In this document: piece after piece, positions 1-40,045 of the stretch | How positions within the stretch are numbered: the stretch's first letter is position 1 | Layout of the letters: every line of letters starts with the position of its first letter | NCBI GenBank assembly: GCA_045638445.1 | Contig: JAZUBJ010000106.1 | Location: forward strand, 1-40,045 | Source: Bacilli bacterium | GTDB lineage: Bacteria; Bacillota_I; Bacilli_A; RF39; UBA660 | Direction: 5' to 3' | Length of the DNA stretch: 40,045 nt | The notes under the pieces: model-generated | Told to the model about the DNA's origin: nothing | What the model saw: the letters and a program-made list of their open reading frames with translations, nothing else | The model's database searches: none | Translations under genes and position numbers: made by a program

Positions 1-141
1 TAACACCGCTGAGTTTGATATTCAAATACAAATAACATATAGAGAGGAGTAACCCACATGAAGAAACTGGAGGCTAAAAAGGATTTTACTTTAGACGGAG
101 TTGATTATATAGTTGACGATGAAGTTAAAGTTACCGACATA
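1..141. repeat. Terminal direct repeat copy 1, identical to 39905-40045; indicates a circularly closed contig with a 39,904 bp unit length
   Basis: Read by eye: nt 1-141 match nt 39905-40045 base for base. The repeat spans the 3' end of the 143-aa ORF and the 5' part of the 61-aa ORF. Confidence 0.95.
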
Positions 142-243
142 GTAATAATAAGAAAACTAAATGAAAAAGGGTTTATAAAACCTCTTACTTACAGAGAATT
201 AGTTATTCTTGAAAGAGAATTAAATAATAAAGAGGAGGTATAA
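58..243 (+). CDS. Small hypothetical protein (61 aa) between the head-tail joining genes and the major tail protein
   Basis: ORF with upstream GAGGAG RBS, tightly packed before the tail tube gene. No recognisable motif. Confidence 0.5.
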   Translation: MKKLEAKKDFTLDGVDYIVDDEVKVTDIVIIRKLNEKGFIKPLTYRELVILERELNNKEEV

Positions 244-245
244 GA

Positions 246-716
246 ATGGAACAATTATATCGTGACCAGTTTGCTCACTTTATAAATACAACTCCTGATG
301 GAACTGAAAATTTTGTGCTTGAAGGAACTGGTGTTGAAAGTTTGGCACTTTCTTACAATCCACAAATTTCACAATTCAAAACTATCATAGCAAGAAGTGC
401 AGATGCAGTTTTTGATGGTTACCAAATTCAAAGTTCTGTTAGCGGTAAGAGAATTTATAAAGGTGACCCAATATATGAATTTCTAAACGAAGCTAGAAGA
501 AATGCTAAAGCAATTGAAACTCAATTATTAGAAGTTGAAATGGCAAATGCTAGTGAAGGAAATTACGAAGCAACTAAATTTAATGTATTAATAGTTATAA
601 CAGAATTTCTTGGAGATACTGCTTCAATCGGATATGATATATATATGCGTGGAAATCCTATAATTGGAACTTCAACAATTGCTGATGGTAAACCAACATT
701 CGTTGAAAAATTATAG
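246..716 (+). CDS. Major tail (tube) protein, siphovirus type
   Basis: 156 aa. It follows the head-tail joining genes and precedes the chaperone pair and tape measure. A strong terminator follows it, as is common for highly expressed tube genes. RBS is AGGAGG. Confidence 0.6.
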   Translation: MEQLYRDQFAHFINTTPDGTENFVLEGTGVESLALSYNPQISQFKTIIARSADAVFDGYQIQSSVSGKRIYKGDPIYEFLNEARRNAKAIETQLLEVEMANASEGNYEATKFNVLIVITEFLGDTASIGYDIYMRGNPIIGTSTIADGKPTFVEKL

Positions 717-724
717 TAAACCTT

Positions 725-760
725 AAAGGGGTTGAGGGGATAAACCCTCATCCCTTTTTA
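725..760 (+). terminator. Rho-independent terminator after the major tail protein gene
   Basis: Stem tgaggg/ccctca extended by ggg/ccc and A/T pairs, with one internal mismatch and a 6-nt loop, followed by a T run. Confidence 0.6.
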
Positions 761-921
761 TTTACAATGTAAAGCAAAATGACAACTACTCTACCCTACT
801 AGAAATGGCTCAAAAAAATTTTGGAGGTAGGTTAAACCCTTATTTTATGGGCATTTGTGTTGGAATAGGGGAGAGGTTGACAAATAGAAATGTAAAATAG
901 AAAGAGAGAGGAATATACACT

Positions 922-1401
922 ATGACAGATGTAATTCAATTAAAGAAAGATAGTATTTTAAGAATAGGAATTAAAGATGCAAATGGGGTTGACACAGGAG
1001 AACATTTGGAGTTTGATTTGGAGGACATTGAATTGCCTTTAAGATTAAATCAATGTGAAGCACAACACAGAAAGAACTTGGAATTTTTAAGAAATCAATT
1101 TGTGATAATTGATAAGAAAGAAGATAAAAAAGGAAAGTTTATTTTGTCTTGGAAAGAAGAAGAAAAGTTAAAAGTGTTGAGAGAATTTTATCAAAGAGAA
1201 ATGGATTCATTAGATTTGTTTTTAGGACAAGGTGGAACTAAAAAATTATTAAATGGAAGAAATCCATATTACTCTATGTATGAAGATATTAGCGAAATGT
1301 TAGAACCAATTTTGCCGAAGTTAAAATTAAGAGCAGATGATATTGCAAATAGAATAAAAGAAAAATATAGTAACAAAAAAGAAACCGATGTGTTGGAATA
1401 A
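922..1401 (+). CDS. Tail assembly chaperone (gpG-like)
   Basis: 159 aa acidic protein immediately upstream of the tape measure region. The downstream ORF lies in the -1 frame and there is an A-run slippery site near its 3' end. Confidence 0.55.
   Translation: MTDVIQLKKDSILRIGIKDANGVDTGEHLEFDLEDIELPLRLNQCEAQHRKNLEFLRNQFVIIDKKEDKKGKFILSWKEEEKLKVLREFYQREMDSLDLFLGQGGTKKLLNGRNPYYSMYEDISEMLEPILPKLKLRADDIANRIKEKYSNKKETDVLE
1375..1381 (+). promoter_or_regulatory. Candidate -1 programmed ribosomal frameshift site (AAAAAAG)
   Basis: The zero frame reads AAC AAA AAA GAA. The -1 frame has a stop at 1371-1373, is open from 1374, and runs into the 1401-1997 ORF. Confidence 0.35.
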
Positions 1402-1997
1402 TGGACTATCCAAAGTATGTAAAAATTGGCGAAAAGAACTATAAGATAAATACAGATTTTAGAGTTGCTATTGAATGTCAAGAAATTGCACTTGATGATA
1501 GTATAGGGGATTTTGAAAGGGCGTTGGCTATTATATATAAATTATTTGGTGATGATGGGCTTGATGATAGTAATAATTATGAAAAGTTATTAGAGTTAGC
1601 ACAAAAGTATTTATCTTGTGGAAAAGAAATTGATAGTAAAAAAAATGAAGAACCGGATATGGATTTTATTCAAGATATGGACTATATAGAAGCAAGTTTT
1701 ATGAGTGATTATAATATAGATTTACAAAATACCGAAATGCATTGGTGGAAATTTTATAACTTGATAAATGGATTATCTAATAGCGAGATGGGTAATTGTT
1801 GCGTGTTAAATAGAATTAGAAATTTAAGAACATTCGATACAAAAGATATTAAAGACCAAAAAGAACTTGCTAAAATTAATGAAGCAAAAAAACAAGTCGC
1901 TTTGAAGAAAAGAGAAGTTAAAAAAGAATTAACTTATGAACAAAAGAAAAACATAGATGACTTTTATGAGAAAATTGGAATAAATAGAAAGGAGTGA
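1401..1997 (+). CDS. Tail assembly chaperone T-like part / Gp15-like protein
   Basis: 198 aa. It lies in the -1 frame relative to 922-1401, with a TAATG overlap, directly upstream of the tape measure gene. Confidence 0.5.
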   Translation: MDYPKYVKIGEKNYKINTDFRVAIECQEIALDDSIGDFERALAIIYKLFGDDGLDDSNNYEKLLELAQKYLSCGKEIDSKKNEEPDMDFIQDMDYIEASFMSDYNIDLQNTEMHWWKFYNLINGLSNSEMGNCCVLNRIRNLRTFDTKDIKDQKELAKINEAKKQVALKKREVKKELTYEQKKNIDDFYEKIGINRKE

Positions 1998-2001
1998 TTT
2001 T

Positions 2002-3627
2002 ATGGATGGTTGGGTTTCGATAGGAACTGAATTAGATACAAAAAGTTTTGACGCACAAATTGATTATGTTAAAGGTCAACTTGATGAAATAGAATATAAA
2101 TTGAAACAAGCTGATATGGGATTTGATGTTGGCGATGCTCAAAAACTAGAAGCACAATATGAAAAGCTTACTAATCAATTAATAGAAATGAAAGATAAAC
2201 AAGATAAATTAAATCAAGGTGGAATAATAAAATTAAAAGATATAATGGATAGCATTAATAAATCAACAAGTAATGCCATTAAAAAAGTTGCAAAATGGGG
2301 ATTAGCCGTATTTGGTGTTCGTAGTGCTTATATGGCTATTAGAAATGCAATGAATGTTATATCTCAAAATGATGAACAACTAAAAGCAGATATTGAATAT
2401 ATGAAAAACATATTTGCTTACACATTAGAACCTATTGTTAGAAAAATAGTTGATTTAGCAAAGCAATTGATGTTTTATATTGGATATATTACTCAAATGT
2501 TAACAGGTAAAAACATATTTGAAAGTGCTGATAAAAGTTTAAAAAGTGCAAACAAAAATGCTAAAGACTTAAAAAAGACAATGGCTGGATTTGATGAAAT
2601 GAATGTGGCTAGTGGTGGTGGTTCTTCTTCTGGTGGTGTATCACCAAGTTTTAATTTAGGAGAATTAACTAATAAAGAAGATGTTACTACATTACAATTA
2701 ATAATTGCTGGTTTGGCTGGTATTGCAAGTGCATTATTATCAATAAAATTTGGATTAGATTTAATTGGTGCTTCAAGTGTATTTTTAATTGTAAGTGGAG
2801 CTGTGTTGTTGATTCAAAGTTTAATAGAATATTTCGGACAATTAGATACATCTCTTAAAGATAATGGAACTTCTTGGGATGGATTGGGAAAAATAATTGC
2901 TTCGGTTGGAATTATACTTGCTGGAATTGCTTTGGCGATTTCATCAGTTCCGGTAGCAATTGCGGCTGCAATAGTTTCAATACTTGCTTTATTAGGAACT
3001 GCATGGGAAAGCATAATAGGTTTATGGACTAAAGGAAGTAATTGGATAAATGATAGAATGAATTGGTTGAGTGAAAGAGGGAGTATAGTTTTAACAAGTA
3101 TATTGGCATTCGTTCACGATGCAATAGATGGAGCAATAGAAATATTTAATGGTTTGTTTAAAGGAGTAAAACAAGTTGTTGATGGTATTTTGTTATTGTT
3201 TAAAAAAGGCGAATTTAAAAATGGAATAGTAAGCATATTTAAAGGAATTGCAAATGCAATAATAGGCATAATCAATGCGATGGGTAGTGCTTTGAATGCG
3301 GTTATATCACCAGTAAGGGCATTAATAGTTGCTTATGGAAAAGTGACCGGAAAAGGTTGGACTATGGATAATATTAAAATACCTAAAATCCCATATCTTG
3401 CTCGTGGTGGTATCGTTAATAATCCCGGTAGAGGAGTTTTCATGGGTGGTTATGTTGCCGGTGAAAAAGGAGCAGAAGCAGTATTGCCTTTAACAGATGA
3501 TACTTTACAAAGATTAGCAAGTATGATACCAATTACAGTTAATCTAACAAACACAATGAACGGTAGAGTAATAAGTAGGGAATTGCAAAAAGTGAATAGT
3601 AGTAGCGATTTTGCATTTAATAGATAG
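2002..3627 (+). CDS. Tape measure protein
   Basis: 541 aa. N-terminal coiled coil, Gly/Ser linker (SGGGSSSGGVSP) and several long hydrophobic segments. Canonical position after the chaperone pair. Confidence 0.8.
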   Translation: MDGWVSIGTELDTKSFDAQIDYVKGQLDEIEYKLKQADMGFDVGDAQKLEAQYEKLTNQLIEMKDKQDKLNQGGIIKLKDIMDSINKSTSNAIKKVAKWGLAVFGVRSAYMAIRNAMNVISQNDEQLKADIEYMKNIFAYTLEPIVRKIVDLAKQLMFYIGYITQMLTGKNIFESADKSLKSANKNAKDLKKTMAGFDEMNVASGGGSSSGGVSPSFNLGELTNKEDVTTLQLIIAGLAGIASALLSIKFGLDLIGASSVFLIVSGAVLLIQSLIEYFGQLDTSLKDNGTSWDGLGKIIASVGIILAGIALAISSVPVAIAAAIVSILALLGTAWESIIGLWTKGSNWINDRMNWLSERGSIVLTSILAFVHDAIDGAIEIFNGLFKGVKQVVDGILLLFKKGEFKNGIVSIFKGIANAIIGIINAMGSALNAVISPVRALIVAYGKVTGKGWTMDNIKIPKIPYLARGGIVNNPGRGVFMGGYVAGEKGAEAVLPLTDDTLQRLASMIPITVNLTNTMNGRVISRELQKVNSSSDFAFNR

Positions 3628-3629
3628 GA

Positions 3630-3639
3630 GTGGTATAAT
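3630..3639 (+). promoter_or_regulatory. GTGGTATAAT motif copy 1 (extended -10 type promoter element)
   Basis: Exact 10-mer located 3 nt after the tape measure stop codon. One of five identical copies in the genome. Confidence 0.4.
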
Positions 3640-4012
3640 GTTTATAGATAAAGATAGTGTAATAATTGAAGGAATATCTATGGGACAATATTGTGTTGAT
3701 GCCAAATTTGGTTATCATAAAATTTGGGGACCAGACTCCGGCAGAAACATGAAAGGCTCAAATTCTGGAACATTGCTTGGAATATTTCCGAAAATAACTT
3801 TACAATTTAAACCAAATTTAACTCAAGATGAATTATTTATAATTGCTCCTATATTAAATAAAGCAAGACAAGAAACAAAATACCATGATCCAGAATATAA
3901 AAAGAAAGTTACACTTTCAACATATACTGGAGATTGGGAATTGGTATATAGAAATTTAGAAAAAAATGAAGGTTTTAGTTGTGCATTTATAAGCAATGAT
4001 GCAAGGGAGTGA
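3638..4012 (+). CDS. Putative distal tail protein (small Dit-like)
   Basis: First gene after the tape measure. I prefer the ATG at 3638 (RBS TAGGAGTGG) over the TTG at 3611 used in the track. Confidence 0.45.
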   Translation: MFIDKDSVIIEGISMGQYCVDAKFGYHKIWGPDSGRNMKGSNSGTLLGIFPKITLQFKPNLTQDELFIIAPILNKARQETKYHDPEYKKKVTLSTYTGDWELVYRNLEKNEGFSCAFISNDARE

Positions 4013-4016
4013 TTAA

Positions 4017-7000
4017 GTGAAAACTCATACAAGTAATTTTAAAGAAGAAATAAGTAAATTTGGAAGGCAAATTGATAGTAGAATCACATTCGGAGATACA
4101 GTATTGGGGAAAAATGACCTCAATGCTGTCGCTCCATCATATCAAGGGGCGATACTAAAATCAGTAATGAAACAACTTGATATTGATAGTAATGTTGCGA
4201 TACCGATAGGAACTAATTTGAAGTATGAATTTGGCTTGAAAGTTAATGGAGAGTATGAATATATTAACTATGGTAATTACGTTGTTTATAGCATAGAAAA
4301 ACAAGAAGATACGAATAGTTATAAAATAACTTGTTATGATAAGTTATTATATTCAATGTTAGACTATGCAAAATTGCCTATTACCTACCCTATTTCAATT
4401 CGTGATTATATTAATGCAATAAGTACAGCACTAGGTTTAAAATTTGCTAATAAGAGTGGCACATTTGCCAATTATAACAAACAAATACAAGCAGATTTAT
4501 ATGATGGGTTAGGTTATACATTCAGAGATGTTCTAGATGAATTGGCACAAGTAACTGCTAGTACAATTTGTTTAAATAATAATGATGAATTAGAAATAAG
4601 ATATATAACTGAAACTGGCGATACAATTGATGAAGAATATTTAAAAGATGTTAATGTTAATTTTGGTGAAAAATTTGGTAAAGTAAATACAATAGTTTTA
4701 AGTAGAAGCGGTGATAGTGATAGTGTTTACTATCCATCAGTATTACCAGCAAATCCTTATGAAATAAAAATAAGTGATAACCAAATAATGAATGGCAATG
4801 ATAGAGCAGATTTCTTGCCAGATATTTATAATAAATTAAATGGGTTAGAGTTCTATACAAATGATTTTGTATCAACTGGTATTATTTATTATGATTTATG
4901 CGATAGATATTCTGTTAAAGTTGGAGATAATACTTATTCTTGTGTTATGTTTAATGACGAAGTTTTAGTTACACAAGGTTTGGAAGAAAATATTTATACT
5001 GAACTGCCAGAACAAACTGAAACTGATTATAAACACGCAAGTAAAGATGACAGGATGATTAATCAAGTTTATATTATTGCTAAAAAAAATGAAGCTGAAA
5101 TATTGGCGGTAGTTAAAACAACCGAAACTATACAAAAAGAAATAAACCCAACAAAAGATGAAAGTGGTTCGACAATAACAATTGAAGATGCTTCAGATAA
5201 TCCGTTAACTTATTTAGAAATAGAGGGTAAAAGCGAACAAGACACAAGTAATCAAAGTGCTAATTTGTTTGATGAAGAATATTACAACAATGACTCCATT
5301 TATACGTCAGGCACATATAAATACACTAAGGCTAAGTTTAAAGGAAATCGCCCGTTATATTTTAGAGCCACAATAAAAGAGGGAAAAACTTCCCAAACTG
5401 GAGCTTATATAGCAATAAGCGAAAGTGCCGGAACACCATATCCCACTGGCACAATAACAGCTTACGCTGTAAATAATGGCGCATTAATTAAAGGATACGC
5501 AGACTTCACAGGTGTTGAAGATATTTATATCAATGTATATCCAAATAATTTAAAAGTGGCAACAATATTTGATAACTATAATTTATGGGTGTCTACTGAT
5601 GATATTGAATATGTACCTTTTGTCCCAGACAGCCCAAGTCCTGATTATCCTAGTGAAATTAAAAGTGTAGGATATGAGAATTTATTAGATTATACAACAG
5701 TGCAAAATACTTCAAATACCACAACTACATTAATAGATAACGGTTTTAAAGTTACAGGTTTATATGCAGGTAAAGTTTTTATTGATAATTTAAAACCAAA
5801 TACTAATTATTATTTACAATATATTACCGAAAGTATAATAGGAAACTTTAAACAAGTTTTTGTATTCCCCGCAAGTAGTACATCAACAATTATTAAATCA
5901 ATTACCAATGGAACTGGTGATACATTTAATACTGGTGAACATACAAGTATTCAAATTTGGTTTTATTGTGAATTAGGGAACACAAATGCAGAAACAAATT
6001 TTACTAATATAATGTTATCGGAAAAAAAACATAACTATATACCATATGGTAAATATGGAATTGAAGTTGAAACAATTGGAAGAAACATTTGGGACGAACA
6101 ATGGGAAGTAGGATTATATAGTCAAGTTAATGGAACTAAAGTATCTGGCTCAAATAGAATAAGGTCTAAAAATATATTTCCTATACCAAATGGAGTAACA
6201 CTTTATAATAAACTAGCAACAAACTATTTTAATGCAATATTTTATGATAAAGATAAAAATTTTATAAAAGGTCAAAGTATGAATAAAGATGCCGAATTTG
6301 TGCCACCTGCAAATGCTTATTATATGGCATTTTATACTGATACAAGTTATGGTGCAGTATACAACAATGATATATGTATAAATGTAAGCGATGATAAAAA
6401 TGGAGAATATTCGCCATATCAAGAAAGAATATCAACAATAATATTAGATGAGCCATTAAGAAGTCTACCAAATGGAGTTAAAGATATAGCATATATTAGA
6501 AATAATAAGTTATATGTTGATAGATACATCAGCATTAAAGTTTTAAATGGTAGTGAGGATTGGGGTATATATTATGCAGGTACTCATGATGGTATATATA
6601 CTTACCATACAGAAATGCAAGACTCTAAAATTGGATTAAAAACATCAATTTGTTCACATTTTACTAATGTTGGGTATGCTTGGGACCTGGGTGAAATAGG
6701 GACTTATTCAGACCATCCGATAACACAATATAAATATTTTTTAACTGATAAAGCAACAGTAGATGAATTTAAAACTTGGCTATCAACTCATAATATACAA
6801 GTAGATTACGAATTAGCAGAACCATACACTGAAGAACTTGGTGAAATAGAAATATTAAAAACATTAAAAGGATATAATAATATTTTAACAACAGATGAAT
6901 TGCTTCCTATAATAAATTTAACTTATGTTAGAGATACAGTTATTGCTGACTATGTAGAAAATCACGTTACAGAATTAAAACTCACAGAAAACGAAATTAA

Positions 7001-7427
7001 GGCTAGTGTAGAAAGTGTTAATAGTTCGGTTGATGGTTTAAATACAACTATAAATCGTGTTGAGGAAATAACAAATGATAATTCACAAGTTATTAATGTA
7101 ATATCAACTAATATTGATAAAACTTCTGGTGAAGTTAGAGAAGTAACTACAACAACAGGATTTACATTTAATGCTGATGGGATGACTATTGATGATGGTA
7201 GTGGATTTAAAGCACAACATAGAGCAAATGGCACTTATTATAAAGATGGTGAATCTATTACAGGACAATATACCAAAGATGGTTCAAAACAAAAAGATTT
7301 AGAATTATTTGGTACATATAGTTATGGAAAAGAAACAATAGACGATACACCGATGTTTATAGGTCAATTATATAATGATGAAAATGGAGAAGAATGTTTT
7401 GGACATTTCTATAATGGGGAGGGATAA
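4017..7427 (+). CDS. Large tail-associated / host-specificity protein (Tal-like N-terminus plus repeated receptor-binding type modules)
   Basis: 1136 aa, GTG start with GGGAG RBS, second gene after the tape measure. Internal modules begin with P-x-P-x-x-P-x-E-I-K-S-V-G-like linkers and are paralogous to ORF 10210-11340. Confidence 0.7.
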   Translation: MKTHTSNFKEEISKFGRQIDSRITFGDTVLGKNDLNAVAPSYQGAILKSVMKQLDIDSNVAIPIGTNLKYEFGLKVNGEYEYINYGNYVVYSIEKQEDTNSYKITCYDKLLYSMLDYAKLPITYPISIRDYINAISTALGLKFANKSGTFANYNKQIQADLYDGLGYTFRDVLDELAQVTASTICLNNNDELEIRYITETGDTIDEEYLKDVNVNFGEKFGKVNTIVLSRSGDSDSVYYPSVLPANPYEIKISDNQIMNGNDRADFLPDIYNKLNGLEFYTNDFVSTGIIYYDLCDRYSVKVGDNTYSCVMFNDEVLVTQGLEENIYTELPEQTETDYKHASKDDRMINQVYIIAKKNEAEILAVVKTTETIQKEINPTKDESGSTITIEDASDNPLTYLEIEGKSEQDTSNQSANLFDEEYYNNDSIYTSGTYKYTKAKFKGNRPLYFRATIKEGKTSQTGAYIAISESAGTPYPTGTITAYAVNNGALIKGYADFTGVEDIYINVYPNNLKVATIFDNYNLWVSTDDIEYVPFVPDSPSPDYPSEIKSVGYENLLDYTTVQNTSNTTTTLIDNGFKVTGLYAGKVFIDNLKPNTNYYLQYITESIIGNFKQVFVFPASSTSTIIKSITNGTGDTFNTGEHTSIQIWFYCELGNTNAETNFTNIMLSEKKHNYIPYGKYGIEVETIGRNIWDEQWEVGLYSQVNGTKVSGSNRIRSKNIFPIPNGVTLYNKLATNYFNAIFYDKDKNFIKGQSMNKDAEFVPPANAYYMAFYTDTSYGAVYNNDICINVSDDKNGEYSPYQERISTIILDEPLRSLPNGVKDIAYIRNNKLYVDRYISIKVLNGSEDWGIYYAGTHDGIYTYHTEMQDSKIGLKTSICSHFTNVGYAWDLGEIGTYSDHPITQYKYFLTDKATVDEFKTWLSTHNIQVDYELAEPYTEELGEIEILKTLKGYNNILTTDELLPIINLTYVRDTVIADYVENHVTELKLTENEIKASVESVNSSVDGLNTTINRVEEITNDNSQVINVISTNIDKTSGEVREVTTTTGFTFNADGMTIDDGSGFKAQHRANGTYYKDGESITGQYTKDGSKQKDLELFGTYSYGKETIDDTPMFIGQLYNDENGEECFGHFYNGEG

Positions 7428-7429
7428 AA

Positions 7430-8902
7430 ATGGAAACAATAAATGGTAATACAAATAATAGTCAATGGACTTTTAAATTAGAGGCAACAGAAACAGCATA
7501 TAGTTTAGCAAACAAAACATCAACGGTTAAAGTGCAAGTTTATCTTGGTAGAGCAAGTTCGCAAAGTTATTTAGGTGGAAATTATAATTTATCAGTAAAA
7601 TGTGCAGAACAAACACAAAATCAAAATGGTAATATACCATATCCAACATATATAAATGCTGGTGCATGGTTATTACTAAAAACATTTACATTTACAGTTT
7701 CAAATACTCAAAATCCTACAACAATATCAATATCTTCTTCAATGTCTAGTAGTGATTTTACTCCGTCAAGTGCAAATGCTAGTGGCAATTTAACTTTGAC
7801 TAAACTACATGACGCTCCATTATTAACAGATATAATATTTGAAGAAAAAAATCAACAATTAATTAATATAGGTGTTGGCGATGATTATTTTGTTACAAAT
7901 TTAAGTATCAAAAATCTTGAAATCGAGGCAACTACATCTGATAATGCCACTATAACAAAATACGAAGTTTTAAATGGTGATAAAATTTATGAATCAACAA
8001 CAAATGTAGTTTCAATGAATTTAAAAAATAACATTTTAGAAACTATTTACGATAATAATTTAAAAAGAGAAGTTGCTCAATTAACTATTAGACTAACAGA
8101 TAATTTGGGTGGTGTCTCAGAATTTGCATATCCATATAATTATGTTATTCCATATACAAAACCCGCTGTAGAAGCAACTTCTACAACAATAAAAAGAAAG
8201 ACAGGCAACGGAACAGTATTAACTGATAATAAAGCCTTATTAAATTTTGTTGGAACTTGTTACAAAGGAAATGATGTTGTTGGTAATAACAACAAGCCAA
8301 AAGTTGAATATAAAATTTGGAACACAACAGAGCCAAATTATTCCACATTGACAACTCCAAATAGTGCAAATGTTACTATAAAAAATTATGAAATTAGCAA
8401 TATATTATACACTAGCACTTACAATTATAAAATAAAAATAACTGATACATTTACAACAACCGAAACTACAATAAATGTAAAAACAGATAAAGTACCTACT
8501 GGCGTTTCTGTTTGGACTGAGTATAAAGATAGAGTGGATTTTATCAGAGCCACTATCGGTGGAAGTGACATAATAGAAAGTGGTAACGGATATATAAAAT
8601 ATTATGATGGAACAATGTTTTGTTTTGGTGAAAAAACAACAGAAGTATTATCATGGTTTCAAGATGGAATAATATACTTAAGCAGAAATCATACATTACC
8701 AAATTTTGCAAAAAGTTTTGTAAACAAACCTTTTGTTTTTAGAAACATTGAATATATGAATATTACAGGAAGAGATATTTGGCTTACTGGAACTGTTGCA
8801 CCTACAAAAGACAATCCCGGGAATTTCAATTTAGCTACTTATTGGAATGCAACAGACACAACCTGTACAATATCATATTTTGCAATAGGAAGATGGAAAT
8901 AG
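7430..8902 (+). CDS. Tail/baseplate structural protein
   Basis: 490 aa, Asn/Thr-rich and beta-rich composition, located in the tail-tip gene block. Confidence 0.5.
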   Translation: METINGNTNNSQWTFKLEATETAYSLANKTSTVKVQVYLGRASSQSYLGGNYNLSVKCAEQTQNQNGNIPYPTYINAGAWLLLKTFTFTVSNTQNPTTISISSSMSSSDFTPSSANASGNLTLTKLHDAPLLTDIIFEEKNQQLINIGVGDDYFVTNLSIKNLEIEATTSDNATITKYEVLNGDKIYESTTNVVSMNLKNNILETIYDNNLKREVAQLTIRLTDNLGGVSEFAYPYNYVIPYTKPAVEATSTTIKRKTGNGTVLTDNKALLNFVGTCYKGNDVVGNNNKPKVEYKIWNTTEPNYSTLTTPNSANVTIKNYEISNILYTSTYNYKIKITDTFTTTETTINVKTDKVPTGVSVWTEYKDRVDFIRATIGGSDIIESGNGYIKYYDGTMFCFGEKTTEVLSWFQDGIIYLSRNHTLPNFAKSFVNKPFVFRNIEYMNITGRDIWLTGTVAPTKDNPGNFNLATYWNATDTTCTISYFAIGRWK

Positions 8903-8920
8903 GCTTTTGCCTATTTTTTC
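8897..8920 (+). terminator. Rho-independent terminator
   Basis: aaataggc-tttt-gcctattt hairpin overlapping the stop codon, followed by a T run. Confidence 0.6.
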
Positions 8921-8935
8921 TTTAAGTGGTATAAT
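8907..8935 (+). promoter_or_regulatory. Promoter (TTGCCT -35, TGgTATAAT extended -10); GTGGTATAAT copy 2
   Basis: The -35-like hexamer sits inside the terminator hairpin, with a 17-nt spacer to TATAAT at 8930-8935. Confidence 0.5.
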
Positions 8936-8960
8936 TATAAATAGAAAGGATGATTGATTG

Positions 8961-10208
8961 ATGAAAAATTTATATGTAAATGTTTCAAGAGAAACAAGAA
9001 TGGTAAACTTACCAAAACAATTTATAGCAGTAGATGGCGAGAATCTACAAAGTAAGCTTATTTTTACCTTTATTGATGAGTTTGTAAATGGTCAAGCAAG
9101 ACTAGAATATGAAATAAATGGTAGTAAAAATTATATATTATTAGATAAAGAAAATGATACTTACACAATACCAGTAAAAAATGTTATGACTAGACAAGGA
9201 CAAATTGATATGCAAATTGTTATAACTGAGGGAACTGACGAAGAAGAAATACCAGTATTTAAAAGTAATAAATTCTATTTATATTGCAATTCTTCTATAA
9301 ATGCAGTAGAAGAAGCTCCAGATGGTTATGAATTATGGATAGAACAAGCAAATGTTAAATTAAATCAAATGGATAATATTGATATAGATATTAAGAGTGA
9401 TGACGAAAATGTATTTGTTGAAATAACCAGAAAAGACGGAACAACAAAAACAGCGGTTGTTAGTGGCGGTGGCGGTGGCACAGGTGCATCAACGTACGCT
9501 GAATTACCTGATAAACCTAAAATTAATAATGTTACATTGAATGGTAATAAAACATTAGATGATTTGGGAATTCAACCCAAAGGTGATTATTTAAAATCAG
9601 AAAGTGATCCAACAGTTCCGTTGCATGTAAAAAACATAACACAAGAAAATATTTCTAATTGGAACAATAAAAGTGATTTTAGTGGTTCATTTAATGATTT
9701 AAAAGATATACCAACAAATATTGCTAAGACTAACGAAAATAATAATTTTAGTACAGGTCAAACAATAAATGGCACTTTAACTATTAATGGTGATATAGTT
9801 CAAAATGGTGAAAGTTATGAAACACACGCAGAACAAGTATATACTGAAAAAGATGAAATAATCACTAGAGCTGGTGCTGTTGGTGGATTATCTCAAAACC
9901 AATTAACAGGTATTAGAGCAAAAAAATATGACGGTGCAAATGATGGACAATTAGGTTTTGATAATACTGGTACTGCAAGAGTGGGAGATGAAAATGATAC
10001 TCAACCATTATTAACAAGAGATGAAGCAGAAAATTTAACTGATGGGCAAGTTTTAATTTGGGATGCAAATAATCTAAAAGCAAAAGGCAGTAGTGATTAT
10101 GTAAAAAATAATCAAGTTGCTAGTCAAACAAAATTAGGACTTGTTAAAGTGTGGACTTCTGTAAATGAAGATGGAGATGTAGGCTTAAACATTTCAACGG
10201 AGGTTTAG
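8961..10208 (+). CDS. Tail fibre protein
   Basis: About 415 aa with a poly-Gly hinge (SGGGGGTG) and an Asn/Thr-rich beta-rich C-terminal half. The ATG at 8961 is preferred over the TTG at 8958. Confidence 0.55.
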   Translation: MKNLYVNVSRETRMVNLPKQFIAVDGENLQSKLIFTFIDEFVNGQARLEYEINGSKNYILLDKENDTYTIPVKNVMTRQGQIDMQIVITEGTDEEEIPVFKSNKFYLYCNSSINAVEEAPDGYELWIEQANVKLNQMDNIDIDIKSDDENVFVEITRKDGTTKTAVVSGGGGGTGASTYAELPDKPKINNVTLNGNKTLDDLGIQPKGDYLKSESDPTVPLHVKNITQENISNWNNKSDFSGSFNDLKDIPTNIAKTNENNNFSTGQTINGTLTINGDIVQNGESYETHAEQVYTEKDEIITRAGAVGGLSQNQLTGIRAKKYDGANDGQLGFDNTGTARVGDENDTQPLLTRDEAENLTDGQVLIWDANNLKAKGSSDYVKNNQVASQTKLGLVKVWTSVNEDGDVGLNISTEV

Positions 10209-10209
10209 T

Positions 10210-11340
10210 ATGAACGTAAATACAAGAGATTTAGGTTTTATAAAATTCAATGGTGAAGAAATGAACTGGTTTAAGTTCAATGGTGTAACAGTTTATGAGA
10301 GTTGGAGAGAACTTATCGCTAGTGGAGTTCCGCCATTAAGTATTTATTCTAGTGGTAGAGATTTGTTAAATTATAAAATGTATGGTAATAGTAGACAAGA
10401 TGGAGTACCTACACCAGAAGCACCAATTGAAGTTGAGAGTGTTGGGATTAAAACACCAAATTTATATGACAAAGAAAAATATCCATTGGATATTGGTTTT
10501 TGGGTTAATCCAGATAATGGCTCAGTTTCCACGTCTACTAATTATAATGCCACAAAATTAGAAATGCCAATAGAACCTAATACTACATACACAATTAATC
10601 ACATATCAGCTAACGATGCTTCTAGTGTTGTATTCTATGATGCTGACAAAAAGTATATATCAGGAACTAGAAATGGTGTAGGATTTACAACACCATCAAA
10701 TTGTAAATATATCAGATTTTCAGTAGGAATTAACGTTGACCCAAATACTGTTCAAATGAATTATGGTACAGAAATATTAGGTTTCGAACCATTTGGTTAT
10801 AGAATACCGGTTAGAGCAAGTAATGGAAAAGAAGAGGTAATAACAAATATATATTTACATGAACCATTAAGAAAAATTAATGAGCATATAGATTATATAG
10901 ATTTTGAGAAAGGTATAGTTTATAGGGCTATACAAAAATTTTATATAAAAGATTTTGTATGGAGCAAACACGCAACTTATCCATACATTTACAGTGTTTA
11001 TAGCTCTTTGCTTGGCGGCTCAACTGGTGTCAACCCTATATCTAATATACTTGATAGTACATCTTATTTACCACCAAAGAGTATTAAAGATATGACAAAA
11101 GATTATTGTATCAAAATGCATAACACATCAATGTCTCTTTATATTTCTGATAGTGTTCATACAACCGCCGAAGAAATGGTTAATTATTTAGGTAATGGAT
11201 ATTTTATAATCATAGCCCAAACACCGACAGAGGAAACAATAGAATTACCAAATATAAAAACATTAAAAGGAAATATAACAATAGATATAGATGATAGTAT
11301 ACAACCTAGTAATATGGAAATTGTTTATATGGGAAAGTGA
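10210..11340 (+). CDS. Tail fibre / receptor-binding module protein
   Basis: 376 aa. Clear paralogy to the third module of ORF 4017-7427: PTPEAPIEVESVG vs PSPDYPSEIKSVG, VFYDADKKYISG vs IFYDKDKNFIKG, HEPLRKI vs DEPLRSL. Confidence 0.5.
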   Translation: MNVNTRDLGFIKFNGEEMNWFKFNGVTVYESWRELIASGVPPLSIYSSGRDLLNYKMYGNSRQDGVPTPEAPIEVESVGIKTPNLYDKEKYPLDIGFWVNPDNGSVSTSTNYNATKLEMPIEPNTTYTINHISANDASSVVFYDADKKYISGTRNGVGFTTPSNCKYIRFSVGINVDPNTVQMNYGTEILGFEPFGYRIPVRASNGKEEVITNIYLHEPLRKINEHIDYIDFEKGIVYRAIQKFYIKDFVWSKHATYPYIYSVYSSLLGGSTGVNPISNILDSTSYLPPKSIKDMTKDYCIKMHNTSMSLYISDSVHTTAEEMVNYLGNGYFIIIAQTPTEETIELPNIKTLKGNITIDIDDSIQPSNMEIVYMGK

Positions 11341-11349
11341 GGTGAAATT

Positions 11350-11655
11350 ATGGAATTTATACAAAATTATCTTTTTGAAATTTTAGCAACCATAATTACA
11401 GCATTGGGTTCTTTTATAGGGGTTAGTATTAAGAACACATATACAAAATATATAAATACTAAGACAAAAAAAGAAATAGTAAAAGATACAGTTAATTATG
11501 TAGAGCAAGTCTTCAAAGATATTCATGGGGAAGAAAAACTTGAAATGGCAAAAAGAAAATCAATAGAATGGTTAAACGAAAAAGGAATTAAGATTAGTGA
11601 AACTGAACTAGAAATATTAATTGAAAGTGCAGTAAACGCTTTAAAAGGAGAATAA
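11350..11655 (+). CDS. Holin (single N-terminal TM, charged C-terminal tail)
   Basis: 101 aa with TM segment LFEILATIITALGSFIGVSI, immediately upstream of the endolysin. Confidence 0.55.
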   Translation: MEFIQNYLFEILATIITALGSFIGVSIKNTYTKYINTKTKKEIVKDTVNYVEQVFKDIHGEEKLEMAKRKSIEWLNEKGIKISETELEILIESAVNALKGE

Positions 11656-11659
11656 TAAA

Positions 11660-12493
11660 ATGGAATGCAGGGTTTTAGAAAGTAAAAATTGTAGAATAAC
11701 AAGCGATTATGGAAAAAGAGGTAATAGTTTTCATCATGGCGTTGATATTGTTAAATATTATAGTGAATTAGATTATATTGTAGCTCATTCAGACGGAAAA
11801 GTTATTGAATGTAGAGATGGCTTAGGCAATATGAAAGGTAGTGGCTCTTATGGAAATTATGTTAAAATAGACCATGGTAATGGATATTGTACTTTATATG
11901 CACATATGGAAAAAGGACTTAAAGTTTCAAAATCTCAAACAGTTAAAAAAGGACAAAGAATTGGGTACATGGGTAATAGTGGTGATTCTAACGGAGGACA
12001 CTTGCATTTTGAATTATGGGAAAATGGTTCAAGAATAAATCCAACTGATTATTTAAACAAAGATTTACCTACAAATAATAAAAATGTAAATGTTTATTAT
12101 AGAGTTAAAACTCAAAAACATGGATGGTTGCCAGAAGTAAAAAACTTAGAAGATTATGCAGGATGGGAAAACAGCCCTGTTACTGATGTCGCTATTAAAG
12201 TTGATAAAGGTAGCATTAAATATAGAGTTCACATTAAAGGTAAAGGATGGCTACCGTATGTTACTGGTTATAATGTTAAAGATGTAAATAATGGTTACGC
12301 TGGAGATGGTAGAATAATTGATGCTATTGAAGTTTATTATTATACACCAAATGACATAAGACCATATAAAAGAGCAAAATATAAAGTAAATAATTATTCT
12401 TGGCAATACGATAATGAAAAAACTAAGGGGCAAGATGGTTATGCTGGATTATTTGGAGTAAATGTTACTAAATTCCAAATCACAATTGAATAA
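11660..12493 (+). CDS. Endolysin: M23 (LytM-type) metallopeptidase domain plus three ChW-like cell-wall-binding repeats
   Basis: M23 motifs HHGVD (HxxxD) and GGHLHFE (HxH). The C-terminus has three roughly 40-aa repeats with Y-R-V-x-x-x-x-x-G-W-L-P and AG...I-x-A-I-x-V patterns. Confidence 0.85.
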   Translation: MECRVLESKNCRITSDYGKRGNSFHHGVDIVKYYSELDYIVAHSDGKVIECRDGLGNMKGSGSYGNYVKIDHGNGYCTLYAHMEKGLKVSKSQTVKKGQRIGYMGNSGDSNGGHLHFELWENGSRINPTDYLNKDLPTNNKNVNVYYRVKTQKHGWLPEVKNLEDYAGWENSPVTDVAIKVDKGSIKYRVHIKGKGWLPYVTGYNVKDVNNGYAGDGRIIDAIEVYYYTPNDIRPYKRAKYKVNNYSWQYDNEKTKGQDGYAGLFGVNVTKFQITIE

Positions 12494-12520
12494 AAAAGAC
12501 CTATTTATATAGGTTTTTTT
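12493..12520 (+). terminator. Rho-independent terminator ending the late operon
   Basis: A tract, acctat-ttat-ataggt hairpin, then a T7 run. Confidence 0.6.
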
Positions 12521-12559
12521 ATTTTATTTAAAAAATATTTAAAAAGTATTAAAAAAGTA

Positions 12560-12588
12560 TTGACTTAGTATCTAAAAGGTGCTATACT
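12560..12588 (+). promoter_or_regulatory. Sigma-A type promoter (TTGACT-17-TATACT)
   Basis: Near-consensus hexamers with a 17-nt spacer, upstream of two small genes. Confidence 0.55.
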
Positions 12589-12620
12589 TAGTATGTAAAA
12601 TAAAGAGGGAGAGATGAAAA

Positions 12621-12770
12621 ATGATTTTACAAATTGAAATAAAAAAGGTGGAACGGCTGATAAATGAAAAAGGTTATATACCAGTATTAAATGGTAATAA
12701 AATAATATTATTAATAAATAAAATAACTGGTAAAACATATAAACCAAAAAAAGAATTAGGAATTGTTTAA
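12621..12770 (+). CDS. Small hypothetical protein (49 aa, MILQIEIKKVERL...)
   Basis: Not in the ORF track because it is under 60 aa. RBS AAGAGGGAGAG lies upstream and it is in an operon with the next gene. Confidence 0.4.
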   Translation: MILQIEIKKVERLINEKGYIPVLNGNKIILLINKITGKTYKPKKELGIV

Positions 12771-12779
12771 GGAGGAAAT

Positions 12780-12980
12780 ATGAAAAAGAAATTAAGTTGG
12801 GTTGCAATTGGGAACATGGTTGGATTAATTGGGAGTGTAGTATTTATATTAGATACTATATATCAAGTAATATTTAAAAGAGCAACACTTACATACTTTG
12901 GTTTAGGATTAACAATAGTGGCTTTTATAGTTTTTGGTGCCAATTTTAATTACTTTGAAGAAAGATTATCAAAAAAATAA
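12780..12980 (+). CDS. Small two-TM membrane protein (66 aa), moron-like
   Basis: RBS AAGGAGG and two hydrophobic helices. It occupies the position between the lysis and early genes where temperate relatives carry lysogeny or exclusion genes. Confidence 0.6.
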   Translation: MKKKLSWVAIGNMVGLIGSVVFILDTIYQVIFKRATLTYFGLGLTIVAFIVFGANFNYFEERLSKK

Positions 12981-13001
12981 TAAAAAAATACATTTCATAT
13001 A

Positions 13002-13030
13002 TTGTTTAAATATTAAAATTGTGTTATAAT
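13002..13030 (+). promoter_or_regulatory. Early promoter (TTGTTT-17-TGtTATAAT)
   Basis: Extended -10 consensus TGTTATAAT at 13022-13030. Confidence 0.55.
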
Positions 13031-13056
13031 TGTATTAACAATGAAAGGAGGTTAAA

Positions 13057-13206
13057 ATGAAAATTAAAGATAAAAATATGATAAATTTGCAAATTGACGG
13101 AGATTTAAAGACCAAATTGTCAGAAATTGCAGAAAGAAATGGATTACCATTGGCTACATTTATAAGATATGTTTTATTAAAATATGTAGAAAAAGAGGAT
13201 AAGTAA
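13057..13206 (+). CDS. Ribbon-helix-helix (CopG/Arc-like) DNA-binding protein, 49 aa
   Basis: Not in the track. RBS AAAGGAGG. Sequence INLQIDGDLKTKLSEIAERNGLPLATFIRYVLLKY fits the beta-strand, helix, G-x-S/P turn, helix RHH pattern. Confidence 0.65.
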   Translation: MKIKDKNMINLQIDGDLKTKLSEIAERNGLPLATFIRYVLLKYVEKEDK

Positions 13207-14646
13207 ATGACAAAGGAAGAATATTTAAAGGTTTTAAAAGATAGTTTCAAAGATTTCAAGTTTTATGAAGATGGGCATTATTACGAATGCAAAGGAAAAC
13301 GTGTTGGAATATCAGTTACTAGATTTATTGCTGAATATGAAAACGAATTCAATGAAGAAGAAATGGCGGAAAAAGTTGCTTTAAAAAATTATAAAACTAA
13401 TTTAGATACAGGAAGTTTTTTACCAGATACAATAGAAGAAGTTTTAAAAGAATGGCATTATAAAAGAGATTTTAGTTGTGAAAAAGGAACAACTTGTCAT
13501 GAATTTGCACAAAGTTTGTGGAGTGGAAACGAATACAAAGCTTTACACTTTGACGAAAGCGAAGAATATATGAGAGCATTAGTTAGAGTAAGAGGACAAG
13601 CAATAAATTTTTGGGCAGATTATAGAGAGCATTTAGAACATTTAATTGATGAACTTCCAATTGGTTCTGAAGAATATAATATTGCCTCATGTGTGGATCA
13701 CTTATTTTACAACAAATTAACTGGTGGTTTGGTTCTAGTAGATTACAAGACAAACTCACTTATGGATGGGTATAATAAGAAAGCATACAAGAAAGCAATG
13801 AAAGTTCCATTAAGTCACATAAACGATGATGCTTTACATCACTACTACATACAATTAAGTATTTACAAGTATTTAATTGAGAAATACACAGAATTAAAAG
13901 TTGATGAAATGTTTATTGTGTATATGAGCGAAAATATTGAAAATTATGAAATTATCGACATTCCTTATTTAAAGGAAGAAGTAGAAAAGATTTTAGAGAA
14001 TAGGAGAGAAAAAAATATGAAAAGTGTTCCAGTATTATTGATTGGAAAAAGTGGAAGTGGTAAATCTGCTTCAATGAGAAATTTTAAGAAAGAGGAAATT
14101 GCAATTGCAAATGTTTTGGGGAAACCATTACCATTTAAAAGTAATTTAGATGCACCAAAGGTTGACAACTACGATATACTATTAAAAGCTATACAAAACA
14201 CAGATAAGAAAGTTATAGTTGTGGATGATGCAAATTACTTAATTACAAATGAATTTATGAATAAATCAAGTGTTAAGGGATTTGATAAATATAATGAGAT
14301 GGGTAATAATTTCTTTAACCTTATCAACGGAATTAAGAACATCGAGGGCGGTAAGACAGTTTACTTAATAATGCACGAAGATACTGATGATGATGGAAAT
14401 GTTAAACCTAAAACAATTGGTAAATTGCTTGATGATAAAGTTAATATTCAAGGGATGTTTACTATTTGTTTAAGAAGTATGTATGATAATGGCAATTACA
14501 TTTTTAGATTAAAAACAAATGGTCTAGATTGTGTTAAGACACCAATTGGTTTATTTGAAGAAGAACAAATGGAAAACGATTTAAAATTAGTTGATACTAA
14601 GATTAGAGAATATTATGAATTAGATAAAGAAGGTGCTACTGAATAA
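13207..14646 (+). CDS. Fusion of a PD-(D/E)XK (Cas4/RecB-like) nuclease and a Sak4-like P-loop ATPase (recombination protein)
   Basis: N-terminal half carries D...VDYK...QLSIYKY nuclease motifs. C-terminal half carries Walker A LLIGKSGSGKSAS and Walker B VIVVDDANY, then a core-only RecA-like region ending FRLKTNG. Confidence 0.65.
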   Translation: MTKEEYLKVLKDSFKDFKFYEDGHYYECKGKRVGISVTRFIAEYENEFNEEEMAEKVALKNYKTNLDTGSFLPDTIEEVLKEWHYKRDFSCEKGTTCHEFAQSLWSGNEYKALHFDESEEYMRALVRVRGQAINFWADYREHLEHLIDELPIGSEEYNIASCVDHLFYNKLTGGLVLVDYKTNSLMDGYNKKAYKKAMKVPLSHINDDALHHYYIQLSIYKYLIEKYTELKVDEMFIVYMSENIENYEIIDIPYLKEEVEKILENRREKNMKSVPVLLIGKSGSGKSASMRNFKKEEIAIANVLGKPLPFKSNLDAPKVDNYDILLKAIQNTDKKVIVVDDANYLITNEFMNKSSVKGFDKYNEMGNNFFNLINGIKNIEGGKTVYLIMHEDTDDDGNVKPKTIGKLLDDKVNIQGMFTICLRSMYDNGNYIFRLKTNGLDCVKTPIGLFEEEQMENDLKLVDTKIREYYELDKEGATE

Positions 14647-14777
14647 TGAAGATAGTAATACCTTCAGAATATAGAGATTTATTTTCGGAAGATATAATGA
14701 CATTAGAAGATATATTAGAAGTTGTAAAAGAATTAAATAATGAAATTAATAAATTAAATGAAAGAGAGGAAAAATAA
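14646..14777 (+). CDS. Small hypothetical protein (43 aa)
   Basis: TAATG overlaps at both ends suggest translational coupling. Not in the track. Confidence 0.35.
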   Translation: MKIVIPSEYRDLFSEDIMTLEDILEVVKELNNEINKLNEREEK

Positions 14778-15007
14778 TGATTGAAAATCTTGGTAGAGTA
14801 GAAGAATTGTTAAGCAAAATTAATATAGAACTTGATAGTTTAGAAAGATTGTTTGGTGGTTGTAGAGCAACATCTTCTGAGGAATGTTGCGAAGTACCAA
14901 AAGAAGAATGTATTATGGATACAGTAAATATAAGTTTACAAAAAGCAGATTATGCTTTATGTGTATTAGAAAGAATTAATAATATTTTAAAAGGAGGAAA
15001 TAAATAA
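14777..15007 (+). CDS. Hypothetical protein (76 aa)
   Basis: Coupled ORF in the recombination operon. No recognisable motif. Confidence 0.5.
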   Translation: MIENLGRVEELLSKINIELDSLERLFGGCRATSSEECCEVPKEECIMDTVNISLQKADYALCVLERINNILKGGNK

Positions 15008-15615
15008 TGGAAAGAATTGAAAATTGGGAAACAGTAGAAGCGAAAGGAATGGATGATTTTAAAGCCCTACCAATTGGGGCTTACGAGTGTGTTATTAAGG
15101 ATGCTAGAGTGAATGTAAATGAAGAAACAGGAAAGAAAACATTCAAAGTATCAGTAGATATTGCCAAAGGTGAATATCAAGATTATTTCTTAAAGAGATA
15201 TACAAACAATACAAATACTGATAAAAAATGGGATAATAACGCAGTTAGATACTTAGGATTTGAGGGTGATAATGTTTCATACTTTAAAGGATTTATCACT
15301 AGCGTAGAAAACTCAAACACAGGTTATAAATGGAATTGGGATGAAACTACATTAAAAGGCAAGAAAATCTGTGGTGTGTTCCAATATGAAGAGTACGAAA
15401 AACAAGATGGATCTAGAGGTGTTAAGGTTAGACTTAACAAGTTCAGAAGCATGGATAAAATGAAAGATATTGAAGTAAGTGATGCAGTTAAAACTTTAGA
15501 TGGTAAATATATTTCAATAGATGATTACAACGAAAGAAATGATGAAAACAAGCAATTAAATGACTTATTCGGCGATTCAGTTGTAGAGATTTCTTCTGGT
15601 GACTTACCATTCTAA
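15007..15615 (+). CDS. SSB-like protein (DUF669-like) with a bacterial SSB-type C-terminal tip
   Basis: 202 aa following the Sak4-like gene. It ends in SSGDLPF, resembling the D-(I/L)-P-F tip through which bacterial SSBs recruit partner proteins. Confidence 0.55.
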   Translation: MERIENWETVEAKGMDDFKALPIGAYECVIKDARVNVNEETGKKTFKVSVDIAKGEYQDYFLKRYTNNTNTDKKWDNNAVRYLGFEGDNVSYFKGFITSVENSNTGYKWNWDETTLKGKKICGVFQYEEYEKQDGSRGVKVRLNKFRSMDKMKDIEVSDAVKTLDGKYISIDDYNERNDENKQLNDLFGDSVVEISSGDLPF

Positions 15616-15676
15616 TTATGAAAATAAAGGGCTTTGAAAAAAGTTCTTTTTTTGTGTATTTTTTACGAAATAATTA

Positions 15677-15704
15677 TTGACATTTTATATATGTGTGTTA
15701 TAAT
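15677..15704 (+). promoter_or_regulatory. Strong sigma-A type promoter (TTGACA-16-TGtTATAAT)
   Basis: Consensus -35 and extended -10, upstream of the HTH and replication genes. Confidence 0.65.
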
Positions 15705-15731
15705 TATATCAGATAGAAGGTAGGTGAAGAA

Positions 15732-15929
15732 ATGTATATTGCGATTACAGAAAAATTTGATACTATAAATCAAAGAGCGGTGGCTGAAAAAGTCGGTATT
15801 ACACCAGCAACAATGTGTAGGATAATCAATGGTAAACAAACAACAAATAAGACAACAGCTTATTGTATTGTTAAAACCATTCATAACGAAGCAATGATTG
15901 AAGAATATTTTAAAAAGAAGGGAGAATAA
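15732..15929 (+). CDS. Cro/XRE-like helix-turn-helix regulator (65 aa)
   Basis: NQRAVAEKVGITPATMCRIINGK fits the HTH_3 pattern. It is the first gene of the replication operon. Confidence 0.65.
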   Translation: MYIAITEKFDTINQRAVAEKVGITPATMCRIINGKQTTNKTTAYCIVKTIHNEAMIEEYFKKKGE

Positions 15930-15932
15930 CAG

Positions 15933-16523
15933 ATGGCTAAGAATAGTTTTATATTATATCATGACCAAAAAGAAGTTATAGATGAACTTGATGATGAACA
16001 AGCAGGAAAACTTATTAAAGCCATTTATGAATATAATGTAAATAAAAAATTAACTTTAACAGGGGCATTGAAATTGGTATTTATTCCCTTTAAAAATTCA
16101 TTTGATAGAAATGATGATAAGTGGGATGATATAGTCAAAAAAAGGAGTGAAGCAGGCAAAAAAGGAATGGAAAAGAGGTGGAAAAACGAACAAAATATAA
16201 CAAATGATAACAAATGCTATCAAACGATAACAAACATAACTGATAGTGTTAGTGTAAGTGTTAGTGATAGTGTAAGTGATAGTGTGAGTGTAATAAATAT
16301 AGACTACCCACGCACACACACCGAAGTTTTTGATTTTTGTTTTTTCCTTTTTCCGGATTGTGTGGAAAAAGATTTGAAAGATAGTTGCAAGAAATTTTAT
16401 AATTATTATCAAGAGAAGAAATGGGCAGGAGTTAATGATTGGAAAGCGAAAGCGGAGATATGGGTGCAAGATGATATTAAGGATAAAAAAATAAAAGTGA
16501 TAGATACGAGTAGGAGGTTGTGA
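15933..16523 (+). CDS. Replisome organiser / replication initiator-like protein with an internal repeat linker
   Basis: 196 aa directly upstream of the DnaB-like helicase. It contains tandem DNA repeats encoding NITNDNKCYQTITNITDSVSVSVSDSVSDSVSV. Confidence 0.5.
   Translation: MAKNSFILYHDQKEVIDELDDEQAGKLIKAIYEYNVNKKLTLTGALKLVFIPFKNSFDRNDDKWDDIVKKRSEAGKKGMEKRWKNEQNITNDNKCYQTITNITDSVSVSVSDSVSDSVSVINIDYPRTHTEVFDFCFFLFPDCVEKDLKDSCKKFYNYYQEKKWAGVNDWKAKAEIWVQDDIKDKKIKVIDTSRRL
16191..16294. repeat. Iteron-like arrays: 5 x 10-bp (caaaNNataa) followed by 9 x 6-bp (tgNNag) tandem repeats; candidate origin of replication
   Basis: Read directly: caaaatataa caaatgataa caaatgctat caaacgataa caaacataac, then tgatag tgttag tgtaag tgttag tgatag tgtaag tgatag tgtgag tgtaat. 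A CA-repeat and a T-rich tract follow. Confidence 0.6.
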
Positions 16524-17749
16524 TGAACTTTAGCAGAAATTACAGAGAAGAAATGGAAAACGAATTTTTGGCTTTGTTATTGAATAAGAATGAGTTATTT
16601 GATATTACGCAAATTAAACCACAATATTTTTCTAGTAAAGATAATGCTAAAATATTTGAGTATTGTAAAGAATGCTACGATAGTTATAAAACTGTTAGTC
16701 CGGTTAAGATAGTTGAAAAACACAAAGATATTGACTTTATTAAAATGGGCGATTTAGTAACAAATACATTTCATCTTAACGAGGCTTGGAAAGAACAAAT
16801 AAAATTAGCCGAAGAAAGTATCGTGAAATATTACAAAGAAGATATCGTAAATATTATGAATAAAAAGTTGGAGCGAAAAGAAATTAGCTATGATATGTTT
16901 ATGAAGCGAATGAAAGAATTGGACGATATTGAATTGGTTAAGGGTAGCACAACGATAAGTGTTGAAGAACTTATGGAGAATATCAACACAGATAATGTGC
17001 AAATTAAATTGAATGGTTTTAGTAAGTTGAATAATTATTTAAACTTAGTTCAAGGTGATTTCTTAATTATTGGTGCGATGACTGGGCAAGGTAAATCAGG
17101 ATTTATGTTAAATCTGATGAATGATTTAATGGATAGATTCCAATGTATTTATTTCAATATGGAAATGAGTAAGTCAACAATTTATAAAAGATTGATTTCG
17201 ATTAAGGCGGATGTTAAGATTGATGATATACTAAGCCCACAGACTGATTATCAAAAGAAATGGATAGAATCAGCAATGCAGAAGATAGAAAATGCTGGAT
17301 TGATTGTAGAACACAAGGCGAATGATATTAAGGCAATTAAAAACATCTTGGTTAAACATAAAGACAAAAAAAGGCACACGATATTGTTTATAGATCACTT
17401 GGGATTAACTAGGGCGGATAATACCAAAAGTTTATATGAACAAGCTACTGAGGTTGCTAAGCAACTAAGACAAATGTGTTTAGAGTATGATTGCACGATT
17501 ATTAGTGCCAGTCAGTTAAATCGTGGGGCATATCAAAGTGAGAAACCTACGTTATCACAATTAAAAGATTCTGGTGAATTAGAAAACAGTGCTAGTAAGG
17601 TAATATTGCTTTATCGCAATGGAAGTGACGATGGAAAGAATCCAATTAGTCAGATTAACATTGATATTGTAAAAAATCGTGATGGGGTTACTGGTTATGT
17701 TGAAATGGAATATAATAAACAAAAACAAATTTTTAAGGAGATAGTGTGA
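16523..17749 (+). CDS. dnaB: Replicative DNA helicase, DnaB-like
   Basis: Walker A GAMTGQGKSG, Walker B FIDHLGL, and SQLNRG and VKNRDG motifs typical of the DnaB C-terminal domain. The ATG at 16523 is preferred (AGGAGG RBS). Confidence 0.85.
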   Translation: MNFSRNYREEMENEFLALLLNKNELFDITQIKPQYFSSKDNAKIFEYCKECYDSYKTVSPVKIVEKHKDIDFIKMGDLVTNTFHLNEAWKEQIKLAEESIVKYYKEDIVNIMNKKLERKEISYDMFMKRMKELDDIELVKGSTTISVEELMENINTDNVQIKLNGFSKLNNYLNLVQGDFLIIGAMTGQGKSGFMLNLMNDLMDRFQCIYFNMEMSKSTIYKRLISIKADVKIDDILSPQTDYQKKWIESAMQKIENAGLIVEHKANDIKAIKNILVKHKDKKRHTILFIDHLGLTRADNTKSLYEQATEVAKQLRQMCLEYDCTIISASQLNRGAYQSEKPTLSQLKDSGELENSASKVILLYRNGSDDGKNPISQINIDIVKNRDGVTGYVEMEYNKQKQIFKEIV

Positions 17750-17750
17750 G

Positions 17751-17867
17751 ATGAAAGAATTATGGAAAATTTTAGAAGAAAATGAAACATTATTAAATTT
17801 ATTTACAACAATAGTATGTTTTGCAATTATAGGTGTGGTTGCAATATTGTGTTGGTTATTTGGGTAG
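17751..17867 (+). CDS. Small membrane peptide (38 aa)
   Basis: Not in the track. The C-terminal half is hydrophobic (TIVCFAIIGVVAILCWLF). Confidence 0.35.
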   Translation: MKELWKILEENETLLNLFTTIVCFAIIGVVAILCWLFG

Positions 17868-17877
17868 GAGGGTAAGA

Positions 17878-17952
17878 ATGATTAGTTTTATATTAGGCGT
17901 AATAGTAGGCATAGTAGTAATGGCAATATTTATAGGAGGTAAGAATGAGTGA
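17878..17952 (+). CDS. Tiny hydrophobic peptide (24 aa, MISFILGVIVGIVVMAIFIGGKNE)
   Basis: Preceded by AGGAGGGTAAGA. The same RBS-start cassette (AGGAGGTAAGAATG) recurs at the next gene. Confidence 0.25.
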   Translation: MISFILGVIVGIVVMAIFIGGKNE

Positions 17953-18193
17953 AGAAAGAAAGGGTATAAATCTATTTGAAGTAAATGGTATTCAATATAC
18001 TGATAATATTCCAGAAAATATGTTTATAGGAATAACTAAAGAACAATATTGTGAATATTTACAACTCCAACAAGAAAACCAACAACTAAAGAATAATTGG
18101 AATGAATTAAAAGAATGGTTGAAATCATTAGGATTATTAACAGTAGTAATGAAAATGCTACAAATGGAAATAGATGGTGATGAGAATGAATAA
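17945..18193 (+). CDS. Hypothetical protein (82 aa)
   Basis: ORF with AGGAGG RBS. No motif recognised. Confidence 0.45.
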   Translation: MSEERKGINLFEVNGIQYTDNIPENMFIGITKEQYCEYLQLQQENQQLKNNWNELKEWLKSLGLLTVVMKMLQMEIDGDENE

Positions 18194-18365
18194 AAGACAA
18201 AAAGAAATGTTGCAAGATTTATTAGATAGTAAAAATAATCAAATAAAACAATATAAATCTGTATTAGATGAAATAAGAGATGTATTAAATAATCAAATGG
18301 ATTATAGAGAATTTGTAGATATAGTAAATGCTATTGAAGAAATATTAGATAAGGTGAAAGAATGA
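18174..18365 (+). CDS. Hypothetical protein (about 60 aa)
   Basis: Overlapping coupled ORF, helical and charged. Confidence 0.45.
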   Translation: MVMRMNKRQKEMLQDLLDSKNNQIKQYKSVLDEIRDVLNNQMDYREFVDIVNAIEEILDKVKE

Positions 18366-18628
18366 AAGCAAAAGAAATGTTTGAAGAATTAGGGTATGAA
18401 CTTATTTCTGGAGATGATAATGAATTAATTAATTATAGAATTGATTTAGATTATACTTCTTTCATACAAGTGGTATTTAACAATAATACAAAAAGGTATT
18501 GGAGTGGAGAAACAAGAAAAACATATTTTGATGGTTATTTAAGAAAAGAAAATACACCAATTGGAATAGATTTGAATTTACAAAAAGCAATAAATAAACA
18601 AATAGAGGAATTGCACTGGAATGATTAG
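18362..18628 (+). CDS. Hypothetical protein (88 aa)
   Basis: Coupled ORF (ATGA overlap). Confidence 0.5.
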   Translation: MKAKEMFEELGYELISGDDNELINYRIDLDYTSFIQVVFNNNTKRYWSGETRKTYFDGYLRKENTPIGIDLNLQKAINKQIEELHWND

Positions 18629-19115
18629 ATGTTGGAAAGATATTAAAGGTTATGGAGGTAAATATAAAATATCTAATTATGGTGATGTTGTATCTCTTCC
18701 TAGGTTTAAACAAAATCATAGTAAATTACAAGAAGTTCCTATCAAAGTAATTAGTAAATATACAAATAAGAAAAATGGCTATGTATATGTTTATTTATGT
18801 AATGATGGGAAATACAAAAATATAAGACTTCATAAATTAGTTGCAGAAAATTTTATAGATAATCCAAATAACTATAAACAAATAAATCACAAAGATGGAA
18901 ATAAAAAAAATAATAGAGTTGATAACTTAGAATGGTGTAGTTGTTCTTACAATATTAAAGATATGTATAAAAGAAATGGGAAATATCAACAAGACAAGAA
19001 TATAATAAATGATTATTTAAAATTAAAATCTTGTAGAAAAGTTGCTAAAATTTACAATATGTCAAGTGAAAATATAAGATGTATTTTAAAGAGAAATAAT
19101 GTAGATAGAAGTTAG
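18621..19115 (+). CDS. HNH homing endonuclease (NUMOD4-like N-terminus, HNH_3 core, C-terminal HTH)
   Basis: WKDIKGYGGKYKISNYGDV motif, INHKDGNKKNNRVDNLEW HNH motif, and a C-terminal KVAKIYNMSSENIRCILKR helix-turn-helix. Confidence 0.8.
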   Translation: MIRCWKDIKGYGGKYKISNYGDVVSLPRFKQNHSKLQEVPIKVISKYTNKKNGYVYVYLCNDGKYKNIRLHKLVAENFIDNPNNYKQINHKDGNKKNNRVDNLEWCSCSYNIKDMYKRNGKYQQDKNIINDYLKLKSCRKVAKIYNMSSENIRCILKRNNVDRS

Positions 19116-19127
19116 GATGGTTAGAAA

Positions 19128-19277
19128 ATGATAATAAAGAATAAAGAGTTAGAAAAAATGTTAAAAGAAAAAGGAAGAAGATATACTTTAACGATGTATG
19201 TTAATAGATTATTCCACATGACTAATAAACAATTAGATTATGTTTTAGCTTGGAAGGAGGAAGAAAAACATGGATAA
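19128..19277 (+). CDS. Small hypothetical protein (49 aa)
   Basis: Not in the track. It fills an otherwise non-coding gap and has a weak RBS. Confidence 0.35.
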   Translation: MIIKNKELEKMLKEKGRRYTLTMYVNRLFHMTNKQLDYVLAWKEEEKHG

Positions 19278-19425
19278 TTTTTATTTAACCGACGAAGATA
19301 TACATGGATGCGAAGAAAACGAAACAGAAATGATTTTGAGAGATAGATTGAAAAAGGCAGAAGAAAGAATAAAAGAACTAGAAGAAATAATTGAGGAATC
19401 AATAAAAACATTAAGTAAAAAATAA
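19270..19425 (+). CDS. Small acidic coiled-coil protein (51 aa)
   Basis: Not in the track. RBS GGAAGGAGGAAG lies upstream. Confidence 0.35.
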   Translation: MDNFYLTDEDIHGCEENETEMILRDRLKKAEERIKELEEIIEESIKTLSKK

Positions 19426-19452
19426 TTAATAAAAGCGAAAGTGGGTGTAAAA

Positions 19453-19659
19453 ATGAATTTTAAAAAAGAAATTGAATGTTTTAATAAATTGTGCAAATAT
19501 CGTGTTAGGTGTAAATGTTCACATACTATTATTATGCCTAAATCCGATAGAGTAATTTGTTCTTATTGCAAAAAATGGATATATCGTACACCCGAAATAG
19601 AGTTTAAATATAAGTTGCAGGAAAAAATAAAAGAAATGGAAAAAGAAAAAAATGAATGA
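19453..19659 (+). CDS. Zinc-ribbon-like small protein
   Basis: Two Cys pairs (C-x-x-x-x-x-C-x-C ... C-x-x-C). The ATG at 19453 is preferred over the GTG at 19441. Confidence 0.5.
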   Translation: MNFKKEIECFNKLCKYRVRCKCSHTIIMPKSDRVICSYCKKWIYRTPEIEFKYKLQEKIKEMEKEKNE

Positions 19660-20209
19660 AACTATATTTTTAGAAAATAAAGCATTGATAAATTTTATTA
19701 TAAAAAAAATGAAACTTAATTACAATTTAGAAGAATGTTATATGGTTGGTGAAGAAGCCCTCATAAAAGCCACAAAAACATTTGATGAAACAAAAGGTTA
19801 TAAATTTAGCAGTTATGCAACCAAATATATTCAGTATGAGTTATCAAATTATTTGCAATATAAAAAATGTGGAAAAAGAAAATATGATGATTATTTGATT
19901 TCATTAAATGAAGAAATAGAAAATACAGACACAACATTACTTGAAATGATAGATAGTGGAATTAACCTAGAAGAAGATATTTTAAAACAAGAAAAAATAA
20001 AACTACTTAAAGATATAGTTTATATTTTAGAACCGCAAGATAAATTTATGTTAGAACATTATTTTGAACTTTGGGGGAATAAAAAAATGACTCAATTAGA
20101 AATTGCCAAAGTTTTAAATGTTAAACAAAATTATGTTTCTTTCAGAATAAAAAGGGCAATGAGAATAATTAAAAAGATAATGGAGGATAAGTATGGAAAA
20201 GAAAATTAA
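19652..20209 (+). CDS. Sigma-70 family RNA polymerase sigma factor (regions 2 and 4 only)
   Basis: Region 2: EEALIKATKTFDETKGYKFSSYATKYIQYELSNYL. Region 4 HTH: MTQLEIAKVLNVKQNYVSFRIKRAMRIIKK. Confidence 0.8.
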   Translation: MNETIFLENKALINFIIKKMKLNYNLEECYMVGEEALIKATKTFDETKGYKFSSYATKYIQYELSNYLQYKKCGKRKYDDYLISLNEEIENTDTTLLEMIDSGINLEEDILKQEKIKLLKDIVYILEPQDKFMLEHYFELWGNKKMTQLEIAKVLNVKQNYVSFRIKRAMRIIKKIMEDKYGKEN

Positions 20210-20522
20210 AATAATAGATTTATTAAATAAAATAGCAAATGGTGAAGAAGTACCAGAAAAAATAAAATTTCAAAATTGTATTTATACAACAAAAAATCCT
20301 GTTGTTAATGAATATAGAACTGAAGATGGGCGAACATTAACTGAAAATCATTATATGGTTGAAGCCTTTCTAACTAATGAAGTAGAAATACTAGATGAAG
20401 AAGATGAATTTGAAGATATTGAAGAATTAACTTGTAATGAATATGATTTTGAGAAAAAAGCAATCAATCAATTAATCAAAAACCAAAAGAAGATAATAGA
20501 GAGGTTAAAAGATGAAAAATAA
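20193..20522 (+). CDS. Hypothetical acidic protein (109 aa)
   Basis: ORF overlapping the end of the sigma gene, with an acidic stretch EILDEEDEFEDIEE. Confidence 0.5.
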   Translation: MEKKIKIIDLLNKIANGEEVPEKIKFQNCIYTTKNPVVNEYRTEDGRTLTENHYMVEAFLTNEVEILDEEDEFEDIEELTCNEYDFEKKAINQLIKNQKKIIERLKDEK

Positions 20523-20733
20523 ACTAACATTTTCGCAACAAGTAATACTTGACTGTGTAAAAAGATATTACGAAGAACATTACGAAGCACCTACGCTTGA
20601 GGAAATATGTTATATGGCTGACTTAAATACAATTTCAACAGTCCATATTCATTTAAAAAACCTACAAAAGAAAGGTTATATTGAAGTGCAACCCAGAATC
20701 AAGCGTGGCATTAAAATTTTAAAACAAGATTAA
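20512..20733 (+). CDS. Stand-alone LexA-type winged-helix DNA-binding domain (no S24 peptidase domain)
   Basis: 73 aa. It aligns by eye to the E. coli LexA N-terminus: LTxxQQ, PTxxEI, HLKxLxxKGxIE, RGIxxL. It stops where the LexA hinge and cleavage site would begin. Confidence 0.75.
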   Translation: MKNKLTFSQQVILDCVKRYYEEHYEAPTLEEICYMADLNTISTVHIHLKNLQKKGYIEVQPRIKRGIKILKQD

Positions 20734-20879
20734 AACCTATTTATTTGCGTTTTAAGACACTTTTATAGTCAGCTAGTATATTTATACTATTTTGATGTTT
20801 TCATTTGCTACACGCAAGAATTTCAAGGCGTAGTGTGAAAATATAACGAATTATGAACTAATTAAAACTAAAAAAGGAG

Positions 20880-21161
20880 ATGAATGATATGAAATGGGAA
20901 TTATCACCATTAGAAGAGCAAGAAACTTTAATTAATATTGATTATTTTGAAAGGACTATTAAAATTTATACAAATAGAAAGTCGGTTGCAGATAGATTAA
21001 TTAGAAAAATTGGTGAACCAACTAAAAAATATGAAAATGATGGCTCAGTTTATGCAATCGAATATGTTAGAAATTTATTTGATAAAGATTTAGCAAAATT
21101 CTTTTCAAAAGCATTATTAGTTGGAAGTTTTAGAGAAAAAGAAGAAAAAGAGGAAGAATAG
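20880..21161 (+). CDS. Hypothetical protein (93 aa)
   Basis: ORF with AAAGGAGA RBS following a 146-nt intergenic region. Confidence 0.5.
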   Translation: MNDMKWELSPLEEQETLINIDYFERTIKIYTNRKSVADRLIRKIGEPTKKYENDGSVYAIEYVRNLFDKDLAKFFSKALLVGSFREKEEKEEE

Positions 21162-21509
21162 ATGGAAAAAGATTTATTAAAAATAATTGAACATTTTAAA
21201 GTAAATAATCAACAGAGAAAATTACAAGAAGAGGTTTTTGAATTACAGGAAGCAATTACCAAACATGAAAATAAAAATCCAATAATAACTGCAATTGATA
21301 CATTAAACAAAGTTGCTAATAATATAAATGGTAAAGAATATAAAATGCTTAGCATTGAAAATATAAAAGAAGAAATTGCTGACATTTGTGTTATACTAAG
21401 ACAATTTATGGAATATTATGATATAACTCAAGATGAAATAACAGATAAAATGGTTGAAAAAATCAATCGTACCTTAGAAAGAATTGAAAGTGGGTATTAT
21501 GAAAAATAA
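21162..21509 (+). CDS. MazG-like nucleotide pyrophosphohydrolase
   Basis: All-alpha, 115 aa, with the EExxE ... EExxD pattern (LQEEVFELQEA ... IKEEIADICVIL). Confidence 0.5.
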   Translation: MEKDLLKIIEHFKVNNQQRKLQEEVFELQEAITKHENKNPIITAIDTLNKVANNINGKEYKMLSIENIKEEIADICVILRQFMEYYDITQDEITDKMVEKINRTLERIESGYYEK

Positions 21510-21948
21510 TATTATAATTTGTGATACTCGTGAGAAAGGCAACAAGAAAATTCTTGAATATTTCGACAGTGTGAATCAAGACTATATCATTTCAAAATTG
21601 GATGCGGGGGATTACAAGCTATACAAAGACTACACCACTATCATCGATAAAAAAGATGGCTTACTCGAACTCGCTGGTAATCTCTGCCACACTCAGGAAC
21701 ACGAACGTATAAAAAGAGAAATTGCCAAAGCTCGTGAACTTGGTTGTCAAAACTTTATCTTCTTGATTCAAGATAACAAAATTAAATCAACTGAAGATAT
21801 CGCCAATTGGACTTCACCACATACTAAGGTAAAGGGTGCTACTTTATTGAAAATAATGAGGACAATGAAGGAGAAATATGGTGTTAGGTTCATTATTGTT
21901 CCCAAAAAAAATATGGGAGAAATGATTATAAAATTGTTAGGAGAATAA
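21484..21948 (+). CDS. ERCC4/Mus81-type nuclease-like protein (possible junction resolvase)
   Basis: CDTREK, LDAGDY and IIDKKDGLLEL resemble the D-x-R-E / G-D-Y / E-R-K-x-x-x-D-L ERCC4 signature, with E-R-K replaced by D-K-K. Confidence 0.5.
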   Translation: MKVGIMKNNIIICDTREKGNKKILEYFDSVNQDYIISKLDAGDYKLYKDYTTIIDKKDGLLELAGNLCHTQEHERIKREIAKARELGCQNFIFLIQDNKIKSTEDIANWTSPHTKVKGATLLKIMRTMKEKYGVRFIIVPKKNMGEMIIKLLGE

Positions 21949-21949
21949 A

Positions 21950-22111
21950 ATGGAAATAGAATGTTATAAGTTGCTGAAACAATATAAAAATAGGCTAACG
22001 ATACAACAATACAAGACCTTAAAAGGTCAAATAAACTCAGGGGATTATGATGGGTTCGTAAAAGGTTTATTTAAGATAGCAAAAAGAAAGGTATTAAAAA
22101 ATGAAAATTAA
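21950..22111 (+). CDS. Small hypothetical protein (53 aa)
   Basis: Not in the track. It fills the gap before the methyltransferase and overlaps that gene's start. Confidence 0.3.
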   Translation: MEIECYKLLKQYKNRLTIQQYKTLKGQINSGDYDGFVKGLFKIAKRKVLKNEN

Positions 22112-23303
22112 AGTATTAGAATTATTCGGCGGAATAGGGGCTTTTAGTAAAGCTCTTGAAAGATTAGGAATAGAATATGAAATTGCAGACTATGTAGAAA
22201 TAGATAAATATGCAGTAGCAAGTTACAATGCAATGCACAATACAAACTTCGAGCCACAAGACATATGCCAATGGAACAAAGATATAGAAGTAGATTTAAT
22301 AATGCATGGATCACCTTGTCAAGATTTTTCCCTAGCAGGAAAACAAGCGGGTGGAGATGAAGGAAGTGGAACTAGAAGTAGTTTAATGTATGAAACAATA
22401 AGAATAGTGGAAAAACTGAAGCCTAAATATGTGATATGGGAAAATGTGAAGAACTTATTAAGTAAGAAACATAGACATAACTTTGATGCTTATTTAGAAA
22501 CAATGGAACAGTTAGGTTATACAAATTATTATCAAGTATTAAATGCAAAAGACTATGGTATTCCACAAAATAGGGAAAGAGTGTTTACTATTAGCATAAG
22601 AAAAGACATTGATAAAGGCTATACATTCCTAGAACCACAAGAACTTAAATTAAAACTAAAAGATATGTTAGAAGATGAAGTTGATGAAAAGTATTATTTA
22701 AGTGATGAAATGGTTAATAAAATAAGAGCAAGTAACTTTATGCAAGAAAGAAAGAGAATACAAGAAAAAGAATATTGCGATACTCTGTTGGCAAGAGATT
22801 GGAAGGATCCTAAATGTATAGAAATTAAAGAAGCCACAAAACAAGGTTATAAAGAAGCATTTGAAGGTGATGGTGTAAACATATCCTCAAGAATGAAATA
22901 TCAAAGGGGTAATGTTCAAAAAGAAAGCATACAAACCATTACAACATCAGGTGGAAATGATAGAGGAGTGGTTTTAAAATCAAAATGTAAAAGGCTAGAA
23001 AGTTTAGTTGAGAAAACTGATTTTGAAGAAGGCAAAGTGTTAAATATGGATCTATATAATCAAACAACTAATGAAAATATAAGCCAATGCTTAACAGAAC
23101 CACATCATAATTCACAAAGGTTATTTGATGGATTAAGAATAAGAAAACTCACACCATGTGAGACTTGGTTGCTTATGGGTTTTGATAAATCAGATTATGA
23201 GAAAGCATCTAAAGTTAATTCAAATACTCAATTATATAAACAAGCAGGTAACTCAATTGTAGTAAATGTATTAGAAGCAATATTAACTAACTTGCTAAAA
23301 TAA
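22101..23303 (+). CDS. DNA (cytosine-5) methyltransferase
   Basis: Motif I ELFGGIGAF, motif IV GSPCQDFS, motif VI ENVKNL, motif VIII QNRERVF, motif IX RKLTPCETWLLMGF, motif X GNSIVVNV. Confidence 0.95.
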   Translation: MKIKVLELFGGIGAFSKALERLGIEYEIADYVEIDKYAVASYNAMHNTNFEPQDICQWNKDIEVDLIMHGSPCQDFSLAGKQAGGDEGSGTRSSLMYETIRIVEKLKPKYVIWENVKNLLSKKHRHNFDAYLETMEQLGYTNYYQVLNAKDYGIPQNRERVFTISIRKDIDKGYTFLEPQELKLKLKDMLEDEVDEKYYLSDEMVNKIRASNFMQERKRIQEKEYCDTLLARDWKDPKCIEIKEATKQGYKEAFEGDGVNISSRMKYQRGNVQKESIQTITTSGGNDRGVVLKSKCKRLESLVEKTDFEEGKVLNMDLYNQTTNENISQCLTEPHHNSQRLFDGLRIRKLTPCETWLLMGFDKSDYEKASKVNSNTQLYKQAGNSIVVNVLEAILTNLLK

Positions 23304-23310
23304 TTATTCT

Positions 23311-23320
23311 GTGGTATAAT
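23311..23320 (+). promoter_or_regulatory. GTGGTATAAT motif copy 3
   Basis: Exact 10-mer 7 nt after the methyltransferase stop. It is followed within 3 nt by a terminator hairpin, so promoter function here is doubtful. Confidence 0.3.
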
Positions 23321-23322
23321 GT

Positions 23323-23363
23323 ATTTAGTGGTATCCACCACTAAATCTTTTTATTCTTTTTTT
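23323..23363 (+). terminator. Rho-independent terminator
   Basis: Perfect 10-bp stem atttagtggt/accactaaat with a 4-nt loop, followed by a T-rich tail. Confidence 0.65.
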
Positions 23364-23371
23364 GTAAAATT

Positions 23372-23420
23372 AGAACAAAGTTTTTTTCATGTTTTTTCAC
23401 CCCCCTTTGTTCTTTTTTTA
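23372..23420 (+). terminator. Second hairpin plus T run (large-loop terminator-like element)
   Basis: agaacaaag / ctttgttct 9-bp stem with a 24-nt loop containing a C6 tract, followed by T7. Confidence 0.4.
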
Positions 23421-23448
23421 TGTTTTTATATCACAATGTATCAATTTT

Positions 23449-23458
23449 GTGGTATAAT
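23449..23458 (+). promoter_or_regulatory. GTGGTATAAT motif copy 4; likely promoter of the packaging/head operon
   Basis: Extended -10 TGgTATAAT located 33 nt upstream of the first gene of the packaging block. Confidence 0.5.
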
Positions 23459-23490
23459 TATATTAGAAATAAAAAGGCAGGGTTGATATT

Positions 23491-23736
23491 ATGGAAATAT
23501 ACATTAATCCAAATTCAACATTTAGAGAAATAGTAGATAATATAGAGGCGATTAAATCCCACGTTAGGGATACTATCGGCTCTTTTTCTTCGTTTGAAAT
23601 GAAGCAACAACTTAAATTTAAACAAGAACTACGAAACCAAATATATGCTCTAAAATTTGAATTATGGAAAAAAGAAAGAATTTTGGAAACAATCTACGAT
23701 TACTTTCCGATTCACAAATTAAAAGGAATTAAATAA
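23491..23736 (+). CDS. Hypothetical protein (81 aa)
   Basis: First ORF after the promoter. No motif recognised. Confidence 0.5.
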   Translation: MEIYINPNSTFREIVDNIEAIKSHVRDTIGSFSSFEMKQQLKFKQELRNQIYALKFELWKKERILETIYDYFPIHKLKGIK

Positions 23737-23752
23737 ACAGGGGAGAACAAAA

Positions 23753-24526
23753 ATGAAAATAATTAACATTAACTTAGGAAAAGACCTAAAAGAATTACGC
23801 ATTATACCGATAAGTGACGTACATATCGGCGACAAATTAACTAACTATAAACTATTAAAACAAGTGATTGAAACAATAAAAGACACACCGAACGTTTATA
23901 CAATCCTTAATGGTGATTTATGCAATACTGCGTTAAAAAATAGTAAATCAGATGTATATAGTGATGATTTAACACCGATGGAACAAATTTTAAAATTGGT
24001 TGAAATATTAGAACCTATAAAAGACAAAATACTTGTTATAGGAACTGGAAACCACGAAGATAGAATATCAAAAGAAACAAATATTGATATTATCAGGTTG
24101 GTTGCTAGAGAATTGGGCATAGAAGATAGATATGCTAATAATTGGTGGTATTTATTTTTAAGATTTGGTGAAAAAGAGAGAGGAAGAAAAGCGCCAATGT
24201 GTTACCAAATAACTGGCTATCATGGCTCAGGAGGTGGCAGAAAAACAGGCGGTAAAGCAAACAGACTAGAAGAAATGAGTCAAACAGTAATAGCAGACTT
24301 ATACATAATGGGGCATACACACAAACCATTATCAACTAAAGGTGCTATATACTTACCGGATTATGCAAACAATTCACTTAATAAAAAACAACTTTACTAC
24401 TTAATGACTAACTCATTCTTAGACTATGGTGGCTATGGTGAAAAACTTGGATTTAGTCCAACTGACAACACTCCAACCGAAGCTATACTTGACGGAACTA
24501 AGAGAAAAATAAAAATAATTTTGTAG
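23753..24526 (+). CDS. Calcineurin-like metallophosphoesterase
   Basis: Motifs SDVHIGD, NGDLCN, GTGNHE and GHTHKP, in canonical order. Confidence 0.8.
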   Translation: MKIININLGKDLKELRIIPISDVHIGDKLTNYKLLKQVIETIKDTPNVYTILNGDLCNTALKNSKSDVYSDDLTPMEQILKLVEILEPIKDKILVIGTGNHEDRISKETNIDIIRLVARELGIEDRYANNWWYLFLRFGEKERGRKAPMCYQITGYHGSGGGRKTGGKANRLEEMSQTVIADLYIMGHTHKPLSTKGAIYLPDYANNSLNKKQLYYLMTNSFLDYGGYGEKLGFSPTDNTPTEAILDGTKRKIKIIL

Positions 24527-24536
24527 GGGGTGTTAT

Positions 24537-24953
24537 ATGAAACCAATTACTCGTGAGATGATTAAACTTTATGGCATCAAAGATTTTGACTTTATGGGCT
24601 ACGATATTAAACGAAAGGAATCACTATCATTCCACCACCTTATCGTTCCTCGCCGACATTGCAAACAAGAAGGATTAGGTGAGGGATATTTTATATGGAA
24701 CGGTGCTATTTTACGCCAGGACACATCACACGACTATTTGCATACTATTGAAACTATTGATTATGATGTATTTTCTGCACTAACTTCGGAAATGATAGAT
24801 ATGAACATAAAAGGTTATTTAGATATTCAAAACCTACGCTACATCAAGGATATTTTGCTTTATTTTGAGCGTGAACACGACCACGATAGAAGTAGAAAGG
24901 GGCGCCTTTTAATCAAGCGAGAATACACTCACAATCGCTTTAACTGGGAGTAA
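24537..24953 (+). CDS. HNH-type endonuclease associated with the terminase
   Basis: SFHHLIVPRRH ... NGAIL ... HDYLH pattern, positioned just upstream of the terminase genes. Confidence 0.5.
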   Translation: MKPITREMIKLYGIKDFDFMGYDIKRKESLSFHHLIVPRRHCKQEGLGEGYFIWNGAILRQDTSHDYLHTIETIDYDVFSALTSEMIDMNIKGYLDIQNLRYIKDILLYFEREHDHDRSRKGRLLIKREYTHNRFNWE

Positions 24954-24974
24954 TTAGACTTTTTCTCCCTTTTA

Positions 24975-24983
24975 TGTTATAAT
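24975..24983 (+). promoter_or_regulatory. Extended -10 promoter element (TGTTATAAT)
   Basis: Exact TGnTATAAT in the intergenic region after the HNH gene. Confidence 0.35.
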
Positions 24984-25033
24984 TTTATTTGAAATTTAGA
25001 AGAAAAGTAGGTGGTAATATTAACATCGACAAA

Positions 25034-25204
25034 ATGATAAATATGTTATTACTTAAACTTTCTAAAACACACGATATATTCTTTATAGAAAAACGAAATT
25101 ATTGTGATGATAAAGTTTACAAAACATTTATTGTTAAAATAGATAAGACTAGCGAAGAATTTAGGAATAAACGTGATTTATTAATATTTTTATCAAAACA
25201 TTAA
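25034..25204 (+). CDS. Small hypothetical protein (56 aa from the ATG; the track models a TTG start at 24989)
   Basis: The TTG at 24989 would lie at the predicted transcription start, so the first ATG is used. The start remains uncertain. Confidence 0.4.
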   Translation: MINMLLLKLSKTHDIFFIEKRNYCDDKVYKTFIVKIDKTSEEFRNKRDLLIFLSKH

Positions 25205-25218
25205 AGGAGATGATATAA

Positions 25219-25650
25219 TTGGCAAAATTAACTGATTTGGAAAAGCAACAAATTATTGCTGATTATATTGAAACGCAAAATTATAGTGAAGTTGCTAAAA
25301 AATATAACAGAAGTGTTGAAACTATTAGAAATGTTGTTAAAGCTAACAAAGACGTTGGAAAAAAATTGAAACAAAAAAAAGAAGAAAACACTCAATCTAC
25401 AATAGAATATATGCAAACGCAACACGAAAGCAAAAAGAGAATCTTAGATAAAATATTAAAGGCAATAGAAGAAAAAGCAGATAATATTGATATGTTTACA
25501 AATATAAAAGATTTAGCAACTGCTTACGGAATTATTTTAGATAAAGAACTTAAATTTATGGAAATGCAACGTGGAAATGCTAATAACGAAGAATTAAACA
25601 AAGTTAAAGAGTTACTTACAAAGATAAGTGATGGTGCTAACAATGGGTAA
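25219..25650 (+). CDS. terS: Terminase small subunit
   Basis: 143 aa with N-terminal HTH (NYSEVAKKYNRSVETIRNVV) and a coiled-coil centre. TTG start sits 8 nt after the AAAGGAGA RBS, directly upstream of TerL. Confidence 0.6.
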   Translation: MAKLTDLEKQQIIADYIETQNYSEVAKKYNRSVETIRNVVKANKDVGKKLKQKKEENTQSTIEYMQTQHESKKRILDKILKAIEEKADNIDMFTNIKDLATAYGIILDKELKFMEMQRGNANNEELNKVKELLTKISDGANNG

Positions 25651-26917
25651 ATTGACATCTCCGAAACAAGATGAATTTATTAGGAATGCAACACATAGAT
25701 ACAATATAAAAGTAGGAGCTAGAAGATGTGGTAAAACCTATTTAGACAACTTATGGACTATACCAACACGAATATTAGAACGAAGTGGTAAAGATGGGTT
25801 GTATGTTATTCTAGGCGTATCTAAAGGCACGATAGAGCGAAATGTATTACAACCTTTAAGGCAGATTTATGGAAAGAATTTAGTTGGTACAATTAATTCA
25901 AACAACATAGCTAAGTTATTTAACGAAGAAGTTTATTGTCTTGGTGCTGAAAAAATAAGCCAAGTTTCTAAAATTCAGGGTACATCAATTAAATATTGTT
26001 ATGGTGATGAGGTTGCCAAGTGGAATCAGGAAGTATTTATTATGGTTCAAGGATCGTTAGATAAGCCTTATTCTATGTTTGATGGAGCATTAAACCCGGA
26101 AAATCAATCACATTGGTTGAAAAAAGATTTTCTTGATAAAGTTGAAGAAAAAGGGCTTGATGTTTACGTTCAACATTACACGATATTTGACAATCCTTTT
26201 TTAAGTAAAGAATTTGTTGATAACTTATGTAAAGAATACGAAGGAACAGTATTTTATGATAGATTGATACTTGGACTATGGAAAAATGCAGAAGGTATTA
26301 TATATAAACAATTTGCAGACAATCCAAGCGAATATATAAAAGAAAAAGCAATTGATGAACGTGGCAACCCAATTAACTTTATGATTATATCAATTGGGAT
26401 AGACTATGGAGCAACGCAAGGTGAAACTGAATTTAAAGCAACAGGAATAACACCTTATTTTAAACAAGTTTGGACTTTAGACGAGGAAAAGTTGAGTGGC
26501 TTACATTCACCAGAGCAAATGTATGAAAAGTTTGTAGAGTTTTATAGACGAGTTGTTGATAATTATGGTAAAGTTACCCATGCTTTCGGCGATTATGGTG
26601 CATTAGGTCAAGTTATTACTTATGGTTTAAATAGACACTTACAACAAAAAGGAATACCTTTACAAGTTCAGGATTGTATCAAGGGTAGAATCGTTGACAG
26701 AATCGAGTTAGATTGCCATTTATTTGGGCAAATGCGTAGGTTTATACTTCGCAAGTGTAAATACCTTATAGAAGCATATTCTCAGGCTCTGTGGGATGAT
26801 AAAAAGGAAGATGAAAGACTTGACGATGGAACAACACCGATAGATGATTTGGACGCATCGGAATATTCAATGTTTCCATTTTACGATAAACTTATGATGA
26901 ATATACAAGGGAGGTAG
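25628..26917 (+). CDS. terL: Terminase large subunit
   Basis: Walker A GARRCGKT and Walker B-like CYGDEVAKW, about 425 aa, upstream of the portal. The likely true start is the ATG at 25643. Confidence 0.85.
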   Translation: MMVLTMGKLTSPKQDEFIRNATHRYNIKVGARRCGKTYLDNLWTIPTRILERSGKDGLYVILGVSKGTIERNVLQPLRQIYGKNLVGTINSNNIAKLFNEEVYCLGAEKISQVSKIQGTSIKYCYGDEVAKWNQEVFIMVQGSLDKPYSMFDGALNPENQSHWLKKDFLDKVEEKGLDVYVQHYTIFDNPFLSKEFVDNLCKEYEGTVFYDRLILGLWKNAEGIIYKQFADNPSEYIKEKAIDERGNPINFMIISIGIDYGATQGETEFKATGITPYFKQVWTLDEEKLSGLHSPEQMYEKFVEFYRRVVDNYGKVTHAFGDYGALGQVITYGLNRHLQQKGIPLQVQDCIKGRIVDRIELDCHLFGQMRRFILRKCKYLIEAYSQALWDDKKEDERLDDGTTPIDDLDASEYSMFPFYDKLMMNIQGR

Positions 26918-26920
26918 TTT

Positions 26921-27127
26921 ATGAAATTATTTAATTTATTTAAAAAGAAAAATAAACAAACTACTTTTTGTTATTGCCCAGATTGTGGTAATGAATTAAT
27001 AAGTAGTAATAGTTTTATTAAAGATGAATATTATGTTTATTATAAATGTTCAAAATGCGGTAAAGAAACAAAATGGATTTTTGATACACCTGTACCTATT
27101 TTGATAAAAGATTTAAAGGAGGACTAG
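26921..27127 (+). CDS. Zinc-ribbon protein (68 aa)
   Basis: CPDCGNEL ... CSKCGKE (two CxxC pairs). Confidence 0.55.
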   Translation: MKLFNLFKKKNKQTTFCYCPDCGNELISSNSFIKDEYYVYYKCSKCGKETKWIFDTPVPILIKDLKED

Positions 27128-27128
27128 T

Positions 27129-28559
27129 ATGAAATTAGAAAAGTTTTTACAAGATAATTATAATTACAACCCAGATGTTAAAAATGTATTAGCAAGTTAT
27201 ATTGACCAATGGAAGAGTTGGTATCAGGGGAATGTAAAATCATTCCACAATTATTTTATTTACAATGGTAAAAAGAAAGTGCCACAACAAAGATATACAA
27301 TGAACATGGCAAAGGAAATTAGCGAAGATTGGTCAGATATTTTATGGAGTGAAAAATGCCAAGTATCAATGGCAGATGAAACTTCACAAGAACAATTTGA
27401 TGAGTTAGTAGAAGCACTAGATTTATATGTGTTAATTAACCAATCAATAGAAAAATCAGGTGGTTTAGGAACTGAATCAGCCGTAGTGAGTGTATATGAT
27501 ATTATTGAAAATGAAGAAGGAATGACTTTGGATGTATCAAGTGCTAAAACCAGAGTTGATTTGGTAGATGTTGACTGGATATTCCCATTAAGCTGGACTA
27601 ACAAGGGCATAACTGAATGTGCGTTTGGTAGCGTTGAATATATTAAAGGTAAAAAACATATAGTATTATCAGTTCATCAATTAAATGATGCAGGAAATTA
27701 TGTTATTAAAAATCATTTATTTATGGAAACAAATGGAAATTTAACTGAAATTGTAAATCGTGATAATACAATAAATGAATTTGATACAAAATCAGATATT
27801 AAATGGTTTGCAATATTTAAGCCATTATTAACAAATAATTTATTTAATAATTCACCTTTTGGGATTCCACATTATGCAAATGCGATTGATAACTTAAAAG
27901 CAGTTGATATTTCATTTGATGCTTTAAAGAACGAAGTAAATGATGGCAGAAAAAGAACGTTTGTTAGAGCGGAATTGTTTAATTATGATGAAGGGCAACA
28001 AAAATTGGTATTTGATCCAAACGATACAACAGTTTATCAATTGCCACAAGGTGCGACTAAAGATGATTTGATTCAGAGTGAAAGTGATAGTTTAAGAACT
28101 GCGCAACAAATTGAAACATTGAACACTAACTTAAATATTTTAGGAAGTAAAGTTGGATTTGGTGAAAATCATTATCATTATGACGGAACTAATTTATCAA
28201 CTGCAACTGCTGTTGTAAGTTCAAATAGTAAGTTATTCAGAAGAAAGAAAAAACTTGAAATTGGGTACGAAAGTGCTATTTATGATTTGGTAAAGGCTGT
28301 TTGCTATGCTTCAAGTGAGTTCGGTCAATATAACATAAATACAGATGACATGGTTGTTCAATTTGACGATAGTATAATCGAAGATAAAGAAGCAGAAAGC
28401 AATAGAGCTATGAGAGAAGTAAGCGCAGGATTATTGAGCAAGGTTGATTATAGAGTTCAAGTGTTTGGCGAAACACCAGAAATAGCACAACAAAAAATTG
28501 CTGAAATAGAAGAAAACAATCCAACAGTGCAAGATTTATTGGGAACAAATAACGAATAG
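27129..28559 (+). CDS. Portal protein
   Basis: 476 aa, immediately downstream of the terminase. Size and position are typical of SPP1/A118-type portals. Confidence 0.8.
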   Translation: MKLEKFLQDNYNYNPDVKNVLASYIDQWKSWYQGNVKSFHNYFIYNGKKKVPQQRYTMNMAKEISEDWSDILWSEKCQVSMADETSQEQFDELVEALDLYVLINQSIEKSGGLGTESAVVSVYDIIENEEGMTLDVSSAKTRVDLVDVDWIFPLSWTNKGITECAFGSVEYIKGKKHIVLSVHQLNDAGNYVIKNHLFMETNGNLTEIVNRDNTINEFDTKSDIKWFAIFKPLLTNNLFNNSPFGIPHYANAIDNLKAVDISFDALKNEVNDGRKRTFVRAELFNYDEGQQKLVFDPNDTTVYQLPQGATKDDLIQSESDSLRTAQQIETLNTNLNILGSKVGFGENHYHYDGTNLSTATAVVSSNSKLFRRKKKLEIGYESAIYDLVKAVCYASSEFGQYNINTDDMVVQFDDSIIEDKEAESNRAMREVSAGLLSKVDYRVQVFGETPEIAQQKIAEIEENNPTVQDLLGTNNE

Positions 28560-28573
28560 GTAGGTGATACCTA

Positions 28574-29806
28574 GTGTTAGACGAAAGACTAATTGATTTA
28601 TTAGTAGAACGCCTTGTAGATAGAATAGAACAAGGCAACACTTATGTATTAGAACAAATAGGCAAGAATATCAAGAAAGTTGGTACTCTTACGCCTAGTA
28701 AGGCACAACAACTTGTAAATGTTCTTAAATATGGTGGTAATTATGATAATATTGTTAAAAAACTTGCGAAGGTTACCGACTTAAATGTCGCCGACATCTA
28801 TGAAATATTTGAAGAAGTTGCTAAGAATGATTATCAATTTGCTAAGCAGTTTTATGATTACAAAGGTGTTAAATACATTCCTTATGAAGAAAATTTTGCT
28901 TTACAAAGACAAGTTCAAGCGTTGGCAAGAATAACTGCAAATGAGTATGTTAATCTTAGTAATACACTTGCTTTCACAACACGAGATAAGTTCGGTAAGG
29001 TTGTTTATACTGACCTTTCTAGAACGTATCAAGATGTTATTGATAAGGCTGTTTTAAGCGTAGCACAAGGCAAAACTACATTTGATGAAGAAATGTATAA
29101 GAGTATCAAAGAACTTGCTTCTAGTGGCATAAAAACGGTTGATTATGCAAGTGGTAGAGCAGTTAGATTAGATTCAAGTGTTAGACAACATATGAAAGGT
29201 GCATTGAGAAACTTACACAATGAAACACAAGCAGTATTCGGTGAAGAATTTGGCTCTGATGGCGTAGAGATTAGTGTTCATATTAATCCAGCACCTGACC
29301 ACGCCGAAGTTCAAGGTAAACAATTTAGTAAAGAAGAATTTGTGAAGTTTCAAAATGACGATGATGCTTATGATTATAAAGGTAAGTTCTTTCCAGCAGT
29401 ATCAGAAGAAACTGGACACGATAGACGTTCTATAAGCGAACATAACTGTTATCATTACACTTTTGATATTGTGTTGGGTGTTAGTAAGCCAAATTATAGT
29501 AATGAAGAATTACAAAAGATAATTGATGATAATAACAAAGGTTTTGAATTAGATGGGAAGCACTATACTAATTATGAAGGCACTCAATTACAAAGAAAGC
29601 TAGAAACTGAAATTAGAAGGCAAAAAGATATTCAGATTATGGCGAAAGCAAGTGATAACAAAGAATTAGTGCAAGAAAGCCAACAAAAGATAACACAACT
29701 AACAAAGAAATATAAACAATTGAGTGACATTAGTGGTTTACCAACTAAAATGGAACGAATGCGTGTTAGTGGTTATCGCCGAGTTAATGTTGCAAAAATG
29801 AAATAG
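28574..29806 (+). CDS. Minor head protein (SPP1 gp7 / Mu F-like)
   Basis: 410 aa directly after the portal, GTG start with GGTAGGTGA RBS. Confidence 0.65.
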   Translation: MLDERLIDLLVERLVDRIEQGNTYVLEQIGKNIKKVGTLTPSKAQQLVNVLKYGGNYDNIVKKLAKVTDLNVADIYEIFEEVAKNDYQFAKQFYDYKGVKYIPYEENFALQRQVQALARITANEYVNLSNTLAFTTRDKFGKVVYTDLSRTYQDVIDKAVLSVAQGKTTFDEEMYKSIKELASSGIKTVDYASGRAVRLDSSVRQHMKGALRNLHNETQAVFGEEFGSDGVEISVHINPAPDHAEVQGKQFSKEEFVKFQNDDDAYDYKGKFFPAVSEETGHDRRSISEHNCYHYTFDIVLGVSKPNYSNEELQKIIDDNNKGFELDGKHYTNYEGTQLQRKLETEIRRQKDIQIMAKASDNKELVQESQQKITQLTKKYKQLSDISGLPTKMERMRVSGYRRVNVAKMK

Positions 29807-29808
29807 GT

Positions 29809-29818
29809 GTGGTATAAT
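29809..29818 (+). promoter_or_regulatory. GTGGTATAAT motif copy 5 (extended -10 promoter)
   Basis: Exact 10-mer 3 nt after the minor head protein stop codon. Confidence 0.45.
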
Positions 29819-29824
29819 TTAATT

Positions 29825-29974
29825 GTCACAGAGTAACTAGTTGTGGGCAAGAGTTAAATATAAAGTTGGCATTTTATAGAGTTCCCACTGTCAGACAGCC
29901 AGTCAAGTCATTATTAACGTGATATGATAAAGTCGAATGTGATATTTAGAAAAGAGAAATCTTTTCTTTTTTTT
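29825..29974 (+). ncRNA. Candidate small non-coding RNA (about 150 nt) bounded by a promoter and a terminator
   Basis: No ORF with an RBS. It is locally more GC-rich than its surroundings (gtggg...cccac, cagacagccagtc) and sits between TGgTATAAT and a hairpin plus T7. Confidence 0.3.
29948..29974 (+). terminator. Rho-independent terminator
   Basis: agaaaag-agaaat-cttttct hairpin followed by T7. The stem is AT-rich, so it is only moderately strong. Confidence 0.5.
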
Positions 29975-29975
29975 G

Positions 29976-30005
29976 TTGACAAATTGTATAAATGTTGTGT
30001 ATAAT
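29976..30005 (+). promoter_or_regulatory. Sigma-A type promoter (TTGACA-18-TATAAT)
   Basis: Consensus hexamers immediately after the terminator, driving the RHH operon. Confidence 0.6.
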
Positions 30006-30025
30006 ATGTGTAGTGAGGTGATAAA

Positions 30026-30160
30026 ATGGTAAAAGTTAGAAAAAATATAAGTATTGATGAAACAATATGGAAGAAACTTCAAGAACTTGCAAAGAAAGAA
30101 AACAGAAGTGCAAGTAATTTTATAGAATATTTAATAGAAAAATGGGAAAAGGGTGAATAG
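30026..30160 (+). CDS. Ribbon-helix-helix protein (44 aa)
   Basis: Not in the track. RBS GTGAGGTGA. ISIDETIWKKLQELAKKENRSASNFIEYLI fits the RHH pattern. Confidence 0.6.
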   Translation: MVKVRKNISIDETIWKKLQELAKKENRSASNFIEYLIEKWEKGE

Positions 30161-30161
30161 A

Positions 30162-30407
30162 ATGACAAGATTAGAACAAAGAAAGAATAGTGTTGAGAAA
30201 ACATTGAAAGATTTTAAAATACCTTATGAAACAATGTACGATAGAAGATATTTTAAAATAACATATCAAGGGCATAAGTTGTTATTAGAAGTAACAAATA
30301 GATATATTGATATTAGAAATAGAAAAGACACAATGAGTTATGGTTTTTTTGAAGGAGTAACTGATTTTAGATATTCTATTGAAAATGGTTATAGTTTAAT
30401 AGATTAA
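30162..30407 (+). CDS. Hypothetical protein (81 aa) coupled to the RHH gene
   Basis: The ATG at 30162 lies 1 nt after the RHH stop codon. The track models a GTG start at 30153. Confidence 0.5.
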   Translation: MTRLEQRKNSVEKTLKDFKIPYETMYDRRYFKITYQGHKLLLEVTNRYIDIRNRKDTMSYGFFEGVTDFRYSIENGYSLID

Positions 30408-30426
30408 AAGAAAGCGGTGAGTAATA

Positions 30427-30861
30427 ATGGAATTAAAAGAAGGAATGTATGTAAGAACTAAAAGAGGATTAATTGCCAAATATATAGGGTTTGAAAAAGA
30501 TGAAGAAGAAAATGAATATAGCAAGTATAATTTTAATGGAAAAATATATTGGTATTATGAATATTACAATGATTATGTTTATGAAGAAGATTTTGAAGAA
30601 TGGTTTGAAGCAAGTGTTATCAAAATAAGTAATAACATAATAGACTTAATAGAAGTTGGAGATATATTAGAAATTAATAATGAAAAATATGAAGTCATTT
30701 ATGATAAAAGTTATGAAAAATTAGGAATTTTAATACCTAGTAGAGAAGAATTATCAATAAGGCATAGTGCTTTAGAATATGTTTTTAAAAAATATAAGGT
30801 ATCAATAGTAACAAAAGAACAATTTTCACAAATGGAATATAAGATAAGTTTGGAGGGGTAA
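30427..30861 (+). CDS. Hypothetical protein (144 aa), Tyr/Glu-rich
   Basis: ORF with GGTGAG RBS. No motif recognised. Confidence 0.55.
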   Translation: MELKEGMYVRTKRGLIAKYIGFEKDEEENEYSKYNFNGKIYWYYEYYNDYVYEEDFEEWFEASVIKISNNIIDLIEVGDILEINNEKYEVIYDKSYEKLGILIPSREELSIRHSALEYVFKKYKVSIVTKEQFSQMEYKISLEG

Positions 30862-30862
30862 T

Positions 30863-31027
30863 GTGGAAATAGAAGATATAATTGAACAATTAGATAGAAT
30901 AGAAAGAATGTTGTTTACTTTATTAAATGAAACAGATAAAGAAAAGTTTAAAAATGAAAAAATAGAAAAATATAAAATTCAACTTAATTTATATGAAAAA
31001 ATGTTAAAACAAGAAGAAAATAAATAG
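30863..31027 (+). CDS. Small coiled-coil protein (54 aa, GTG start)
   Basis: Not in the track. The GGAGGGG RBS lies 4 nt upstream of the GTG. Confidence 0.35.
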   Translation: MEIEDIIEQLDRIERMLFTLLNETDKEKFKNEKIEKYKIQLNLYEKMLKQEENK

Positions 31028-31062
31028 AAAGGTTTGTGAGGTTATGAAAAATAATTTAGGAG

Positions 31063-31362
31063 ATGATGATTGTGAATGAAAAAATAGGAAGATATACAGA
31101 AGATGAAATATTAGAGCATTTAACCAAAGGAGAAGGTAGAGGATTTTTAGGAAGAAGTATGTACGATGCTATCTTCGATAAAATACACGCTTTAAAAACT
31201 GAAAATGAACAGACAAAAAAAGAAAATGCACGATTAAAAGATAAAAATAAAGATTTAGAAGAATGGTTAGAAGCAATGGCAAGTATGTATGAAAATGAAT
31301 ATAAAGATGTAGATGCTTCTGAACATTATAAATGTATGTTACATAAATTAAAAGAAAACTAG
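31063..31362 (+). CDS. Hypothetical coiled-coil protein (about 97 aa)
   Basis: ORF ending at a terminator. The start is ambiguous (ATG at 31063/31066 or GTG at 31072). Confidence 0.5.
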   Translation: MMIVNEKIGRYTEDEILEHLTKGEGRGFLGRSMYDAIFDKIHALKTENEQTKKENARLKDKNKDLEEWLEAMASMYENEYKDVDASEHYKCMLHKLKEN

Positions 31363-31386
31363 CAATTTGCCTAGTTTCTTTTTTTA
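31356..31386 (+). terminator. Rho-independent terminator
   Basis: aaactag / ctagttt stem overlapping the stop codon, followed by a T run. Confidence 0.55.
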
Positions 31387-31395
31387 TGTTATAAT
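31367..31395 (+). promoter_or_regulatory. Promoter (TTGCCT-17-TGtTATAAT) embedded in the terminator, same layout as at 8907
   Basis: The -35-like TTGCCT lies inside the hairpin. The extended -10 is at 31387-31395. Confidence 0.5.
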
Positions 31396-31436
31396 TTGGC
31401 TAGTAGTAAATGAGTGTCGTGCGGGGAGAATAAAAA

Positions 31437-31745
31437 ATGCTAGAGAAAATCGTATTAAGTGCTATTGGTGTAATAGTAACAAGTGTAGTAACGGGGCTTA
31501 TTGGTTATTTTAAAGGAAAAATGCAAGGTTATAAAAGTAGAGATAGTAGGCAAGAAGAAGCTCTTAAATGTCTTTTAAGAAGTAATATAACAAGCAAATA
31601 TTATGTTTATAGCGAATTAAAAGAGATACCATATTATGAAAAAGAAAATATTGACCGCATGTTTGAACAATATAAAAACATGGGTGGGAACTCTTATGTA
31701 GATACTATTGTTAGAGAAATAAACCAATTACCAACGAAAAAGTAG
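31437..31745 (+). CDS. N-terminally membrane-anchored protein (102 aa), monocistronic
   Basis: TM segment IVLSAIGVIVTSVVTGLIGYF followed by a soluble domain. It has its own promoter and terminator. Confidence 0.6.
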   Translation: MLEKIVLSAIGVIVTSVVTGLIGYFKGKMQGYKSRDSRQEEALKCLLRSNITSKYYVYSELKEIPYYEKENIDRMFEQYKNMGGNSYVDTIVREINQLPTKK

Positions 31746-31767
31746 TATTTATGTACTATTTTTTTAT
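31741..31767 (+). terminator. Weak rho-independent terminator
   Basis: agtagta / tactatt stem (one G-U pair) plus a T run. Confidence 0.4.
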
Positions 31768-31773
31768 TTTTAA

Positions 31774-31801
31774 TTGACTTTTGAGAAAATTTATATATAA
31801 T
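31774..31801 (+). promoter_or_regulatory. Sigma-A type promoter (TTGACT-16-TATAAT)
   Basis: Near-consensus hexamers upstream of the membrane protein leader. Confidence 0.55.
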
Positions 31802-31815
31802 AATAAGACAAAAGA

Positions 31816-31855
31816 AAAAAGGGAGTCCTAAGATGACTTCTTTTTTGTTTTTTTT
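31816..31855 (+). promoter_or_regulatory. Leader terminator/attenuator hairpin between the promoter and the membrane protein gene
   Basis: 12-bp stem (aaaaagggagtc / gacttctttttt, two G-U pairs) with a 7-nt loop, followed by G and T8. It lies downstream of the promoter and upstream of the start codon. Confidence 0.5.
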
Positions 31856-31880
31856 AGAGGGAGGTGAGAAAGGTGTTTAA
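31833..31880 (+). CDS. Leader mini-ORF (15 aa, MTSFLFFLEGGEKGV)
   Basis: GGGAG RBS 7 nt upstream. The ORF runs through the 3' arm and T run of the leader hairpin and overlaps the start of the main gene. Confidence 0.3.
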   Translation: MTSFLFFLEGGEKGV

Positions 31881-33066
31881 AGATTATAACAAGTATTTAA
31901 GTGCAAGTTTAAAAGTGTATATTTTTGTATTAGTAATAGTGTTTATAATGAAGTTGGTGGGGTTAGATTATTTTGGATTAGATGTAAACAATTCGATTTT
32001 TACCAAAGTTTTTACATTTTTAGCTAAATATAAAATCGATTATGTTTTACAAATATTATGTTTATATTTAAATTTTTATTTGTTAAAGAGCATAATATTT
32101 AAAGATTGCAAATTTGATTTTGAAACAATATTAATTCCAACGATAATTAACATTGGTACATACTTTTTACTTAAATATGACTTACAAGAGTTATATTCGA
32201 TGTTTAATATTTTAGTGTTGTTTTTATATTTTGTTATCAAAAAAGTTAAAATTAAAAGAATTTTAAAGGTTTTTATTATTAATATTGTCCTTCAATTTAT
32301 TAGTAGTGTTATTAGAAACTATGATATCAATAACTATATAACTTTGATTAATTTAATGATGAATATAGATTATTATATAATGCTAATTATTTGGTATAAA
32401 TTAGAAAAACAAGGAGGTGTTAAAAAATGGGAGAATGGCCAGGAAGTTTATTCTTATTCGCTAAAGAAGATAAACTTGGGGAAATTGCTGAAAAGATTGC
32501 AAGAAAACTTGCATAAATTTAAGCAAAAACAAAAAGTTGAAAAATTAACAATTATTATTTATTTGTTTTTAAGTTTGATATGGAATACATTTACAGTAAT
32601 TTTTGTTCTTTTTGTAGCATCATTAAATGACACATTTATTGAATGTATATTCATAATAACTTCATTCTGGTTATCCAAAAGAGCATTTGGTAAGGCATTT
32701 CATCTATCTAGTATGATCCAATGTTTTATTGTTTCAAATATTAGTTATTATATACTAAATAGAATTACAACACCTTTAGGAATTAGTATATTAATTCCAA
32801 TAATGTTAGGAGTAGGTTTATCGTATGTTACATCAAAATTGGTGAAGAAAACATACAAGCCACTTTATAAAGGTATGTCAAAGGAACTATTTGAAGAAAC
32901 AATATTAAAGGTTGTGGACAAAGATAGCCAGAAGTATAAGATATGTTACGACTTTTATATTAATAAGAAAAGTGATTTATCACTATCTTTGAAATATAAT
33001 TATTCAGTCGCAGGTATTAGAAAAATTAAGGATAGAATAAATGATAAAATTAAAAGACTTGATTAA
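31864..33066 (+). CDS. Polytopic membrane protein (about 400 aa) with an AgrB-like His/Cys motif in its C-terminal half
   Basis: About 10 hydrophobic segments. WLSKRAFGKAFHLSSMIQCFIVS reproduces the R-x6-H-x6-C-x3-S spacing of AgrB (S. aureus RRHAHGAHAPSSFWCYVES). The probable start is the GTG at 31873. Confidence 0.45.
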   Translation: MRKVFKDYNKYLSASLKVYIFVLVIVFIMKLVGLDYFGLDVNNSIFTKVFTFLAKYKIDYVLQILCLYLNFYLLKSIIFKDCKFDFETILIPTIINIGTYFLLKYDLQELYSMFNILVLFLYFVIKKVKIKRILKVFIINIVLQFISSVIRNYDINNYITLINLMMNIDYYIMLIIWYKLEKQGGVKKWENGQEVYSYSLKKINLGKLLKRLQENLHKFKQKQKVEKLTIIIYLFLSLIWNTFTVIFVLFVASLNDTFIECIFIITSFWLSKRAFGKAFHLSSMIQCFIVSNISYYILNRITTPLGISILIPIMLGVGLSYVTSKLVKKTYKPLYKGMSKELFEETILKVVDKDSQKYKICYDFYINKKSDLSLSLKYNYSVAGIRKIKDRINDKIKRLD

Positions 33067-33079
33067 AGTCTTTTTTTTT
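33052..33079 (+). terminator. Rho-independent terminator
   Basis: aaaagact / agtctttt 8-bp stem with the stop codon in the loop, followed by a T run. Confidence 0.65.
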
Positions 33080-33122
33080 GTATTATTTTGTATCGTTTTT
33101 AAAATCTATAATTAAGTTAGAA

Positions 33123-33171
33123 AGGAGATGCAAACAATGAAAAATAAAACCCTGCTGATGTTTGCTCTCCT
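33123..33171 (+). promoter_or_regulatory. RBS-sequestering hairpin in the leader of the 33198 operon
   Basis: 13 bp with one bulge: aggagatgcaaaca pairs with tgtttgctctcct. The left arm contains the AGGAG of the mini-ORF. Confidence 0.4.
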
Positions 33172-33184
33172 TTTGTTTATTTAA
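33137..33184 (+). CDS. Mini-ORF (15 aa, MKNKTLLMFALLLFI)
   Basis: AGGAGA RBS 9 nt upstream. Its stop codon overlaps the RBS of the next gene. Confidence 0.3.
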   Translation: MKNKTLLMFALLLFI

Positions 33185-33197
33185 GGAGATGAAATAA

Positions 33198-33635
33198 ATG
33201 TATAATAACCCATATTATAACCCAAATCAAAGGTATCAACCGATGGGAATGCCAAGTCAACCCATGACAACACAACCTAGTTATATAACACCAATAACAC
33301 CGCCTATAAGTCAACCAAATTTATTAGGTAAGGTAGTGGATAGTATTGATGTAGTAAAAGCTATGGACATTCCTTTAGATGGCAGTATAAGTTATTTCCC
33401 ACTAACAGATGGAACTGCAATTGTTAGTAAGCAGTTACAAACAGACGGAACTAGTAAAACTGTTATTTACAAACCAATAAAAGAAGATACTAACGATAAT
33501 AACAAATTCGTGACTTTTGAAGATATGCAAAAAGAACTTGCAAAAATAGATTTATCTGATTTAGATGATTTGAAAGATGAATTAAAGGAAATTAAAAAGC
33601 AATTGAAAACAATAAAAAAACCGAAGGAGGATTAA
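33198..33635 (+). CDS. Protein with a P/Q/N/Y-rich low-complexity N-terminus (145 aa)
   Basis: MYNNPYYNPNQRYQPMGMPSQPMTTQPSYITPITPPISQP, then a globular part and a charged coiled-coil tail. Confidence 0.6.
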   Translation: MYNNPYYNPNQRYQPMGMPSQPMTTQPSYITPITPPISQPNLLGKVVDSIDVVKAMDIPLDGSISYFPLTDGTAIVSKQLQTDGTSKTVIYKPIKEDTNDNNKFVTFEDMQKELAKIDLSDLDDLKDELKEIKKQLKTIKKPKED

Positions 33636-33636
33636 A

Positions 33637-33876
33637 ATGAATAATCCGTTGCAAATGATTAAAATGATGATGAGCAACACCAAAAATCCACAAGAAATAG
33701 CTATGAATATGATAGGTAATAATAATAATCCAGTTATACAAAACCTCGTCAAAATGGCTCAAAATGGTGACTATAAAGGTGTAGAAAATGTTGCTAGAAA
33801 TATGTTTAAAGAACAAGGTAGAGATTTTGATGCAGAATTGAAAGATTTACAAAGTTTTATAGGTAATTTTAAATAA
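33637..33876 (+). CDS. Small Met/Asn-rich helical protein (79 aa)
   Basis: Coupled ORF (TAAAATG junction). No motif recognised. Confidence 0.6.
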   Translation: MNNPLQMIKMMMSNTKNPQEIAMNMIGNNNNPVIQNLVKMAQNGDYKGVENVARNMFKEQGRDFDAELKDLQSFIGNFK

Positions 33877-33882
33877 GAATAA

Positions 33883-33927
33883 AAAGTCCGGTTATAAGTG
33901 TAAAACGTCCGGACAGAACCGGACTTT
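33883..33927 (+). promoter_or_regulatory. GC-rich three-element hairpin with mutually exclusive pairings
   Basis: aaagtccggtt (A) and aaccggacttt (C) form a perfect 11-bp stem. The loop contains the palindrome gtccggac (B), which can pair with either A or C. Confidence 0.5.
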
Positions 33928-33951
33928 CTATTATAAATTAAAAAAGGAGGA

Positions 33952-34827
33952 ATGAAAATGGAAGGAATGTTAAGCCCTGCTGATGTAGCTGTCCTATCTG
34001 GAAATGCTGGTGGAAATAGACAAGGTGGACAAGGTGGTTTCGGAGACGGATATGGTGCATGGTGGATCATCATCTTAATAGTATTATTAGGATGGGGTAG
34101 AAACGGCTTCGGTGGAAACCAAGGAGGAAACTCTGATGGTGGACAAGGAGCAACATATTACTATGGAGGAGGTTTTGGTATGCCAAATATCTATGGTAAG
34201 TTAGACGGAATTAGTTATGGTATAGCAGATTCTACTTTCGCTTTAAACAATTCAATTACAAATGGATTTGCTGGTGTTCAACAAACATTATGTCAAGGAT
34301 TTAGTGGTGTAAATAATGCTATAACAGTTAATGGCTATGAAACAAGAAGTGCTGTTACTGATTTAGGTTACAGACTACAAGATTGTTGCTGTCAAACACA
34401 AAGAGCAATTGATAAATGTTGCTGTGATACTTTAAGAAGTATTGACAATGTAAGATTTGAAAACGCTCAAAATACTTGTGCTTTAACAAATGTTATAAAT
34501 AGCACTACAAGAGATATTTTAGAAAGCAATAACAATAATACAAGGGCAATTTTAGATTTCTTAACTAAAGATAAAATTGATACTTTACAAGCAGAAAATC
34601 AAGCTCTTAGATTCCAAGCTTCACAAACTGCTCAAAATGCTTTCATTACTGCTAACCAAGACGCTCAAACTGCTGAGTTAATCAGAAGATTAGGAGCAGA
34701 TTGCCCACAACCTGCTTACCTTGTAAATGGACCTACACCAATTAGTTTCCCAACTAATGGATGTGGACAAGTTCAGTTTTCAAACAATGGTTGCGGATGC
34801 GGATGCAATAATGGATATAATTTTTAA
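33952..34827 (+). CDS. Gly-rich, membrane-anchored, Cys-rich protein with CCC repeats (291 aa)
   Basis: Gly/Gln/Asn-rich N-terminus flanking the TM segment AWWIIILIVLLGW. Tandem DCCCQTQRAID / KCCCDTLRSID, a Gln-rich coiled coil, and C-terminal GCGCGCNNGYNF. 13 Cys in total. Confidence 0.7.
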   Translation: MKMEGMLSPADVAVLSGNAGGNRQGGQGGFGDGYGAWWIIILIVLLGWGRNGFGGNQGGNSDGGQGATYYYGGGFGMPNIYGKLDGISYGIADSTFALNNSITNGFAGVQQTLCQGFSGVNNAITVNGYETRSAVTDLGYRLQDCCCQTQRAIDKCCCDTLRSIDNVRFENAQNTCALTNVINSTTRDILESNNNNTRAILDFLTKDKIDTLQAENQALRFQASQTAQNAFITANQDAQTAELIRRLGADCPQPAYLVNGPTPISFPTNGCGQVQFSNNGCGCGCNNGYNF

Positions 34828-34880
34828 TAAGTGAGATGTCTAACTGACAACCCTGATAACAGGGACTTGCTAATTTAACG

Positions 34881-34914
34881 GAGGTATAGCAAGTCTATAC
34901 CTCTTTATTTATTT
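34881..34914 (+). terminator. Rho-independent terminator
   Basis: gaggtata / tatacctc 8-bp stem with a 7-nt loop and a T-rich tail. A second small hairpin ccctg-ataa-caggg lies at 34851-34864. Confidence 0.65.
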
Positions 34915-34934
34915 AAGAAAGGAATGATAATTAA

Positions 34935-35393
34935 ATGATTCAAAGTGTATTAGAACAATTTACAATTCTTACTAGTAATACATCTGCTATTAATTTTACT
35001 CAAGATGATGTAAGAAGTAGAAAAGCTAATTGTTGCGGATGGTTACAACATAACGAAGGTTCACCAATTTATAAAATATTAGAAGGTGGATTATATGAAG
35101 TTTCTTTTAATGCCAATGTTTCAAGTGCTACTGCTGGAGTAGTTGCTTTAGGTTTATACCAAGATGGTGTGTTAATACCCGGAACAACTGTTATAACTAC
35201 AATAGCAACTGCTGGTGATTTTATGAATGTATCTTTTGATAAATTAATACAAGTATGTTGTAGAGGAGATGCTAATTTAACTATAGCATCAGTACCTAGT
35301 GTTTTAACAGGAACAACTGCACCGGGAACTCCAACAGATACAGAAATTCCTATAATTCAAAATGCTAACTTCTCAATAATTAAGAAATCGTAG
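34935..35393 (+). CDS. C1q/TNF-like (BclA C-terminal domain-like) beta-sandwich protein with two vicinal Cys pairs
   Basis: 152 aa. The pattern GGLYEVSFNANVSSATAGVVALGLYQDGVLIPGT ... NLTIASV ... NANFSIIK resembles BclA-C/C1q jelly-roll domains. Confidence 0.45.
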   Translation: MIQSVLEQFTILTSNTSAINFTQDDVRSRKANCCGWLQHNEGSPIYKILEGGLYEVSFNANVSSATAGVVALGLYQDGVLIPGTTVITTIATAGDFMNVSFDKLIQVCCRGDANLTIASVPSVLTGTTAPGTPTDTEIPIIQNANFSIIKKS

Positions 35394-35402
35394 GTGTGAA
35401 TT

Positions 35403-35960
35403 ATGGAAGAAGAAAAAAAAGATAAGGAAATATTAGAAAAGTTAAAAGAAGAAACTGACAAATCTATGAAACGTGTTTTGGAACAAGGAGTACAAACAAA
35501 CAATGTTGATTTTCTTTATAAAATGATAGATATAAAGAAAGATATAGCAGAAATTGAAAAGGAGGAAGAAGATATGATGTATAGAGCAGGAGGTTCATAC
35601 AGAGAAGGTGGTTCAGGTCGTGGCTCTTATGGTGAATACGGAGAAGGTTCTTACGGAAGAAGAGGAGTACCCGGAAGTGGTAGAGGAAGATACAGCGAAG
35701 GCGGTTCTTATGGACGTAGAGGTGTAAAAGGAACTGGTAGAGGTCGTTATCGTGGAGAAGAAATGATGGACGAAATGGCTTATCACTATGGAAATTACTC
35801 TGAAAGTGGACAATATGGAGCTGAAGGAGAATCAATGGAAGCTCTAAGCAACTTAATGGAAAGTGCATACGAGTATTTTAAGGAATTAAAAGAAAATGCT
35901 AATTCACCAGAAGAAATTAAAATGATGGAACACTATTTTAAAAAAATGGGCGAAATGTAA
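35403..35960 (+). CDS. RGG/GSY-repeat protein flanked by acidic helical domains (185 aa)
   Basis: The central region GGSYREGGSGRGSYGEYGEGSYGRRGVPGSGRGRYSEGGSYGRRGVKGTGRGRYRGEE includes a 19-aa tandem duplication. Confidence 0.6.
   Translation: MEEEKKDKEILEKLKEETDKSMKRVLEQGVQTNNVDFLYKMIDIKKDIAEIEKEEEDMMYRAGGSYREGGSGRGSYGEYGEGSYGRRGVPGSGRGRYSEGGSYGRRGVKGTGRGRYRGEEMMDEMAYHYGNYSESGQYGAEGESMEALSNLMESAYEYFKELKENANSPEEIKMMEHYFKKMGEM
35646..35759 (+). repeat. 2 x 57-nt in-frame tandem repeat encoding GSYGRRGV(P/K)G(S/T)GRGRY...
   Basis: Units at 35646-35702 and 35703-35759. The Arg codons differ between units (AGA vs CGT), so the repeat is conserved mainly at the protein level. Confidence 0.8.
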
Positions 35961-36316
35961 TGTATAAATTCTATAATGCAAATGCTCGTGGTAAATTCCA
36001 CAATGATTGCACAGTCAGGGCAATTTCACTAGCCGAAGGTAAATCGTGGGATGATACTTATAGAGAATTAAGCATAATAGCACAACGTAATGGAATAATA
36101 CTTGACGATGTTAATTTTATCGAGCCATTATTAGATAGTAGGTATGATAGAATATGCTATAAAGGAAAATATGTGGGCGAGTTCGCAGAAGAACACCCAG
36201 AGGGAACGTACCTTATAACGATGAACGGGCATATTACTTGTTGTATTGATGGGACGATATACGATACATTTGATTGTAGAAACAGAGAAATGTGGTGTGC
36301 TTGGGAGGTTTATTAA
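35960..36316 (+). CDS. Small Cys-His protein, possible papain-fold peptidase/amidase (118 aa)
   Basis: An N-terminal NDCTVRAISLA (candidate nucleophile Cys) and a C-terminal NGHITCCIDGTIYDTFD (candidate His/Asp) have the order and spacing of small papain-like enzymes. Confidence 0.35.
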   Translation: MYKFYNANARGKFHNDCTVRAISLAEGKSWDDTYRELSIIAQRNGIILDDVNFIEPLLDSRYDRICYKGKYVGEFAEEHPEGTYLITMNGHITCCIDGTIYDTFDCRNREMWCAWEVY

Positions 36317-36327
36317 CCTCTCTTAAC

Positions 36328-36402
36328 GGGAGTATAGCCAAGTGGATAAGGCAAGTGACTGCAACTCACTTATCGTAGGTTCAAATCCTATTACTCCCTC
36401 CA
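36328..36402 (+). tRNA. tRNA-Cys(GCA): tRNA-Cys (anticodon GCA) with encoded CCA
   Basis: Manual cloverleaf: 7-bp acceptor gggagta/tactccc, D loop with GG, anticodon stem agtga/tcact with loop CTGCAAC, and T arm gtagg-TTCAAAT-cctat. The U73 discriminator is the CysRS identity element, and a 3' CCA is encoded. Confidence 0.85.
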
Positions 36403-36455
36403 ATTTTGATTTTTATAAAATATATGATATAATTTTCTAAGAGAGGATTGATTAT

Positions 36456-36779
36456 ATGAAGAATTATAAAGTTACTGCAATAATAAATTTCACATATACT
36501 GCTTTTGATGAAGTTGTATTTATAGAAAAAGAAAAATATAATTACCATTGGATCTATAAAGGTGATGTTTTCTTATGTGATAAAGACCAATATGAATATT
36601 TAAGTGGAAATAATAAAAAGAAATTAGTTACGATTAAATTAGATGGAATATTGGTTGAAGAAGAACAACAAGAAGTTGTAATTGACCAATCAAATGAAAT
36701 TGATGTAGAAATAAATAAAGAAGATTTAGAAGTTAAACCTAAAAAGAAAAGAGCAACTAAAAAATCAAGCAAGGAATAA
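36456..36779 (+). CDS. Hypothetical protein with a Lys-rich tail (107 aa)
   Basis: ORF with GAGAGGA RBS, flanked by the tRNA and the tRNA-like element. Confidence 0.55.
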   Translation: MKNYKVTAIINFTYTAFDEVVFIEKEKYNYHWIYKGDVFLCDKDQYEYLSGNNKKKLVTIKLDGILVEEEQQEVVIDQSNEIDVEINKEDLEVKPKKKRATKKSSKE

Positions 36780-36792
36780 CTTGCTTTTACTT

Positions 36793-36866
36793 AGGGATAA
36801 GGCGAAAGTTGCCGACAAATCTCCAAAATTTGTGTCGAGTGGGAGCGTTACCTACTATCCCTGCCA
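36793..36866 (+). tRNA. tRNA-like cloverleaf, possibly a degenerate or non-canonical tRNA-Trp (anticodon CCA)
   Basis: 7-bp acceptor agggata/tatccct, G73 and a 3' CCA; anticodon stem caaat/atttg with loop CTCCAAA; T stem gtggg/cctac. However, the T loop is AGCGTTA rather than TTCRANN, the D loop is only 5 nt with no GG, and the spacer lengths are irregular. Confidence 0.4.
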
Positions 36867-36887
36867 TTAGTAAATAAAAAGTGCTTT

Positions 36888-36915
36888 TTGCATTTTTTTT
36901 ATTTTGTGTTATAAT
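36888..36915 (+). promoter_or_regulatory. Promoter of the scaffold/capsid operon (TTGCAT-16-TGtTATAAT)
   Basis: Good -35 and an extended -10, located 85 nt upstream of the scaffold start. Confidence 0.55.
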
Positions 36916-36923
36916 ATATTTAT

Positions 36924-36941
36924 AAAGTTCAACAGAACTTT
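36924..36941 (+). promoter_or_regulatory. Inverted repeat AAAGTTC-N4-GAACTTT just downstream of the -10 (operator or 5' UTR hairpin)
   Basis: Perfect 7-bp arms with a 4-nt spacer, starting 9 nt after TATAAT. Confidence 0.35.
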
Positions 36942-36999
36942 CAATATTGATTCACTCGAGTTCGTGGCTCGTAAAATTAACGATAGGAGGAGATATTAA

Positions 37000-37476
37000 A
37001 TGAGAGAATTTTTAAAGAGTTTAGAATTAGAAAAAGAAACTATTGATGTTATTATGAAAGAACATGGAAAAATTTTAACTGAAAACAAAGGTGAAATACA
37101 AGGTTTGAAAGATAAAATTAAAGAACATGAAGAAACAATAACAAAATTAAATGGTACTATTGAAGATAATAATAAATCTTTAGAAAGTCTACAAACACTA
37201 ACAAACGAGAATAAAGACTTAAAAGCAGAAATTCAAATGAATGGAAGCAATGTTAAAAAAGAATTTAGTAAATTTGTTAGAAGCGAAGTTATGGCAAATG
37301 TAAATGATGAAACAGATTTTACAACAGCCCTTGAAACTTACAAAAAAGATAATCCACAATACTTTGGAGATGTAGTAGTTAAAAAAGTGCAATCATCACC
37401 AAGTTTAAACGGTGGAGAACCACAACCACAAACAACAAATAATATTATGAATGATATTATTCGTGGTACAAAATAA
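37000..37476 (+). CDS. Capsid scaffolding protein (GP20-like coiled coil)
   Basis: 158 aa, highly charged coiled coil, directly upstream of the major capsid gene, with a strong AGGAGGAG RBS. Confidence 0.75.
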   Translation: MREFLKSLELEKETIDVIMKEHGKILTENKGEIQGLKDKIKEHEETITKLNGTIEDNNKSLESLQTLTNENKDLKAEIQMNGSNVKKEFSKFVRSEVMANVNDETDFTTALETYKKDNPQYFGDVVVKKVQSSPSLNGGEPQPQTTNNIMNDIIRGTK

Positions 37477-37500
37477 TTAAATAAAAGGAGAGAAGAAAAA

Positions 37501-38409
37501 ATGGCACAAATCACAAGAACTGATGTAGATGCTCTAATTGAAACTCAAGTAGCTAATGAGATATTTGAGGGAGTAACTACTGAATCAAAAGCTTTATCAA
37601 TGTTTAGAAGATTACCAAACATGACATCTGATAAAACTAAATTAAGAGTTTTAGACTCACTACCAATTGCTTATTTCGTTGATGAATCAAATAACAACGG
37701 AAGAAAAAATCTTACAAAGATGGCTTGGGCAAACAAGTACATCAATGCAGCTGAATTAGCAGTTATCGTTCCTATTAAGGAAAACGTATTAAACGATGCT
37801 TCTATTGACATCTGGGCTGAAGTTAGACCTAGAATTGTTGAAGCATTTGCTAAGAAAATCGACAACGCTGTATTCAATGGTGTTGACAAACCTGCTGATT
37901 GGAGAAAAGGTTTAATACCATCAATCGTTGAAGCTGGTAAAGAAGTTCCTGAAAGTGGAAAATTATATTCTGATATCAACGATGTTATGACTGAAGTTGA
38001 AGAAAGCGGATATAATGTTACTGCTCTATTAGGTGGAGTTGGACTTAAAGGAAAATTCCGTATGATGACTGACGAAACTGGTCAACCATTAAATACAACT
38101 GAAATTGGTTCTTTAAGAAGAGAATACCTAGACAATGGTGCTTGGGATAAAGAATTATCAACATTAATCGCTGGTGATTTCAATCAAGCAGTTTACTCTA
38201 TAAGACAAGACGTTACTTATAAAGTATTAACAGAAGCTGTTATCCAAGACCCATCAAGTGGAGAAATCTTATATAACTTAGCACAAGATGACATGGTTGC
38301 ATTACGTGTTGTTATGAGATTAGGTTGGGAAATTCCAAACCCAGTTAACGCATTAGACGAAACTGAAACAAGATTCCCATTCGCATCTTTAAAACCAACA
38401 AATGTATAA
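37501..38409 (+). CDS. Major capsid protein (HK97-fold type)
   Basis: 302 aa following the scaffold, with a strong RBS and highly expressed-looking codon usage. The position is typical. Confidence 0.85.
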   Translation: MAQITRTDVDALIETQVANEIFEGVTTESKALSMFRRLPNMTSDKTKLRVLDSLPIAYFVDESNNNGRKNLTKMAWANKYINAAELAVIVPIKENVLNDASIDIWAEVRPRIVEAFAKKIDNAVFNGVDKPADWRKGLIPSIVEAGKEVPESGKLYSDINDVMTEVEESGYNVTALLGGVGLKGKFRMMTDETGQPLNTTEIGSLRREYLDNGAWDKELSTLIAGDFNQAVYSIRQDVTYKVLTEAVIQDPSSGEILYNLAQDDMVALRVVMRLGWEIPNPVNALDETETRFPFASLKPTNV

Positions 38410-38429
38410 TTTAGAAAAGGAGGGCGTTT

Positions 38430-38831
38430 ATGGATTTTAGTGGACAATACCTGACTTATAACGAATATAAGGTACTAGGTGGAAACCTAGACATAACGCC
38501 TTTTAATCTATTAGAATATGAAGCTAGAAGAAAAATTGATGAAAGAACATTTGGAAGATTAAAAGGAATAGAGAATATTCCAACAGAAGTAAAAATGTGT
38601 GTGTATGCTTTAATAAATACTTTGAATAGTTATAGCATAGATTCAACAAGTTCAAAAAATAAAAACATTACTAGTGAAAGTACAGATGGTTATTCAGTAA
38701 GTTATGCTAGTGGTAGCCAAGTACAAGAGATTGCAAAATCTAAAAGTTTAGAGTTGAATGATATAATTAGGACTTACTTGTTGAATGTTGTTGTTAATAA
38801 TGAACATATATTATATTTGGGAGTTAAGTAA
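38430..38831 (+). CDS. Head-tail connector/adaptor protein
   Basis: 133 aa, the first of four small coupled genes between the capsid and tail tube genes. Confidence 0.55.
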   Translation: MDFSGQYLTYNEYKVLGGNLDITPFNLLEYEARRKIDERTFGRLKGIENIPTEVKMCVYALINTLNSYSIDSTSSKNKNITSESTDGYSVSYASGSQVQEIAKSKSLELNDIIRTYLLNVVVNNEHILYLGVK

Positions 38832-39181
38832 TGATAACAAATACTAGTTTAACTATTTACCATAAAGTATTTGACGAAGCTACAAGATTAGAAAAGTGGG
38901 TAAGATATAATTACGATAAAGTGTGGTTCTTTGGTGGTAAAGGGGCTGGAATTAATAAAGGATACCATAATGCAAATGATTTTGATAGTAGAATATGGTA
39001 TAAACTTAATGCTAATTTAAATATTAAAAATTTTGCAATAGGCGATATTGTTATACCAGAAAATATCACTTGTGATATAACCACACAACAAGACCTATCA
39101 ACGTATGAAATTTATAATATAACAAGCATTAATAATAATAACTTTGGTAATAATGCTCATATACATATTGGCGGTAAGTAA
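38831..39181 (+). CDS. Head closure / head-tail joining protein
   Basis: 116 aa, ATGA-coupled. Called from its position in the head-tail joining block. Confidence 0.5.
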   Translation: MITNTSLTIYHKVFDEATRLEKWVRYNYDKVWFFGGKGAGINKGYHNANDFDSRIWYKLNANLNIKNFAIGDIVIPENITCDITTQQDLSTYEIYNITSINNNNFGNNAHIHIGGK

Positions 39182-39525
39182 TGCCAGTTAAACTAAAACC
39201 AACAAGTCAGATTAAAGCAAGATTGGGCATTCAACCTAATGGGCGAGTGCAAAAATTCTTTACTAATACTTGTTATAAGCACATGGATAAGTATGTTCCA
39301 ATGCGTGAAGGTAATTTAAGAACTAATGTAGATGTTCAATCAGATAGTATCACTTATGAATCACCTTATGCACGTTATCAATATCACGGTATGCGTGAAG
39401 ATGGTAGTAGAACAGTTAGAAATTACACAACACCGGGAACTGGATCATATTGGGATAAAAGAATGGTTAGTGCTGAAATGCAAGATGTAGTTAAAGAAGT
39501 GCAAGATTATATTGGAGGTAAATAA
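39181..39525 (+). CDS. HK97 gp10-like head-tail joining protein
   Basis: 114 aa. The SPYARYQYHG motif resembles the aPYAxxxExG motif of the gp10 family. Confidence 0.55.
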   Translation: MPVKLKPTSQIKARLGIQPNGRVQKFFTNTCYKHMDKYVPMREGNLRTNVDVQSDSITYESPYARYQYHGMREDGSRTVRNYTTPGTGSYWDKRMVSAEMQDVVKEVQDYIGGK

Positions 39526-39956
39526 TGAATTATAATGAGGCTAGAATATCAAAGTTAAGAACTTATTTGTTTAGTATAATTGACACTCTTGCTACTGATA
39601 AGAACTATCAAATTAATGCTAATATGTTATCTAACGATATTAATAATTATTCGCTTGATAAGATACCAACATCAAGTCAAGTCGAAAGATGGGTAACAGG
39701 TTTAGAAATACATCGTGACGTATTTTCGTTTAGAAGTAGAAACGCTTACTCACAAGATGTAATCAATAATCTTTCTAATATAGGGTTCTTTGAGAAATTT
39801 GAAAGCATAATAAAATCTAATAACAAGAAAGGCGTTTTGCCTGATATTGAAGGTATAGAAAGTATTGAGTGTTTAAATTCCGGAGCGATGTTGAGTAGTG
39901 ATACTAACACCGCTGAGTTTGATATTCAAATACAAATAACATATAGAGAGGAGTAA
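39525..39956 (+). CDS. Tail completion / tail terminator-like protein
   Basis: 143 aa, the last gene before the tail tube gene once the circle is closed. Confidence 0.5.
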   Translation: MNYNEARISKLRTYLFSIIDTLATDKNYQINANMLSNDINNYSLDKIPTSSQVERWVTGLEIHRDVFSFRSRNAYSQDVINNLSNIGFFEKFESIIKSNNKKGVLPDIEGIESIECLNSGAMLSSDTNTAEFDIQIQITYREE

Positions 39957-40045
39957 CCCACATGAAGAAACTGGAGGCTAAAAAGGATTTTACTTTAGAC
40001 GGAGTTGATTATATAGTTGACGATGAAGTTAAAGTTACCGACATA
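39905..40045. repeat. Terminal direct repeat copy 2 (identical to 1-141)
   Basis: Base-for-base identity with the window start. Confidence 0.95.

Follow-up and report, generated by a model that had tools for sequence, protein, structure and literature searches.

In an agr-type quorum-sensing or peptide-maturation system, an AgrB-like protein turns a propeptide into a secreted signal, and phage-borne agr genes are reportedly known in the Clostridioides difficile phage phiCDHM1. A C. difficile myovirus is named in the abstract of PMC4124054, apparently a commentary on the phiCDHM1 work. The window considered here (the whole stretch of DNA that was analysed, 40,045 nt) comes from a gut phage in which a mosaic interval of ~7 kb lies between two head genes (Table 1). 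Like agr, this interval encodes an AgrB-like domain with its His and Cys; unlike agr, it is without agrD, agrC or agrA, and its AgrB-like protein (AgrBL) ends in an HTH tail. The best explanation, to which we give an even chance, is that the interval is a cargo slot with an autonomously regulated accessory cassette making a membrane-associated fibrous structure.

As an earlier note on this DNA had described, the minor head and scaffold genes, re-identified by Pfam, are separated by a long ORF-filled interval; its figure of about 17 ORFs did not hold, since 14 credible ORFs were counted, all on the + strand. After the ribbon-helix-helix (RHH) gene these encode products of 84, 144, 54, 99, 102 (TM) and 400 (AgrB-like) aa, followed by 145, 79, 291, 152, 185, 118 and 107 aa, and the interval is, as claimed, without recognisable homology to capsid assembly proteins. 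Further elements are a tRNA-Cys and the remains of a tRNA-Trp, together with strong promoter-like sites and terminators of the hairpin/U-run type. GC content is ~0.23 at 30-33 kb and 0.33-0.36 at 33.5-36.5 kb, with a genome value of ~0.29. Three parts can be distinguished: a phage-specific left arm, two membrane proteins, and a conserved cassette of 3.1 kb (33198-36316).

Table 1. Features of the interval and its flanks (positions in the window)
Feature	Position	Strand	Evidence
TerL, left of interval	25628-26917
SPP1-type portal, left of interval	27129-28559
Minor head protein, Phage_min_cap2 (left flank)	28574-29806	+	Pfam PF06152, E 2.2e-60
Promoter-like site, TG-extended -10, left border	29790-29818	+	10/12 match + TG
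A/U-rich hairpin + U-run, weak terminator	29947-29975	+	fold -8 kcal/mol, z -1.4
Perfect sigma-A consensus promoter TTGACA-18-TATAAT, left-arm operon	29976-30005	+	12/12 match
RHH (Arc/CopG-like) protein, 44 aa	30026-30160	+	Pfam RHH_5/RHH_1; PHROG Arc-like repressor
Four orphan ORFs, 84, 144, 54, 99 aa (99 aa: coiled coil)	30153-31362	+
Terminator hairpin, overlapped by next site	31341-31389	+	-13.4 kcal/mol, z -4.6
Promoter-like site	31367-31395	+	promoter scan
F11, 102 aa, N-terminal TM helix, phrog_4105	31437-31745	+	PHROG E 8e-21
Terminator after F11	31740-31768	+	hairpin z -3.75 + U-run
Promoter TTGACT-16-TATAAT upstream of AgrB-like gene	31774-31801	+	11/12 match
Leader hairpin + U-run, terminator-like (31816-31846 in the scan), upstream of AgrB-like gene	31816-31856	+	scan
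AgrBL, polytopic membrane protein, AgrB-like domain + C-terminal HTH	31864-33066	+
Intrinsic terminator overlapping AgrBL stop codon	33054-33079	+	sequence read directly
TTGTAT direct repeats (33078-83, 33088-93) and -10-like TATAAT (33107-12)	33078-33112	+
Leader hairpin AAAGGAG...CUCCUUU + U-run, 15-codon ORF (33137-33184)	33120-33174	+	-20.7 kcal/mol, z -4.9
F15, P/Q/Y-rich N-terminus, small conserved domain, coiled-coil tail, phrog_21718	33198-33635	+	PHROG, conserved synteny
F16, 79 aa, helical, rich in Met, Asn, Gln	33637-33876	+	synteny in 51 loci
F3, phrog_16490	33952-34827	+	PHROG E 2e-53
Conserved attenuator RNA, three-way junction then terminator (34880-34914)	34826-34914	+
F5, stand-alone BclA_C-like (C1q/TNF-type) protein, 152 aa, phrog_20016	34935-35393	+
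F4, helical ends around Arg/Gly/Tyr-rich disordered centre, phrog_28802	35403-35960	+	PHROG, alignment A5
F6, 118 aa, invariant Cys17, His91, Asp102, phrog_3754	35960-36316	+
tRNA-Cys(GCA)	36328-36402	+	ARAGORN, Rfam
F12, 107 aa, Lys-rich tail	36456-36779	+	homologues in L004, L009, L102
Decayed tRNA-Trp(CCA)-derived element	36792-36868	+	cloverleaf-like fold
Hairpin/U-run, then TG-extended -10 promoter (36887-36915), scaffold-capsid operon	36876-36915	+	scan, fold
Scaffold protein, Phage_scaffold (right flank)	37000-37476	+	Pfam PF06810
HK97-type capsid	37501-38409

Promoter-like sites were found at all four positions proposed for promoters of the interval's own (29809, 29976, 31367 and 31774), and TG-extended sites lie at both borders, again as proposed. 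All promoter-like sites together are at the level of chance (91 versus 84 ± 10 expected), whereas sites matching at 11/12 or better number only 5 genome-wide versus 1.9 ± 1.3 in shuffles, two of the five being in the interval. Just two 12/12 sigma-A sites exist in the genome, that of the left arm and one at 15677. The terminator scan found 8 versus 3.2 ± 2 expected. All five proposed terminators (29948, 31356, 31741, 33052 and 34881) were located, although the first is weak; similarly, the proposed leader hairpin at 31816 has its stem and U-run, but its folding energy is no better than that of shuffles. The terminator at the AgrBL stop codon has a 7 bp stem and a T-run of seven, ending at 33079. 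Together with the HTH and RHH proteins, these elements bear out the claim that the interval has its own transcription signals and regulators. At the right border, the scaffold-capsid promoter and 5' UTR are conserved in four relatives (L099, L104, L004, L015); in L096 and L097 a similar short stretch (43-50 nt, ~83% identical) overlaps the beginning of the gene that comes next to the minor head gene on its downstream side. The slot would sit between two head operons with transcription of their own, one for terminase, portal and minor head protein and one for scaffold and capsid.

The earlier note had envisaged a single 7.2 kb island splitting a contiguous head module. However, in none of the relatives retrieved are the flanks seen adjacent: a long filled gap follows the minor head gene in every relative retrieved (L003-L009, L096, L102). 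In L004 and L009, the two loci extending as far as the scaffold gene, the flanks are ~7 kb apart, and L003, L006 and L007 continue for 4-5 kb beyond the minor head gene but stop short of the scaffold gene. The slot therefore appears to be always occupied in the source phage lineage, with three units in the window. The content is replaceable, in agreement with the accessory cargo that had been proposed. In the closest relative, L003, the slot has another, 572 aa fibre-like protein together with one of 180 aa; in L004 and L009 there are additional glycosyltransferases, with GT2 and Stealth genes adjoining the cassette in L004; and L096 is without the AgrB-like gene. Glycosyltransferases and a Stealth protein beside the cassette in relatives also fit virion or surface glycoproteins. 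The core cassette itself is always carried at this position by close relatives, one of the two findings that the earlier note had jointly counted against accessory cargo.

The left arm, consisting of the RHH gene and the four orphan ORFs, is specific to the source phage. Coiled-coil noise aside, the orphan ORFs match no family in Pfam, PHROG or PADLOC, and the ~115 fetched loci contain no homologue of them; the RHH protein has a paralogue at 13057-13206. The arm may be an early-type operon, driven by the perfect sigma-A promoter. F11, which adjoins the cassette in 16 loci, and AgrBL would follow as two membrane proteins, and each would have a promoter and a terminator to itself.

AgrBL probably starts at the GTG at 31873, giving 397 aa instead of 400 aa. 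Its AgrB-like domain (residues ~205-335, H280 and C287) is followed by a sigma-r4/LuxR-type HTH (~360-400). The AgrB-like call made earlier is confirmed by a Pfam AgrB match of 35.8 bits (cut-off 23 bits), by the His and Cys (His-x6-Cys), which are invariant in 120/120 homologues, and by an hhalign E of 1.5e-3 against canonical AgrB. It was postulated that the island is an agr-type quorum-sensing or peptide-maturation system, and the match, the phiCDHM1 precedent, and cellular homologues encoded in operons with a LytTR regulator on one side and an AgrC-like kinase on the other (in one MAG next to a canonical agrBD pair) favor this. However, classical agr signalling is not supported, because the source phage has no agrD-like ORF, no agrC and no agrA. 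The profile match covers only the first ~105 of 185 AgrB positions, and the 15-codon leader ORF has neither a Cys nor an acidic tail. Furthermore, AgrBL carries a DNA-binding tail and stands where other phages have a plain HTH regulator. An agr system is thus highly improbable.

That regulator, F1, is a small stand-alone HTH protein matching GerE/Sigma70_r4 in Pfam, and it normally precedes the cassette; in the source phage the AgrBL fusion stands there. The F1 HMM matches the C-terminus of all AgrBL homologues checked (hhalign of the AgrBL C-terminus with the F1 profile, E 2.7e-4), and the two are mutually exclusive at the same position (10 loci with AgrBL versus ~50 with F1). Thus, AgrBL would be a transmembrane transcription regulator, a polytopic membrane part with a cytoplasmic sigma-region-4/LuxR-type HTH, that replaces the F1 of most other phages. 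It would bind the TTGTAT direct repeats that come immediately after its own gene and would control a cassette promoter that is without a correctly spaced -35 box, making 33078-33112 the putative operator and promoter. By itself, a two-copy TTGTAT repeat is not statistically unusual in AT-rich DNA; its weight comes from conservation across loci, as repeats of this type come after the AgrBL gene in most of the loci inspected, phage and chromosomal alike. Of the regulator-cassette spacers, 24% contain phased repeats with three or more copies, versus 2% in shuffles.

The cassette transcript would then face two checkpoints. The first is the leader hairpin/terminator with the 15-codon ORF; analogous hairpins lie upstream of F15/F7 in L013, L009, L007 and L006. 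The second is the attenuator after F3, which has no Rfam match, is seen in 16 loci and is matched by a covariance model in 15. The closing stem of its junction takes in the F3 stop codon, and the apical loop of its terminator is complementary to the junction's 3' strand (duplex of -6 to -15 kcal/mol in 16/16 loci). Covariation was found in 17 cells versus 7.4 ± 2.3, in an alignment of related sequences that was fitted to the RNA model. With a ribosome halted at the F3 stop codon, the ACUUGCUA strand would be released and could pair with the terminator apex, so that transcription would read through into F5-F4-F6.

The six-gene core of the interval, F15-F16-F3-F5-F4-F6, is very widespread and uncharacterised. 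F3 has at least 7994 homologues, unnamed among the 120 listed. It consists of a Gly-rich N-terminus, a hydrophobic helix, a continuous helix of ~170 aa and a Cys-rich tail; its low-confidence AF2 model (pLDDT 52) has helices at 37-46 and 80-248. F5, with 300 representative clusters nearly all of 130-155 aa, had been called C1q/BclA-C-like. This recurs among its relatives, since BclA_C matches 9 proteins of alignment A2, a mixed alignment including 13 F5 relatives, at E up to 0.01 (best 5e-07), but F5 in the window scores 22 bits, below the 38-bit Pfam cut-off. F6 (at least 7433 homologues) looks like a small cysteine-hydrolase-like or papain-like protein (Cys-His-Asp); its AF2 model (pLDDT 84) places the Cys at a helix N-terminus and has no significant PDB match, the fold being common among uncharacterised phage proteins. 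Cys makes up 4.5% of F3 and 5.1% of F6 versus 1.0% for the genome, and a tRNA-Cys also follows the cassette in L013, L015, L096, L099 and L112, six phages in all, which is read as an expression demand. In F5, F4, F15, F16 and F6, read by eye, there is no hydrophobic N-terminal stretch, which suggests cytoplasmic assembly.

Taken together, these features suggest that the third unit is a portable cassette, with its tRNA-Cys, for building blocks without enzymatic activity: a coiled-coil rod with a hydrophobic anchor (~170 residues, Cys clusters), the BclA_C/C1q-like F5 and three proteins of low complexity, accompanied by the papain-like protein. The products would most likely assemble into a cysteine-rich fibrous structure at the membrane of the infected cell. 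Envelope remodelling, one of the roles raised in the earlier note, may be what they serve. The cassette is mobile: its gene order recurs across ~100 loci, and it is found in thousands of phage contigs and in more than one genomic setting. In C. perfringens phage CPD1 and Butyrivibrio phage Ceridwen it comes after the lysis genes; elsewhere it lies between a tail fibre and a CHAP lysin (L098), after a lambda-E-type capsid gene (L076), next to an integrase (L032) or upstream of the terminase (L013). This independence of capsid type argues for an autonomous module, which would be accessory rather than obligatory in the capsid assembly pathway.

In most loci, however, the cassette is in late orientation inside structural operons, which counts against this explanation, and in 28/80 loci returned by a viral-contig search it comes directly after Phage_min_cap2. 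It is possible, though we think it the less probable reading, that the cassette encodes virion-associated proteins. These could be head/neck fibres or decoration, an F3 rod with an F5 knob, perhaps glycosylated in relatives; the fibre-like protein in the L003 slot, the GT2 and Stealth genes of L004, and weak tblastn matches of F3 to crAss-like genes annotated 'outer capsid protein/viral fiber' are consistent with this, as is the high expression suggested by the tRNA-Cys. Alternatively, they could be internal proteins or ejection proteins, accompanying the SPP1 gp7-like minor head protein and becoming inserted in the host membrane when a cell is infected; ejection proteins that penetrate membranes typically have hydrophobic segments. 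Yet the cassette accompanies unrelated capsid types and occupies non-structural positions (integrase, lysis genes, before the terminase), and none of the solved virion proteins gave a match. Furthermore, its own regulator, operator repeats and attenuators are rarely needed by structural genes.

A different proposal, that the cassette mimics spore-coat or exosporium components and alters the spore surface when expressed in sporulating hosts, draws on the GerE match of F1, the BclA_C-like knob (below cut-off in the window), the Cys-rich and R/G/Y-rich, coat-like composition, and the papain-like protein, which one might speculate to be a transglutaminase-type cross-linker. Carriers do include phages of spore-formers such as C. 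perfringens, and one chromosomal AgrBL locus adjoins spoIIR and ctpB. However, GerE-type HTH domains are generic, no sporulation-type promoter was recognised, and Butyrivibrio fibrisolvens, host of one carrier, is not known to sporulate. In addition, a scan of the eleven largest tail, lysis and replication ORFs found no integrase, and every gene lies on the same strand; consequently, long residence in sporulating cells is not evident. Such mimicry is unlikely.

The tRNA and tRNA-like element noticed earlier are both real. The tRNA-Trp-derived element receives no call from ARAGORN or Rfam, its D and T arms having decayed, but aligns to tRNA-Trp(CCA) genes at the same spot in L102 and L013. Beside it, F12 is a conserved neighbour of the scaffold gene, lying immediately before it in relatives as well, and the L009 copy is fused to an NTP-transferase.

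The interval between the minor head gene and the scaffold gene is best regarded as a cargo slot that is always occupied, and in this phage it holds a private operon, a predicted membrane-bound AgrB-like/HTH regulator (AgrBL), and a widespread, portable cassette. Because the first 141 nt of the window equal the last 141 nt exactly, the sequence is the circular assembly of a complete phage genome of ~39.9 kb. Its GC content is ~29%, and the credible genes, all on the + strand, include tail genes, a replication module (AAA_24, DnaB), a C5 methylase, and a lysis pair consisting of Holin_LLH and an M23 peptidase. The eleven largest tail, lysis, and replication ORFs were scanned and include no integrase. 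A megablast of the 25.6-40 kb portion against 50,697 phage records gave no match; the MAGs of the closest relatives are named Bacilli bacterium, Candidatus Scatovivens, Erysipelotrichaceae, and Mollicutes. The head genes preceding the interval encode TerL, an SPP1-type portal, and Phage_min_cap2, while those following it encode the scaffold, an HK97-type capsid protein, and head-tail connectors. The stretch is real and unusual and has the flanks (minor head and scaffold) that the earlier note gave it, but in place of the ~17 ORFs counted there, it contains 14 credible ORFs, a tRNA-Cys, and a decayed tRNA-Trp.

It had also been supposed that a single insertion splits a module that is otherwise contiguous. 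However, the two flanks are seen adjacent in none of the relatives retrieved, seven of which were obtained through the minor head protein and the others through island proteins. In the loci that reach the scaffold gene, L004 and L009, it lies 7.2-7.6 kb from the minor head gene, and L096 and L102 have the same layout; in L003, L006, and L007, the scaffold gene has still not appeared 4-5 kb past the minor head gene. Furthermore, the scaffold-capsid operon has a TG-extended promoter and a 5' UTR of its own, which are kept in L099, L104, L004, and L015. Given this conservation and the filled gaps in the relatives, the ancestral state of the lineage would therefore appear to be two separately transcribed head operons with the slot between them.

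What fills the slot varies. In L003, the closest relative by minor head protein (77% identity there), the slot (8357-10629) encodes a fibre-like protein of 572 aa that contains repeats, together with one of 180 aa, and lacks the cassette. In L004 (15280-17884) and L009 (16427-18515), the cassette is separated from the scaffold gene by two GT2 glycosyltransferase genes, a gene for a Stealth (CR2/CR4) protein, and one for an NTP-transferase that carries a fused domain like the 107 aa protein F12 of the window, and L096 has other small ORFs where the AgrB-like gene would be. Within the window, the operon encoding an RHH protein and proteins of 84, 144, 54, and 99 aa is private to this phage; apart from the RHH protein, it has no homologue in any of ~115 fetched loci. 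The phage has another small RHH gene just upstream of the replication module, and its product is paralogous to the first RHH protein (32% identity over 34 aa). It was also observed that a stretch of 43-50 nt, ~83% identical to the promoter region of the scaffold operon, is present in L096 (6740-6782) and L097 (5945-5994), where it extends over the start of the gene that comes next after the minor head gene; recombination at the borders of the slot could make use of such a stretch.

Features of the window in and around the slot (nt positions)
Feature	Position	Remarks
Exact terminal overlap	1-141 and 39905-40045	
Lysis pair	11350-12493	Holin_LLH and M23 peptidase
Second RHH gene	13057-13206	
Perfect promoter-like site	15677-15704	TTGACA-16-TATAAT
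Left-border region	29819-29975	TG-extended -10, then ~130 nt non-coding and a weak terminator
Promoter-like site	29976	12/12, intergenic
RHH gene of the private operon	30026-30160	
F11	31437-31745 (+)	102 aa TM protein
Promoter-like site	31774	11/12, intergenic
AgrBL	31864-33066 (+)	
TTGTAT repeats and -10-like box	33078-33112	also downstream of AgrBL in L010, L013, L099-L113
Leader hairpin	33120-33174	55 nt, z -4.9, U-run end
15-codon ORF MKNKTLLMFALLLFI	33137-33184	with Shine-Dalgarno, inside the leader hairpin upstream of F15
Cassette	33198-36316 (+)	F15, F16, F3, F5, F4, F6
F3-F5 RNA motif	34826-34914	
tRNA-Cys(GCA)	36328-36402	
F12	36456-36779	107 aa protein
Decayed tRNA-Trp(CCA)	36792-36868	

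The proposal that the stretch is cargo under its own regulation is borne out. Like phage morons and cargo hot spots, it lies at a module boundary and has its own promoters and terminators, a content whose presence varies among close relatives, and a deviant base composition. Unlike morons, the core cassette is conserved rather than sporadic, with an order that is kept over thousands of phage contigs, a dedicated regulator, and a putative internal attenuator. Although a promoter scan of this AT-rich DNA is overall at chance level (91 hits vs 84+/-10), sites matching TTGACA-N16-18-TATAAT at 11/12 or better number five genome-wide, compared with 1.9+/-1.3 in shuffles, and two of the five are intergenic within the interval. 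The sole other perfect site in the genome, in the replication region, is probably an early promoter, and the left-arm promoter of the island belongs to its class. Terminator-like sites are likewise enriched (8 vs 3.2+/-2), and the hairpin/U-run sites listed in the earlier note fold as claimed there, the one at 29947 being weak. The left-border region could yield a small transcript. The idea that its spacer (29819-29946) encodes a structured sRNA was dropped, as the fold has a z of -0.6 and is not conserved. PADLOC defence models gave no credible match to ten interval proteins.

The cassette recurs as a block; F15 and F16 have diverged counterparts, termed F7 and F9, and F10 is an optional 60 aa gene. 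A scan with a degenerate F3 pattern hit more than 537 viral contigs, and by profile search, the F3 proteins number at least 7994 and the F6 proteins at least 7433; neither the 120 best F3 matches nor the 120 best F6 matches included a functional name or a Pfam domain. NCBIfam gave only HTH and sigma names on 136 cassette proteins, and the cassette fits no known family. HMM-based synteny over ~100 loci yields the recurrent string portal - Phage_min_cap2 - F6 - F1 - F15 - (F16) - F3 - (F10) - F5 - F4, in which F1 is a small stand-alone HTH protein, as well as a shorter form, F1 - F15 - F16 - F3. Other positions occur as well. In C. perfringens phage CPD1 and Butyrivibrio phage Ceridwen, the cassette comes after the lysis genes. 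In L098, a 62 kb phage, it is flanked by a tail-fibre gene and a CHAP lysin gene; in L076, it follows a lambda-E-type capsid gene; in L032, it has tail genes on one side and an integrase on the other; and in L013, it lies upstream of the terminase. This mobility across positions and capsid types is the chief reason to prefer an autonomous module to a part adapted to a single capsid. The favoured explanation is an autonomously regulated, cell-directed, Cys-rich fibrous assembly; the odds are about even for its architecture and regulation, and less good for its location. The main rival, which is less probable, is that the cassette proteins are virion-associated.

The N-terminus of F3 is Gly-rich. 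The protein also contains a hydrophobic core of 12-14 residues with Gly and Trp at its sides, a ~170-residue helix in which Asn, Gln, Ser, and Thr are frequent, and CCC and CGCGC clusters that are conserved. Its AlphaFold model is poor (pLDDT 52) and contains two helices, a short one (37-46) and a long one (80-248), the picture to be expected of a coiled coil modelled as a monomer. F4 has an Arg/Gly/Tyr-rich centre between helical ends, and the N-terminus of F15 is rich in Pro, Gln, and Tyr. Cys makes up 4.5% of F3 and 5.1% of F6, compared with 1.0% for the genome. By-eye reading detects no hydrophobic N-terminal stretch in F5, F4, F15, F16, or F6. In F6, Cys17, His91, and Asp102 are invariant, and in a confident model (pLDDT 84), a helix has the Cys at its N-terminus, while the His and Asp lie on the strands that follow. 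The best matches to this fold in the PDB, which are not significant (E at least 0.3), are Josephin-2, Tae4, and deubiquitinases, such that the top weak neighbours are papain-like enzymes; the fold is common to many uncharacterised phage proteins of diverse hosts. Sequence and profile searches of the PDB with F6, F5, AgrBL, and canonical AgrB gave no match, and, to our knowledge, there is no AgrB structure for a fold comparison. F3 and F11 had also been considered as the phage holin, an idea that was abandoned because a canonical Holin_LLH and M23 lysin are already present; F11, in addition, is unrelated to that Holin_LLH.

In the Bacillus cereus group and in C. difficile, the BclA/exosporium nap combines a collagen-like stalk and a C1q-like knob with a Cys-rich basal layer of ExsY/CotY or CdeC. 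The cassette resembles it in placing a BclA_C-like domain beside Cys-rich low-complexity proteins, and in some relatives, glycosyltransferases lie nearby. The domain in question is F5 (152 aa), which scores 22 bits against BclA_C (PF18573), below the gathering score of 38, and nine proteins of a mixed alignment that holds 13 F5 relatives match BclA_C at E up to 0.01 (best 5e-07). Judged by these scores, F5 resembles the C-terminal domain of BclA and is not a member of that family. Unlike BclA, F5 has no collagen-like GXX repeats, and the knob-like proteins of its family are almost exclusively stand-alone proteins of 130-155 aa; a separate coiled-coil protein would have to be the stalk, and the context is a phage rather than a mother cell. 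Mimicry of the spore surface is an improbable rival to a cell-directed fibrous assembly.

AgrB is the membrane cysteine endopeptidase of the staphylococcal and clostridial agr systems, and the catalytic pair of the S. aureus protein is H77/C84. AgrBL, likewise a polytopic membrane protein, matches Pfam AgrB (PF04647) at 35.8 bits (cut-off 23), with residues 209-318 corresponding to profile positions 5-108 of 185, and many of its homologues carry a precomputed PF04647 match. H280 and C287 (H-x6-C) are invariant in 120/120 homologues, and in a profile comparison with a canonical 200 aa AgrB (from L010), the His, the Cys, and the YxP motif that follows align. However, AgrBL (397-400 aa) is twice the size of the complete AgrB architecture (~190 aa); only the N-terminal ~105 profile positions are matched, leaving the C-terminal ~75 unmatched, and a 200-residue N-terminal membrane part and a C-terminal HTH have been added. 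The N-terminal half is unrelated to AgrB, and the notion that it is a duplicated AgrB domain was discarded. The last ~40 residues match the F1 profile (hhalign E 2.7e-4), and the F1 HMM matches the C-terminus of every homologue checked. F1 itself is of the GerE/LuxR and Sigma70_r4 type: in the mixed alignment, which includes 19 F1 members, GerE is found in 10 proteins and Sigma70_r4/r4_2 in 6-7. In ten phage loci, the gene directly upstream of the cassette is that of AgrBL. AgrBL never co-occurs with F1, and it takes the position that a plain transcription factor has in other phages.

Chromosomal homologues, up to 62-65% identical, are situated between a LytTR response regulator and an AgrC-like kinase (L010-L012, L103, L106, L109, L110, and L113). 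In L010, the locus adjoins a canonical agrB-agrD pair, spoIIR, and ctpB; the pair lies ~1.5 kb downstream in L010-L012. Given such neighbours, and given that C. difficile phage phiCDHM1 carries an agr cassette, the earlier note's suggestion of a peptide system built around the AgrB-like protein might seem attractive. Yet no AgrD-like ORF is present in 31300-33300, the L010 AgrD, used in tblastn, has no match in the window or in the searched loci other than L010-L012, and agrC and agrA (LytTR), present beside the chromosomal homologues, are absent from the window. Thus, the suggestion is not supported, and agr-type signalling is the least probable of the rivals. AgrBL is instead a predicted membrane-bound regulator. 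Its His/Cys pair might serve in self-processing that releases the HTH tail or in processing of a host peptide; both are possibilities. A tblastn of AgrBL against phage records gave no match, and literature searches on phage AgrB, BclA-like phage proteins, AgrB-HTH fusions, and C. perfringens carrier virion proteomics returned nothing relevant.

Transmembrane one-component transcription regulators of the ToxR/CadC/TfoS type [reviewed in PMC10269533] resemble AgrBL in that a single polypeptide contains both the DNA-binding domain and the membrane anchor and, if AgrBL acts as we infer, controls a promoter beside its own gene. Unlike them, AgrBL has its HTH, of the sigma-r4/LuxR type, at the C-terminus, and its anchor is polytopic with a protease-like domain, no periplasmic sensor domain being evident. 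AgrBL is a variant, so far new, of both AgrB proteins and transmembrane transcription factors.

The presumed target of this regulator lies 3' of its gene. In phage and chromosomal loci alike, a terminator is followed there by TTGTAT-N4-TTGTAT direct repeats and a -10-like box, without a properly spaced -35. F1-type loci have -35-like repeats of their own, phased at 10-11 bp in 3-6 copies (TTGCCA x4 in L004; TGCGTT x5), and chains of at least three copies occur in 24% of F1-type spacers vs 2% of shuffles. To judge from sequence, the AgrBL- or F1-type HTH, whether free or tethered to the membrane, would bind these repeats and thereby control the downstream promoter. Beyond the repeats, the leader forms a hairpin enclosing a 15-codon ORF; analogous leader hairpins precede F15 or F7 in relatives. 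Short hydrophobic ORFs occupy the same place as MKNKTLLMFALLLFI in L100, L102, L104, L013, and L105, and the ORF may encode an attenuation leader peptide.

A second RNA element, common to 16 loci, lies between F3 and F5 and comprises a three-way junction and then a terminator. Its closing stem (P0), which has the F3 stop codon in the 5' strand, encloses two small hairpins, and the apex of the terminator that follows provides a second potential pairing partner for the 3' strand, ACUUGCUA. The duplex of ACUUGCUA with this apex is worth -6 to -15 kcal/mol in 16/16 loci compared with about -3 in shuffles, and the complementarity survives sequence changes, for example in L014. In a covariation test on related sequences, with an alignment that had been fitted to the model, 17 doubly changed cells were counted vs 7.4+/-2.3 in shuffles (0/500 shuffles reach 17), and slid registers collapse. 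Matches to a covariance model of the motif are confined to those 15-16 loci. On the simplest reading, the element would be a translation-coupled attenuator. The trp and erm leaders are ribosome-dependent transcription attenuators, and the F3-F5 element is like them in that one RNA strand pairs with either an upstream partner or the terminator, a choice that the footprint of the ribosome could decide. Unlike in those leaders, the sensing ribosome is proposed to be one that terminates on full-length F3 rather than on a leader peptide.

A bolder reading, less likely than not, is an undescribed, very widespread phage system in which a Cys-cross-linked, exosporium-nap-like fibre layer is combined with a new class of regulator and a new translation-coupled attenuator. 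In this model, a coiled-coil stalk topped by a BclA/C1q-like knob, and in some phages glycosylated, would sit on the membrane of the infected cell or on particles. The regulators would be either stand-alone sigma-region-4 proteins or AgrB-protease/HTH membrane fusions, the latter perhaps releasing or activating the DNA-binding tail upon a membrane or peptide signal, and the attenuator RNA would tune the cassette. The six cassette families, which have thousands of members each in gut and rumen phage contigs and a fixed order, have no Pfam, PDB, NCBIfam, or PADLOC assignment except for the sub-threshold BclA_C resemblance of the F5 family; solving a single case would bring annotation to a sizeable part of phage dark matter. 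The AgrB-type protease fold, known to us from autoinducer-peptide maturation only, is tied by the fusion to direct control of transcription. Phages share this fusion with the LytTR/AgrC-type operons on chromosomes of uncultured Bacillota, and it could therefore point to a new route of signalling and to a way for phages into it. In addition, the attenuator and the phased -35-like repeats are concrete regulatory elements that can be tested.

The tRNA elements of the interval remain to be described. Rfam covariance models, run over 29000-37500 at E up to 1, matched tRNA-Cys alone, leaving the leaders and the F3-F5 attenuator unmatched. The earlier note already listed a tRNA in the interval; the tRNA-like element that it listed as well is a decayed tRNA-Trp. 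The element folds as a cloverleaf with a CUCCAAA anticodon loop, aligns to bona fide tRNA-Trp genes, and keeps the acceptor stem, the anticodon loop, and a CCA-like end, but its D and T arms have decayed, and a functional tRNA here was rejected on that ground. Intact tRNA-Trp genes are present in L102, at the same position, and in L013. Finally, tRNA-Cys(GCA) lies directly downstream of the cassette in six phages (the window, L013, L015, L096, L099, and L112), and a tRNA-Gly or tRNA-Met takes its position in L078 and L045.

Follow-up and report, generated by a model that had tools for sequence, protein, structure and literature searches.

The locus described here raises the question of what an AgrB-like protein does in a phage that carries no AgrD. 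AgrB, a cysteine peptidase of the membrane by which AgrD is cut and cyclised, is to our knowledge known only as a dedicated maturation enzyme of autoinducing peptides. The window (the whole stretch of 40,045 nucleotides that was analysed) is a complete siphovirus genome of 39.9 kb, in which a first-pass annotation had read a polytopic membrane protein with the His/Cys spacing of AgrB as an orphan, extended AgrB-like enzyme. This protein, called X below, is less likely to be an ordinary AgrB than a gene switch that is anchored in the membrane and linked to peptide signalling, because it joins half of AgrB to a helix-turn-helix (HTH) domain and because its host copies lie in agr loci.

Organisation of the locus

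The ORF that had been annotated at 31864..33066 (+) exists, with a revised start. The functional start is almost certainly the GTG at 31873, since a ribosome-binding site (GGAGGTG) lies 6 nt 5' of it, all homologs open with MFKDY and the database copy of the protein is 397 aa long. Residue numbers refer to this 397-aa form (the earlier 400-aa numbering is higher by 3), and the features of the locus are collected in Table 1. A promoter of the TTGACA type is found in the chromosomal loci of X homologs at the same relative position as in the phage, and a hairpin with a T-run, differing in sequence, stands at the matching place in chromosomal loci L053, L005, L008-L012 and L015-L017. The "agtcttttttt" feature is likewise found 3' of the stop codon in related loci.

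Searches of GenBank phages (DNA search, and tblastn with X) gave no match, nor did comparison of X with PHROG, NCBIfam and PADLOC. Host assignments were not drawn from the taxonomic labels of MAGs, which name Muribaculaceae, Elusimicrobiota and Clostridium for phage-like contigs and were not trusted. The gene had been described as lacking agr partners, and this was borne out for the whole window: a Pfam scan of its 42 ORFs detected no HATPase, LytTR or Response_reg domain (AgrC, AgrA), and a regular-expression scan of all its small ORFs detected no AgrD-like peptide.

Table 1. Coordinates of gene X and of the associated features in the window
Feature	Position	Strand	Description
Sigma-70-type promoter-like site	31774..31801	+	TTGACT-16-TATAAT, 5' of X; 11/12 consensus matches
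Terminator-like leader hairpin and T-run	31816..31855	+	Between promoter and X ribosome-binding site; 12-pair stem, then GTTTTTTTT
Gene X	31873..33066	+	397-aa protein; N-terminal domain aa 1-~190, AgrB-like half ~200-325 (H277/C284), HTH ~333-397
TGTAT-N5-TGTAT, intragenic	31916..31930	+	Inside X 5' coding region, codons 15-20; exact match
H277-to-C284 codons	32701..32724	+	AgrB-type catalytic dyad; conserved; aligned to canonical AgrB H75/C82
Intrinsic-terminator-like hairpin and T-run	33052..33079	+	AAAAGACT/AGTCTTTT; overlaps X stop codon; read from sequence
Promoter-like element	33079..33112	+	3' of X terminator; TGTAT-N5-TGTAT (33079-33093), 13-nt spacer, TATAAT (33107-33112)
Long leader hairpin and T-rich tail	33121..33182	+	AAAGGAGATGCAAACA/TGTTTGCTCTCCTTTT; encloses 15-aa mini-ORF 33137-33184
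Six-gene module	33198..36316	+	3' of X; 145, 79, 291, 152, 185, 118 aa
tRNA-Cys (GCA)	36328..36402	+	Directly 3' of the Cys-rich module

Architecture of the X protein

Three parts were distinguished in X, since it comprises a polytopic N-terminal domain, the first four helices of AgrB and a cytoplasmic domain of DNA-binding type. The first two had been recognised in the first-pass annotation and stand, whereas the C-terminal HTH of about 65 aa had been overlooked. The extra N-terminal domain is real and covers about 190 aa, with helices placed by AlphaFold2 at residues 5-29, 55-76, 83-101, 105-122, 127-148 and 157-179, and it occurs as a stand-alone gene in some phages. It has no match in Pfam, and hhalign comparison with the AgrB-like half, canonical AgrB and two AgrC sensor domains gave no relation.

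Ten transmembrane (TM) helices are predicted in X with both ends in the cytoplasm (N-in/C-in), in agreement with the positive-inside rule. The prediction locates H277 in a turn on the cytoplasmic side and C284 at the first turn of the helix that follows, which puts the dyad at the cytoplasmic end of TM helix 9, on the side supposed earlier. The TM helices are followed by a Lys-rich linker, in which the motif K-P-L-Y-[KR]-G-M is conserved among X homologs, and then by the predicted cytoplasmic HTH. The dyad of AgrB itself is arranged at the membrane as in the X model (PMC10196373).

Judged by sequence comparison, helices 7-10 of X correspond by homology to helices 1-4 of AgrB. The family assignment was confirmed with the Pfam AgrB model (PF04647), which matched aa 209-318 with E=6.7e-9 and 35.8 bits (gathering cut-off 23); of the 185 model positions the match takes in 5-108 only, and 109-185 are unmatched. 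Homologs of X score 21-42 bits against the same model, with many members matching independently and the top short homologs reaching 42 bits, and PF04647 is precomputed in database annotation for most family members. Alignment of X aa 200-330 with canonical AgrB by hhalign (E=9e-5, probability 59%, 87 columns) superimposed H277 on H75 and C284 on C82, the probability being only 10% when the whole of X was used. Bare AgrB similarity is not new, since automated pipelines already apply the name "accessory gene regulator B family protein" to members of the family.

In S. aureus AgrB the catalytic residues are H77 and C84, preceded by the conserved R70 and G75. The R-x6-H-x6-C-x3-S stretch annotated in X is present (SKRAFGKAFHLSSMIQCFIVS, i.e. 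R270, H277, C284 and S288). H277 and C284 are invariant in 121/121 close homologs, and they form the only invariant columns in an alignment of 20 sequences of 18-42% identity. Among distant representatives of 50%-identity clusters the His is kept in 82/87 and the Cys in 84/87, so that the conservation on which the AgrB proposal depended extends to about 95% of the distant homologs. At position 288 most sequences have S or T. The Arg seven residues before the His, to which weight had also been given, is found in X but is not conserved in the family (R in 77/121 close homologs; K, H or G otherwise); the conserved basic residue (K/R) is K269, at position -8 from the His, and the conserved Gly lies at -4, not at -2.

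The C-terminal half of AgrB (helices 5-6 and the Lys-rich cytoplasmic loop) has no counterpart in X, and P126, N131 and K143, invariant in the alignment of phiCDHM1-type AgrB, are missing. Past the fourth AgrB-like helix, the X chain continues with the linker and the HTH in place of this half. The description of X as a plain orphan extended AgrB enzyme is thus not upheld, half of the AgrB domain being absent and a sigma-70 region-4-like domain standing instead.

On its predicted fold, the C-terminal segment of about 65 aa is an HTH of the sigma-70 region-4/KorA type. The AlphaFold2 model of X aa 200-397 has a pLDDT of 90.8 and ends in four helices, with values of 92-98 over the HTH region (aa 333-397). 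Foldseek searches with the HTH placed KorA-DNA complexes, SigD4, SigC, sigmaE region 4 and SigF at the top (probability 0.9-1.0, target TM-score 0.5-0.8, rmsd 2.2-3.3 A over 57-65 residues), and BFVD matches were sigma factors, DUF1492 and region-4 proteins. Pfam matches to Sigma70_r4, Sigma70_r4_2 and DUF1492 were obtained with homologs P0237, P0261 and P0240, at or just below cut-offs (for Sigma70_r4, 24.0 bits against a cut-off of 24.1 for P0237, with P0261 likewise matched; for Sigma70_r4_2, P0240); X of the window itself gave no HTH match in Pfam. A profile of the HTH domain matched PDB chains of SigF, GerE, UPF0122, sigma factors and KorA weakly (E from 3e-3 to 0.3 for SigF, GerE and sigma chains). 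The assignment is hence based on homologs, predicted fold and weak profile matches (E about 1e-3).

Foldseek matches of X were confined to the HTH, and in a first AlphaFold2 run the AgrB-like part was of low confidence. The PDB was searched with the X sequence without any match, and it offers no solved AgrB structure for superposition. No description of an AgrB-HTH fusion was found in a search of the full-text literature.

A conserved repeat element and the possible roles of X

The promoter-like element 3' of X consists of two TGTAT repeats one helical turn apart, without a usable -35. The repeat (at most 1 mismatch) was found within 80 nt of the X stop codon in 27/33 distinct loci, for a background of 0.008 per 80 nt, and a TAnnnT hexamer stands exactly 13 nt 3' of it in 26/36 loci, phage and chromosomal. 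Spacing and repeat are kept although the downstream genes differ between phage and chromosomal loci. Every locus examined conserves the intragenic copy. Of 30 X genes, 28 use GTG for Val15, for 10% GTG among the other Val codons of those genes. The corresponding synonymous constraint (binomial P 4e-26) is computed on sequences that are not independent, and P values of this kind overstate independence because related sequences underlie the counts. Recognition-helix variants co-occur with variants of the repeat, and the diverged short X forms are followed by other direct repeats with a 10-bp period and then by a -10 hexamer. Since TGTAT-N5-TGTAT occurs 11 times in the whole window for 10 expected, i.e. 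at chance level, the element is special by its position and not by its abundance. A similar repeat is located at 23427-23459, 5' of another operon.

Chromosomal homologs of X are 50-62% identical to it and adjoin AgrC-like kinases or LytTR regulators. One of them, P0059 (62% identical), is flanked by the genes of a LytTR response regulator and of a HATPase_c_5 kinase in locus L053, the only full agr locus holding an X homolog, where a canonical AgrB and a 40-aa AgrD (MKLVAKVLAVIGAVAATVGTTGCSFLICDEPKMPKSLLNK) are encoded nearby on the opposite strand. As this separate AgrB and AgrD are present, the X homolog is not the AgrD processor there. The gene directly 3' of X encodes an AgrC-like kinase in six other chromosomal loci and a LytTR-like regulator in one.

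On these data, X is probably a transcription regulator anchored in the membrane, with an AgrB-derived module as its basis. The HTH would bind the TGTAT repeats and, from this -35-proximal position, activate transcription of whatever lies 3', namely the Cys-rich six-gene module in the phage and the AgrC-like kinase or LytTR regulator in host chromosomes, while the repeat copy at the 5' end of the X coding region would provide autoregulation. The AgrB-like dyad may, more speculatively, control the activity of the regulator. It could cut the K-P-L-Y-[KR]-G-M tether of X itself and free the HTH, in the manner in which the C-terminal tail of AgrD is set free in the cytoplasm by AgrB; binding or processing of an AgrD-type peptide is the other possibility. 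With either role, the phage promoter might be coupled to host agr-type peptide signalling.

Two possibilities weigh against this reading. The repeat may be recognised by another factor, such as the phage-encoded sigma factor at 19652-20209, and an AgrB half lacking helices 5-6 may be non-catalytic, the dyad then serving in ligand or metal binding.

In its most complete form the proposal makes X a peptide-signal switch on a single polypeptide, which we regard as possible but rather unlikely in all its steps. The AgrB half would recognise an AgrD-type tail (that of its own tether or of a host propeptide), the dyad would cut, and the freed HTH would activate TGTAT promoters; such a switch would serve host agr systems in the control of agrC- or agrA-type genes, and the phage would have captured it to let its Cys-rich module follow or hijack host quorum sensing.

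An improbable alternative, close to the view of the first-pass annotation, is that X works as an AgrB-type peptidase/cyclase for a peptide encoded elsewhere (a host AgrD or a protein of the Cys-rich module), yielding a signal or a matured product, with an accessory C-terminal domain. The PF04647 score above threshold, the conserved dyad in the right topological position, the homologs in or beside agr-type loci and the tight synteny of X and the Cys-rich module in distant phages, including four inverted loci, all agree with it. However, X has half an AgrB domain only and lacks the canonical C-terminal P/N/K invariants; the window holds no AgrD-like ORF, its mini-ORF being part of a hairpin and not conserved; the homolog of locus L053 is accompanied by canonical AgrB and AgrD; and the HTH and the co-travelling cis element are left unexplained. 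Moreover, the missing half includes the K129-131 loop of S. aureus AgrB, which is required for AIP formation (PMC10196373).

To about the same degree it is doubtful that X is a tethered regulator whose AgrB-like half is a non-catalytic sensor of an AgrD-type propeptide or tail or of AIP, so that the HTH would be modulated without proteolysis, as in a one-component peptide receptor. Architecture and cis element speak for such a sensor as much as for the tethered regulator in general, X is associated with agr loci that have their own AgrB, and X lacks the AgrB segment associated with the formation of AIP. The scaffold can also persist without the full dyad, since P0172, P0177, P0191, P0240 and P0265 have lost one or both residues; such losses are rare, and a His and a Cys kept almost without exception over 18-80% identity are more typically catalytic residues than binding ones. 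Finally, that the AgrB and HTH similarities are functionally meaningless, X being a generic phage membrane protein (superinfection exclusion or lysis accessory) and the repeat an ordinary promoter/terminator region, is very hard to believe: it would fit the lack of PHROG, NCBIfam or PADLOC matches, the low confidence of the first AlphaFold2 run in the AgrB-like part and the spurious HMM matches that TM-rich sequences can give, but several independent members score above the AgrB threshold and align at the dyad, the second AlphaFold2 model has a pLDDT of 90.8, chromosomal homologs are embedded in agr-type loci, repeat and spacing are kept across very different contexts, and the intragenic copy is under synonymous constraint.

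Known systems and the associated phage module

X thus joins the AgrB catalytic core to a domain of DNA-binding type, in a protein shared by host agr loci and a widespread gut-phage family, and behind the automated label "AgrB family protein" lies another architecture and, probably, another function. If the regulator reading holds, X would be a previously undescribed regulatory component of agr-type quorum sensing in uncultured gut Bacillota and a specific, testable example of the borrowing of such a component by a phage, for which the matched candidate operator makes reporter and binding experiments straightforward. Should the single-polypeptide signal switch be true, agr systems would gain a new signal-transduction mechanism, and Gram-positive gut bacteria would be subject to a new kind of eavesdropping by phages, in which host agr genes with a matching operator would possibly be affected too.

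Compared with AgrB, X has the homologous first four TM helices, the basic-x-F-G-x-x-F-H-x6-C motif, a dyad at the cytoplasmic membrane face and homologs in agr loci; it differs in lacking AgrB helices 5-6 with their conserved residues and an adjacent agrD, and in being extended by about 190 residues at the N-terminus and by an HTH at the C-terminus. Membrane-bound one-component regulators such as ToxR, CadC and TcpP, and BcrR in Gram-positives, carry their HTH, of the winged-helix or XRE type, at the N-terminus, and their sensor is periplasmic or has few TM segments. X resembles them by a TM-anchored cytoplasmic domain of DNA-binding type, presumably acting on a nearby promoter, but its HTH is C-terminal and of the sigma-region-4 type, and its anchor includes a peptidase-derived 4-TM module. 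In the pro-sigmaE/SpoIIGA, pro-sigmaK/SpoIVFB and RsiW/sigmaW systems, a membrane protease (aspartic or metalloprotease) frees a sigma-type factor held inactive. They share with the proposal for X a sigma-related DNA/RNAP-binding module at the membrane, whereas in X the protease-like and sigma-like modules are on one polypeptide, region 4 alone is represented, the protease fold is AgrB-like (Cys/His) and cleavage is hypothetical. Late-gene activators of the RinA/ArpU/DUF1492 type are soluble proteins of ~100-150 aa, usually encoded 5' of terminase genes. The X HTH family matches DUF1492 and Sigma70_r4 (Pfam and fold) and would similarly act at a promoter without a -35; in contrast, X is a 10-TM membrane protein beside a module that looks non-essential.

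Among phages, VqmA-Phi of vibriophage VP882 is a soluble small-molecule receptor that controls lysis (PMC7790227). X could likewise be a phage copy of a host signalling component that reads or distorts host cell-cell signalling, but it is membrane-embedded and belongs to Gram-positive agr peptide signalling. Clostridium phage phiCDHM1 (AgrB: HG531805 gp36) carries agrD, agrB and agrC together (PMC3901668), whereas the phage of X has no agrD, canonical agrB or agrC.

Almost every phage locus has a predicted leader hairpin between the promoter-like element and the module, with stem sequences that differ. Mini-ORFs of 15-26 aa with an RBS-like sequence were noted in about nine loci, some of them with a Cys six residues before the end. 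The mini-ORF was considered as a candidate AgrD and rejected, the "RBS" being the 5' arm of the hairpin and the "LLLFI" end being encoded by its T-rich tail; it is missing from six loci (L007, L020, L023, L024, L036 and L041) in which the hairpin is retained. An Rfam scan of positions 29800-37000 returned only the tRNA, the hairpins matching no known family.

Four proteins of the six-gene module have recognisable features: the 291-aa protein is Gly/Cys-rich with one TM segment, the 152-aa protein is BclA_C-like, the 185-aa protein RGG/SYG-rich and the 118-aa protein Cys/His-rich. The module matched PHROGs 21718, 18666, 16490, 20016 and 28802 (function unknown for all), and PADLOC gave no defence-system match for its genes. 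Synteny of X and the module is found in most phage loci, with the module inverted relative to X in four, and the short X forms are likewise followed by the module. As the module also occurs in phages without X, it is not strictly X-dependent.

Domain architecture of gene X

The domain architecture of the product of gene X, carried by this phage, was established (a polytopic N-domain, an AgrB-like half and a C-terminal helix-turn-helix, HTH). The interpretation with the best support is that X regulates transcription while tethered to the membrane and is based on an AgrB-derived module. The start codon is likely GTG 31873, since it is preceded by the RBS GGAGGTG, all homologs start with MFKDY, and the database copy has 397 aa; residues are numbered on this 397-aa form.

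The first-pass annotation had described X as an orphan, extended AgrB-like enzyme with the His/Cys spacing of AgrB peptidases. The motif was found as described (K269-R270-A-F-G-K-A-F-H277-L-S-S-M-I-Q-C284-F-I-V-S288), and its His/Cys pair proved conserved: H277 and C284 (the dyad) are invariant in 121/121 close homologs and in an alignment of 69 sequences, and are the only invariant columns in a 20-sequence alignment (18-42% identity). Among distant relatives (50%-identity cluster representatives), His is present in 82 of 87 and Cys in 84 of 87. Position 288 is mainly S or T; R270 is variable across the family, the conserved basic position being the adjacent K269.

The Pfam AgrB model (PF04647) matched X (E=6.7e-9, 35.8 bits vs a curated cut-off of 23) over aa 209-318 (400-aa numbering), covering model positions 5-108 of 185 only; PHROGs and NCBIfam gave no useful match. 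Distant short homologs of X matched AgrB independently, with up to 42 bits. Canonical AgrB was represented by an alignment of the protein annotated as AgrB in Clostridium phage phiCDHM1 and collected relatives. In profile-profile comparison with this set, the whole X-family alignment gave E=0.003 at a probability of just 10%, and aa 200-330 alone E=9e-5 at 59% probability over 87 aligned columns; both alignments pair H277/H75, C284/C82 and R270/R68 (X/canonical AgrB). The proposed likeness to AgrB is thus upheld for about the first half of the domain, with the dyad aligned, and not for the second half (model positions 109-185), which is unmatched: the P126, N131 and K143 that are invariant there in canonical AgrB have no counterparts in X. 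In AgrB, R70, G75 and H77 sit in a cytoplasmic turn ahead of helix 3 with C84 just within the membrane, and the K129-131 loop is required for AIP formation and dispensable for cleavage (PMC10196373). A sequence search of the PDB found no AgrB structure, as likewise stated in PMC10196373.

Model helices and the Lys/Arg distribution are consistent with ten TM helices and a cytoplasmic location of the N- and C-terminus. In the predicted topology, H277 occupies a turn on the cytoplasmic side and C284 the first turn of the helix that follows, in agreement with the orientation expected from the first reading. Relatives of the N-domain were not detected among AgrB or AgrC sensor domains. Two phage contigs (L057 and L060) with a short form, that is, an X relative without the N-domain, carry a gene for a 194-198-aa membrane protein directly upstream of it; the L060 protein matches the N-domain (BLASTP, 30% identity, E=1e-6), and the L057 protein resembles it in size, position and N-terminus, with no BLASTP match to the N-domain. 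Because of this separate upstream gene, long X looks like a fusion of two adjacent genes, whose products presumably act together. The long-X region is split there into three ORFs (L057 5311-6570, L060 4856-6124), for the N-domain protein (194-198 aa), a Lys-rich 47-50-aa product corresponding to the cytoplasmic linker helix of long X, and an AgrB-like-HTH protein (189-193 aa).

C-terminal HTH and promoter-like repeat

Just 175 X relatives were found among 1.84 billion cluster representatives searched. Some are short forms of ~185-215 aa, aligning to X aa ~220-396, with ~4 TM helices carrying H-x6-C, followed by a soluble tail with the pattern RGMSxxEL...YYCxR...IAxKYNYSxxxIYKxKxKxLxKI. The tail of the X family, overlooked at first reading, is predicted from profiles and models to be a helix-turn-helix. 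Pfam Sigma70_r4 was matched in homologs P0237 (E=2.7e-5) and P0261, and Sigma70_r4_2 in P0240; DUF1492 was also matched. AlphaFold2 modelled full-length X with pLDDT 85-90 over aa 333-397 and poorly over the AgrB-like part; a rerun of aa 200-397 with a diverse alignment reached a mean pLDDT of 90.8. Foldseek against the PDB returned KorA-operator complexes and sigma region 4 domains (SigD4, SigC, sigmaE r4, SigF) with probability 0.9-1.0, superposing ~60 residues at an rmsd of 2.2-3.3 A, and nothing for the membrane part. In BFVD, the best match was a 429-aa X-family member labelled 'Accessory gene regulator B', with sigma factors and proteins of the region-4 and DUF1492 types ranking after it. 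When 31 C-terminal domains were combined into a profile, PDB chains of SigF, GerE, UPF0122, KorA and several sigma factors were matched, with weak E-values.

In nearly every locus, TGTAT-N5-TGTAT lies directly past the X terminator. Within 80 nt of the X stop codon it occurs with at most one mismatch in 27/33 distinct loci, 18 of them exact, for a background per 80 nt of 0.008 and 0.0005, respectively. In 26/36 loci the repeat is separated by exactly 13 nt from a TAnnnT hexamer, and the arrangement is kept in front of the phage module as well as in front of kinase or response regulator genes. No usable -35 was seen at 17 bp, and repeat and -10 together resemble an activator-dependent promoter with a putative binding site over the -35 region. 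At the copy inside X, the Val15 codon is GTG in 28/30 X genes, GTG making up just 10% of their remaining Val codons. The second repeat is TAGTATC in loci with recognition helix ILKV, TGTCT or TGTAC with ITSR, and TTGTATC with IKDR; diverged short forms have other 10-bp-period repeats ahead of a -10 hexamer (2x TACTATTTAT or 2x ATACTTAATT). Repeat position, in-gene copy, helix/repeat variants and short-form repeats make the X HTH a candidate binder, these patterns being correlative and confounded by shared ancestry.

The order of elements in the X leader recurs in L053, L005, L008-L012 and L015-L017, and this conservation of position, not sequence, suggests conditional termination. The module-leader hairpin, for which an Rfam match is absent, could be an attenuator, an anti-termination target or a small RNA; its loops share TTTGTTTAAAACGCATT in several loci. 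The TATATCAcaaTGTATCAattttgTGGTATAAT site lies upstream of an operon starting at 23491 (UPF0122-like HTH, metallophosphatase, then terminase).

Features of the phage genome (window positions)
Feature	Position	Description
Direct terminal repeat	1-141 and 39905-40045	141 bp, exact
NUMOD4/HNH gene	18621-19115	homing-endonuclease-like
Small phage sigma factor	19652-20209	Sigma70_r2 and r4 matches slightly below Pfam cut-offs
Second TGTGGTATAAT	23311	
TATATCAcaaTGTATCAattttgTGGTATAAT	23427-23459	similar 10-bp-period repeat adjoining extended -10 hexamer
X leader	31774-31855	sigma-70-type promoter, terminator-like hairpin and T-run, RBS
ORF for X	31864..33066 (+)	
Second TGTAT-N5-TGTAT	31916-31930	inside X, codons 15-20
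TGTAT-N5-TGTAT	33079-33093	
TATAAT	33107-33112	
Module-leader hairpin	33121-33182	long, T-rich tail, AGGAG-rich 5' arm; same place in L001-L049
Module products 1-3		Q/N/P-rich 145 aa; 79 aa; Gly-rich 291 aa, one TM, CCCxxxxxxxxCCC
Module products 4-6		152 aa, weak BclA_C-like (TNF-like) match; 185 aa RGG/SYG low-complexity; 118 aa Cys/His-rich
tRNA-Cys (GCA)	36328-36402	directly after module; sole tRNA of genome

Host homologs and interpretation

A homolog 62% identical to X (P0059) is encoded on a chromosomal 137.7-kb contig of a Bacilli MAG (with dxs, prfA, prmC, spoIIR, ctpB, asnB and ftsK), flanked by a Response_reg+LytTR regulator and a HATPase_c_5 kinase (locus L053); the opposite strand encodes a canonical AgrB of 200 aa and, in an ORF of 40 aa, a product with the typical features of AgrD. 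In six MAG loci, X has a tagO/wecA-like gene on one side and a gene for a short AgrC-like kinase on the other, and in one chromosomal locus a LytTR-like regulator follows it. Given these positions inside or adjoining agr-type loci, the X family is a host gene linked with two-component systems of the agr type. In the phage, X is full-length and has no such partners: the window ORFs include no AgrD, histidine kinase or LytTR regulator, and the first reading had already noted that agr partners are lacking next to X.

The simpler reading of X as an orphan AgrB enzyme is weakened by the missing half of the AgrB domain, the HTH, the canonical AgrB and AgrD accompanying the L053 homolog, and the absence of an AgrD-like gene near X. 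Automated pipelines already give family members the label 'AgrB family protein'. As a membrane-tethered regulator, X would act at the adjacent promoter, and the dyad might serve its self-release at the conserved K-P-L-Y-[KR]-G-M tether (the linker before the HTH) or, alternatively, peptide processing or peptide sensing. A full-text literature search found no description of an AgrB-HTH fusion, its operator, or its occurrence in both phages and host agr loci.

The tail of the L053 AgrD ORF (12650-12772, - strand) reads ...CDEPKMPKSLLNK, and the tether of the X encoded there ...YKGMPKEVFEN (family consensus YRGMPKELFEE, X residues 328-345). This short resemblance (MPKxL/V) may be coincidental, or it may hint at mimicry of an AgrD tail by the tether.

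Phage genome and downstream module

Given the 141-bp terminal repeat, the contig represents the entire phage genome (39,904 bp), either closed into a circle or with terminal redundancy. It encodes terminase, SPP1-type portal, minor capsid protein 2, scaffold, capsid and a tail-associated protein (Phage_Gp15), together with holin, M23 peptidase, DnaB helicase, C5 methylase and a sigma factor that might, as an alternative, recognise phage promoters. The + strand ORFs of at least 70 aa showed no integrase. NUMOD4/HNH copies also occur near the X module in related phages (L014, L019, L028, L031, L050), in varying position and orientation.

X is flanked by the minor capsid gene on one side and the scaffold/capsid genes on the other, and is followed by the six module genes (33198-36316); the PHROGs matched by their products have no known function. 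Most of 51 related loci share this arrangement, the six genes being inverted relative to X in four. Short-X phages also have the module, positioned after the lysis genes, and it occurs without X between minor and major capsid genes in Dulem virus 35, Clostridium perfringens and Butyrivibrio phages. Since genes for sporulation (spoIIR, ctpB, spoIID-like) are present in the host MAGs, the module could conceivably be connected with the spore surface. CCC/CC clusters are present in two module products (33952-34827 and 34935-35393), the module adjoining the tRNA-Cys gene.

Follow-up and report, generated by a model that had tools for sequence, protein, structure and literature searches.

A syntenic phage accessory module combining a CCC-triplet helical protein with a BclA_C-like domain protein and a putative small cysteine peptidase or amidase

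The BclA_C domain (PF18573) is carried by BclA, F-BclA and L-BclA, the exosporium and endospore appendage tip/nap proteins of Bacillus. These systems, like the phage module described here, lack a secretion signal, combine the domain with vicinal cysteines and encode a stalk-like protein adjacent to it (PMC12357932, PMC11362473). The products of the ENA clusters self-assemble in the cytoplasm and are locked via intermolecular disulfides, including those between vicinal cysteines; L-ENA contains Cys14–Cys15 bridges, and its cluster encodes both a BclA_C protein and an anchor of the Cys-rich CotZ/Y type (PMC11362473). Small gene clusters and Cys cross-links, the design principle of S- and L-ENA (DUF3992) and of ExsY/CotY, would recur in this module.

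Spanins possess an N-proximal anchor, a long coiled coil, functionally placed cysteines and a Pro-rich end, features that are also present in the CCC-rod protein of this module. Like the i-spanins (lambda Rz, P2 LysB) and XhlA, the CCC-rod is often encoded in or beside lysis cassettes, and its predicted length of ~25 nm is on the scale of the envelope. The 11/3 periodicity and core cysteines of the rod resemble those of right-handed hendecad coiled coils, such as the tetrabrachion stalk, and of designed Cys-layer metallo-coiled coils.

The window, the whole 40,045-nucleotide stretch that was analysed (contig JAZUBJ010000106.1 from a Bacilli bacterium), contains at positions 33198–36316 a conserved syntenic phage accessory module, of which three Cys-rich genes form the right-hand part. 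All the features described below are on the plus strand. The gene order is a Q/P/Y-rich protein (o145, 145 residues, 33198–33635; phrog_21718, E 2e-11), a small helical protein (o79, 79 residues, 33637–33876), the CCC-rod protein (291-codon ORF, 33952–34827), an all-beta “head” protein of BclA-CTD/C1q/TNF-like type (152 residues, 34935–35393), an RGY-rich disordered protein (185 residues, 35403–35960) and a small peptidase-like protein (118 residues, 35960–36316). A first-pass annotation had described the three Cys-rich genes as a functionally linked cluster, which agrees with the synteny in two locus sets, but it overlooked the RGY-rich gene inside the interval and the two tightest partners upstream (33198–33876). 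The ORFs, the CCC and CC motifs and the C-terminal GCGCGC that it listed are all present at their coordinates and conserved.

Sigma-70-like promoters and terminator-like hairpins of its own are predicted in the module region by consensus scan; among the latter are a hairpin with a T-run between the o79 and CCC genes (33907–33924) and one with a 10-bp stem between the CCC and 152-aa genes (34880–34904). Directly upstream lies the gene for an AgrB-type polytopic membrane protein of 400 residues (31864–33066; PF04647, E 6.7e-9), the membership of which in the module is uncertain, and AgrB-like proteins (c28/c29; PF04647, E 9e-6) precede o145 in nine further loci. The module is placed between the minor capsid (28574–29806) and scaffold (37000–37476) genes, 21 kb from the holin and M23 lysin (11350–12493), within a mosaic insert (29.9–36.8 kb) that also carries unrelated genes, such as those for an RHH protein and the AgrB-like protein.

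The CCC-rod protein matches phrog_16490 (E 2e-53), and its homologues form at least 7982 clusters at 90% identity. The earlier ORF (33952–34827, 291 aa) stands, but probably not its start: the Shine-Dalgarno sequence GGAGG at 33946–33950 is 1 nt from the ATG at 33952 and 7 nt from that at 33958, the homologues begin with MEGMLSP, and the exact 291-aa sequence was not found in the protein collection, so that the actual product is probably the 289-aa protein starting at 33958. The hydrophobic segment AWWIIILIVLLGW (residues 36–48, 34057–34095) is a putative single membrane anchor with Gly-rich flanks. Nowhere else in the six proteins does the 15-residue Kyte-Doolittle mean reach 2.0, which bears out the N-terminal anchor proposed previously; the W and G residues flanking the segment are conserved. 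Since the N-terminal tail before the anchor is net acidic and an Arg follows it, an N-out/C-in orientation is weakly predicted. The anchor is followed by a Gly-rich linker (34096–34188), a helical rod (~170 residues, 34189–34701) in which hydrophobicity repeats every 11 residues, a hendecad, and a Pro/Cys-rich tail (CPQPAYLV...NGCGQ...GCGCGC, 34702–34824), read codon by codon as CPQPAYLVNGPTPISFPTNGCGQVQFSNNGCGCGCNNGYNF.

The rod contains the tandem stretch LQDCCCQTQRAIDKCCCDTLRS, in which a codon-by-codon check places the first Cys-Cys-Cys triplet (residues 145–147) at 34384–34392, on hendecad positions d, e and f, and the second (residues 156–158) at 34417–34425, exactly one hendecad further on. 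The power spectrum of rod hydrophobicity in a 68-sequence alignment peaks at a period of 3.65, with P(3.67) = 108 as compared with P(3.5) = 6.8. In the “Gln-rich coiled coil” annotated before, the periodicity is an 11/3 hendecad and not a heptad. In the AlphaFold2 monomer a short helix precedes the anchor, the linker is disordered and residues 80–248 form a single long helix; the pLDDT reaches 76–85 only at residues 170–245, confidence is low elsewhere and the pTM is 0.22. Searches of PDB sequences, and Foldseek with this low-confidence model, returned no relative. The kinship to CotY/ExsY/CdeC or YjcZ raised in the first-pass annotation is unsupported, as no such Pfam or NCBIfam match appears even at E ≤ 1.

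The CCC triplets are almost invariant in two homologue alignments (A1/A3). All 54 distinct Firmicutes-phage homologues have at least one, and in the 11 that have two the spacing is always 11 residues; the same 54 proteins all have the CPxPAY motif together with 3–8 Cys within the last 45 residues. The distant homologues (E 2.6e-38 to 5.5e-15), from crAss-like, Bacteroides and predicted archaeal viruses, also contain the triplet (9/9), and the predicted archaeal-virus homologue carries two. The tail cysteines are missing in three of these nine, leaving the triplet as the only Cys feature common to every homologue. Against a background of 0.97% Cys in the other plus-strand ORFs of the window, the probability of at least 13 Cys in 291 residues is 7e-6 and that of at least six in the 118-aa protein is 1e-3. 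The 152-aa protein is not enriched (P = 0.06), though both of its Cys pairs are vicinal. The 58-ORF set has nine CC dipeptides, against 1.5 expected overall, and seven of them fall in these three proteins; two CCC triplets are observed as opposed to 0.017 expected.

The 152-aa protein is assigned at family level to the BclA_C/C1q/TNF-like jelly-roll group, as a stand-alone domain. The window protein itself scores below the Pfam BclA_C cut-off (E 1.5e-4, 22 bits against a threshold of 38), whereas PF18573 is matched by 30 of the 32 close relatives and by 44 of the 62 diverse ones (best E 1.2e-13). In the PDB, the family profile aligns almost over its full length to F-BclA-CTD (9h38, E 1.4e-5) and also matches BclA (E 1.6e-4 to 1e-3), in agreement with the jelly roll suggested earlier. 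Its CC pairs (35031–35036 and 35256–35261) correspond to C33, C34, C108 and C109, which are invariant in the 32 close homologues, while the wider family keeps only the second pair. The family is highly diversified, with 2040 clusters at 90% identity, and nearly all of the 120 listed are singletons. A non-Bcl protein occupies the head slot in most viral loci and in about one third of genome loci. The alternative head family, c5, is a Cys-rich beta protein (hhalign probability to Bcl 1%) with an invariant N-terminal CxxxCxxC that recalls the Ena N-terminal connectors.

Unlike the BclA proteins, the module's domain has no collagen-like GXY stalk, exosporium leader or F-ENA docking hook; ExsF/BxpB, ExsY and Ena partners are also lacking, and a membrane-anchored hendecad helix encoded by a gene of its own is the candidate stalk. 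The module is moreover phage-borne, its rod protein occurs in viruses of non-sporulating hosts, and the head is often an unrelated protein. Kinship to ENA or ExsY/CotY is not seen either, with no DUF3992, DUF4183 or CotZ match among the Pfam matches listed and no profile match in the PDB.

The 118-aa protein matches phrog_3754 (E 6e-25), a family found in phages of many hosts and nearly all uncharacterised. It contains NDC (Cys17, 36008–36010), GH (His91, 36230–36232), CC and Asp102/105 (Asp102 at 36263–36265). In 19 homologues DC..R, GH, YD.(F/W)D and a W are conserved, while the CC following the His is not. In the AlphaFold2 model (pLDDT 85.9, pTM 0.79), Cys17 lies where helix 16–26 starts, and a strand begins at His91. 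This arrangement, a Cys at the N-terminus of a helix, then a His on a strand and an Asp, is shared with clan CA, which comprises small papain-like cysteine peptidases, deubiquitinases and amidases. The protein is a putative small cysteine peptidase or amidase. It has no Pfam or NCBIfam match. The papain fold proposed before stays a candidate: the Cys, His and Asp are of catalytic type and invariant and the model is good, but Foldseek against the PDB gave nothing significant (best E 0.66, TM ≤ 0.38); the faint matches, none of them significant, include USP-like and tegument-like DUBs, Tae4, FMDV Lpro and the Josephin domain. In the BFVD, 20 matches at E ≤ 1e-3 are nearly all uncharacterised phage proteins, one being labelled as a thioesterase-domain protein. 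The family alternating with the 118-aa type, c18, has HExxH in 20/20 members.

The partner o145 begins with a low-complexity stretch rich in Q, P, Y and N, continues with a beta-rich core that is conserved (LLGKVVDSIDVVKAMDIPLDGSISYFPLTDG...) and ends in a coiled coil; it has a distant relative in c33 (hhalign probability 93.6%) and none in Pfam or the PDB. The Met/Asn/Gln-rich o79, probably helical from its sequence, has no family match in Pfam or NCBIfam. The 185-aa protein matches phrog_28802 (E 8e-12); its centre (35577–35777) is rich in Arg, Gly, Tyr and Ser (G22 R12 Y8 S7 of 67 residues) and is presumed to be disordered, and its Glu/Lys-rich ends are presumed to be helical. A sequence scan of the partners of the CCC-rod protein found neither signal peptides nor membrane segments.

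Synteny was counted with HMMs in two independent sets, viral loci and genome loci, together ~160. Of the viral loci, 71/75 have a homologue of o145, or c33, 5' of the CCC gene, as do 68/69 genome loci; o79 immediately precedes the CCC gene in 66/75 viral loci and can be detected in 22/69 genome loci. On the 3' side, the head (Bcl or c5) is present in every locus (76/76 and 62/62) and the RGY-rich gene in 74/76 and 36/62, while a 118-aa-type or HExxH (c18) gene lies within 4 kb in 70/71 and 52/57. Such near-universal co-occurrence in two collections refutes a chance adjacency of unrelated genes with accidental Cys motifs, to which the invariant motifs and Cys statistics are also opposed; the unrelated genes in the mosaic insert are what could be said for it. 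The alternation of unrelated families within a slot, Bcl with c5 and the 118-aa type with HExxH, suggests non-orthologous replacement within one function.

Many carriers are Clostridia, and the CCC protein reaches its greatest abundance in phages of monoderm Firmicutes; it is also found in crAss-like phages, the Bacteroides uniformis phage C3_41T2LP and predicted Methanomassiliicoccales viruses. Across host phyla only the CCC protein and, weakly, the HExxH protein (hhalign probability 70%) are detectably conserved, the likeness of the remaining partners being one of composition and position. In Butyrivibrio phage Ceridwen every module family is present but for the small o79-type gene. Anaerobic gut or rumen samples are the source of every carrier identified, a restriction that may reflect the databases and patterns searched. 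The module is absent from many close relatives, and Acutalibacter phage Fontainebleau, the nearest by capsid, is not among the CCC matches.

The position of the module, which is interspersed with homing endonucleases, varies. It lies among head-morphogenesis genes in Dulem virus 35 and L005, as in the window; in the L035 group it comes 3' of the genes for the major capsid protein and the connector, and in cr116_1 the CCC gene is near capsid genes. In L164 it ends the early/replication operon, convergent with the tail and lysis genes. The lysis genes precede it in the C. perfringens phage CPD1 and in Ceridwen, where the lysin is 1.7 kb 5' of it. Holin, LysB-like or endolysin genes are within ~2.5 kb in six of seven crAss-like genomes examined; in cr1_1 the CCC gene and its neighbours sit between the pholin and an L,D-transpeptidase-type lysin. 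In 17 Firmicutes-type loci, probed with a few BLAST queries, a peptidoglycan hydrolase is 1.4–3 kb away, and the large L035 group encodes an XhlA-like tail-anchored protein 1.2 kb 5' (weak Pfam XhlA match, E 0.05). The cr109_1 homologue has recoded in-frame stops, which are typical of crAss late structural and lysis genes (PMC10136315).

The genes next to which the module lies in the window, Dulem virus 35, L005, the L035 group and cr116_1 would fit a virion component. Rod and head would then either form a fibre or decoration of the capsid or tail, the stalk being the coiled coil and the distal knob the C1q-like domain, or serve as internal or ejection proteins that insert their hydrophobic segment into the host membrane on infection. 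BclA_C/C1q domains are distal knobs of fibres (PMC12357932), the swappable head slot and the diversity of the 152-aa family resemble receptor-binding parts, and the crAss homologues carry the depositor labels “spike protein/glycoprotein” or “viral fiber”. These labels, however, probably reflect coiled-coil matches; a membrane-type segment with a Gly-rich linker is unusual in a fibre; the position is unfixed (L164, CPD1, Ceridwen); the region has promoter-like and terminator-like signals of its own; and the absence from relatives such as Fontainebleau favours an accessory role, which leaves a virion part rather unlikely. The spore-coat or exosporium framing of the first-pass annotation, by which the proteins would alter the host spore or cell surface through lysogenic conversion in Firmicutes, draws on the BclA-CTD-type domain, the many clostridial carriers, the lack of secretion signals, as in proteins assembled in the mother cell, and vicinal-Cys motifs like those of disulfide-linked endospore appendages such as L-ENA (PMC11362473). 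It fails as a general account because the CCC protein occurs in crAss-like, Bacteroides and predicted archaeal viruses, the hosts of which are non-sporulating, and because most of the module is found in Ceridwen, seen solely in the lytic cycle on Butyrivibrio fibrisolvens. This host is not known to form spores. With no integrase-sized gene on either strand of the window, all genes co-oriented, and no collagen region, exosporium leader (NCBIfam) or CotY/ExsY, DUF3992 or DUF4183 match (Pfam), a spore role is highly improbable.

A metal- or redox-cofactor rod, in which the Cys triplets stack inside an oligomeric helix bundle and ligate a metal or an Fe-S-type cluster for redox or metal chemistry and not for structure, would explain why the triplet is kept in every homologue, at hendecad core positions repeated exactly one hendecad apart, and would suit carriers from anaerobic samples, although that restriction may come from the searches. 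There is no match to a known metal-binding family and no module protein resembling cofactor-assembly or redox enzymes; such a rod is improbable, and could coexist with the lysis-stage complex preferred below. Equally doubtful is a moron cassette that serves superinfection exclusion or encodes some other membrane system for host takeover or defence. The anchored rod protein, the mobility and variable placement of a cassette with homing endonucleases, its own promoter-like and terminator-like signals and a diversified head protein would be in line with it, but PADLOC matches none of the module proteins, six co-conserved genes including disordered and peptidase-like ones exceed the needs of known exclusion systems, and the module is present in apparently virulent phages.

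The best explanation, to which we give a probability of about one in three, is that the module encodes a rod-head complex that is anchored in the membrane, depends on thiols and acts late, around lysis or release. A late or lysis-stage role is favoured by the lysis genes near the CCC gene in crAss-like genomes, Ceridwen and the Firmicutes-type loci, by the XhlA-like neighbour in the L035 group and by the recoded stops of the cr109_1 homologue. What was observed is the synteny, the motif conservation, the hendecad periodicity, the BclA_C-type kinship, partners that lack export signals and hosts of differing envelopes. The window holin and lysin at 21 kb and the varying position of the module argue against a lysis role, as does the LysB-like candidate i-spanin already present in crAss cassettes; lysis-adjacent sites are also the usual landing sites of morons, so that synteny with lysis genes may be non-functional. 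Compared with spanins, the module has no lipoprotein (o-spanin-like) partner and no partner with a signal peptide, the CCC protein is commonest in phages whose monoderm hosts have no outer membrane, and the rod has a hendecad repeat, the CCC motif and four to five soluble partners. Further points against the complex are the shortness of the hydrophobic segment (12–16 residues), the low confidence of the monomer model outside residues 170–245 and the detectable conservation of little more than the CCC protein across host phyla.

In the rod-head complex, the CCC-rod would be the invariant core, made of a short anchor, a Gly-rich linker, a ~170-residue helix (~25 nm) and the Pro/Cys tail. Its CCC triplet fills two helix core positions and the adjacent one (d, e, f), and is duplicated one repeat on in the window. 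The rod may oligomerise, with the Cys triplets of adjacent helices facing one another and joined through disulfides or a bound metal. The head is a small all-beta protein, here of the stand-alone BclA-CTD/C1q type, a fold that is trimeric in known members, and elsewhere the Cys-rich beta protein. Direct rod-head contact is a proposal only, since the type of head does not covary with that of the tail and no protein was seen in which rod and head are fused. The soluble partners may gather on the rod late in infection, and the peptidase-like protein, Cys-His-Asp here and HExxH elsewhere, may mature one component. Thousands of gut viruses carry the rod protein, their hosts being Gram-positive and Gram-negative bacteria and probably archaea; the complex is placed at the cytoplasmic membrane as the sole barrier common to all these hosts, and would work there at the stage of lysis or release.

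All three open reading frames that the first-pass annotation had grouped in the Cys-rich cluster are present on the plus strand, together with every motif quoted from them: the CCC protein, named for its Cys-Cys-Cys triplets (33952-34827), a 152-residue head protein (34935-35393) and a 118-residue Cys-His-Asp protein (35960-36316). A fourth frame, coding for an RGY-rich protein of 185 residues, was found between them (35403-35960). The CCC gene itself is real, but the length of 291 residues assigned to its product is probably two residues too long, as Shine-Dalgarno spacing and the N-termini of homologues favor a start at 33958 and a protein of 289 residues. Against a cysteine background of 0.97% in the window, the CCC protein (P = 7e-6) and the 118-residue protein (P = 1e-3) are enriched. 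Seven of the nine CC dipeptides in a set of 58 frames fall in the neighboring CCC, 152-residue and 118-residue proteins, and two CCC triplets are observed where 0.017 would be expected. The cluster cysteines are not a compositional accident, and their conservation in homologues settles the point. Three other small Cys-rich frames on the plus strand (26921-27127, 19441-19659 and 14777-15007), with 5-6 Cys per 68-76 residues, are unrelated to the module; that at 26921-27127 shows a CxxC...CxxC zinc-ribbon pattern and sits between the terminase and portal genes.

The window is a tailed-phage genome or contig of 40,045 bp and 29% GC with every gene on the plus strand. Tail genes, inferred from gene order and sizes and having no Pfam match, occupy roughly 2-11 kb, and a lysis cassette follows, composed of a Holin_LLH protein (11350-11655) and an M23 peptidase (11660-12493). 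The window also encodes replication proteins (DnaB and a RecA-like ATPase), a C5 methylase (22101-23303), the terminase (25628-26917), an SPP1-type portal (27129-28559), minor capsid protein 2 (28574-29806), the scaffold (37000-37476) and the major capsid protein (37501-38409). The closest capsid relatives, at 42-49% identity, belong to phages of gut Clostridia (Acutalibacter, Clostridioides, Faecalibacterium), and a near-identity DNA search with positions 33100-37500 against phage records gave no match.

The CCC cluster occupies the right end of an insert of ~7 kb between the minor capsid and scaffold genes, which in a consensus scan of the window carries its own sigma-70-like promoters and terminator-like hairpins. 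A perfect sigma-70 consensus promoter, TTGACA-18-TATAAT (29976-30005, plus strand), stands directly 3' of the minor capsid gene and suggests that transcription of the insert does not depend on the head operon. It is followed by a 44-residue frame resembling a ribbon-helix-helix (CopG-type) protein, promoter and frame together spanning 29976-30160. Hairpins at 33907-33924 and 34880-34904 flank the CCC gene on both sides within a row of co-directional genes, and, as attenuators, may determine the proportions in which the module proteins are made. The gene immediately 5' of the module (31864-33066, plus strand) codes for a 400-residue polytopic membrane protein that contains an AgrB (accessory gene regulator B) domain; AgrB-like proteins (families c28 and c29) precede the o145 gene in nine further loci, and no AgrD-like peptide gene was seen.

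The extent of the module was established from 80 IMG/VR loci and 80 loci of species-representative genomes, each encoding a CCC homologue, whose neighbors were clustered and turned into family HMMs, co-occurrence being counted among loci with enough flank. Upstream of the CCC gene, an o145-type gene (33198-33635 in the window) occurs in 71/75 viral and 68/69 genome loci, and the small o79 gene (33637-33876) in 66/75 and 22/69, the low latter count possibly reflecting a small, fast-evolving protein. A head protein is encoded directly downstream in all 76 viral and all 62 genome loci, the RGY-rich protein downstream in 74/76 and 36/62, and a peptidase-like protein within 4 kb in 70/71 and 52/57. 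The earlier proposal of a linked set is thus borne out in viral and genome loci alike: the three genes are truly associated, and the unit reaches left to 33198 and includes the 185-residue gene, whose product has 22 Gly, 12 Arg, 8 Tyr and 7 Ser in its central 67 residues.

Two positions of the module are filled by alternative proteins. The head is of the Bcl type, as in the window, in 18 viral and 42 genome loci, and of the c5 type, which has eight cysteines and an invariant N-terminal CxxxCxxC, in 58 and 20. The peptidase-like protein is of the window's type (CH118) in 15 viral and 48 genome loci, and of the c18 type, with HExxH in 20 of 20 members, in 55 and 4. Head and peptidase types combine freely across loci. 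Kinship between the two heads was rejected by hhalign (probability 1%), as was that between the two peptidase-like families. Profiles of o145 and c5 found nothing meaningful in the PDB, and NCBIfam gave nothing above noise for any module protein. Direct contact between the rod tail and the head is not supported, since the search for Rosetta-stone fusions between module families found none and rod tail type does not covary with head type, the test of direct docking.

In relatives, inserted homing endonucleases (HNH/AP2, NUMOD) often separate genes of the module, o145, o79 and the CCC gene among them. Genes of the HNH/NUMOD/AP2 type lie at 8523-9861 in locus L164, 7875-8714 in L036 and 7102-7680 in L172, and at 18621-19115 (plus strand) in the window, where the gene is outside the module. 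Such insertions make the Cys-rich genes of the region look more numerous than they are. The c19 family (~280 residues, up to 18 Cys), considered as a module member, was rejected as an HNH/AP2-type homing endonuclease.

The CCC protein matches phrog_16490 (E = 2e-53) and has at least 7982 homologous clusters at 90% identity in a collection of 5.8 billion proteins, and at least 284 relatives in the scanned part of IMG/VR. Depositors have labeled its members "hypothetical", "spike glycoprotein" or "viral fiber". The AlphaFold2 (AF2) model, built from 68 sequences and of good confidence for residues 170-245 only, shows a short N-terminal helix inside the conserved motif MEGMLSPADVAVLSGN, a hydrophobic segment, a disordered Gly-rich linker, an unbroken helix of residues 80-248 and a disordered Pro/Cys tail. 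The short hydrophobic segment is the sole membrane-like segment among the module proteins, and the charge distribution weakly favors an N-out/C-in topology.

The Gln-rich coiled coil proposed for this protein is retained as a long helix, but with a periodicity of 11/3; the heptad was not found. Over residues 80-250 of the 68-sequence alignment the hydrophobicity spectrum peaks at 3.65 residues, with a power of 108 at 11/3 (3.67) against 6.8 at 7/2, which is the periodicity predicted for a hendecad coiled coil (11/3 rather than 3.5). Set out in lines of 11 residues, as LQDCCCQTQRA and IDKCCCDTLRS, the sequence has Leu or Ile at position a and the three cysteines at d, e and f, so that two cysteines of each triplet occupy core positions of a hendecad bundle. 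At least one triplet is present in 54 of 54 distinct phage homologues, and the 11 that have two always space them 11 residues apart.

The CCC protein has no Pfam family, weak coiled-coil noise alone appearing at E <= 1, and no NCBIfam family; its alignment found nothing meaningful among PDB sequence profiles, and Foldseek with the low-confidence model gave no PDB match. Kinship with the coat proteins CotY, ExsY and CotZ or with CdeC found no match in Pfam or NCBIfam (E <= 1) or in the PDB profile search, and the likeness of the N-terminus to YjcZ or other tiny transmembrane sporulation peptides is compositional, with no Pfam or NCBIfam match at E <= 1. The Pro-rich tail (PTPISFPTNG, compared with PPIYIPTG) was considered as an exosporium leader and rejected, as TIGR03720 does not match and the resemblance alone remains.

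The assignment of the 152-residue protein to the BclA C-terminal/C1q fold holds at the level of the family. On its own, the window protein scores 22 bits against Pfam BclA_C (PF18573, E = 1.5e-4), below the cut-off of 38, but with E <= 0.01 as the limit PF18573 is found in 30 of 32 close relatives and in 44 of 62 diverse ones, the best E being 1.2e-13, and a precomputed match exists for two close relatives. A profile of the 62 diverse members found the PDB entry 9h38 (F-BclA-CTD) with E = 1.4e-5, aligning query residues 3-133 with chain residues 16-144, the BclA entries 2z5w, 2r6q, 3twi and 1wck with E = 1.6e-4 to 7.5e-4, and more weakly ExsF, BxpB, the C1q domain of collagen X and TNF ligands. 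PDB searches with the protein alone, a close alignment or a mixed alignment gave no meaningful match; only the diverse profile succeeded. The Pfam matches across the family and the PDB profile matches together support the fold, as predicted from sequence profiles. Entry 9h38 shows the C-terminal head of F-BclA, which forms the tip fibrillum on F-type endospore appendages of Bacillus thuringiensis (PMC12357932).

The family counts 343 clusters at 50% identity in an exhaustive search of representatives, and the best 150 of the 343 are all stand-alone proteins of 45-196 residues. The second CC pair is kept family-wide and the first is confined to the window's subfamily. Collagen-like GXY repeats are absent from the sequence, the NCBIfam scan at E <= 1 gives no family, and hence no TIGR03720 leader, for either this protein or the CCC protein, and the N-terminus MIQSVLEQFT is missing the docking hook M-P-psi-psi-x-P-psi described for F-ENA (PMC12357932). 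Among 120 listed homologues, the 90%-identity clusters are nearly all singletons, though 80-95% identical to the query; such fine-grained diversification is unusual for a protein of this size, and the variable positions looked scattered, with no single loop.

The 118-residue protein is a match to phrog_3754 (E = 6e-25), with homologues in 890 clusters. Its invariant residues are D16-C17, R20, G90-H91, D102, D105 and W115, and no exception to Cys17, His91 or Asp102/105 occurs among 19 diverse and 54 close homologues; of the NDC...GH...CC...D pattern noted earlier, the Cys, the GH and the Asp are therefore kept, but the CC after the His varies. The AF2 model (pLDDT 85.9, pTM 0.79) is alpha/beta, with Cys17 opening helix 16-26 and His91 opening strand 91-96. 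As modeled, the protein resembles papain-like (clan CA) enzymes in its Cys...His...Asp order and in the position of the Cys at a helix N-terminus.

Foldseek with this model gave no significant solved relative in the PDB (best E = 0.66), the faint matches, papain-like entries among them, including USP-like and tegument deubiquitinases, Tae4 and the FMDV Lpro. In BFVD, 20 matches are significant, nearly all to uncharacterized phage proteins of many host groups, one of them labeled thioesterase-domain; a Josephin match has a probability of 0.6 and E = 0.087. Neither Pfam nor NCBIfam has a match. The suggestion of a papain fold thus stands for the residue order and the helix-capping Cys, but not for significant similarity to clan CA in Foldseek, Pfam or NCBIfam, and "cysteine peptidase or amidase-like" would be a reasonable working label rather than an established one.

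Most carriers of the CCC protein are phages of Firmicutes, with C. perfringens phages and Butyrivibrio phage Ceridwen among the isolates. Ceridwen carries every family of the module but the small o79-type gene, and its growth has been observed as lytic only (PMC7372960). Distant homologues occur in at least 15 crAss-like phages (Steigviridae, Suoliviridae), in Bacteroides uniformis phage C3_41T2LP and in viruses assigned to Methanomassiliicoccales, one record of which itself annotates phrog_16490. An HMM of Firmicutes-phage sequences alone scores them at E = 2.6e-38 to 5.5e-15, and the window protein is 26-29% identical to that of the crAss-like genome cr1_1 over ~260 residues. In nine distant homologues the triplet is present in 9/9 and the long W/G-flanked hydrophobic run in 7/9, and the tail Cys is missing in 3/9; in the archaeal-virus protein a second triplet follows the first at a distance of 11 residues. 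The triplet is thus the universal feature of the rod, and the family does not depend on a sporulating host. As an account of its general role, the reading of the cluster as a spore coat or exosporium set is overturned by this host range, which takes in crAss-like, Bacteroides and predicted archaeal viruses as well as the lytic Ceridwen.

The crAss-like CCC genes, too, have small neighbors of like character, coding for an R/Y/D-rich protein, a beta protein of ~140 residues, one that joins beta structure to a coiled coil and, in some genomes, an HExxH protein. By hhalign these families are unrelated to the Firmicutes partner families, save the HExxH proteins (probability 70%), so that partner conservation across phyla is an analogy and not a demonstrated homology. 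A 557-kb "Prevotella sp." scaffold was set aside as host evidence, its CCC locus having 31% GC; the attribution is probably a binning or scaffolding artefact. Several "MAG" contigs of ~40 kb labeled Bacteroidaceae or Gastranaerophilaceae look like entire phage genomes.

Genomic position is the sole functional clue for the module. In the crAss-like genomes examined, the CCC gene lies inside or beside the lysis cassette. The order in cr1_1 is pholin, LysB-like, R/Y-rich, CCC, beta, beta/coiled-coil, one further gene and an L,D-transpeptidase-type lysin; a holin and a LysB-like gene are directly upstream of the CCC gene in cr52_1 (where the holin is annotated merely as hypothetical), cr53_1 and cr109_1; cr273_1 has an endolysin 2.2 kb downstream, and cr116_1 a holin and an L,D-carboxypeptidase 1.2-2.2 kb upstream. 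Ceridwen encodes a lysin 1.7 kb upstream, a handful of BLAST probes placed a peptidoglycan hydrolase 1.4-3 kb from the CCC gene in 17 Firmicutes-type loci, and in the large L035 group the gene 1.2 kb upstream codes for an XhlA-like tail-anchored protein. The window, whose Holin_LLH/M23 cassette (11350-12493, plus strand) is 21 kb from the module, is an exception to the proximity seen in many relatives. A link to lysis is further called into question by the varying location of the module, which lies among head genes in both the window and Dulem virus 35 and closes an early operon in L164, and by the frequency with which morons settle beside lysis genes.

In cr109_1, the CCC homologue (L171, 4483-5466) and adjoining genes have in-frame stops under table 11, consistent with stop-codon recoding of crAss-like late genes; such recoding is a feature of late structural and lysis genes in these phages (PMC10136315). 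Just upstream of the holin/CCC region, several crAss-like phages and the Methanomassiliicoccales virus vir215 carry reverse transcriptase and tail-protein genes (L172, 454-2985; L173, 1-2846; L175, 855-4476; L169, 552-3686), the tail gene being annotated as Mtd-like in crAss records. Together the two genes look like a diversity-generating retroelement; no reverse transcriptase is encoded in the window.

The module may encode a membrane-anchored complex of rod and head, locked by thiols or metal and acting late, most plausibly in lysis or release, a tentative reading with a probability of about one in three. The rod would oligomerize through its hendecad core, bringing the CCC layers of adjacent chains face to face, where disulfides or bound metal would lock them. 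The rod would be the assembly site for the trimer-type head, both low-complexity proteins and the small helical one, and the peptidase would mature one component. No module protein has a signal-peptide-like hydrophobic N-terminus, so that the soluble partners would meet the rod at the cytoplasmic membrane, and the complex would act late at the sole barrier common to Gram-positive, Gram-negative and archaeal hosts.

The main rival, a doubtful one, is a role in the virion as a fiber, a decoration or a part of the ejection apparatus. The head-gene context in the window and the swappable, diversified head protein speak for it; the variable position of the module, the membrane anchor on the rod and the patchy distribution speak against it. 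That the CCC rod serves a metal or redox function is unlikely. An exclusion or defence function is given equally little weight, PADLOC having found no match for 10 proteins at E <= 0.01. A broader version of the late-acting membrane complex is a long shot: a viral membrane machine of an unrecognized class, common to Gram-positive, Gram-negative and methanogen viruses of anaerobic guts, in which Cys triplets stacked in an oligomeric hendecad bundle would hold a metal/redox center or reversible interchain disulfides, and so gate a late step (lysis, release or head exposure) by redox or oxygen state, whatever the wall type of the host.

Among known systems, spanins resemble the CCC rod in outline; the rod has a putative N-terminal anchor and a predicted long helix, in a topology weakly predicted as C-in. 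Spanins require a lipoprotein partner and a diderm host, but no module protein has a signal-peptide-like hydrophobic N-terminus, and the carriers are mostly phages of Firmicutes. The closest known counterparts are the BclA-type heads and the endospore appendage and exosporium systems. With BclA-type proteins the module has in common the one domain, the collagen stalk, exosporium leader and docking hook being absent. Endospore appendage and exosporium systems are likewise small clusters with disulfide-locked self-assembly, and the module is alike in logic; those clusters combine a Cys-rich anchor, a fiber and a BclA_C protein (PMC11362473). No window protein, nor c5, matches the Ena core DUF3992 or the F-ENA DUF4183 in Pfam, and a PDB search with the c5 profile brought up no Ena structure. 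Of the marks of a spore-surface set, the module appears to have only the domain itself.

To our knowledge, no system described so far has a hendecad rod that is anchored in the membrane and has a Cys triplet in its core. The four core families (CCC, o145, o79 and RGY-rich) have no characterized relative, which together with the lack of a described match places the module outside the known kinds; its standing as a "system" is suggested by comparative genomics alone. The literature on phage-borne BclA-like proteins, virion proteomics of C. perfringens carriers and the crAss "spike" gene yielded nothing on the CCC family.

The CCC protein is among the commoner unannotated families of the gut virome, is always accompanied by a small set of partner genes and has no member of known role. 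Its carriers include the crAss-like phages, which outnumber all other viruses of the human gut. Three culturable phage-host pairs have it with its partner genes, which makes the question experimentally tractable. Several PHROG families of unknown function gain a name and testable parts, and a tempting but wrong "spore coat" annotation is corrected. A helical rod bearing thiols or metal, should the protein prove to be one, would be an architecture new among natural proteins, and if the protein acts in lysis or release, it would add to the lysis pathway a component that works across monoderm, diderm and archaeal hosts.
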